A DNA stretch of 64,000 nucleotides. Origin: Mobula hypostoma. Lineage: Eukaryota. The stretch spans positions 158,288,001-158,352,000 of the forward strand of contig NC_086097.1 of assembly GCF_963921235.1 (NCBI RefSeq). Direction: 5' to 3'. Each line of letters opens with the position of its first letter. Position 1 is the stretch's first letter. Below the pieces are notes generated by a model. It was not told where the DNA came from. It did no database searches and saw only the letters and a list, made by a program, of their open reading frames with translations. The position numbers and the translations under genes are program-made. This document shows positions 1 to 64,000 of the stretch, in pieces.

Positions 1-849
1 CCATTCCTGATCTTTTGCTGTGGTTGCATAGCCGTCCGTGTCCCTGACTCCGGCCATCTGTCTGTGTACCCATCCACCTGCCCGCAGACCCTAGCTCGGG
101 CTGCGGACTTGACTGTCCATGTCCCCAGCTCTGTCTGTGCACACGCCCATATGCCCACAGCTCCTGGTTCTGGCAGCGGTCCCACTTGACTGTCTGTCCC
201 TGGCTACGGTTGCCTACCATGTCTGTGTCCATAGCTCCGGTTGCCTCCCCACCTGCCTGGTGCTGAAAGTTCCTGCATTTGGGCACATTCAGAGGATAAG
301 TTCCAGACCTTCATTGACTAGTATATGGTAGAGCCTGAGAGGACAGGTATTGCCATGGCTATTGCTGGGTGGACTTCAGGGCTGGTTTGAAGTGGCAGAC
401 CCGGGTGCAAGAGTGAAAACCAACTGATATTTAGCCAATTTAAGCAGTGAGCCAGGTTGAAAAGATGTAAGGTTTTGAGGGTGGAGTTCAGCTCACTACT
501 CTGTGTCAGCCAGGAACTCCCACCTGAGGCAATCCTGTATTTGACTTGTCTTGCTCTCTTGCTGCTACCATCAAGAGTGGTGCAGGAGTCCCATCAGGTT
601 CGGGAGTAGTTGCTGCCCTATAGCCGTCGGGCTCACAGACTGGCTCTCTGCACTGCACTGACTCTGTAGCTAACTGGCTGTACTTGCCTCAGCATTGATC
701 TGGCTACATGACTGTGGGCTCACTTTCGGGAACTCTGCAGTTCATGTTTGTGTATTATTGGTCTACTTATTTATTGTTTGCACGAGTTGTTCTTCTTTTT
801 CGCACATTAGATGTTTGGCGGTCTTTGTTATGTTTTTTGTAGATTCTAT

Positions 850-2481
850 CGAGATAGCAGAGGTACTTAATGAATACTCTGCTTCAGTATTCACTACGGA
901 AGAGGATCCTGGCAATGGTAGGGATAACTTACAGCAGACTGAAAAGCTTGAGCATGTAGATATTAAGAAAGAGGATGTGCTGGAGCTTTTGGAAAGCATC
1001 AAGTTGGATAAGTCATCGGGACTGGACGAGCTGTACCCCAGGCTACTATGGGAGGTGTGGGAGGAGATTGCCGAGCCTCTGACGATGATCTTTGCATCAT
1101 CAATGGAGACAGGAGAAGTTCCGGAGGATTGGTGGGTTGTGCATGTTTTTCCATTATTCAAGAAAGGGAGTAGAGATAGCCTAGGAAATTATACAGCGGA
1201 GAGTCTTACTTCAGTGGTTGGTAAGTTGATGGAGAAGATACTGAGAGGCAGGTTGTACTTTATGAGCCTGATAGAATTTTTTGAGGATGTGACTAAACAC
1301 GTTGATGAAGGTAGAGCAGTAGATGTAGTGTATATGGATTTCAGCACGGCATTTGACAGGGTACCCAATGCAAGGCTTATTGAAAAAGTAAGGAGGCATG
1401 GGATCCAAGGGGACATTGCTTTGTGGATCGAGAACTGGCTCGCCCACAGAAGGCAAAGAGTGGTTGTATTTGGGTAATATTCTGCATGGAGGTCGGTCAC
1501 CAGCGGTGTGCCTCGGGGATCTGTTCTGGGACCCCTACTCTTTGTGATTTTTATAAATGACCTGGATGAAGAAGTGGAGGGATGGGTTAGTAAATTTGCT
1601 GATGACACAAAGGTTGTAGGTGTTGTGGATAGTGTGGAGGGCTGTCAGAGGTTGCAGCGGGACATTGATAGGGTGCAAAACTGGGCTGAGAAGTAGCAGA
1701 TGGAGTTCAACCCAGATAAGTGTGAGCTGGTTCATTTTGGTAGGTCAAATATGATGACAGAATATAGTATTAATGGTAAGACTCTTGGCAGTGTGGAGGA
1801 TCAGAGGGATCTTGTGGTCTGAGTCCATAGAACACTCAAAGCAGCTGCTCAGGTTGACTTCGTGGTTAAGAAAGCATATGGTGCATTGGCCTTCATCAAT
1901 TGTGGGATTGAGTTTAGGAGCCGAGAGGTAATGTTGCAGATTCTTTGTCAGACCCCACTTGGAGTACTGTGCTCAGTTCTGGTCGCCTCACTATAGGAAG
2001 GATGTGGAAACCATAGAAAGAGTGCAGAGGAGACTTCCAAAGATGTTGCCTGGATTGGAGAGCATGCCTTATGAGAATAGGTTGAATGAACTCGGCTTTT
2101 TTTCCTTGGAGCGACGGAGGATGAGAGGTGACCTGATAGAGGTGTATAAGATGATGAGAAGCATTGATCGTGTGTATAGTCAGAGGCTTTTTCCCAGGGC
2201 TGAAATGGCTGGCGCGAGACAGCACAGTTTTAAGGTGCTTGGAAGTAGGTACAGAGGAAATGTCAGGGGTGTGTTTTTTACGCAGAGAGTGGTGAGTGTG
2301 TGGAATGGGCTGCCAGCGATGGTGGTGGAGGTGGATGCGATAGAGTCTTTTAAGAGACTCCTGGAGAGGTACATGGAGCTCAGAAAAATAGAGGGTGGGT
2401 AACCTTGGTAAATTCATGCTCAGCACAGCTTTGTGGGCCGAAAGGCCTGTATTGTGCTGTAGGTTTTCTATGTTCTATGTT
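850..2481 (+). mobile_element. 5'-truncated CR1 LINE (ORF2 RT and C-terminus), with stops and an internal deletion
   Basis: ORFs 695-1477, 1508-1696 and 1959-2402 give CR1 motifs ([60 protein letters not shown]). Ends in a (TTCTATG)n tail. Confidence 0.95.
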
Positions 2482-3550
2482 GTACGTTCTTTTTTTTAGG
2501 CTTCCTGCAATAAGGGCAATCTCAAGGTTGTATATGGTATATGTACTTTGATAAATGTACTTTGAACTTGAATTTTTGAACTTTGATTTCTGGAAATCTG
2601 TAATCCATGACTGCTTGTAGTGGAGAAAGAGTATTCAGGATGGAATTGAGAGTCTGATCCATGCTTCGGGAGTACTCCGAAGCCCGGTGAAAATGGCAGG
2701 TGGAGAATATTGTCTCATATGCTCCCCACCTATTAGTTTCTGAGCATAGTAATTCCTGATCCTCATTGGAGAATGTTCAGTAAGTCATTGCTGAGCTGAT
2801 ACATTGAAAGATACATGCAATCAATACACATCATTCTTCTACATGTGTAAAGTATATTTTATATTTGTTACTTCAAATACTGTACTTTTTCTTTTCACCC
2901 TGTATTATTCCATTACTTCTCATGACTACCCTCTGTGAACCAAATTAAGCACTGATTCTGCTGTATCTGGTTGTAGCCTCACTGCAATCAAATAATGTAG
3001 CTCCTTACATCATCTCTTCTCCATCTTAATGTTTGAGCAACTGGTGGAATTTGGGTCATGAAGGTTTGTTATTACTTGTGACTGCAATTGTGACCAGTTC
3101 TGTCTGAGCTTCAGCCCGAGAAAACATGGAGCAAGAAGGAAAATGATAAACTTCAAGCAGTTGCTGGTGCAATAATCAGTAGGAGGAATGGTGACTTTGC
3201 TGTGCTGAAGACAATACATTTGAAATATTTGATGTGTTCTTTGATGCTTTTCTTGCTAACTTTTTTTCTGCTTCCATCCATCTACTTTCATTTCTAACTC
3301 TCTTACAATCTTATCTTATTCTTTGCTGTTCACTTTAACTTGCAATCCCCTAATTGTTTCTCCCCTTCTTTCGCTCCTCTCTGTCTATCTCTTTCAATCA
3401 CAGGCATGGTTGTTACTTCATTAAATCTTGTGATACTTGGTTGCTTTGCTGTAATGATGTTGCCAAGCATTCTTAGTTCATGTCAGTGGCCTTTCCTGCT
3501 TTATCAAAAAGCCAGCTGGGTTAAAATTTGAGCATTCATCAGTTGAAATT

Positions 3551-4083
3551 TTTGTGTCTGGACAACTACATATCAATTAAATAAAAGCACTCCAGCAGAG
3601 GTGAGGTTAACAGGTATATTCACATTGTAAGACCATAAGATATAGGAGCAGAAATAGGCCATTCTGCCCATTGAGTCTGATCCGCCATTCAATCACGGGC
3701 TGATCCAATTCTTCCAGTCATTCCCACTCCTCTGCCTTCTTCCCATACCCTTTGATACCCTGGCTAATCAAGAATCTTATCTATCTCTGCCTTAAATGCA
3801 CCCAATGAGTAGGCCTCCACAATCGCTTGTGGCAATAAATTTAACAGATTTACCACATTCTAAGTAAAGTAATTTCTCCACATCTCTGTTCCAAATGTAT
3901 GTCCTTCAATCCTGAAGTCATGCCTTTTTGTCCCAGACTTCCCTACCATGGGAAATAACTTTGCCATATCTAATCTGTTCAGGTTGTAGAGCGAGAGCAA
4001 CAGATCAATGCGCATGGGTAAGTTATCGTTCAATAATTAATGCTAAGAGGAGTCATTATGCTGATAAAGATCCATACATTACA
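3551..4083 (-). repeat. 3' LTR of the Gypsy element, split by a CR1 insertion
   Basis: 3551-3625 and 3984-4083 align by eye with 9938-10105 (ttgtgtctg.acaact..tatcaattaaataa; caacagatcaatg.gcatg.gtaa; tgctaagaggagtc; agatccat.cat). Confidence 0.85.
3630..3983 (-). mobile_element. Short CR1 3' fragment inserted in the LTR
   Basis: Reverse complement reads as the CR1 ORF2 end plus 3' UTR. Flanked by direct repeat TTGTA (3625-3629, 3984-3988). Confidence 0.85.
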
Positions 4084-7000
4084 CTGCCTTCCTTCTAGAT
4101 TAGTATAACATAAAACTGTATCTGTAACATAACATTCAATTTCCCTTCAAGAAACCATATTCAAATAAACATCTGTTCACAGTAACAGTCCATAACTAAC
4201 CATTATACTGAAGATTTAGTCTTAGGTCGCACCCTGTTTCTTTTAGAATGGTGCCTTTGGACCTGTGAAGTAGCATTTAGTTTGCCTGGTGTCTTGTCAA
4301 AGATGACTTTCACTGTTGCAGGTGTTATGGTGCTGTTCGTAATGCGATCATCACCGAGGGGTAGGTCTGGTGGCTGTAATCTGTCCATCTTGTTGTTTGC
4401 ACTTGACTCAGGTGGTGTTTTTTGACTGAGCATCCAGTATCTTGACACCTTGATGTAGGATCTCCAGCATCCACTGTGTACATCAGTGAACCAGTTCTTG
4501 TAGCTATCCTAACAGGTGTCCATTTTCCTTCTCGGTATCACGCATTAGGATTTCCTGTTCAGCCTCGAAGTTCCTTGCTGATTTACTTGGCAACTGGCTG
4601 AACTGTTTATTGTGTACTTTCCTCCGTAGATTTGAGTCTATGCGAGATCTCAGATTCCTGCTCATGAACAGCATTGCCGGTGTCTGATTTGTTGTCGCAC
4701 GAAGAGAGTTTCAATCTACCAAAAGGAAATTGTCCACCTTGTGCTGTAGAGAAATGTCCTCCTCGTCCATAGCTTTAATGGACTTCTTGAAGGTTTGGAC
4801 AAACCTTTTAGCTAACCCATTCATTGCTGGGTGGTGAGGAGCTGACTTGAAATGTTTGATGCCATTTTTCTTCATGAATAGTCTGAACTCTCCTGGTGTA
4901 TATTGTGGTCCGTTGCCACTCACAATTTGTTCAGGTAAGCCATTTCTGGAGAAGATAGTCCTCAGGGTGGAAGCAGTCTTTTCTCAGGTGGTTGACTTCA
5001 TTGGTTTGACCTCCTGCCACTTCGAATGAGTCTCTAAAGCAATCAGAAATATGGAGTCCATGAATGGCCCAGCAAAATCAATATGTACTCTTTGCCATGG
5101 TGACGATGACCACTTCCTCGGGTGTATGGTGCCTCTGGGGTTGCAGTTTGAATTTTGTGGCCAAGTCTTCAATCTGTCTGTCTATTCTTGGGCATCTCAC
5201 GTAGCTCCAGGCGAGACTCTTGATCTTGACTATACCCAGGTGTCCTTCATGCAGGTTTTCTAACACTCTGATGCACAGTTTAGAGGGAACCATGACACGA
5301 GATCCACACACCAGTGCTTTTTTAATACCGACAGTTGGACTTGTTTCACTGAGAGCTCTGGAAACATAGGGTTTCCTTGGCCATCATTGCCTAGTGATGT
5401 CATAGACTTCTGATAATACCGGGCCATTCCTTGTTTCTCTTTGTATTTCAGAATATATTCCCGGCAACTGGCGCACCAATGATGTGCAGAACACTTCTGC
5501 TGGGTAACAGAATTAAGATTTTAGTTCCTTGGTTGCCAACAGTGGATGATGTGATAAGCTGTCCGCATTGCTGTGTTGCTCGGTACCCTTGAACTTTATG
5601 TCATAAGAGTGGGCTTCTAGGAAAAAAGCCCACGTTGCAGCTGGGTAGCAAACAAAACTGGAATTCCTTTCCTGGGATTGAAAATAGACACAAGGGGCTA
5701 GTGGTCTGTCACTCGAGTAAACCTCTGTCTGTACGGGTAGTGGTGAAACTTCATTTCCCATACTAGACTAGGGGCCTCCTGGTCGATCTGTGCGAAACTG
5801 CGTTCTGTGCTCATCAGCGAACTTGTAGCAAGTGCAATCGGACATTCAGATCCATATTACATGGTGTGTGACAAAATGGCATCAATGCTATAAGGATATG
5901 TATCGCACGCCAGTCTGATAGGCGGAGATGGGTTATAATGTGTGAGCAGTTCATCAGCTGTTAATAGTCTCTGTTTCCTTGAATGCTCCTTCACATCTTT
6001 CTGACCATTCCTACTTAGCTCCTGTTTGTAACAGTGCATTGAATGGGTGCAGCACTGTAGCAATGTTTGGAAGAAACTAGTGGTAGTAGTTTACAAGACC
6101 CAAGTATGAGCTGAGTTGTGATACATTTTCTGGTTTGGGTGCCTGCAGCACTGCTTCAATCTCCTCTTTTAAATTATGTAGGCCATTCTTGTTAACGACA
6201 TGTCCACAATATGAACTTTAATTCTTAAAAAACTCATATTTCTCTCTTTTTGCGCACAGACCATACTCACTCATTCTGGTAAGTACTTTACCAAAGTTCT
6301 GGAGGTGCTCTTCATCATTCTTGCCAGTCACGATGATGTTGTCAAGGTAACACTGTGTTTCTGCAATATCTTGGAGCACATGGCCCATTGTATTTTGCCA
6401 AATTGCAGCAGCTGACGCGATGCCAAAGACAAGACAACTATACTGGAACAGTCCCTTGTGAGTGTTGATTGTGAGGAACTTCCTGCTTGACTCCTCAATC
6501 TCCATTTGCTGATAGGCTTGTGACAAATCAATCTTTGAAAACCTCTCCCCACTTGTCAAAGATGCAAAAATGTCTTCTATTTGTGTTAGGGGTACTGCAT
6601 AGTACACAGAACCAAGTTGATGCTCACCTTGAAATCCCCACAAACGGGAACAGCTCCGGCCTTCCCTTTCTTGATCACCGGGACGACGGACATGACCATC
6701 GCTCCACTCAACTTTCAGGAGAATGCCAGGTGTCTCCTAGCTCTGAAGTTCATCATCCACTTTAGGATGTAGTGCATAAGGACATGCTTTATGGATATTG
6801 GTGTTGCTGCTTCACCCAGCTCAATTCTGGCTGTCACACCTTTGAGTTTACTAATCCCCTTCTCAAACACCTTCTCATTAGCATTAAGCAGCTGTGACAG
6901 CCTCTGGTTAGCGCTACTGTTTGGGCTACAGTTGCCTGTCGATGACACATTGAAAGCTTTGATGGTGTGCCAGTCTTACTGGATTTCTCTCAATGATTTA

Positions 7001-7277
7001 TGTCTAAGAAGTGCTGGTCCTCCAGTTTTCAACATAAAAAGCTCTAACAGCTGTGTTTCACCTCTGTTATTCAATTCACTTTCAGTTTGCCTTTGGGAGA
7101 CACTTTTTCACCTGTGTAGGTCTTTACCATCACCAAGCTCTTTTCTAATGGTAGCTTAGTTTCTTGTAGTCAGCTTCTGAAATTATAGACAAAACTGACC
7201 CTGTATCCAGCTGCATTTTCAGTTTCACACCGGACACATCTGTTATGATCCATATAATTTACTGATTTGCTTCAGTA

Positions 7278-8910
7278 CAGGTTTCCCCCACCATCCGAAG
7301 GTAGAGCGTTCCTATGAAACAGTTGGTAAGCCGGAATGTCGTAAAGCGAAGAAGTAATTACCATTTATTTAAATGAGAAAATTTTGTGAGCATTCGCAGA
7401 CCCAAAAATAAACTACCAAATCATGCCAAATAACACATAAAACCTAAAATAACAGTAACATATAGTAAAAGCAGGAATGATATGATAAATACACAGCCTA
7501 TATAAAGTAGAAATACTTTTCCACAATCATTGCCGCACTGTTCTCCGTAGTGAAAATCTCACGCAAGCGCTCTCGGCAGAAACACGGCGCAAGCGCTCTC
7601 CAGTAACCTTTAAGATATGAAGCTGCCAAATCATACCAACTAACACCTAAAAATACACAACCTATATAAAGTAGAAATAATGTATGTACAGCGTAGTATC
7701 ACTTATGGGAATTGGGAAGACATCGAGCACACTGATAATGGTGTGTTAGGCTGAGTCGTCGGAGTTTGGGGTTGTGCAGTGGACCCCACCCTCCAGGCAG
7801 CGAACCGATACCGATCCGCAAAGAATGCAGCCAGTAGCTGGGACGCACCCAGCACATCTTTAAGAACAAAGCCAAAACAAACAAGCTTATTAGTTACGTG
7901 CCGCCTGGCACGTAAATGTCGGCCCAGATCAGAGGCGACGCAATCAGCAATCGCCTCTGATCTGGGCTGACATTTACGTGCTGGGCGGCACCTAATTAAT
8001 TAGCTTGTTTGTTTCGGCTTTTTTCTTAAAGATGTGCTGGGTGCGTCCCAGCTACCGGCTGCATTCTCCGTGGATCGGTATCTGTCCGTGACCCAGGGGT
8101 TGGGGTGGTGGGACACTGAGGTGGCGTCTGTTTCCATCAGGGAGGCAGGTCATCTTCTTCTATGTCTGCCTGCCTCGATGTCAAAGGTCGAAGTTGGTCG
8201 TCTACTGTGGCTGATGTGGAAGGCTTGCTTGACTGCTTAGCCTCGTGCATTTTTAGATCATTTTTGTAAGCACTCAAACCATCCTGCAAATATGCCCTAA
8301 ACTGATGTACCCTTTCAGAATTAAAGTCGTACTTTATGATTGCAGCGAAAATCTCATGCAGTTGCTTCACGTTTAGTTCCTGGACGACTTCACTTTCGGT
8401 CCATTCGCTTCTGCATTCGGTTTTGATTGTTTTCCTTTCCTCTTCCAATTGCATCAGCTCTTCATCTATCAGTGCTTGGTCATGGGATGCCAAAACCTCT
8501 TCAACATCATCTTCGTCAACTTCCACAAGCCAAACTCACTTTGTCCTTAATTTGTTCACCATGATCGAAAAGCTTAATTATGTCTAGTTTTACGCTAAGT
8601 GTAACACCCTTACGAGCTCTTTCAGGCTTTTCTGATACCTTAGACCTCACCTTGCTAACAGCTGCTCACAGGCACGTGTTTAAGCAATGCCGGCGAGAAT
8701 GCCGTTCCGAATCCGGGGGACAGCGGCTGCTCGGGGCGCGCGCTGCTTTTTTTTTGTGTGCTGATTTTTTTCGTGTGCTACTATTATCGTGCGCTGCCTT
8801 TTGTCGTAACAGTGAAAACACCTTCTGTTAGCGAAAACATGGAACTAATGTAGTTCTTTCGTAACAGTGAGGTTTTGTAAAGCGAACGTTTGAAAAGCGG
8901 GGGACACCTG
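7278..8910 (-). mobile_element. Internally deleted Tigger/pogo (Tc1-mariner superfamily) DNA transposon
   Basis: TA at both flanks (7276-7277, 8911-8912). Imperfect TIRs CAGGTTTCCCCC / GGGGGACACCTG. Minus strand encodes a CENP-B-type N-terminus (RKGVTLSVKLDIIKLFDHGE, ~8555-8615) fused to the acidic C-terminus (EVDEDDVEEVLASHDQALIDEEL, 8137-8526). The DDE domain is absent. Confidence 0.88.
7777..8118. mobile_element. Foldback (palindromic) MITE, probably hAT-type, nested in the Tigger
   Basis: CAGTG...CACTG ends. Arms ~7806-7938 and ~7950-8082 are near-perfect reverse complements. Termini resemble those of the hAT element at 19120. Confidence 0.7.
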
Positions 8911-9937
8911 TAATACTATATAGTTCCAGGCATGACAGCTCACCTTTGTCGGACTCTGTTTTCTGATTTATTTTTGCATTCAGTCACTTTATACATTTGT
9001 TTGGTTTTGTGTTTGAAATTTTTCCTTCTGTGTGATGTTTCTCTTTTGTTGTGGTTTTTGTCTGATTTGCACACTCTAACTGGCTTTGTTTGTAACACTT
9101 TCTGCAAGCTTTTTGTTTGAATCAACAGTCATTTGCATGATGGGAAGATTCACCACATCGATAACATTTTGACATTTGCAGTATTCAGAGACATTTTGTG
9201 CTTTTCACATTCTAAACTCTTTTTCTGCATCCTTTGCTGCAGACTCTAATGATATTGCAGTGGTCAATGCCTGTTCTAAGGTTAGGTCTCTTTTTGACAG
9301 TAGTCTCTTGAGTGCTTTGACTATGTATGCCACATACAAACTTGTCCATTAATGAATCAGAAAGTCCATCTCCAAAGTCACAGTATTGGGAAATTCTGCG
9401 CAGTTCTGCAATGTATTCAGAAATGCCTTCATCATTCAGTTCCTTTTATGAAATCTGAATTTCTCAGATATTGCTAACAGTTTAGGGCTCAAGTGACTTT
9501 GTAAAATTGCAACGGTTTTGTCAAATGTCACACTTGCTGGCTTTTCAGGAGTCAGTAAGTTGCGTAAGAGCCTCTATGTTTTTGCATTCATTAAGCAAAG
9601 AATCTTGGACACTTACTTTTCCTGATCCACGTCGTTCATGTTATAATACTCTTCAACCCTCTTAAAATACATTCCTCATTAGCACTATTAAGCTGTTCAA
9701 TTTTCCAGACTAAGGCCATTGTCACATTATTTTCACTTTAACTTTGCTAGTTACATGTCTCTCACTGTATACTGCACACTATTATTCATACATCGCTTTG
9801 TCAGCGTCCACGATGGCCTTCTCTGTTCACTCTTTCCTCTCACTGTCTCACTCCTTTCCTCTGAATTCAGTCATCTCGTAACTGTCAGTGTAGTTGGTGA
9901 TATCCGCTGACATTCAGGTTAGTACTTGTTGCCTACT

Positions 9938-10105
9938 TGTTGTGTCTGTACAACTAATTATCAATTAAATAAGCACGCACATAGAGTTGAGGTTAACTGA
10001 TAGATTTGAGAACAACAGATCAATGTGCATGAGTAAATTATTCAGTACGTAGTGCTAAGAGGAGTCCTTGCGCTAAAAGAAATAGATCCATGCATGAATC
10101 ATTCA
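9938..10105 (-). repeat. 5' LTR of the Gypsy element
   Basis: Begins TGTTGTG and ends CA. Homologous to 3551-4083 and adjacent to the PBS-like sequence. Confidence 0.85.
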
Positions 10106-11109
10106 AATTAATTAAAAATACATCCTTATTGGTTCAGGGATATGTTTCTGAATAAGTGTCTGTTTTTTCGACATGTGTTTGAATTCCAGGACAGTGAGAG
10201 GATTTAAACTGAAATAATTTAATGTAAATCTGGCATAAGAAATTTAAATAATCTCTATCAAAATGGCTTTCTAATGTTCATCAGTGAAGAAAGTCCATTG
10301 TTCTTATTCCCTGGATAAATATAATTCCAGACCAAAAAATGTCTTCACCCCTCTGTTCAATGGGAAATAAGATTGAAAAATGTATAATATATACATCTCA
10401 TAAACAAATAATTTTTTAAGAAGGCCTTTTTTTTTACTTTGATCTACTTTGTTTACAGTAGAAGCTTTGGAAGAATGAACATAAACAAATTGCATTCAAA
10501 CTATACTTTGTAAAATGTCCCAACGCACTTTATTGGAGTGATTATCAACACACAAAATTTGACACTGAGCCACACAAAGGAATATGAGGACAGGTACTCA
10601 AAAGCTTTGTGAAGTAGGTTTGAGGGAGCAACTTAAGGAATGAGAGGCAGAGGACTAGGAAGGTTTAGCCGGAGAAATCCGGAGCTGAGGATCTTGACAG
10701 CTGAATGTAGAGCTGCCAGTAGTCGAGTGAAGAAAATTGGGGCTGTTCCAAGTTTGACACCTTAACATTATCATTTGTCACCAGATTTTCTTTCACATCT
10801 TTGTGGATTTGGCTCTTTATTGTAATTTGTCAGTTTAAAAAAATTGATGTGATTTATAGCACGGGATGCAGATTGAGTGTTGTACTTGTGACCTGCTTTT
10901 TTCAGGATTCTGTGCAGATTATCGTGAAGCACTGCCTCATCACAGAATTTAATATGAGTTGCAATTTATTCTGGCCCACGCACACAGCGGGGATTTCAGT
11001 ATGCTCATAACGCAGTGTGGTGCTCAGCTGCTTTCTTCACCTGGGTCTGCATCTTCCATCCAGTTCACAGTAATCCATTCCAATTCACCACTAAAAAAAT
11101 ACGTTTTCA

Positions 11110-11300
11110 CCCACTGCTTGGCATCCATGATCTAGGGGTCAAATGGTGGTCCAAGCCCATTGACAGAGATTCTATATCCATACAATTCCGGACTATTTCT
11201 TTTGTGATAGAAAATATGCCAAAGTCAACTATAGTTGTGATTTACTGTGAGGAAATCTTTAGAAGATTACTTTTCCTATACCTAACTATGCTATACCTCC
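11110..11300 (-). pseudogene. Possible very old hAT transposase C-terminal (dimerisation) remnant
   Basis: Minus-strand fragments LLKI..ITTIVDFGIFS and KRNS..RISVNGLGPPFDP..AKQWVK resemble the hAT dimerisation region. Frameshifted and weak. Confidence 0.3.
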
Positions 11301-11569
11301 TTGCATTGTTATGGATAAGAGTGAGGTTCAGATTTCCTGGGTAAATTAATTGCACATTAAGTAGGCTTTTAAGCATTGCAATTCCATATGTTAATTGTTT
11401 AAAGGCCTCATTAACAATCCACCGTAGAAAGCCAACGAGGTGTCCCGTAGTAGGTCTAATACTAGACACATTTGCTCAGAACATGTGCTGTATATCCCAA
11501 GTGAACCGTTATCTTGAAGAAATCTGTTGACAAACAGCAGATTATACAGTGATCATGGTTGGTTTAATC

Positions 11570-11703
11570 ACAAACACAAGAAAATCTGCAGATGCTGGAA
11601 ATCTGAGCAACACACATGAAATACTGGAGGAGCTCAACCAGCCAGGTAGCATCTATGGAAAAGAGTAAACAGTCGATGTTTTGGACCAAGACCCTTCATC
11701 AGG
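11570..11703 (-). mobile_element. Penelope-like 3' terminal remnant with decayed hammerhead
   Basis: Reverse complement contains cctgatgaagggtcttggtccaaaacatcgact (GAAA changed to AAAA) followed by the agatgct...cagcatctgca tail. Confidence 0.75.
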
Positions 11704-23845: not shown

Positions 23846-25954
23846 AATGATGCAAAGAGTTTTTGTGGGATAGAGATAGGTTAACTGAATGGATGAGAAC
23901 ATGGAAGATAGAATATATTGTGGAGGAAAAAAGCAGAGATTTTTTAAAAATAGTGAGTAATTTGGAAATGTTAGAATTTAAAAAGAATCTAAGTGCTGTT
24001 GAACATGAACTGATAAAACATCAACATGCAGGTACAGCAGGCACCTAGGATGTTATACAGGGTTTCATTGAAAATCTGTTTACTTTAAGAGCAGAGATGT
24101 CTTGTGCCAATTATATATGAATCCAGTGAGACTGCATCTGAAATGCATTCTGACCACCATAGCTGAGGAAGCATAAACTTGTGTGAAACGGTGATTTACC
24201 AAATTGATTCCTGGCTTGAAATCTTTGGAATTATCTACCCATGAGGTGTGTGGTGGCTCAGTTACTAAGTGTATTCAAATAGATTGATAGAGTTCTAAGA
24301 ATTAAGAGATCTCGGGTTGGTGTAGGAAATTTGCATTGAGGTACACGATCATCCATGATCTTACTGAATAAAAGAACAGTCATCAAGAAACATGTGGCCT
24401 GCTCCTCCTTTTCCTGTGCCCATTATCCAGCTTGCCAACCACTGTGTTGAGAAGAACTTCTACTATTCTAATTTACCTGATTTTTCTTGTAACGTCCTAC
24501 CTCTCTGTCATATTTTGTGCCTGATAATCCACAATGTTCTTGTTTCTCCTTTAAACTAATTACTTCTAACTGTGCTTGACTTCACTGTATTGTGCTCAGT
24601 ACTTGGATACTGTCTCTGAACCTTTGTGCCCAGAAACAGGTCAGGGATGCGTCATGCTTTCATCTTAGACTATATTAGCAATGTACTCCATTGAGTCAGC
24701 ATTCTGCTCACTTTATTGATTGTTGCTGCACTATAATAAGAACCATGGAAAATATAGTTAGTTCTTAATCTCTTTTGACTTTCTTCAGCCATTTTGATGC
24801 CTTTGATTCAGTATATATTTTGTTCTTTCCTTCCATGTGTAGCAGCTGAATGGACTATACACCTTACTATACTGAAATTCATCTGCCACTGTTCTGCACT
24901 GTTCTGTTCGAACCTTACCTTGATAGTCCCCACAGTCAAGTGGACTGCCATCCTGACTTTGGTCCTCTTTTTGCCAGTGACTTAAGTGCCACATACAAAT
25001 AAGTTACCTTATATTCATTTGTTTTCCACTTGTGTGACAACTTCATGTCTTTGTTTCATGATACACTGGAAACTTGCACTCTCTTGAGTTTGCTGAAATG
25101 TACATTGGATCTAATAGCCTCCCAAACTTACTTTGACTTGATTTCTAAGTCTTGGTTATAATTTCTGGCTGTGCCTTGAAAGTTGTTAGTAATCAACACA
25201 ATTGCAATACTTTGTGTACTTAATTCTTGATAGCTTCCATTTGTTTCCAATCACAGTGATTAAGTATCAGTAAAATTTATTTCCGTTCTATTGGAGGTAC
25301 AAATAATTTGAATACATTTTGTCTTGAAAAACTTTTCCACGTATAATATTGCGTCCTGAGGCAAGCATGTAATTCAGTCTGTCTTCATTGATGAAGTAAT
25401 CATTTCCAAGTTTGAGTATAATCTGCTGAGAACCAGGTGGCCATTTGCAGCTTGGAGTGTACTTTGAAGGATGTACAGTAAAATACCATTTATTATTTTT
25501 GTGTCACAAAATTCTTATGCAATCACTTTTACGTTACTTATTTATAATACAATATTTTTTAAAAAACTGAAAATTGTTTAATAGATCAGACTACAAGGGG
25601 AGGGAGAGGAATGGAATTAATATTTATAGTTAATGTTGATTCATTAAATTTTCTCTTGCTTAGTTAATCACCAGAGTTGTTTGTTCAGCTCTCCAAAGAC
25701 TTGAGTGGACCATCATTGAACATTTGCGGGAAGTACCCAGGTTTAAACATACAAGGGTTCTGATAATCAAAACTATAAAACCATAGATGATGGCATTCTG
25801 AAATCAAAATGAAAAAGGCTGGGACACTTGACAATTGAGGCAGCACCTAAGGAAATCTGGTAAACAAACCAGGTTCCCATTCCAAATCTTTACAGCAACA
25901 ATCTTTGGTGAGGGCACCACAGTGCCCGGCTGTGTTATCTTTCATATCTCACTG

Positions 25955-26200
25955 TGTGATAGCGCAATAGTGAAACAAATAGAACCGCTGCCTTACAGCT
26001 CCACTGAATTGAGTTCAATTCTGACGTTGGGTACTATGTTTACTTGTTACTGTGGGGATTTTCTCCAGGTGCTCTGACTCTCTCCCATATTCCAAAGACG
26101 TGTGAGGCTAATGGACCACTAATTTGCCTCGAATGTGCAGGTGTATGTATTGGGCGAATCAGCCTCAGAGAAAATATGTGTGGGGAATGTAATTGCTGTG
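25955..26200 (+). mobile_element. tRNA-derived SINE (HE1/V-SINE-like), degenerate
   Basis: B-box-like gagttcaattct and V-domain-like ctccaggtgctctg..ccatattccaaagacg. Confidence 0.65.
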
Positions 26201-27516
26201 TGAGCGAGTATGCACTGAGGAAAAATGACATCATTCCGTGTTGTAAGCAAAAATGGAAGTATGGCGTAGCCTGGGTTCATATGTAAAGAATAGATGGTTC
26301 GTTGCTCTTAGTGTTAGCTAATGATATTTGTAGAACCATACTAAAGCCCAACTCAAATTTTGGGAGGGTGGAGAGAAGGAAGGAGTAGAGGAGAATATTT
26401 GAATAGACAGTTGTTAAAATAAATTTTTCATTGGAAAACTTTAAAAATTGATTTATGTATTCTGTATCAAATCGGGAGTGTTTTATTATCTCAGCCGACA
26501 GACTTACTTAATACCGCACAGTCTTGTTATTTCTGTTACTTGCTGATTCGACCTCAAGGTCATGTGTTTAGATTTCACAGCCCTTTACAAAAAAGGATAT
26601 TAAATGTTCTACTACACTTGTTCCCCATTGATGATCCTGTAAGTTGATATCACCAAAGGGGCTGTGCTAATGTGAATCTCAGCGATTTTCCATCAATGTT
26701 GTAGGCAGCATCTAGGGCTCTAACTTGACTGCTACTTTCACAGCCTAGATCAACACAAAGTTTTGTTTTTTATCTGTTTGAATTATTGATCATTTACTCT
26801 GGGATATTCATAATTTTTATCTAAAATTTTATAAATATTTAGAAACATGTTTTATCTTTGGATTTCAGCCTGTGATCTGCTTTCCGTTGGAAGAGTAATT
26901 CACCTTAATTTCTAAAGGGTCTCACAGTGGAGCAGGGAGCTACTTGGAGCCACTGTCTCTTTGATACTGCTTGCTGGATTGATCTAAAAACAAATCTCAG
27001 GGGTGGCTCCTCTGTGTGAATGTTCTGCTTCGATTGTTTACTTATCTTTCCATGGAGGATGGAGTGGCCTATACTTCAACTGGATGTTTGCAAGTACATC
27101 TTGAAAGTCACTCATCAGTAAAAGAATGACTGGAAAATGTAATTTTGGGGTTCATTTCCACAACCATAATAAAGGTTTGCTGAAAATTTTTGAAAAAGAT
27201 ACTTTCTTATATAACTTTGTGTAATCTACAGCAGAAAATTATTTGCTGCTGTTTTTTAGTGCTTTGAATCGATTTGAATGCAAGAAAAGCTCAGCTCGAT
27301 AAATAAGTGAAAGATGTGACAAGCATTATTAGTGAGGAATAATTCTCTAATATGTTCCATTTCTTGGCTTTGGGCAAACAAATTGATTTGGCCAAGCAGT
27401 TTTGCTCTGAAATGTTAGACAGCTGTTACAACAGGGTGACAAAATTTCTTTTAGTCATGGGTCCTGCTGTGAGCTTGAGTTACACATTGGGTTGGTTGTA
27501 CTTGAGAAGACTCAGA

Positions 27517-30500
27517 GATGGAAGATCAGTGGCCATTGAGTGAGTGGGCCAGTGAAGTAGTGGAGCTTTGAGGCTTTGGCTCGAGAGGCTTCGGCGAGCA
27601 AAGGCTGAGGACGAGCTTGCTCCCAGTGAGGTAAGGCCGGGTAAGTTTCTTTAATTAATTTATTTAACTTAGGAGTTGGTAATGGAGGCAGTAGATAGGG
27701 CAGTCCAGTGCTCCAATTGTAAGATGTGGGAAGTCAGGGACAGCACAATTCTCCCTGATGACTACACCTGCAAAAGGTGCATCCAGCTGCAGCTCCTGTT
27801 AAACTGAGTTAGCGAACTGGAGCTGGAGCTGGATGAACTTCGGATCATTCGGGAGGCAGAGGCGGTAATAGATCAGAGTTTCAGGAGACAGTCACCTCTA
27901 AAAGTCAGGAGACAGGTAACTGGGTGACTGTCAGGAGAGGGAAGGGGAATAGACAGAAAGAGCAGAGCACCCCTGTGGCCATTCCCATCAACAATAAGTA
28001 TACTGTTTTGGATACTGTTGGTGGGGAGGACCTACCAGGGACAAGTTGTAGTGGTCATGTCTCTGGTACCGAGACTGAACTCTCAGCTCAGAGAGGAAGA
28101 AGGGAAAAGAGGAGAGCAGTAGTGATAGGGGATTCGATAGTTAGGGGGACAGATAAGAGGTTCTGTGGGAGAGATTGAGAATCCCGGATGGTCTGTTGCC
28201 TCCCTCATGCCAGTGTCTGCGATATCTCAGATCGAGTTCTCGGTATTCTCAGGAGAGAGGGTGAGCAACCAGATGTTGTGGTCCACGTGGGGACCAATGA
28301 CATAGATAGGAGTAGGGATGAGGTCCTGAAGAAGGAATATAGGGAGTTAGGAAAGAAGTTAAAAAGCAGGACCTCAAGGGTGGTAATCTCGGGATTGCTG
28401 CCTGTGCCACGAGACAGAGAGGGTAGGAACAGGAAGTTATGGCAGATGAATGCATGGCTGAAGAGTTGGTGCAGGGGGCAGGGGTTCAGATTTCTGGATC
28501 ATTGGGATCTCTTCTGGGGAAGGTCTGACCTGTACAAAAAGGACAGGCTGCACCTGAACTGGAAAGGGACCAATATCCTGGTGGGCAGGTTTTATAGAGC
28601 TGTTGGGGAGGGTTTAAACTAGTTTGGCGGAGGGTGTGAATCAGAATGTGAGTGCAGAGATTAGGATAGAAGGACAAGGGCATGGTGCTAGGTGTTCTGA
28701 GTTGGTGAGGAAGGATAGGTAGGGGACAAAACATAAATGTAGCCAGTTAGAGGGCTTGAAATGTGTCTATTTCAATGCTAGGAGTATTAGGAATAAAGGG
28801 GATGAATCTAGAGCATGGATCCGTACGTGGAACTACGATGTTGTGGCCATTACTGAAACTTGGCTGGAGGAAGGGCAGGATTGGCTGATGCAGGTACCGA
28901 GGTTTAGGTGTTTTAAAAGGAATAGGATGGGAGGTAGAAAAGAGGGGGGAGTAGCATCACTGGTCAGGGATAGTATCACGGCTATAGAAAGGGAGGACAC
29001 TGCAGAGGGAGTGTCCACTGAGTCAGTGTGGGTGGAAGTCAGAAATAGGAAGGGATCAATCACTGTGCTGGAAATAGTCTATAGGCCTCCAAATAGGACA
29101 AGGAGCAGATAAGCAGGCAGATTTTAGAATGGTGTAGTTGCAGATATGGGTGATTTCAACTTCCCTCATATTGACTTGCATCTCCTTACTGCAAGGGGGA
29201 TAGATGGGCTGAATTTGTTAGGTGTATTCAAGAAGGATTCCTGACACAGTATGTGGACCGGCTGAGGAGAGGAGAGGCCATACTGGATCCAGTTCTGGGT
29301 AATGAACCTGGTCAGGAGGCAGACATCCTGGTGGGGGAGCATTTTGGTGAAAGTGACCACAACTCCCTTAGCTTCAGCATAGCTATGGAAAAGGATAAAA
29401 ACAGACAAAATGGGAAAGTGCTTAACTGGGAAAGGGCTAACTATGAAGGGATGAGGCAGGAGCTAGTGAGAGTAAATTGGAAACAGATGTTCAAGGGTGA
29501 AAGCACAGAAGTAATGTGGAGGAAGTTTGGGGACCACTTGTGCTGGGTTCAGGATAGGTTTGTCCCACTCAGACAAGGAAAAAATGGGAGGAAAAGGAAA
29601 CTGTGGCTGACGAAACACATGAGGCAACTCGTCAAGAGGAAGAAGGAAGCATATGTTAGATATAAGAAGCAGGAAGCAGGAGGGGCTCATGAGAAATATA
29701 GGGTAGCCAGGAAGTAGTTTAAGAAAGGACGTAGGAGGGCTCAAAGGGGGCATGAGAAGGCCTTGGCATGTAGGATTAAGGAGAACCCCAAGGCATTCTA
29801 TGCGTATGTGGAGAACAGAAGGATGACAAGAATGAATGTGGGGCCGCCAAAGGATAAAGAAGGCAACATGTGCCTGGAGGTGGAGGAGGTTGAATACTTT
29901 GCTTCATTATTCACAAGTGAAAATTATCTTGATCAGGGTGAGGTCGAAATGGAACAGGCCTGTGTGCTGGCCAGTGTGGAGATTAAGGAAGAAGAAGTGT
30001 TGGATCTTCTTAAAAACATCAAGATTGATAAGTCCCCAGGGCCGGACATGATATACCCCAGGTTGCTGTGGGAAGTGAGAGAAGAGATCGCTGGAGCAGT
30101 AGCTATGATCTTTGAATCCTCTTTGGCTGAAGGGGAGGTGCTGGAGGATTGGAGAATGGCAAATGTAGTTCCCTTGTTTAAAAAAGGTAATGGAGAGAAT
30201 CCTGGGAACTATAGACCAGTGAGTCTTATGTTAGTGGTCTCTAAACTATTGCAAAGGATTCTTAAGGATAGGATCTACGAGCATTTGGAGAAGTACAGTC
30301 TACTCAAGGGTAGTCAACATGGCTTTATGAAGAGAAGGTCGTGCCTCACGAGCCTAATTGAGTTTTTTGAAGAGGTAACAAAAGAAATTGATGAGGGTAG
30401 GGCGGTAGATGTGGTCTACATGGATTTTAGCAAGGCATTTGACAAGGTCCCCCATGAGAGACTCATCCAGAAAGTCATGAGGCATGGGATCAGTGGAACC

Positions 30501-31454
30501 TTGGCTGTTTGGATAAAAAAATTGGCTTACAGGAAGAAAGCAGAGGGTAGTAGTGGAAGGAAAGTATTCTGCCTGGAGGTTGGTGACTAGTGGAGTGCCG
30601 CAAGGATTTGCCCTGGGACCCCTGCTCTTTGTGATTTTTATAAATGACCTGGATGAAGAGGCGGAAGGATGGGTGAATAAGTTTGCCGATGACACGAAGA
30701 TTAGAGGAGTTGTGGATGGAGCTGTAGGTTGTCTAAGGTTACAAGAGGATATAGACAGGATACAGAGTTGGGCAGAAAAGTAGCAGATGGAATTAAATCC
30801 GGATAAGTGTGAGGTGATGCATTTCATACCAGAAGGCTGAATACAGGGTTAATAGTCAGTTACTTAAGAGTGTGAACAGATGAACAGAGGGACCTTGGGG
30901 TTCAAATCCATACATCCCTCAAGGTTGCTGCACAGGTTGATAGGATAGTCAAGAAGGCCTATGGGATGCTAGGCTTCATTAATAGGGGGATTGAGTTCAA
31001 GAGTAGAGAGGTCAACTCCACAAATTTCTGGTGAAACCATCCTTCGAGTATTGTGTTCAGTTCTGGTCACCTCATTAGAGGAAGGATGTGGAAGCTATGG
31101 AGAGGGTGCAGAGGAGATTTACCAGGATGTTGCCTGGATTGGAAAACAAGTCTTATGAGGCAAGGTTAGCAGAGCTGGGACTTTTCTCTTTGGAGCGTAG
31201 AAGGATGAGAGGGGACTACAAGATTATGAGAGGCATAGATAGGGTGGATAGCCAATACGTCTTTCCCAGGGCACGAATAGCAAACACCAGGGGGCATATG
31301 TACAAAATTATGGGAGGGAAGTTTAGGGGAGACATCAGGAGTAAGTTTTTTACACAGAGGGCTGTGGGTGCCTGGAATGACTTGCCAGGGATGGTGGTGG
31401 AGGCTAAAACATCAGTGGTACTTAAGAGCCTCTTGGACAGGCACATGGATGAAA
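27517..31454 (+). mobile_element. Near-full-length CR1 LINE: ORF1 (zinc finger/zipper plus SGNH esterase) and ORF2 (APE endonuclease plus RT), inactivated, 3' UTR missing
   Basis: ORF1 from ATG 27682 (CSNC..CKRC; VVIGDSIVRG; HVGTND; DRLHLN) to 28622. ORF2 from ~28756 (YFNARSIRNK, AITETWL, GDFN, SDHN, KSPGPD, GNYRPVSL, DFSKAFDKVPH, KFADDTK) with stops and frameshifts. Confidence 0.96.
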
Positions 31455-32041
31455 GTGCTGTTGTTGCCTTGGTAAGTAAATACATCGCATTTTGCAGGTG
31501 GTAGATACAGCATGCACTTAAAACATGAAGAAAGAAATTGCAGTGATATAGCTCCTTGTGTTGAACAAAGCCACTGGAGAGGTACTGTTTGTAAATATGA
31601 AAAGTAGCCTTTTATTTAATACACCACACACTCACAGATAAGCTGACAGCTTCTTGGAGGGGGAGGAGAGATGGAGGGAGGTAGGGAGAGGAAGAAAAAA
31701 GTCGGCCTGGCCCAGCACTACACAATACACTAAGGATCAAAGACAATTCAGGCTAAAGGCAAAACACAATTCCTTATTTACCATGCTTCCTTTGAACTAC
31801 ATGTAACAGTTTCAAATGCCTGGATCTTCCCACCATCAAACCTCCCTGTTCGCACCTATATTATAAACACCCAAATACACACACGTAATAAATTTATATC
31901 AGCATTGCCTGTTCTCCCAACTAATGTGGTTCATGGTTCTTTGGAACCTACTGTTAAGAGCTGGATTTTAGATTTAATCCACAATTCATATTTGAATCTG
32001 GAGGCTAGTGGCTGAAGTCAGTTATTTACTACTAACCCCAA

Positions 32042-35000
32042 TTGTAGAATCTGCTTGTAAAACCATCCACCACCTGCAAACCATGGCTTCATGTGACCCT
32101 AATTGGGAGGCTAAACAGGTACTACACCTTGCCCGAGGTGATCTGTAGGCTATCGGACGGAAGGAACACTTTACACCTTTTTCTGAGCTATTGCACAGCA
32201 CTGACACTGGAATTTATGGTTGTAAAACTAAAAACACTGGGCAGATGAATCTGCTGATCATTGGCCAGTGTTACCTGTCCAGTATGGACACTGCAACTGA
32301 AGAAGGCAACGGGAAACCACTTCAGTATTCCTCCCTTGTACAATCGTGAACTCAGATCAACTACGGTCTCAGCTCAAAGATGTGAATGGAGGCTTCACCG
32401 AAGGAGCCTCATCCGGTAGAGGATCTCATGTGCCACAGGTGAACCTCGACCGTTATCCAGCGACTGTCGGCAGATTAAAAGCAAAGAAGATCAGACCAGC
32501 AACCTGGACTGTAAGAACCCTTAACCAACCTGGTAAACTAGATAATATCAAACAGGAAATGGAAAGATTAAAAGTCAACATCTTGGGAATGTGCAAGATG
32601 AGGTGGAAAGGAGCTGCTAAAACAAGCTCAGAGGGATATACCATCATTTAATCAGAAGGAGAAATACATGAAAAAGGTGTTGGAATTATGTTAGATGAAG
32701 AACATGCAAAATCAATAAAAGGCTATTGGACAATATCAGATTGAATGTTACTTGTGAAACTACATGCAAAACCTTTTGACGTTTAACATCGTTCAAGTTT
32801 ATGCCCCAATAGCAGACAGCAGTGAAGAAAGCATCGATCAATTTTGAGATGAACTAGAAACAGCATTAAGACAATGTAAAAGCTCCGAAAATACAATTAT
32901 TCAAGGTGACTTCAACACAAAAGTAGGCAAGACCAGGGACGAGGACAATATTGGGCGTTACGGCATAGGTGAGAGAAATGAGAGAAGTGAACGACTAGCT
33001 GCATGGGTCACAGAAAATGATTATATAATTGGTAATACCGTCTTCAAGCAACACCCGAGAAAACTGTGGACATGGAAGAGCCCAGGGGATAACACCAGAA
33101 ACCAGATTGATTACGTGCTTCTAAAGAGAAGGTATAGAAATGCTCTGAAATCATACAAAATATATCCGGGTGCAAACTGCTACAGTGATCACGTACCAAA
33201 AATCAGTGTGATGTACCTGAGACTCAGAAAGCTTAAAAGACCAAGAGTAGAGCCAAACCTAAATTTGGGACTTCTGAGAAAAAACAGTGACATCAAAAAT
33301 GAATTCCAAATAACAGTGAAGAACAAATTCAAGGCTCTAAAAAACATCACTATTATAGAACAGCAGTGGGAAAACCTCAGAGACAGCATAACACAAGCAG
33401 CACAAGAGGTGATTCCCAAACAACAGAAGAAAGCTAAAAAGAAATGGATGACAGAAGAAATTCTGAATCTTATAGAACAAAGAAGAAAATGTAAGGAAAA
33501 CGAAAAAGCCTACGTATCCTTGCATGCACAGATAACAACCAAGTGCAAGGAAGCAAAAGAAAAGTTGCTTAAGGATAAATGTGAGTTAATAGAACAATTG
33601 CAGAAGACCATCAACAGCAAACATATACATGTCGAGATCAAAGAGGTCACGAATCGGAAGAAAAGTGGGGCAACAACGGGATCTATAAAAGCAAAAGACG
33701 GCTCTACAATTATGGGAAAAGGAAAAATAATGCAAAGATGGTCAGTATACATCAAAGACCTATACGACGACAAAGACTGAGAGGACAACTTTGATATTGG
33801 CAATAACAACAAGGGCTCAGCAATACTGAAAGAAGAAGTGAAACATGCTATGAAGAAAATGCGAAAGGGGAAATCATCAGGACTAGATAACATTCTGGTT
33901 GAACTGTATGAAGCGCTGGAAGATTTTGGTGTAGAGAAATTAACAACCTTATTCAATAGAATATACAACAGTGGCAAAGTACCAGAAGATCTTTTAAAGA
34001 TGGTATTCATTGCACTGCCAAAGAAACCAAGTGTAACAGAGTGTGGACAACACAGAACAATTAGTTTAATGAGATACCTCAAAAAAAATTCTACTTGGCA
34101 TCAACATGTTCAGAATAAGAAACAAAATTAAACCAGAGATCAGTGAAGAACAGTATGGCTTTGTCGAAGGCAAGGGAACATCAAATGCTACTTATATTCT
34201 CAGGAATATTATCGAAATGTCAATAGAAGTACAAGAAGACCTATACTTCTGTTTCGTTGACTACACAAAAGCCTTTGACACAGTGAAACACCAAGTCATC
34301 ATGAAAATGCTTAAAGATATTAATATCGACGGAAAAGATCTAAGAATAATCAGGAATCTCTACTGGCAACAAAGTGCAGCAATATGGGTAGACGACGAGA
34401 TTGGTGAATATCAGCCAATAAAGCGAGGAGTCAGACAGGGTTGTGTTCCATCACCAGACCTGTTCTCCCTGTACAGTGAAACATCATGAGAACCATACAA
34501 GACCTACCTGGAATAAGTATAGGAGGATACAACATCAACAACCTCCGCTATGCGGATGATACAGTACTGAGTGCAAACAGTGAAGTAAGTTTACAGAAAC
34601 TAGTATCTACCATCAACACAGAGCGAAAGACTTGGCCTATCCTTAAACAAAAAGAAAACTGAAGTAATGGTAATATCAAAGAAACCTGATATCCCAAACT
34701 GCAGGATTGTAGTGGGAAATGAAATCCTGAAACAAGTTCACAACTTCAAGCACCTTGGATCATGGGTAACATCTGATGGCAAATGCGAAACAGACATAAA
34801 AGCAAGAATAGTAATGGCAAGAACAGCACTTACAGGAATGAGAAACATCCAAACGAACAAGAAAATAGCAATTGACATCCGCTTTAGAACTTCCAGCTGC
34901 TACATTCTTCCTATACTGATGTATGGCTGCGAGTCATGGACCATCACAAATGCAATGGAAAATGAATCAATGCCGCAGAGATGTGGTTCCTCAGAAGAAT

Positions 35001-35330
35001 GCTATGCATATCATATACGGACAGGATAACCAACGAAGAAGTTCTACAGAGAACGAAAGCAAAATGTACATTACTTAAAAAAATCAGAAAACAGCAATCA
35101 AAATTCTTTGGACACATCGTGCGAAGAGAGACATTAGAACATTTAGTTACAACTGGAAAGCTGAAAGGAAAAAGAAGCAGAGGCAGACAGAGAATGAAAA
35201 TGATAGACGGAATAACATCATGGTTAGAAACAGGGGAGGCAACAACTACAATTCGGAGGGTCAGGGACCGTGATGGATGGAGAGACATGATCGCCCACGC
35301 TGAACGGCAAGGCACCTGAATGAATGAATG
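32042..35330 (+). mobile_element. Essentially full-length RTE-clade LINE (single EN+RT ORF, disrupted)
   Basis: TWTVRTL..GKLDNIKQEMERLKVNILG; VQVYAP; GDFN; NQIDY; FVDYTKAFDTV; GVRQGCV.SP.LF; NNLRYADD; YGCESWT; GKRSRGRQR. (TGAA)n tail. TSD ACT(A/G)ACCCCAA (32031-32041, 35331-35341). Confidence 0.95.
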
Positions 35331-35859
35331 ACTGACCCCAAAATACATTGCAGGACTGTAAAATACCTCAAAACACTTTAAAATCAATTATACTTTTAAG
35401 GAATAATGATTCTGTGCTGCAAGAAAAACTGCAGTCAGTTTTTCTCAACAGGATCTGACAAATAATGAGAATTTAACTGGTTAATCTGTAATGTTGGCTG
35501 GGGGGGGAATAAATATTGACAAAGGCACTGACCTTTAGTGCTCTGCTAATAGTACATTAGAATCTTTTAAATTAACTTCTGAGTGCATGCAGAACGTTAA
35601 TGTTATCATTTCAACTGAAAAATGGCAAAGTCCATCAGTATGCCATTGAAGTATCAACCTAGATTATGATCTGGAATTTGATCTTGAATTCACACTCTAT
35701 ACTGGCTGTCAGGAACAGCACTGATGCAAGTGATATTAACATTTTCCGTTGATATTGGGTGTGGCTGAACATTTTGAAAGAAAGCATAGCTGCATGGAAC
35801 ACGTTGCCACAAATGGTAATGGAAGCAGACTTGATAAAGGCCAGGGTGGCATTAGTGCA

Positions 35860-36124
35860 CAGCACAGTAACATAGTGGTTTGTGCGGTTGCTTTACAGCA
35901 CCAGCGATCACGTGCTGAGTTCGATTCCCGTCATTGTCTGCAAGGAGATAGTACGTTCTCCCTGCAGCTATGTGGGTTTCCTCTGGGTGCTCTGGTTTTG
36001 CCCCACATTCCAAAGATGTACAGGTTAGGGTTGTGGGCATGCTGTATTGCTACTGGAAAGATGTACAGGTTAGGGTTAGTAAGTTGTGTGCATGCTGTAT
36101 TGCTACTGGAAGTGCGGCGACACT
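35860..36124 (+). mobile_element. HE1/V-SINE-like SINE with an internal tandem duplication, split by a LINE
   Basis: gagttcgattccc B-box and gggtttcctctgggtgctctggttt..ccacattccaaagatg. A ~45-bp duplication lies in 36012-36110. The SINE continues after 37299. Confidence 0.8.
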
Positions 36125-37299
36125 CTATGCCCACCTGGACAATCCAGCGAGCACTGTGAGGGTCATGTTTTTTGACTTCTGCAGTGTGTTCAACACCATC
36201 CGCCCTGCTCTGCTGGAGGAGAAGCTGACAGCGATGCAGGTGGATGCTTTCCTGGTGTCATGGATTCTTGATTACCTGACTGGCAGACCACAGTATGTGT
36301 GTTTGCAATACTGTGTGTCCGACAGAGTGATCAGCAGCACTGGGGCTCCACAGGGGACTGTCTTGTCTCCCTTTCTCTTCTCCATTTACACCTTGGACTT
36401 CAACTACTGCACAGAGTCTTGTCATCTTCAGAAGTTTTTTGATGACTCTGCCATAGTTGGATGCATCAGCAAGGGAGATGAGGCTGAGTACAGGGCTACG
36501 GTAGGAAACTTTGTCACATGGTGTGAGCAGAATTACCTGCAGCTTAATGTGAAAAAGACTAAGGAGCTGGTGGTAGACCTGAGGCGAGCTAAGGTACCAG
36601 TGACCCCTGTTTCCATCCAGGGGGTCAGTGTGGACATGGTGGAGGATTGCAAATACCTGGGGATACGAATTGACAATAAACTGGACTGGTCAAAGAACTC
36701 TGAGGCTGTCTACAAGAAGGGTCAGAGCTGTCTCTGTTTCCTGAGGAGACTGAGGTCCTTTAACATCTGCCGGACGATGCTGAGGATGTTCTACGAGTCT
36801 GTGGTGGCCAGTGCTATCATGTTTGCTGTTGTGTGCTGGGGCAACAGGCTGAGGGTGGCAGACACCAACAGAATCAACAAACTCATTCTTAAGGCCAGTG
36901 ATGTTGTGGGGATGGAACTGGACTCTCTGACAGTGGTGTCTGAAAAGAGGCTGCTGTCCAAGTTGCATGCCATCTTGGACAATGTCTCCCATCCACTACA
37001 TAATGGACTGGTTGGGCACAGGAGTACATTCAGCCAGAGACTCATTCCACCAAGATGCAGCACAGAGCATCATAGGAAGTCATTCCTGCCTGTGGCCATC
37101 AAACTTTACAACTCCTCCCTTGGATGGTCGGACACCCTGAGCCAATAGGCTGGTCCTGGACTTATTTCCTGGCATAATTTACATATTATTATTTAACTAT
37201 TTATGGTTTTATTACTATTTAATTATTTATGGTGCAACTGTAACGAAAACCAATTTCCCCCGGGATCAATAAAGCATGACTATTACTACTACTACTACT
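36125..37299 (+). mobile_element. Young 5'-truncated Rex1/Babar-type LINE with uninterrupted RT C-terminal half
   Basis: Open frame to 37148 (VRVMFFDF.S.FNTI, GAPQGTVLSPFLF, KFFDDSAIVG, LNVKKTKELVVD, SFLPVAIKLYN). AATAAA followed by a (TAC)n tail. Confidence 0.93.
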
Positions 37300-37789
37300 T
37301 GTGAGCTGCCGCCACCACAATCCTCTCTGATTTGATTTGATTTGATGCAAATGACACATAATAATGTATGCTTTGATGTATATGTGACAAATAAAGCTAA
37401 TCTTTAATGCCTTTAGACAGGCACGTGAACTTCCAGGGAATGGAGTGATATGGATCATGAGAGGAAAAGGCTAGGGGGACGGTTGCTGTGGGTGGGAGAT
37501 TGGAAGGTCTGTTAATTTGCTGGAGAGGTAGGGGAGTAGTAGCTTGGCTGTGTGGGTGGGAGAGAGCAGTACTTGATGGAGGTCATGACTTCAGGCAAGA
37601 AGGACTGGTAGAAGATTGGAGTATTATGATGGAGGTCAATGGAAGGATGAAGACCTTGGATTGATATTGATTGTCATTGGATGTGCCCAGGTGGAATATC
37701 TGTTTGGAGTGGGCATGTGGGCTGGTGGGAGATTCTTATGGTAGATTTTAGTGTGATAGCAGTGTGCTTCCACATGTTGTCAACATTCC

Positions 37790-38910
37790 AAGTATCTGTT
37801 GAAGAGGAACAGAGGGAGCTTGGGGTCTTTCATAGTTGCTGTGCTTAAGAATATGTATAAGGTGCTTAGGAAGGCATATGGTGCTGGCCTTCATCAGTTG
37901 GGGAGATGGAGTTCAAGAGCTGAAAGTTAATATAGCTCCAAACTTGGAGCACACATTTGGAATTTTGTGTTCATTTCTGGTCACTTCATAGGAAGGATGA
38001 GGAATCTTCAGGGAAGGTACAGACGAGATTTACCTGATGTTGCCTGAATTACAGAGCATTTCATATTAGGTAAGGGCTGTTGTCTTTGGAGCAAAGGGGG
38101 AGGAGAGGTGACTTGATAGAGGTACATACGATAAGAGTCATAGATAGAATGGACAGTCAGCATCCTTTTCCCAGGAATGCAGAAATGTTGGACATCATTT
38201 TAAAGTGATTGTAGGAGAGGATAGGGGGATGTTACAACTAGTTTTTATTGTACACAGAGAGACAGGTGATTTGGAAGGTGTTGACAGGGGTGATGAAGCA
38301 GATATATTAGGGACATTTAAGAAACTCTTGGATAGACAAATGGATGAAAGAGAAATTGCAGGCTATGTGGTTGTCGACTATGATGCCGGGAATGAAGGGA
38401 GTAACATATGAGGAGCGTTTGGCAGCTTTGGGCTTGTACTCACCAAGTTTAGAAGAATGTGGGTGGAGGGGGAACCTCATTGAAATCTACTGATGTTTCC
38501 TATGGTGGAGCTATCCAGAACTAGAGAGCAGAGTCTCAAAATTGAGGGGCGATCCCTTAGAACAGAGGTAAGGAAGATTTTTTTTTTAGCCAGAGAGTAG
38601 TTTATCTGTGGAATGCTCTGCCACAGACTGTGGTGGAGGCCAAGTCCATGCAGAAGTTGATCATTTCCTGATTGGTCAGGCATCAAAGGATATGGTGGGA
38701 ATGCAGGAGTATGGGGTTGAATGGGATCTGGGATCAGCCATGATGGAATGGTGGAGCAGGTTCGATGGACTGAATGGCCTAATTCTGCTCCTATGTCTTA
38801 TGGTCTTATGGCCTTATGGAAGGGAAGGATTAGATTCATTTTGGAGTAGGTTAAAAGCTCGGCAGAATGTTGTGGACCAGAATGCCTGTACTTTGCTGTA
38901 CTGTTTTTTG
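37790..38910 (+). mobile_element. Two nested degenerate CR1 3' fragments
   Basis: FWS.H.RKD- and FKKLLDR-like pieces. A second CR1 end at ~38378-38815 interrupts the 3' UTR of the first. Confidence 0.7.
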
Positions 38911-41798
38911 TTCTCTGTTTGGGAACTATCATATGTGAAGAGAGAATCTGGAAGGCAAGCACGGGCTTTCAGAACTCACAATGAGAGTTTGACTTTTTTA
39001 TTAAACTTGACTTGAGTAGCACACACAATTGTACATCATGGAAGCTTGAAGCAGTGGTCGTTGGTTGAATACTAAACAGAAATTAGTGCAGGCACCCTGA
39101 CAGCTTTTAATCTATGTTCATGAGTTGGATACAGAAAAGTAGCTGTAAATTAACTGTGGATACAGAAGTATCAAAAGTACAGAGGTATAGATAGCATTGA
39201 GGATGAAAATGCAGCTAAAAACTGCAAAAGAATATGCAGCGGTTAAACAACTGGCAAAGCAAATGAATTATAGCATTAATAAATTGTAAGCTATACTTCA
39301 GAAATTGAAAAACTGTGGGACATAAATATATAATGAATGGAACAGAATTAGCACAAAGATACTTAAAAAAAGACAGTACTCATACTGCATGGCAGTTTGA
39401 TTTAGAACCATAATAGAATGCTTGGATATATAGACAGAATAGTAGGATAAAACTAACAAAATGTATTACAACATCTTACAAAGCTCTGCTTAGAATACAG
39501 CAGACTTACAGTTTTGGTCAAAACATCCAAAGAAGATATGTTTGCCTTGGTCAGTGTATTAATCCAATGAAGCTAAAAAAATTGTCAGAATACCATCAAA
39601 ATACAACTGGATGAGATAATGGGAATATTAGGCTGGAGAATTAGACCATTTGTCTCAGTGTGTCTGTGCCTGTCCTGGAATCCTATTAAACCAATCTATT
39701 CTAATATTTATGTCAGTATGGCACAGCTGGCAGCAGTGCTTTGTGTTGGAAGGTTGTAGCAGAAAGTTCGATGCTGGCTTCAGCACATTACCAGGGAACC
39801 CGTTGATTCCACCCTTGCCATAAATCTACTGTTGCAGCCTTGTTTCTAACTGCTATATTGTTAAGTATCTGAGGCTGAACCAAACTCTTTGTAACCTTGG
39901 TATTCTGTTTAACTTTGAATTGAGCTTTAGACTTGGGTTCTCTAGATTACCAAAACTGGGACCTTCAATGAAATATTACAGTTTATCTTTGGTCAAGTCT
40001 CTACCATCCATCACTCCATGAGTAATGCCATATCTACCCTCAGAGTCCAGTTCCTTTAATTAGCGAGAAATGGGGTTGTTTGTGGGATCGCGCCCCATCT
40101 CTAAGCTTCTAGGTTTGTGGCTGCTCGCCTCCTGGAATCTTCTCGGAGACAGCAAAGCGTCAGGTTGTCAGTGATCAAACTGTAGATTACAGTTTCTAAC
40201 AGAAACACACTTAAATTAAAAAGAAGACATAGAAGAAGTGAAAGACACAGTTTTGTGAACTATCTGGAAGATGTCGCCCGAGGTAGTGTTGTTCATTAGT
40301 TCCATCTTGGAGGGGATCTTTTGCAGAGGCAACATCTTTCCAGTCTCTCATTTATAGAGACAAAATTTGTTGACTAGTGTGACTACTCCTTCAAACAATA
40401 TGTAATGTTCCTGTTACATGCAAACTATTTATTCAGCTTTGTTTAACTTGTTCCTCAGGACATGTCCTTACCTTTATTCCCAGACTATGTGGTGCAGCTT
40501 GAGGTGTATTTTGTGCATGACCTATTTGGTTATTCATGACTAAACTTGATGGATCTACGTCAAATGAGGACGTTAGGGTCAGCTCTAGCCCTTGGAATGG
40601 CACTTCATACTTGCACCTTCAAGACAGAAATGAAAATTCTTCAAATTAATTTAGTATTATTCTCTAAAGCACAATTAAAATAAATCTTAATGCTGATAGT
40701 AGTGAGTGGCTACAGTCCTTGGGCTCCATGTAGTTTATGGTTTTCTAATAATCCTTGGAAAGTACCCTGTCAGGATTCACTGAAGAGAAGTGAGAAGTAT
40801 TGTTTGGATGACATCATGTACAATATGTGGTGGCAGATTCAGAGAGTCCTTACTAACAGTAAGCTCTTAACACTGGTGAGTTCTGCAATATTAATCAATG
40901 AAGGATCAGTACAACTCGGCCTGTTGGCAGGAAAAGTCAACTATTTTATCCAGAATGTTTGAGTAATAGCTAATTTTAAGAAAAGATGCTATTCCTTCCC
41001 AAGTTTGGGAGAATTAAGAAACAAATGTTGGTCTACCAAAACACTTAATGGTGTCACGAAAAGCTCATTATAAAATTATATTTACCATTTTTATATTGTG
41101 CAAATGTGCTACTTCACGGAAAGAAGACAGATACACAAGAGAAGATGAGTGCCATCAATGTTGTATCTTCCTATTGCTTACTATTGCTTCCTGGACTGTT
41201 TCATGCTAATATTACCCAGAATTCATTCTCGGTATCATCACGGATTATCAGTAACCACATTTGCATTATTCTGGTTTTGAATGTGCTTCACAGTTATAGA
41301 TGATTCCTTTCTGTGCCACAGATACTGGCAGATGTCAATAGTTATCACAAAGGCACTTCTGCTGAAAATTACCAGATAATACGGTATGTCCAGTCCTGAT
41401 GGTATTCCCCTCCAGAGATGCTGCCTGACTTGCTGAGTTCCTCTAGAAGTTTTGTGCGCTTTGCTCTAGATTTCCAGCATCTGCAGAATATATTGTGTTC
41501 AACATTCTATGAAGAGTTTAAAGAACAATTAGCAATATTCACCAACAATGAGAAATACAGGGTGGTGAGAACAATAATCATGAAAAGACATTTATTCAAA
41601 ATTGATGCAAAAGTGATTGAAATCTTCCAAGTTGTATTAATGTCTTCATCTCTTCCCTTACTATAAGTTGCCTAATCATATTGCAAGTAAAAACTGACAT
41701 CTATCATTCAGTTACTGAGGAAAAACCTTCCTCGACAGAAATGAGATTTTCTTTGATTTCTATTTGGCAGTTCTTAAGTTTTGAATTAATCAGGTGAG

Positions 41799-42761
41799 TG
41801 TAACCCAGGTTAATTAAACCCAAAGTTGTAATGTTAGCAATTTCTACTTGCAGAGGGATGAAAACGAGGTTTACTGATATATATAAAAAAGGAGAATTTG
41901 AAAAAAAACACTATGCGGGGGTGGGGCAGGCTGAACACAGGATGGGCAGAGGGAGAAATACAGTAGCAATTCGAAGCTGAAGACATGTACTGTTAAGAGT
42001 GGAATTAGAAGTGAGTACCTTTACCAAGAAACATGATGGTGAGCCACCCAAGGTGAAGAACCAGCGCGGGAACAAAATGTGTAATGATGCAGAGCATTTA
42101 ATACAGTTGGATGTATAAGTTTATTTTCATTCGAAGAATTTGAATTTGATTTTCTGCAAGAACTGATTATTTTTGCAACAACTTTAATTAGTTACTGAAT
42201 GAGATTTACTTTGTTTAAGAGTTGTGATGTTGGAGAATTGGCATGAAAGGAGTTAAACTGTGTATGTATAATTTTTGAATTCCAATTTATACTGCCTTGA
42301 ACTGAAACTGAAGTTAACTATAATACTTGGGAATAAGAATTGTATTTCGTTTTCTAACTAACTAGGGATAAGTGAAAAAGGAGGTATAGTCTGTAAACTT
42401 TGAAATAGGGAATAACACTAGATCTATTTAGTTAGAGAAATTGGAGTAACAAAGGGTATTCTAATGAGTATCACTGATTCTAATTAAAAAGGAATTTTTG
42501 TGGTTTGATATCTAAGATTTGGAACCTAAACAGAATGTTGGAATTTTGAATTGTCTTTTGCTTATGTAATTATTTTGTACATATTGTTTCTTTTCTTATA
42601 AACAAAACTTTATTTCCAGAAGTATGTGGTTCCTATTCACTGCCTCCTTCCAATACCTAGAACCTTCTTAAGGCCTATTAGCACCTAGTGTAATTTGATT
42701 TTCTCAAAAGAGTGTGACGACTAGTCACACGTGATAAGACCGGTGCTACACAGGTGTTACA
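41799..42761. mobile_element. Solo LTR (963 bp)
   Basis: Termini TGTAAC...GTTACA are inverted repeats. 4-bp TSD TGAG (41795-41798, 42762-42765). No coding content. Confidence 0.8.
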
Positions 42762-43512
42762 TGAGTCTTTTCTCAATAACTGATCAATGATGCAAACCTT
42801 CTAGTTACTGTCTCCGCCACGTACAGTTCATGTCTCAGTCTGCAATACACATCTGCAATTTTAAAGATCATTTTATGTATTGAATTAACTTTATATATTG
42901 CTTACTTTTAAAATTTAATTTTAATACTGATAATTTTATGTTGTTTTAATGTCAGGTATGTTTTAATACAAAATTATTGACATCTGTGTTGCAGCATTGC
43001 CTTTTATCAAACTTTTAGGAGTGTTATATGTATAGGAGCTGTGCATTACATTGCAGAGTCTGAATCATGTGGACTTTATCACCAGACCCTAAGGAGTAGA
43101 AGGCAGGTAAGATTGGCTCTGGTGTATGTAGGTATGCAAAGGCCCTAAGCCAGTCCTTTCCAGGATTGCACAATTTCTGCATGAATCTCCAGATACACAT
43201 TTTTTCTTGAGGCTGTACAGTGTGTAACACCTGCTTATAGCTGGGTCCATGAGGTATAAACCTCTTAATCAGGAATTTGATTAGTCTTCACTGTTAAAGA
43301 CCAGCTTGAAGAATTTGTTTCATGTGTCATCTCCTGGGCATCCTGGTGAGATCGAATCTTAATTATAATAAATAAACAGGAATTTCTTTGGTAAAACAGC
43401 AACTTAAATGCTTCGGAATCAGCTCCTTGTTGACAAATTCCATGGGATAATTGTTTTATATAAAAATTTTAGCAGTTTACCTGAGCCTCTGATCTAAGCC
43501 AAGTAGCCAAGT

Positions 43513-43529
43513 TTATATATACATATGTA

Positions 43530-43572
<43 letters not shown>
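43513..43572. repeat. (TG)n(TA)n microsatellite
   Basis: Directly visible. Confidence 0.95.
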
Positions 43573-44544
43573 CCATCCCTATTTCAGTGTCATCTCTATT
43601 CCACTTTTGACCATGAGCAAATGAATATTGCCCTTCTCTGAAGTCTGTTACAGCAGCAGATGTTTGTAACAGCATAGCACAACAGTGGCAGACTTAAGAT
43701 GCAATGGCAAGCTGCTTTACAGGGAAATTAGATCACACAGAAATTGTCCAGTAAACGGATCCAGCTAAGAAAGTAAGAAAGATGTATCTCATTATGGAAG
43801 TTATTCTTGTGTGTTAATGAGTCCTGCCAGACCCAACCAGGTGTTGGGATTGTGTTTGTTTGGCATTTAGCAAATTACTATTTAATCATCTCTTTCTCTT
43901 GGTGCATTTTTATTCTTGTGAAGTATAATTGTTTTCCTTAACGTGCTGTCTAAGCCAGTATGACTTGAATTTTAATTTTAAGACATTGGTTGGAGCTGTC
44001 CAGGAAATTGGAAATGCGATCCAATCAGAAAGCAAAATGTCCTCAAGATTGGTGGTGCACTGAGCACTGTCTTTCACCATTCACTTCTCACTGTCGGTGT
44101 GATGATGCAAGTACTGCACTCGGCAACGTAACAACGAACAATAACTAGATCAGCTGCATAATAACTTGTAGTGAAGAACACAATGCAGCAACCATTACAT
44201 CAGGCTGGTGGCAGTGTGAGACAATTATTTCATACTTAAGTGAAAAGAAGATTAATGCTCACTTATATTGGTGCCCTCATATCTGCTGCTGTTAATATTT
44301 AGATTTGAGCCTTTGTAGTTACAGAAAGCTTTTTCATTTGTGTTTACTGTCAGCCCTGAGTCAGGTGGAGCCATAATGCTCCTAGCATCGAAAACTGCTT
44401 GACAGGTATTATCACTCTATCTGCAATTTTGTAGAAATTCAATAAGACCACATCTGGGGTATCATGTAGTTTTGGTCCTTAAAAAAAAAACCTTTTCAAA
44501 AAAATGTGTGCAATTGCATTAGAGGGAGTGCAATGAATCAGAAT

Positions 44545-44880
44545 CAGATTTATTATCACTGGCTCAGATGATGTGAAATTTGTTTTGTAGTACACTGCAA
44601 AGGCATGAAATTACTATAAGTTACAAAAAAAATGGAATAATGAGGTGTGTTCATAGATTGTTCGGAAATCTGATTGTGTATAGTAGGAATCTGTTTCTGA
44701 ATTGTTGAGTGTGGGTGTTCAGGATCCTCTTTCTCCTCCCTGATGGTAGTAATCTCTTCTCGATGGGAGTAACAACACGAGGGCACCTCCTGGATAGTGA
44801 TGGATGCAGTGTTCTTGATGCACGCCTCTTGAAGATGTCCTTGGTGGAAGGGAGGGTAGCTGGGATGGCAGGTTTGTTGT
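44545..44880 (-). mobile_element. Rex1/Babar-type 3' fragment
   Basis: ORF 44651-44911 (LLPSGRRKRILNTHTQQFRNRF...TIR) and a gaatca-repeat tail. Confidence 0.7.
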
Positions 44881-45153
44881 ATGAACAATCCAAAATTCTT
44901 ACGGGCCTCAATCAGTTGGATGCAGAGAGGATATTTTTGGTTGTAGGGTGTAGAGCCAGGCCTCACGTTTACAGGGTGAGAGGTAAGCAATTTAGAACTG
45001 AGATGAGAAGAAAATGGTGAATTTAAAAAAACAATTACAGATGCTGGAAACCTAAAGTCAAAGTACCACAGAGCAGGCAGCAGGCAGCATCTGAGGAAAG
45101 AATTGGAGCTTCTCCTTCCACAGATGCTGCCTAACTCACTGAGTGTTTCCAGT

Positions 45154-45189
45154 AGTCCTGACGAAGGGTCTCGGCCTGAAACGTCGACT
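45154..45189 (+). ncRNA. Minimal type I hammerhead ribozyme motif (intact core)
   Basis: AGUC-CUGACGA-A-GGGUCUCGGCCU-GAAA-CGUC^GACU. Predicted cleavage after 45185. Confidence 0.8.
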
Positions 45190-45251
45190 GTACCTCTTCC
45201 TAGAGATGCTGCCTGGCCTGTTGCGTTCACCAGCAACTTTGATGTGTGTTT
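45155..45251 (+). mobile_element. 97-bp Penelope-like insertion starting at the hammerhead
   Basis: TSD AGTGTTTC(C/T)AGTA (45142-45154, 45252-45264). Inserted in an older Penelope-tail remnant that itself lies in a CR1 end. Confidence 0.85.
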
Positions 45252-46526
45252 AGTGTTTCTAGTATCTGTTTTTTTTTTAAACGAGGGGAAATTTCTTCAC
45301 TCTGGTTGGTAAACCTGTGGAATATTCTATTGTAGTATGCTGCAAAGACCTTGTCATTGATTTCATTCAAGGGTGAATAGATTTTTGGATATAAGGGGAA
45401 TCACGGGGGTGGAACAGTGAGGAAAATGATACTGAGACAGAAGATCAGCACAATCCTGATGAGTGGCAGAACAGGCTGGAAGGATCCAATAATTTACCAC
45501 TGCTTCTAATTTGTATGGTCTTACCTTTGACACTTGTGTCCTCTGATTTCTATTATTTGTATCTCCCATTAATTTGAGCCACTGTACAGATGTTTAGATC
45601 TAAGGTCTTTAGACTAAATAGCTCATTTTCTATCTGCAGAATTTGGAAAGTGTTTCTGACAGACCATGAGCGAGAGGGGTTTAGAGGTGCTATCAGCTCC
45701 AATGTTTATGCTGTGTCTGTTTATCAAATATGAAAGGTTTTATTTTTCATTTACAACCAAAACTGCATCTAAACCAGAACAAATGATATTGTGAAATTGA
45801 AAGCCTTGAATCTTGGCTAGTGCAAGGCACAGCAAGCAGCCCATGTATTTCCCTATGTGGATTGAAAATGAGCAAAGCTAAGCCTCTCCAAATCTTTCAA
45901 GCAATTAAGTCAGAAGAATATCATCTTCAAATGCATGGAAGAATATCATCTTTTTGGTGGCAAAGGGCAAAATAATAGCCAATATAATAAAGGTAAAATA
46001 ATTAAAGAACAAAACTAATTTGGATGATGATCAGAATCAGGTTTATTATCACTGACTTGTATGAAGGGTAACTTTTTGTTCTGTGGCGGCAGTGCCAAGC
46101 AAGACATAAAATTACTATAAATTACAGAAAAGAGTATATAGTGCAAAAATAGGAATAATGAGGTAGTGTTCATGGATCATTCAGAAAACTGATGGTGGAA
46201 GGGAAGAAGAAGCTGTTGCTGAATCATTGAGATTCAGATTCCTACACTACCACCCTGATGCTAAGGCAAAGAATCCCGAATAGCATTGTATCTTGAATCC
46301 ATGTCATTGAAGTGGCTTTGCAGTTACTGATGGAATATTGTGACTGTTGTTGCACATTTTGCGTCATTCATGTGGAAATGGGTGAAGAGAGACAGAAGAA
46401 TATTGACTGGGATGGACTAATGTACATGATTCCTGACTCCTCCCAGAGCTTAAAGGTATTGCATAGTTACATTAGTACTATTTGGCATCTGCGGTTGTCT
46501 ACAGGTGTAGATGTGGTTACGTTTAG

Positions 46527-46735
46527 GACAGCACAGTGGTGCTACTAGTGGAGACAGTGCCTTACAGCTTCAACACCCTGGGTTCGATCCTGACCCCCAG
46601 TGCTGACGGTGTGAAGTTTGCATTTTTTCTCTGAAGCAAGTAACTCTCCTTTGGCTGTTCTGGTTTCCTCCTACATCTCAAAAACATACAGGCTGGTAGG
46701 TTAATTGGGCACTCTGAATTGATGATAGTGTGAGT
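46527..46735 (+). mobile_element. HE1/V-SINE-like SINE
   Basis: gcacagtgg A-box-like, gggttcgatcc B-box, ggtttcctcc.acat core. Confidence 0.7.
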
Positions 46736-47059
46736 GATAGAATCTGGTTGACTGGTGGATTTTGCGGGGAGAAGGAGCAGTTGATGGTAATGCAGAATAG
46801 ATTATGTGAATTACTGTAAAACTCGTAAAATTGGCTGCTAGATTGATTGGCCTTGGGTTGAGTGGCGCATTTCCATGCAATATGTGAAGTACTTTGGGGA
46901 TATCCTGAAGGTGTTCGGTGCCTTAATAAATAAACAGAAATGCTTTACTGCTTTACTGATGATTAACTGACCTAGAAAAGAAGTCTCCAAATTATTGCAA
47001 CATACATCAAAGTTGCTGGTGAACGCAGCAGGCCAAGCAACATCTATAGGAAGAGGCGC

Positions 47060-47095
47060 AGTCGACGTTTCAGGCCGAGACCCTTCGTCAGGACT
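47060..47095 (-). ncRNA. Minimal hammerhead ribozyme motif in the inverted arm
   Basis: Reverse complement of the motif at 49073-49108. Confidence 0.8.
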
Positions 47096-47410
47096 AACTG
47101 AAGGAAGAGTGAGTAAGGGATTTGAAAGCTGGAGGGGGAGGGGGAGATGCAAAATGATAGGAGAAGACAGGAGGGGGAGGGATAGAGCCGAGAGCTGGAC
47201 AGGTGATAGGCAAAAGGGGATACGAGAGGATCATGGGACAGGAGGTCCGGGAAGAAAGACGGGGGGGGGGTGACCCAGAGGATGGGCAAGAGGTATATTC
47301 AGAGGGACAGAGGGAGAAAAAGGAGAGTGAGAGAAAGAATGTGTGCATAAAAATGAGTAACAGCTGGGGTACGAGGGGGAGGTGGGGCCTAGCGGAAGTT
47401 AGAGAAGTCA

Positions 47411-48778
47411 ATGTTCATGGATGTCCAGTCCTTGTATACTTCCATCCCCCATCAGGAAGGTCTCAAAGCTCTACGCTTCTTTTTGGATTCCAGACCTAAT
47501 CAGTTCCCCTCTACCACCACTCTGCTCCGTCTAGTGGAATTAGTCCTTACTCTTAATAATTTCTCCTTTTGCTTCTCCCATTTCCTCCAAACTAAAGGTG
47601 TAGCTATGGGTACCCGTATGGGTCCTAGCTATGCCTGCCTTTTTGTTGGGTTTGTGGAACAATCTATGTTCCGTGCCTATTCTGGTATCTGTCCCCCACT
47701 TTTCCTTCGCTATATCGACGACTGCATTGGCGCTGCTTCCTGCACGCATGCAGAACTCGTTGACTTTATTAACTTTGCCTCCAACTTTCACCCTGCCCTC
47801 AAGTTTACCTGGTCCATTTCCGACACCTCCCTCCCCTTTCTAGATCTTTCTGTCTCTGTCTCTGGAGACAGCTTATCCACTGATGTCTACTATAAGCCTA
47901 CTGACTCTCACAGCTATCTGGACTATTCCTCTTCTCACCCTGTCTCTTGCAAAAACGCCATCCCCTTCTCGCAATTCCTCCGTCTCCGCCGCATCTGCTC
48001 TCAGGATGAGGCTTTTCATTCTAGGACGAGGGAGATGTCTTCATTTTTGAAAGAAAGGGGCTTCCCTTCCTCCACTATCAACTCTGCTCTTAAACGCATC
48101 TCCTCCATTTCACGTACATCTGCTCTCACTCCATCCTCCCACCACCCCACTAGGAATAGGGTTCCCCTGGTCCTCACCTACCACCCCACCAGCCTCCGGG
48201 TCCAACATATTATTCTCCGTAACTTCCGCCACCTCCAACGGGATCCCACCACTAAGCACATCTTTCCCTCCCCCCCTCTCTCTGCATTCCGCAGGGATCG
48301 CTCCCTACACAACTCCCTTGTCCATTCGTCCCCCCCATCCCTCCCCACTGATCTCCCTCCTGGCACTTATCCGTGTAAGCGGAACAAGTGCTACACATGC
48401 CCTTACACTTCCTCCCTCACCACCATTCAGGGCCCCAAACAGTCCTTCCAGGTGAGGCATCACTTCACCTGTGAGTCGACTGGGGTGATATACTGCGTCC
48501 GGTGCTCCCGATGTGGCCTTTTATATATTGGTGAGACCCGACGCAGACTGGGAGACCGCTTTGCTGAACATCTACGCTCTGTCCGCCAGAGAAAGCAGGA
48601 TCTCCCAGTGGCCACACATTTTAATTCCACATCCCATTCCCATTCTGACATGTCTATCCATAGCCTCCTCTACTGTAAAGATGAAGCCACACTCAGGTTG
48701 GAGGAACAACACCTTATATTCCGTCTGGGTAGCCTCCAACCTGATGGCATGAACATTGACTTCTCTAACTTCCGCTAG
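47411..48778 (+). CDS. Penelope-type reverse transcriptase (N-terminally truncated) plus GIY-YIG endonuclease, uninterrupted 455 aa
   Basis: DVQSLYTSIP, QTKGVAMGTRMGPSYACLF, LRYIDD, LPFLDL, YYKPTD; Cys-rich linker; GVIYCVRCSRCGLLYIGETRRRLGDRFAEH; E..L..LQPDGMN. Confidence 0.93.
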   Translation: MFMDVQSLYTSIPHQEGLKALRFFLDSRPNQFPSTTTLLRLVELVLTLNNFSFCFSHFLQTKGVAMGTRMGPSYACLFVGFVEQSMFRAYSGICPPLFLRYIDDCIGAASCTHAELVDFINFASNFHPALKFTWSISDTSLPFLDLSVSVSGDSLSTDVYYKPTDSHSYLDYSSSHPVSCKNAIPFSQFLRLRRICSQDEAFHSRTREMSSFLKERGFPSSTINSALKRISSISRTSALTPSSHHPTRNRVPLVLTYHPTSLRVQHIILRNFRHLQRDPTTKHIFPSPPLSAFRRDRSLHNSLVHSSPPSLPTDLPPGTYPCKRNKCYTCPYTSSLTTIQGPKQSFQVRHHFTCESTGVIYCVRCSRCGLLYIGETRRRLGDRFAEHLRSVRQRKQDLPVATHFNSTSHSHSDMSIHSLLYCKDEATLRLEEQHLIFRLGSLQPDGMNIDFSNFR

Positions 48779-49072
48779 GCCCCACCTCCCCCTCGTACCC
48801 CAGCTGTTACTCATTTTTATGCACACATTCTTTCTCTCACTCTCCTTTTTCTCCCTCTGTCCCTCTGAATATACCTCTTGCCCATCCTCTGGATACCCCC
48901 CCCCCCCGTCTTTCTCCCTAGGCCTCCTGTCCCATGATCCTCTCGTATCCCCTTTTGCCTATCACCTGTCCAGCTCTCGGCTCTATCCCTCCCCCTCCTG
49001 TCTTCTCCTATCATTTTGCATCTCCCCCTCCCCCTCCAGCTTTCAAATCCCTTACTCACTCTTCCTTCAGTT

Positions 49073-49108
49073 AGTCCTGACGAAGGGTCTCGGCCTGAAA
49101 CGTCGACT
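49073..49108 (+). ncRNA. Minimal type I hammerhead ribozyme motif in the Penelope 3' region
   Basis: Stem I AGUC/GACU, core CUGACGA...GAAA, short stem II, palindromic ACGU stem III. Predicted cleavage after C49104. Confidence 0.82.
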
Positions 49109-52100
49109 GCGCCTCTTCCTATAGATGCTGCTTGGCCTGCTGCGTTCACCAGCAACTTTGATGTATGTTGCTTGAATTTCCAGCATCTGCAGAATTCCTG
49201 TTGTCTCCAAATTATTAATGTCTCTGTGATACTGTGTAAGTTCCTTCACCAAATTGACTGTGGCTTATAAAACAGGTGGCTCATTACTACTTTCTTGAAG
49301 CTGATTTGCAATGGCTAATAAATTTGGCCTTGCCAGCAATGCCTATTATGTAAATAACTAGGGTCCAGGGTAATTATAAAGAGGGACAGCACTGAAAGAG
49401 GTCCGCCCATACCTCTGTATTTGCACTGATCATCAACCATCATCTTTTACCCTATTACTATTTAACCTGTTTTAACCTTCCCACATTTCCAACAATTCCT
49501 CAGATACTGGAAGATAGTCAGCCAGTTAAACAAGCAAAATACATTATTAAACAAAATCATTTACAGAGGGACATCCAAGTTTCCCATAAGCATTTTGCAG
49601 TATATACCAATGACCCCATTACCTCCACCTGGAGTCAATTGATGTGGTACAAAGAGACTCTAAATGGAATCACATTTAATATTATTGGCATATGTCGTGC
49701 AACTTGTTAACTTTACAGCAGCAGCACAATGAAATGCATGATAAACAGAGAGAGAAAAAATGTTATATGAGGTATATATATGGCTATTAGTTACGTTAAA
49801 ATAAGTCGTGCAAAAAAAACGAAACATAGAAGTAGTGAGGTGGTGTTCATGGGTTCAATGTCCAGTTAGAAATCGGATGACAGAGGGGAAAGAGCTGTTC
49901 CTGAATCGCTGAGTAAGTGCTTTCAGGCTTCTGTACCTCCTTCTTGGTGGTAACAATGTCAAGAAGGCATGTCTTGGGTTGGGGAGGGGGGAATCCTTAA
50001 TGATGGACACCACCTTCCTAAGGCACCACTCCTCGTCTTAGATGCTACATGATGGAGCTGACTAATTTTACAAGTTTCTTCAACTTATTTCAATCTTGTG
50101 CAGTAGCCCCCCCCCCCCACCCCCCATACCAAATGATGGTGCAGCCAGTCAGGATGCTCTCCACGGTACAAATTATTCTTTATTCACATTCAACCTGCTA
50201 ATGTAGGCATGTGTGCCATTGACTTCTAACAACCTCACTTTTGATTTACTCTTCTTAGATTAAATCAGAAGACCATGGCTAGAACTTAAATGCTTCCTGT
50301 GTCCCAGGCTTATTTTGAGCTGGGGTGGTAGTCTTCCATGAGTTCTGAACTCGGGGGGGGGGGCCTACTTTTTGCATTATCTGTTCCCAGATTATTACTC
50401 CTACTGTCACTGACAGACTTTATTTTACACATTTTCTTCCATCTGCTTAAGGCTTTCATTCTTCTTATCCCTGCTCTGGGTTCTCACAGCTCTCAAGGTG
50501 TATATTCAAACTTCACTCATTTGACAAGACACGTCTGTTTCCTTTTCTCTTTTGCCATCTTTAATTTAGACTTAGGCCCAATCATGGTTGATTATGCTGA
50601 ACGATTAATTGATGTTTCAGAATTAGGTAAATAAGGACTCATCTGCATTCTAAAGATTGAAGGTCTAAAGATTAGCTTTATTTGTCAGTGTTCATTGAAA
50701 CATACAGCCAAAATGTGTCACTTGCATCAAATCAAAACACTGAGGGTTCTGCTGGGCAGCCTGCGAGTGTTGCAGCTCTTATGGCACCAACCAAGTATGC
50801 CTGTATCTCACTAAGCCAAGCTATACACCATTGGGGCATCTGAGGAAAGTGGAGGAAAGCCACACAGTCACAGGGAAAATATACAAACTCATTACAGACA
50901 GTGGCAGGAATCAAACCTAAATGTTACAGCTGGTCCTGTACAGCTAACTGCTACGCTACTATGCTGTCCCAGTCCAAAGAGTTCTTATCAATTGCGAGAA
51001 AACTTTAATTATAGAGGTGCCTGTTTGTGCTTTGCAATTCACCAGACTATCCTTTTCCAAACACATTTGTCTGCTCGTTTCCTACTCAGGACTCAGCGCA
51101 TCAGGTCTGCTCTGTCATTTAATTATGGTTGAATTTTTTTTTTCAATCCCATTCTCCCTGAAATCTTCAACTGAATTATTTCTCAAAAACCTATTAATCT
51201 CTGCCTTAAATACACCAGTGACTTGCTTCCATGGCCCATTGTGGCAATGAACTCCACAGCTTTACCACCCACTGCCCGAAGAAATTCCTCAGCTCAGTTT
51301 TAAAGTGATGAAAGTCATCTGTGGGTGAAGAGAATTGTTGATGTTCCAGGTCAAAACTGTGCATCAGGACTTGCTCCAAATTCTAGCATCTGTACTCTTT
51401 AATGTCTACAATAAACTGAAAGCTGTGAAACAGGAATTTAATAGGTGAAGACAGCTGCTTACCAAAAACAGTAACTGGGTTGACTTGAACGAACTGAGTT
51501 GACTGATTTTACATCGTGGCATCGCACCTCGATATCTCATTTGGACATGACGTTTCAATGTGGAGTGAGGTGATTTCAGTATGCAGTTCGCTTGTTCAGC
51601 TATAATACTCAACAAGCAACATGCTTAATGAAATCACTTCATTTAATCTTGAAGTAGTTATGTGTTAAGTATGATTCGAAGTATGACTGAAAGTACTATC
51701 ATTGAGATATGAAGATGACAAACATGAAAGAAGACACCAATGCCTTGAATTTCAACCTTTGGTAGCACCACACTTGCTATTGTTAACAAATGCTCATTGT
51801 ACTTGCTTTCCAGAATTTGTTCCAATTTGGTAAAATTTAGGGCACTATTTGGTATGTTCATTGCTGCCAATAATGGATGAATTTCAAAGCACAAGATTAG
51901 TGTGAAAGCGGAGCTGCTGCCTCTCAGCTCCAGCAGACCAGCTCAGTCCTGACTTTTGGTGCTGTGTCTGTGGGATCTATCTATTCTTAAAAGTTCTTCT
52001 TGGATGCTTTCTTCTATGCTTATGACACTCTCTGACTATTCTAAACTAACTTGGCTGGGGTCCAGAAAGCATGGTAGTGTTGAAATTGGTTTATTATTGC

Positions 52101-54551
52101 CTCATGTACCAAAGTACAGTGAAACGTTTGTCTTGTATACTATTCATACAGGTCAAACTATCACACAGTTCATTAAGGTAAAACAATGAAACTGCACAAT
52201 GAAGTGGTAAAACTACAGAAGTAGTACCATTCAGGTAAACGATAAAATGCAAGATCAGATTGTGAGGCCAAAAGTCCATCTTATTGTCCAGGTGGTCCAT
52301 TCAAAAGTCTGATAACAGCGGGATAGAAACTGTTGGTATGTGCTTTCAGGCTTTTGTATCTTCTGCCTGATGGGAGAGGAGAGAAGAGACAATTTCTGTG
52401 GTGGGTGGGGTCATTGATTATGCTGGCTGCTTTACTGAAGCAGTAAGAAGTATAGACAGAGGTGGATGCTGGTTTCTGTTATGTGTTGGGTTATGTCCAC
52501 AGCTGTCTTGTAGTGATGTACTGAGAATTCCCTCTGCTGCTTGTAAGGAGCTTTTACGCTTTCCCCATGACTGCGTGTGTTTCCTCCAGGTGCTCCGGTT
52601 TCCTCCCACAGTTCAAAGACATACTGGCTGGTAGGTTAATTAGTCATTGTAAATTGTCCTGTGATTAGGGTAAGATTAAATTGGACGATTGCTGGGTAGT
52701 GCCTGTTCTGTGCTATATCCCCAAAAATAAAATATACATATTTTTTTTAAGATACAGGGTAAACCAAGTCAGTCCATGGTTAGGTTAGGGAGCATGGAGG
52801 GCTTGCAGACTGAATCTTATTTACATTAACCTCAAATGTAAGATTAAAATATAGATTATCACTTGGAATTCTGATGTTTCTGAAATCATGGAAACATAAT
52901 AAATGGAAGGGCAGATTCAGCAGCTTAATGTTCAGGTATATAGGAGATTGAGATGTGACGGGGCTTTCAAAAGGAGATGGAATTACAGTACTGATTAAGA
53001 AGAACATAATACTCTAAGACAGTTCAGGAAATAGAATAACAGTTTTTTCTTGCAGAATTTATGTGTGGGGGGGGGAATAAATAATCGTTAAATGAGAAAG
53101 AAACAACAAACTTTGTCAATATTTATTTTTAGTCACTCATTACTTTGGGCCAGAAGACTTTGATATGACATCACCACATTGACTGAATCCAGTCCTGTCC
53201 AGAATGGATGTCAACTGTCCATTTCTCTTCATTGATGCTACCTGCTGAGATCCACCAGCTTTTTGTGTCTTGCTCCAGACTCCAGTATCTGCAGTCATAC
53301 GTGTCTCATTACCATTGAGCCTGTTCCGGTTGCAGAACCTGAGACTTCCTCTCAGACAGACCTTGCACGCATTAGATCTTTCCAAGTAGCCAATACCCAA
53401 GCTTTCAGCAGGGAAGTGCACATAATGAGGTCTGCTGAGGGAAAATGGAGTCCAAAGGCAGGCCTTTGGCAAGCCGTTCAGTGGAAGATCTCCAAGAGAG
53501 TATATCTGAGTGTTTGTATCAAGGTGCATTCAATGAATCATAATACAATTCATAGTGTAGGATATGTAAAAACTACGCAAAATGTTATCAATGTAGGAAA
53601 TTACATTGTGTTTTGTTCAGTGGTATAGTGACACTGTCTCCTGAAATAGCTAAATAGCCATATCAGTCTTCATTTTAACACCAGTATTAAAAATACATGA
53701 ACAAAACCATTTGCTAAGAATTCCTAGTGATACTGCTGTTATGCTAAACAGAATTGTTAATGATATCCTTTCATCATGGTGGAAAGGGAAATCTATATTT
53801 ATGCACTTGCAGAGTGAGTTTACAAAACAAAATTGGAACATTGACTTATTACGAGACAGGAAACTATAAAACAATTGAAATGATGAGTGGTGATAGTACA
53901 AGCAAAACAAAGGCATGCCTTAGAAATATTTTTCCATTGAAATCTCTTTCCTTTACAAAGCTTGTCTGACATTTACTACAGAATTCATTGAGCTTACCAC
54001 ATGTGACAAAATAATGTTGATGTTTTTCAAAGGTACGTTGCCCATTTTGTGCTTTCCCAGAGACAGTGGCATTTTTATTGAATAGGTATTTTAATTTTTT
54101 CACAGTATGATGAGTTCCTATTCCCATGTAATGTGAAAGTCAATCTGAACAGTTGTAAACTCCCCTAGGAACCATTCTCATATTAATACAAATAAGGAAA
54201 TGAACGCATGCACCTGCTATCTCCTGACAATTGCAACTAGCCCTAACAGCACATAATGTGCTCAATGCATACTGTATCTTCAGGTGAGCTCGACACCGAG
54301 ACTATTGTGTGGTTGAAATCACCAATTATAGTCTGCTCAATATTCTATGAAGGAATTAACCTCTACAATGCTCGTTTCATTTCAAAAGCAGGCAGAAAAA
54401 TACTGAAATGGTAAAATGAGACTGAGCAAAGCTCCAAAAGCCCTGAAAATACTGAAAAGACACATTTTGTTGGCCTTTATTTCAGAGCTCAAGCTGTTGA
54501 GGGAATCAAGATTTATTCCAGTGAGGAAGTGAATGGATTCAATGATCCAAG

Positions 54552-54837
54552 GCACCACATTAGCGTAGTGGTTAGCGTGACGCTATTATTGCTTGTAATG
54601 TTGGAGTTCGGAGTTCAATTCTAGTGCCATCTGTAAGGAATTTTTTATGTTCTCCCCATGTCTGTGTGGGTTTCCTCTGTGTGCTCCAGTATCCTCCCAC
54701 AGTCCAAAGATGGACTGGTTAGGAGGTTAATTGCTCATTGTAAGTAGTCCTGTGATGAGGCTCGGGTTATATAGGTTGGCAGCATGACTGTTTGGACCAG
54801 AAGAGTTTATCCTGTGCTGTATCTCCAAATAAATAAA
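54552..54837 (+). mobile_element. HE1/V-SINE-like SINE
   Basis: tagcgtagtgg A-box, gagttcaattc B-box, gtgggtttcctc..gtgctcc..cctcccacagtccaaaga core, (taaa)n tail. Confidence 0.8.
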
Positions 54838-57424
54838 TTGGTACCTGTTTTAAGGAAAGAATCAGGAACCTGTTTAATAACCTGAACAAACAAAACAAAA
54901 AAAAATGTGGATTGCTAAGAAAGTAAAGTGAAAATTAAAGAAAAAGGGTGTAAAATAAGAGAAAATTAAAAGATTTATGGAACAGATATGCATTCATGTA
55001 CTCCCTTTCATAATTTTAGGATTCCACAAAGCATTTTGCAGCTAATTAAATATTTTGACTTATAAAGAATGTAGTAGCCAAGTACTTTCACCTCAGTATT
55101 GGAGCCCTGCAGTGCAAACCTATTCTTTCACTAGCCATGCATTGCAGCTAGGTTTCTAGCTTTCCTTTGCAGATTTTCCTGTTTTGCGTTTAGTGAGTGC
55201 TCTCTGTGATGTGAACAGGATGCAGTGGATGTTTCCGAAAAGATGCTTTCCAAAAATGGATGACCCAAAGGGGTATAGATAAGGTAAAGACAAGCAGGCT
55301 CCCCCCACCCCCTTAGAATGGGTGAGATTAGAACAAGAGGTCATAGGTTTAGAGTGAAAAGTTAAGGAGAACCTGAAGAAGAACTATTTCACTCAGAGGA
55401 TGGTGAGAGTGTGCAATGAGCTGTTGGCAGAAGAGACAAAGACAATCTGACATTAGATAGATGGACAGGTGCATAGATAGGATGAGCTCGGAGAGATATT
55501 GGCCAAATGCATGCAAGTGAGGCAAGTGTAGATGGGCACCTTGATCAGCATGGATGAGTTTACTGAAGGGCTAATTTCTTTGCTGTATGTCTCTATGAGC
55601 CTACCTTCCATCTTGGAACATCTCAGCTAAAGTATGCTCATCTTTCAGTTGAGCATGAGCAGAAGAGCCGCTTTCTATGTTGTGCAACTTTATGGCATGC
55701 GCCTTGTCTCTTTTCTCCATCAGAAATTGCTTTCTTCCAACACTTGCAGAGTCCTCCTGTAGTGTCTGCTAAACATGTTTATATTTCACAATCTCTCAGT
55801 GGATGGGATTATGGGAATGTCTGCCTGCAAGGAGGTAGAGGTAGAGTAGGGAGGAACACAGCAGGATGGCTTGCTGGGATGAAGGTTGACAAGACTGAAG
55901 CTCTGAGCAGTCTCTTGTGATTCTGCTGATTGCAATTTCACCTTGAACATAATCTTCTTTAGCAGCTGCAACACTTCCTTTTATTGCCTGTCTCTTAAAC
56001 GTCTTGTACAATGAAAACATTGTTGAGATGTTAAACCATTGTCCACCTTTAAATATTCCTGCCAGTCAGAATCTCAAACAGTTTTGTGCTGCAGTAAGAA
56101 TTTGAATTTCTGTATTTCTTGGACTAGCTGCTTATTTGTAAAAATCTAGTCTCACAACTTTTTCAACAGAATGTTTTCCATTTATAAAAGGGGTATACTT
56201 TTTTTGTACTCCACTAACTCATTGTACGCTTCGGTGTCTGTCCTCTAGGGTAGCGGGGCAGCAGCTGTGTGTCGTTGTAGGGATTTCTGACCCGAGGCAG
56301 TGCCCGAACTCCGGGAGTTTGCTTGCCAGATGGGACGGCTTCATGCTCCTATAGTTCCACCACTTCTGTGCAGCTTGCCCTGCCAGCTTTCAGGTGGATG
56401 CAGAGTCAAGGAAGCACAGCCGTGGAAGTGCACTCAGCTGGGTAGCACTGACATCAAAGGGCTGGTCGAGCGTCTCCCGTGTCCTGGGCACTGTTCCTGT
56501 AGGTCTGTGTATTGTTAGGGCCTGCGACGGAATTGGCAGTGGGACCACTGTTCTTCTCATATTCTGGCAGGGAGATTGCAGGATGGCAACCGAGAGCCTT
56601 GGCTGTCACTGGCACATCAGGATAGTTCCCAGCACTGGCAACAAGACTTGACTTTTTCAATGGGCGTCAGAACAGATGGTGCCAGACATGTCACTCACTT
56701 CAAGAATGCTTGCGTGCTTTCAGTGCTGTGCTTCATGCATTGTGTGGCCCTTTATCACTTGTTGCTGTGCTGTGCAAGTATCAACCAATGACAAGTCCAG
56801 CACTCTGTGAAAAGCACCCTCATTTTGAATACAAGGTCAGTCCTCGTACAGCTACAAGTGGAGAGATAATTTCATCCTATTTTATGGGACTGCTTTTTTT
56901 TTTGTCCTTGGCATTCATGGCAGATTTCTCCATAAACTCTTCCTTGCAAGATGCAAAACTGTGAAGGGGTACTGTATCGGCTCCCTGAGGATCAGTTACC
57001 AAATGTAACTTCTTCTTCTAAAGGTATAGGGAGAGACAAACTGCTGAGCAAAATAAAGCTTGGATGTATGTGTATCAGTGGCCTTCAGCATTGCTTTCAT
57101 TGGAAGAGAGAGATCCTGATTTTTTTCCATCACTTGGACTACTGCTGGGATGGTGCATAAGAATTAAGGGAGGAGAGCAACTAACCCACATTGTGATTAT
57201 AAAAACTCTATTGGTCTCTCTCAGGTTCAATTGGTATTCACTCAAAGTTAGATCTAGAAACATATGGTCTAATTTAAATAACTGGAAATCAGATATGTTT
57301 AAGTTATAGAGAAGGGAAAGGAGTGAAGAGAACGTGGTAAGGGGGTAAATATCTGTGATAGGGAGGAGACCAAGAGAGAATAAATGACCTTAAAAGGTGG
57401 TGATGCGAACCAAGAGAGGTCCAT

Positions 57425-57720
57425 AAGATAAGATATAGGAACAGAAGCAAGCCGTTCAGCGCATCGAGTCTGCTGCACCACTCAATCATGGGCTGATTCA
57501 ATTCTTATAGTCATCCCCACTTCCTTGCCTTCTCCCCATACCCTTTGATGCCCTGGCTAATCAAGGATCTATCTCTCTCTGCCTTAAATGCACTCAATGA
57601 CTTGGCTCCCACAGCCACTCGTGGCAACAAATTCCATAGATTTATCACCCTCTGACTAAAGTAATTTCTCCACTAAATGGACCTCCTTCAATCCTGTAGT
57701 TGTGACCTCTTGTCCTAGAA
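57425..57720 (-). mobile_element. CR1 3' fragment
   Basis: Near-copy of 3630-3940. Confidence 0.8.
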
Positions 57721-57964
57721 AGGTCAGAGAAGGTTTCTGAATTAAATTGGTGAACTTATATATTATTGTCATGCGTACTGAGGTAGAACAGAAAAGCTGC
57801 TGTGCATACTATCCATCTATATTTCATCACATTAGCACATTGAGGTAACACGAGGGAAAAACAATAAGAGTATACGGAATATAGGGTTACAGTTACAGAG
57901 AAAGTACAGTGTGGCTAGGCAACAAGGTGCAAGGCCATGACAAGGAAGATTATAAGGTCAAGAG

Positions 57965-58200
57965 TGTAATGTTTTGTAACTCCAAACACTGAAGTAATTA
58001 AAAGAAAGACACGGGAGTCCAAAATGTGAGTTTAACTTCATGTTTACTCTAAGTGATGCACACACATATCACATGATGAATGCAATTCACTTATTTTTAC
58101 ATTTTACCCATAATGAATTATTTAACTGAACAAGAATGCTTAATCAAACAATATATTTACAATATTACTCAAACATCACTGAAATATTAAATACACAACA
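57965..58200. mobile_element. Probable short solo LTR
   Basis: TGT...ACA termini and it interrupts another repeat. No clean TSD. Confidence 0.45.
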
Positions 58201-61200
58201 AAGTGCCCATCTTAACACGTAGGGAATCTGTTCTTAGAGCTGGAGCAGTCTCAGAGAGCCAAATGGCCTAATATTTCTTTGGTCTCACGACCTTTTACAT
58301 TCAGAACTTAAAACAGCTAGTCAGCATGATACTGTTTTTCAAATCCATCACGTGCTTTACAGGTTCTTGGTTGGAACTATCCATGATTAAGTGATTCAGA
58401 CCTTATCAAGTACAACACTGCAGCATCATGACATAATCTGTTTTGTGTAGCGTATTGTCTGAAGTGTTTGAAAATATTGGATAGTCACCCTGCATGTCAC
58501 AGTTTAATGAACCTCATCTATGCCTTCATGACTTGCCAAACAGAGATCAACTCATTTTGTATTCTAAAATGCAAATTAGCTTCATTGGAGTCTGATTATT
58601 CCACACAATCAGTCCCTTGGTGAGGTCAAGATCACCAACTGATAGTATCAAAATAATACTCAGTGTTTACCAAATTACCTGTAAATCAGATTGTGCAGCA
58701 GCATGCTTGTGTGAATCAAGTGATCCAATTTAATTCAGAAAATAATAATTTAAATCCATGAATACTTGAAAACTCTGTAATTTTTGGAGTTTGAGGGGTG
58801 GATTATGTATATGTCTGATGGGCTAATGCATAGAGGGCTTGACAAGTATATTGGCATCATGTAGTACACACCTGGATGGCACTTCGAATCAAGCATAAAT
58901 AGACTGGAGTGTGTGCATTTGCCCATGCAAAAGCCAGCTTTCATAAAACCCATTTTGACAATTGAAAGGAAACACCCTGAGCATTCCCCAGCCTGATTCT
59001 GGAAACTAAACTTAGGAAGGTCCATTTAAGGGCAAAGATTTGCTTTCTTTTAGAACATACACACATCAATTGTCTCCATTCCAACTGCCAAGTCTATCCT
59101 TTGACTACTGGTCCTACCTTATCTGCCTACCCAGTGTTACTTACCCTTATCCCTCAACTATTCAGGCATTCTTCAAGAAGTAGACATAGCTTATCCCCTG
59201 ACTGCCAACCTTATGACCACCAATTCTACCATCAGGATCCCTGGCAGCTGATGTTTACCCGAACCCACCCAGTATTTGTCCTCCAAACCCACCCAGCAAC
59301 TGTCCTCCAATCATATCTTTTGTCCATCACCCTCCCACCTGTCCAGGAGTTACCTGAAGACCTCTTGGCTGTGATTGCTCAGCTAAACATGTTAAGAGTT
59401 GTCTTTGAATATGCAAGACCTGTTCCATAAGGGACTTGTGCACCATTAAATGCATCAGTGGTGAGCCCCTAACAAACTATCCAAACAATTTCTCATTAGA
59501 GTCCTGAAGAGTTTCTGGGCAACTCTCTCTTCAACAGAGGGGAGAGTGAACCAAGAACAAGATGTACCATTGATTAAAAGGAGAACAAAAAGCATTGCTT
59601 TCGCCAATTAAGGCTTTCTTTGGGTGCCTGTATAATGCCAAGGGAAGCGGCCAATGAGAAAGTGTTGCATCTGTTTAGATATATGCCACATAAATGTTAT
59701 CAAGTCAAATAAAGACCAGTTGAAGTATCCAGATGGTGCTGTGTTCATCAGTAATGATCCTTCCCTATAACTAATTTACAATTTAAATGTATTAAAACGC
59801 CTGCCTAATCCAATTACACCACTGTACATGCTCATTAATCTTCCCCTTTTCTGGTAATTTTACAAAGTATAATTTGCAAAGTGATCTTGCAACGCATTAG
59901 AAGAATTGTAATATCTAAAGATGTGCCACACCATCAGCATTCACAACAAACAATTAGATTATCTACAGGTGTTTCTGCAACTACTTCACTGAATGCAGTT
60001 TCTTGTGTTGTGCAGTAATCAGTGTTGAATATAAATAAGCTGTATGGGGGAGCTGATCTCTGAAAGACTGTAGTTTCTTTACTTTCTAATTACTCGTTTT
60101 TTGTTTCAATGCCTTGCCAGATGTGTGTAATCTTTTAGTAATTACTCTTTGCCTTACATAGTTTTAAATACTAGCAAAATGGCACCAAACACTTAAACAA
60201 CCATTATCAAATGTCCTTCCCACCACCTCCTCAACTAAGTAAGATTAAAGAGCTAGTATGTCTTAGATATAATATAAAAATAATTAGTGACATCACATTG
60301 AATAGAACAAAGCATGGACAATTTATCACTTATTCTTTTATCTTGGGAAGGTCTTTTTTGTTCTTCAAGAATGTGCTTAGAGTTAGCAACACCTCATATT
60401 CCGTTTGGGTAATCAATGTTGGGTAACCTCCAGAATTGTTTTCTCCAGCTTCTGGTGATTTCTTCATCCTCCCTCTTCTCTTCTTTACCATTTCCTTTTT
60501 TCTCTTACTCCTTTTCATCTCCTCATCTGCCTAACACCACTCTGTGGTACACCTCCTCCTACCCTTTCTCTCATGGTCTGCTCTCCTTTCCTATCAGATT
60601 CTTTCTCCGTCAGCCCTTTATTTGTCAGCTCTCAGCTTCTCACTTCATTTCCCTGCCAACCAACCCACCTTTCCCCTCACCTATCACCTTCCAGCTTGTA
60701 CTCCTTCTCCTCTCCCTACCTTCTTATTCTGGCTTCATCCTCCTTACTTTCCATGAAGGATAAAGTACCTTGGCCCAAAATGTTCCTTTCTGTAGATGCT
60801 GCCTGACCTGCTAAGTTCCTCCAGCATCTTGTGTGTTTTACTCTGGATTTCCAAGGTCTGAAGAATCTTTTGTGTTTATGATATGCTTAGATTTATGTGT
60901 TTCATTTAAGAGAAAGGGTGTCTTTGACTTGTACTTTAGAATTGGTCTTGGATTTATACAGGCTGCACAGATGATCTTTGGTGAAGGATCCCAGGATTCT
61001 GGAAATTGAAGACTTATCTCTTGGGCTCCTCAGCTAGAAAAGCCGGGTGAAATTCCATTGGATCACTGGGGAAAAGTGTGTCACTCAGCCATTATGTTTT
61101 TGAATACTTTTATTCATTAGTCTTAAATATGTTAAAAATTGGCAGGGGTGGGTGCTGAATGATCCTTGAAATGCTAAAAGGGGTACTAAAAGCTCCATCT

Positions 61201-61249
61201 ACCACAGTCGATGGATGGCCCACAAACCTATAAGATTGTGTGTGATGGA

Positions 61250-61931
61250 GTACAACCACAAGCTGGTTAATGCTTCCTGAGTGAACAGCATAACGTCAAA
61301 AAAAAAGCCTAGATGCCTTATCCCATCTGCCTCTGAGATGACTGTATTCGGGCAAGATGGTCGCTCACCTCTTTGTGGGCTGCAGGTTTATGAAAAGGGG
61401 TGGAGAAAGATGCAAGGGTCTGTGTGATTCTTCATCCTGAGCAGTTGATTGGCAGAGGACTGTCCAATCTACGGGCTATTCCAAGGGGTACACGTAGAGA
61501 CGGACATCGAGTGCTGTTGGAAGATCATCAACTTAGTGAAAGACGCCCTTTGATTTGCCCAAGACTGTTGGCCTCCCAGCATATCAAGATGTCTGTAGAG
61601 CAATGCTGCCATCTGGCACATTCTAGGTTGCAGGTGTACCTGCTGAGGGATGCATTGAAGCTTGGTGCAGCCACTGCAAGGGCTCTGTCGAGAAGGACCA
61701 GAGCATAGTGTTCTTCCACTACTGGATAGGGAGAGGCTGTACTGGGGGGAGGAAGGAGTGTACCACCTCACGGGGTCACACAAGTGGAAACAGTGATAGG
61801 GGATTTAAGAAATGTATTTGAACGCTACTTAATGCATTGTCTATGAATGTTAGAATGAAAATATTTTGCATGTTTTATTCTTGTAAACATTCTTTTATTA
61901 TGAACAAACTTTGTTTTAATTTTAAAAAAAA
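61250..61931 (+). mobile_element. Tx1/L1-group LINE 3' fragment
   Basis: CCHC-like remnant (HLFVGC), then IYGLFQGVHVETDIECCWKIINLVKDAL and CCHLAHSRLQVYLLRDALKLGAATARA. A-rich tail. Confidence 0.75.
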
Positions 61932-61964
61932 GATCTGTTGGCCCAACAACACAATGGTTTTAAT

Positions 61965-62262
61965 GTATTTATTTATTCTTTTATTGAGCTATAGTAAGGA
62001 ATAGGTCCTTCCGACTCTTTGAGCTGCACCACTCAGCAAACCCCAATTTAACACTGGTTTATTGACAGGGCAATTTACAGTGCCCAGTTAACCTACCCAC
62101 TGGTACATCTTTGGACTGTGGGAGAAAACCGCATCACTTGGAGGAAGCCCATGCGGTCACACGGAGAATGTACAAAATCGTTACAGGCAACAGCAGGAAA
62201 TGAACCCAGGTTGCTGGAACTGTAAAGAATTATGCTAACTACTACGTTACAATGCCACCCTC
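61965..62262 (-). mobile_element. HE1/V-SINE-like SINE
   Basis: Reverse complement has gggttcattt B-box-like and gggcttcctccaagtg..ggttttctcccacagtccaaagatg core. Confidence 0.75.
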
Positions 62263-63689
62263 TGTCCTTGAGACACTCGGAGTGATGGTAGTTTGTGGAT
62301 TTGCTGAAATGATATTTTATATTCATTCTGTGCCTCTGGAAATAAAGCCAAACTTGCCTTAGAAATGCATCACCTACCAATTCCCTTACCCTGCTCACCT
62401 GGGGAAAGACTGGAAGTTGGGTGGGTGTGGGTGGGAGTGGGTGGAAGTGGTAAGGGAGATCAGGAGAGCTAGCGGAAGACTGGAGGTCAGAAGGTTGGGG
62501 ATAGTGGTTAGAAAGTTAGGACTGGGTTGAGGAGGGGCAGTGCTAGGGAGGGACGAGAGGTCAAGTGGTGCAAGACATTACAGAAGTACAGCAGATATTC
62601 TGAAGATGTAGCTCATGGGAAATCGGATGCTGCTTGTGCCACTCCATGATCTGATTACCTGACCATTAATTTTGTCATAAATTGTAACAACTCTCTTTAG
62701 CACACATCCATTCTTTTTCACTTTACCCCAAGCCAGAGTGGCGACAATATCCATTTCAACTTGGGTCTGTCCCCTTCAGCATCAACTTCTCTTCTGCTTT
62801 CATTGTAGGATGTTTGAAAGGATACGCTGCTGCGGTGTTTCTTCCCTCCATGCGTGTCTCTGTATTTATTACTAATGGAAATCGTCAGCTTTCCTAATCC
62901 ATCACGTTGTGGCAAGCAGACATTAGGCATCTCCATAAATAGAGAGGGGAGCAAGTGATCTCAGTTCACTCGTCCAAGTTTCTCGGGCTCTCTGCACAAT
63001 TGCACTGCTCACGTAGAATGCTATTCAACGAGATTTTAAAGGAGGAAAATGCGGTGATTTAAGATCTTCCACACTTTAAGTGAAATGGTAATGTTTAAAA
63101 ATATTTTTGAGCAGAGCAAGCAATGATTCTTAAAATAATCAAACGTTAATCTCTCCATCTCTGGATTAATGCTGCTTGAATATTACAGTTCTAGTCGGCT
63201 TGTTTGTTGGTTCAATTCCCACTCAGGGAGTTGAGCCTTCCTTCAAATGAAGTGTCAAGCTGAAGTCCTTTGCCCCTGAGCAGGCGATCACAGCAGACTC
63301 CCTCAGCGATATTCTCAGGTACGGAAGTTGAGTTCTCCCCTGAGCTCTGACAAATATTTATTTTGTGGCACTCTTAGTTTAAATTGGAGTTACTGGTTGT
63401 GAGTAACAACAGCAGTTTCCATTTGCAGAGTAACTGGAAGGTAGCAAAGAATGAGCCAAGGTGATTCGTGGGAGTGTGATCAAACAAAAATCTAAAGCCA
63501 AGGAGAAAAACAGATAGAAGCTTGGTTGAAAAGGAGAGTATTGTTATCTCTCTTTCTTTAACTATCTTACATGAAGAAAGCGATTTTTCAATTGGTTTAT
63601 TGAATACATTGCTGACATTACATGGTTTGTGGTTTCTCGCACTGTACAAATTAACTGTGTTCTTCTCTGTTCCTATATTCATTGATATC

Positions 63690-64000
63690 AGTCATATCGT
63701 TATATCGAATAGACTACATTACTGCAATACACTTTCTACGGGTCTTCCAAAGCAATCTGTTGATAAACTTCAACTCATTCAGAATGCCTCTGCGAGACTT
63801 TTAATCAAAACCAGTATGAGGGAACATGTCATTCCCATACCAGCTACTCTACATATCTTTTAGAATTGATTTTTTAAGTTCTCTTGTTTTTTAAAGCTCT
63901 TAATGATCTGGGATCAGAGTACATCACAGAATCATTTGTGTTTTATAATCCTGCTTGAGCTTTCTGGTCTTCTTCGGCTGGTCTCTTAAATTTAAACAAT
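63690..64000 (+). mobile_element. L2-type LINE fragment (runs off the window)
   Basis: RLHYCNTL.TGLP...KLQLIQNASARLL....REHV.P motif. Related to 15620-16245. Confidence 0.8.

Follow-up and report, generated by a model that had tools for sequence, protein, structure and literature searches.

The 36-nt motif at 49073-49108(+) in the 64,000-nt stretch of the Mobula hypostoma genome analysed here (the window) is most probably a minimal hammerhead ribozyme in the pseudo-LTR of an abundant Neptune-type Penelope-like element (PLE), which would cut slowly, with assistance and as a dimer, in the transcripts of source elements (probability roughly 0.8). The motif has a hammerhead sequence and covarying stems, it lies after a reverse transcriptase (RT)-endonuclease (EN) ORF, and it is surrounded by features characteristic of a PLE insertion: an inverted arm, a tail and target-site duplications. 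The original prediction of a minimal type I hammerhead preserved in PLE pseudo-LTRs at several stages of decay agrees with its position, its covariation and a held-out model.

Motif copies and the insertions that carry them

A motif search of the 64-kb window recovered all seven predicted sites at their positions. Four were intact, with U or C at position 11.1 [22047(-), 45154(+), 47060(-) and 49073(+)], and a structural descriptor allowing 0-1 extra base and a loop III of 0-6 nt matched exactly these four copies in the window. The same 36-mer occurs at 49073-49108(+), 45154-45189(+) and 47060-47095(-), and a single change separates it from 22047-22082(-) (U11.1>C) and from 14925-14960(+) (G16.2>A). 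The core mutations predicted for 23058(+) and 11671(-) were found as described: 23058-23093(+) carries four changes (C3>U, A6>U, a loop C>U and 11.1>G), and 11671-11706(-) carries nine, including G12>A, ACAU and loss of the 5' strand of stem I. An additional, eighth relic was located at 51336-51371(-), with 11 differences from the 36-mer. Intact motifs therefore make up 4/8 motif-bearing copies, and the core is also intact in a fifth. No match at ≤13 mismatches appeared in any of 20 dinucleotide-block shuffles of the window, and the structural descriptor gave 0 loop-less matches on 30 shuffles. All copies are embedded in longer homologous PLE end sequence, and the recurrence of the motif is the result of transposition. 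The predicted cut site, after C49104, was correctly placed. The parts of the 49073 copy and the more decayed relatives are as follows.

49073..49108 (+): minimal type I hammerhead, by sequence, descriptor and covariance model
49073-76/49105-08 (+): stem I of this copy, plus a U-G pair
49077-83 (+): core, followed by the extra A at 49084
49085-88/49093-96 (+): stem II, followed by GAAA at 49097-100
49100-103 (+): palindromic ACGU, with the predicted cut after C49104
11574..11706 (-): copy of an older subfamily, with the full tail and a decayed motif (11671-11706)
41395..41498 (+): relic comprising the motif's 5' half and the tail
51316..51373 (-): heavily decayed motif relic, weak profile match (E 0.58)
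60752..60875 (+): relic, decayed motif plus tail

A pyrimidine tract precedes the AG at the start of stem I (49050-49074(+)), in diverged subfamilies as well, and this AG represents a candidate 3' splice site; it resembles the intron end in Drosophila virilis Penelope and is unconserved in most metagenomic relatives. The run contigs, which cannot reveal splicing, contained no splice joint.

The insertions around the better-preserved copies were delimited as follows.

47417..48778 (+): 5'-truncated PLE ORF with the C-terminal part of RT, a CX4CxxC linker and GIY-YIG with CCHH, uninterrupted as far as its stop codon
48779..49202 (+): 3' pseudo-LTR with the hammerhead; its optional tail of ~31 nt (49172-49202) is missing from the inverted arm
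46997..47419 (-): inverted 5'-truncated arm with intact motif 47060-47095, 98.1% identity over 424 nt
46983..46996 (+) and 49203-49216: left and right copies of a 14-bp target-site duplication
21986..23194: second inverted insertion, older, with 86.9% identity between its arms, motifs 22047-22082(-) and 23058-23093(+)
21973-21985 and 23195-23207: 13-bp duplication of the older inverted insertion, 12/13 identical
14893..15023 (+): short 3' fragment, solo, bearing motif 14925-14960 (G16.2>A)
14882-14892 and 15024-15034: 11-bp duplication of the 14925 fragment
45154..45251 (+): solo fragment whose 5' end is the motif, inside an older PLE tail
45142-45154 and 45252-45264: 13-bp duplication of the 45154 fragment, 12/13 identical

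The ORF remnant at 47417-48778 comprises 454 codons, and the motif at 49073 starts 295 nt past its stop. Its Pfam matches to RVT_1 and GIY-YIG (E about 2e-4) lie below the curated cut-offs. Among 971 homologues, the best named ones were from Mobula hypostoma (94%) and Hypanus (77-88%), followed by Rhincodon (71%), Chiloscyllium (57-70%) and then invertebrates (about 45-52%), a ranking that makes a myliobatiform ray the probable host. In the homologue alignment, C364, C367 and H386 of the CCHH residues were invariant and H402 nearly invariant; the linker cysteines between RT and EN are C321, C326 and C329 (CX4CxxC). A CX2-5CxxC linker at this place defines Neptune and is shared with Nematis, according to the available portion of PMC8557442, and the element would accordingly be labelled a Neptune-type EN+ PLE on the basis of this linker and its vertebrate host. 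A predicted protein of Stegostoma (P0011) spans the 3' region of the element, and its C-terminal peptide resembles the translated motif, a hint that the same motif may occur in sharks.

The segment 46997-49202 is a single insertion, in which the inverted arm is joined to the truncated ORF and pseudo-LTR via CATG microhomology. In both inverted insertions the inverted arm ends about 30-45 nt before the end of the forward arm, the solo copies 14925 and 45154 both end at the short 3' end, and contigs derived from sequencing reads have loose ends at 49172, 49199 and 49204, around the tail. An inverted copy and a 30-40-bp tail at one end have been described for PLEs (available text of PMC8557442), and two internal reverse-transcription start sites account for the PLE tail in the accessible part of PMC11167929. 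Sequence is retained on both flanks of the cut site in every window copy, indicating that the templates were uncut at that motif.

Several further features were noted around these insertions. At 45036-45264, two older PLE pieces that consist of tail only and form an inverted pair enclose a young fragment with motif and tail, and the solo pieces 45154, 11671 and 51336 start at, or close to, the 5' boundary of stem I. The conserved tail 3' of the motif (49123-49190(+)) forms a second depth peak and contains a predicted hairpin around the short 3' end, with a non-significant fold z-score of -1.2. A full-length U6 snRNA retrocopy with a poly(A) tail lies at 22588-22694(-) (Rfam, 106.9 bits), flanked by a 9-bp duplication (22567-22575 and 22695-22703) at the endonuclease end of the older PLE insertion, and was probably mobilised by a LINE. 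Broken LINE copies at 28179-31504, 32848-35029 and 35952-37148 contain RT, AP-endonuclease or esterase-like ORF1 domains (Pfam); a broken LINE copy at 674-2402 and a fragment resembling LTR-retrotransposon RT at 6218-6736(-) were judged by eye. One host exon was identified in the window:

16809..16893 (+): first coding exon of tsnare1, 97% identity over the matched stretch to a Mobula protein

No later tsnare1 exons were found in the window, the intron after this exon appears to extend beyond the window end, and the motif copies downstream of it are probably intronic.

Hammerhead identity and covariation among relatives

To assess the fold beyond the near-identical window copies, the best 80 of at least 539 related metagenomic stretches were scanned with the core alone. 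This gave 35 core-only matches, and 17 of them have the two stems and the palindrome as well, compared with a mean of 2.4 core matches and 0 complete motifs in shuffles. We aligned 20 of the 35 matches: 21 had the extra A and G10.1, three near-duplicate pairs in L002/L003 and L011 were reduced, and about 13 other core matches, mostly within ORFs, were excluded. Because the rows were selected by a core match with the extra A and G10.1, these two columns do not count as independent evidence. Across the 20 non-ray rows, 88.2% of cells were paired, two-sided changes occurred in 9/11 pairs, and the covariation score was 0.676, compared to 0.186 for shuffled alignments (0/500) and 0.09-0.17 for slid ones; the outermost stem I pair formed in just 9/20 relatives. 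Compensatory changes support stems I and II across relatives; within the ray copies the variation in the stems is limited to a one-sided U/C at 11.1. The palindromic 15.2-16.2 positions, without loop III, read ACGU in 5/7 listed window copies and form a standard pair in 19/20 relatives, A-U and U-A versions included. Relatives with a protein identity of about 40-55% keep the catalytic nucleotides and the NUH triplet, and their stems covary.

We then used covariance models to score the window and the related loci. A first model (R1) contained two ray copies, and its window scores were set aside in favour of those of a second model (R2), built from non-ray metagenomic rows only, the E-values of which are rough. 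The top R2 matches in the window were 22047, 45154, 14925, 47060 and 49073, with E-values of 1.1e-8 to 1.9e-6, and the decayed copies scored E 0.037 (11671) and E 0.7 (23058). In the loci, all 37 R1 matches at E<0.01 lay in pseudo-LTR-type positions, 17 of them held out; relative to the ORF match, 24 were sense-downstream, 5 sense-upstream and 8 antisense-upstream. A downstream model match was present in only 20/47 eligible loci (11/47 by the strict descriptor), distributed as 20/32 closer relatives and 0/15 mostly distant ones. One locus (L011) looks full-length, with two pseudo-LTR motifs about 3 kb apart (940-985 and 4006-4051), and in two others a motif lies about 3 kb upstream of where the ORF ends (L025, 315-358; L026, 330-373).

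The proposed check against Rfam came back negative: no hammerhead family matched at E≤10, either in the whole window or in 49030-49220, from which we infer that the Rfam hammerhead models miss loop-less motifs. Fold z-scores of motif and tail were not significant (0.05 to -1.18). In viral contigs, the motif pattern had 0 exact matches, and 0/45 candidate stretches there encode a relative.

Two details of the original prediction were revised. The extra A after CUGANGA had been taken as a trait of this lineage, whereas the published consensus, CUGANGAH in the available text of PMC4209133, already includes it; the nucleotide after A9 is A in 20/20 aligned relatives, the rows having been chosen with the extra A. 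The ACAU at 14925(+) was confirmed in location and change, but its reading as a stem III variant was not, since ACAU would place two C-A mismatches in a homodimer and G16.2>A looks like the other CpG losses; we therefore rejected a functional variant, and the decay of a CpG, which breaks the palindrome, best accounts for ACAU at both 14925 and 11671. One coelacanth example in the available part of the published list has a CAU motif (PMC4209133). At the 10.1-11.1 pair, G-C occurs at 22047 and in 20-31% of run depth, and a G-U wobble elsewhere; 11.1 is U, not the usual C, in 3/4 intact window copies.

Sequence variation, proposed cleavage and competing explanations

To examine variation among genomic copies, 4 of 24 listed sequencing runs were compared over 49020-49215: X1 and X5, which are DNA, and X9 and X15, which are putative RNA. 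Run depth is summed contig depth and not a copy number. Depth peaked over the motif and over the tail, and loose ends accumulated at 49073-49075 and 49107-49109, both edges of stem I, indicating that diverged subfamilies share the motif from edge to edge. In X1, 12/36 motif positions were listed as varying at ≥2%, a tally that leaves some differences uncounted and one C>T place unlisted; nine were CpG-type, and the rest were two loop II bases and U/C at 11.1. U11.1>C reached 20/31% (X1/X5) and preserves the pair. At one CpG, C7>U stood at 15.4/16.1% versus 5.9/6.5% for G8>A (X1/X5), and most CpGs decayed near-symmetrically (9.1/11.1, 7.4/8.7 and 6.9/8.2% in X1). Core CpGs decayed in genomic copies at rates like those of loop CpGs. 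These values suggest that source elements may carry U7 yet not A8 and that inserted copies decay freely; selection probably acts on the ribozyme in source elements, and the window copies are probably inert. CpG decay was reduced in the putative RNA runs, and we rejected core selection as its cause because loop and tail CpGs were affected equally; the reduction may reflect rare variants lost in contigs.

The same four runs differed in A>G changes, with 10 and 9 places in X9 and X15 compared with 2 and 5 in the DNA runs, and no matching rise in T>C places (4, 4, 4 and 5). A>G sites raised in the putative RNA runs were 49054, 49073, 49121, 49123 and 49151, with 49121 at 7.0% in X15 versus 1.2% in X5, both from one sample. 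The RNA status of X9 and X15 is guessed, X15 is flagged as probably DNA, and copy-specific alleles are possible. These differences hint at sense-strand A-to-I (ADAR) editing of PLE RNA, with the first A of stem I among the sites (about 3%), and Penelope RNA is heavily edited in a lizard according to the available part of PMC5625713.

With regard to mechanism, a single motif lacking loop III would be unable to close stem III. In source elements with tandem pseudo-LTRs on one transcript, two motifs would pair via the ACGU palindrome, probably aided by the element's protein, and a slow cut after C17 would trim the precursor RNA. Two start sites for reverse transcription, separated by about 31 nt, would lie 3' of the motif, so that each 5'-truncated insertion would carry an uncut motif as a passenger, and inserted copies would be unselected and decay chiefly at CpGs. 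In the available accounts, a Schistosoma monomer was inactive and dimers were weakly active (PMC4209133), a review cites Lunse et al. for dimer cleavage (PMC6765202), and the anole motif needs the element's protein for cleavage and is dispensable for insertion in vitro (PMC11167929). The lowest-energy monomer fold conceals the core (-11.0 versus -7.0 kcal/mol), with G5-G8 paired with C15.2-C17, and the active dimer was computed at -11.5 versus -30.3 kcal/mol for an inactive dimer, using a nearest-neighbour model that ignores tertiary contacts in the core. None of the listed loose ends, and no pile-up of ends, fell at 49104/49105, in a listing that leaves out 822 loose-end rows and for contigs that cannot show RNA ends.

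Within the 64-kb window there was no tandem, head-to-tail or full-length ray element, and none of the window copies has a partner nearby on its own strand. Inverted insertions hold four of the copies, and the antisense arm carrying 47060 also matches 45154. Since the close pairs are inverted and not tandem, read-through RNA would form long duplexes masking the sense motif, and cleavage by window copies is unlikely. These copies are probably inert, either for want of a close tandem partner or masked by an antisense arm.

A hammerhead-derived motif could also be kept for a function other than catalysis, for instance as a signal for folding or protein binding beside the RT start sites, with no useful cleavage in vivo. 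Such a function would be in line with the disfavoured active fold in the energy model, with the retention of both flanks of the cut site in all window copies, with catalytic mutants that leave insertion unaffected and the lack of RNA reads starting or ending at the cut in the available part of PMC11167929, and with Naiads that proliferate without canonical hammerheads, as far as the accessible text of PMC8557442 goes. However, the relatives keep the catalytic nucleotides and the NUH triplet while their stems covary, and G8 is constrained relative to N7 in the genomic runs, and we regard this explanation as unlikely.

Two explanations give the dispersed copies a role in host transcripts. Very unlikely, in our estimate, is a joint reading in which rays hold on the order of 100,000+ intact minimal hammerheads, gated by the host through splicing and ADAR, with some cutting pre-mRNA: a 3' splice site at the stem I AG would remodel the ribozyme upon splicing, like that of Drosophila Penelope, activity would be damped by ADAR editing of sense PLE RNA at sites such as the first A of stem I, and some intronic copies would cut host pre-mRNA via long-range or trans dimers. 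Highly improbable is that dispersed intact copies are themselves active in host transcripts, at long range or in trans, and cut intronic pre-mRNA such as that of tsnare1. In favour of such activity, a distance of 3.9 kb separates the identical same-strand motifs 45154 and 49073 on the tsnare1 strand, two putative RNA runs contain the motif, and its density is high (7 listed copies in 64 kb). Between these two motifs, however, lies the antisense arm 46997-47419, which matches both and would form a duplex of about 424 bp with the right arm; core CpGs decay like loop CpGs, and even close dimers have low activity in vitro in the available text of PMC4209133.

Chance likeness, a repeat end that happens to hold CUGANGA and GAAA, would account for the lack of an Rfam hammerhead match, the motif fold z-score of about 0 and near-identical window copies that by themselves cannot reveal covariation, but it is refuted in practice by the covariation and the held-out model, together with the conserved position and the match to the published consensus.

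Relation to known hammerheads and significance

The preferred reading, a PLE minimal hammerhead that would act in source transcripts, places the ray motif in a known RNA class, described in 2014, whose published consensus already has the extra nucleotide and the palindrome. As set out in the available text of Cervera and de la Pena 2014 (PMC4209133), the PLE minimal hammerheads (min-HHRs) share with the ray motif the CUGANGAH core with one unpaired nucleotide before stem II, a short stem I, GAAA-CG-UH without loop III, a location in the pseudo-LTR, many solo truncated copies and a second copy on the opposite strand. The Acropora digitifera Neptune motif in that work has the same core as the ray motif, a 4-bp stem II starting with GGG and the same CGUC. 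The ray motif differs from the PLE min-HHRs in having G-U instead of G-C at 10.1-11.1 in most copies. None of the 56 motifs in the available version of the published min-HHR list (PMC4209133) is from a shark or ray.

Likeness and difference were also found with the Poseidon element PAc of the green anole (Frangieh et al. 2024, PMC11167929, as far as its text was available). PAc likewise has a pseudo-LTR hammerhead upstream of two favoured 3' ends that define an optional tail, and its inserted RNA is uncut, as in the ray element. The Neptune-type cysteine linker is a feature of the ray element, unlike PAc; the PAc ORF begins within stem II, whereas the ray ORF is 5'-truncated in the window; and protein-assisted cleavage, demonstrated for PAc, is a predicted step in the ray element. 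Topology and catalytic core are common to the ray motif, canonical type I hammerheads and animal non-LTR retrozymes (available part of PMC7229834), but the ray motif has no loop III and a stem I of 4-5 bp, compared with 6 bp and tertiary loops in the canonical type I and retrozyme forms. Unlike retrozymes, it forms no tandem array in the window and is linked to an RT-endonuclease ORF.

In terms of abundance, extrapolation from the density in this window, if it is typical, gives the ray about 60,000 intact motifs per Gb, compared with reports of about 4,000 and 9,000 minimal hammerheads per genome in coelacanth and Xenopus. The accessible sources also describe a coral with thousands of minimal motifs (PMC7229834), a PLE expansion in whale shark introns (10.1101/443036) and hammerhead retrozymes in one chondrichthyan (bioRxiv 10.64898/2026.07.22.740005). 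A literature search for Penelope ribozymes in sharks and rays found none: a review on the ribozyme mentions a shark only as its namesake, and no paper on elasmobranch repeats concerned ribozymes by its title. The supplements of the 2026 preprint and the alignments of Lunse et al. may list some.

Neither the chemistry nor the architecture of the ray motif is new. With it, a known RNA class extends to a ray lineage, where it is seemingly very abundant, and the unequal decay of N7 and G8 within one CpG is a straightforward indication of selection on source elements and not on inserted copies. The ray copies thereby offer a population-scale data set on whether PLE hammerheads are needed for transposition.
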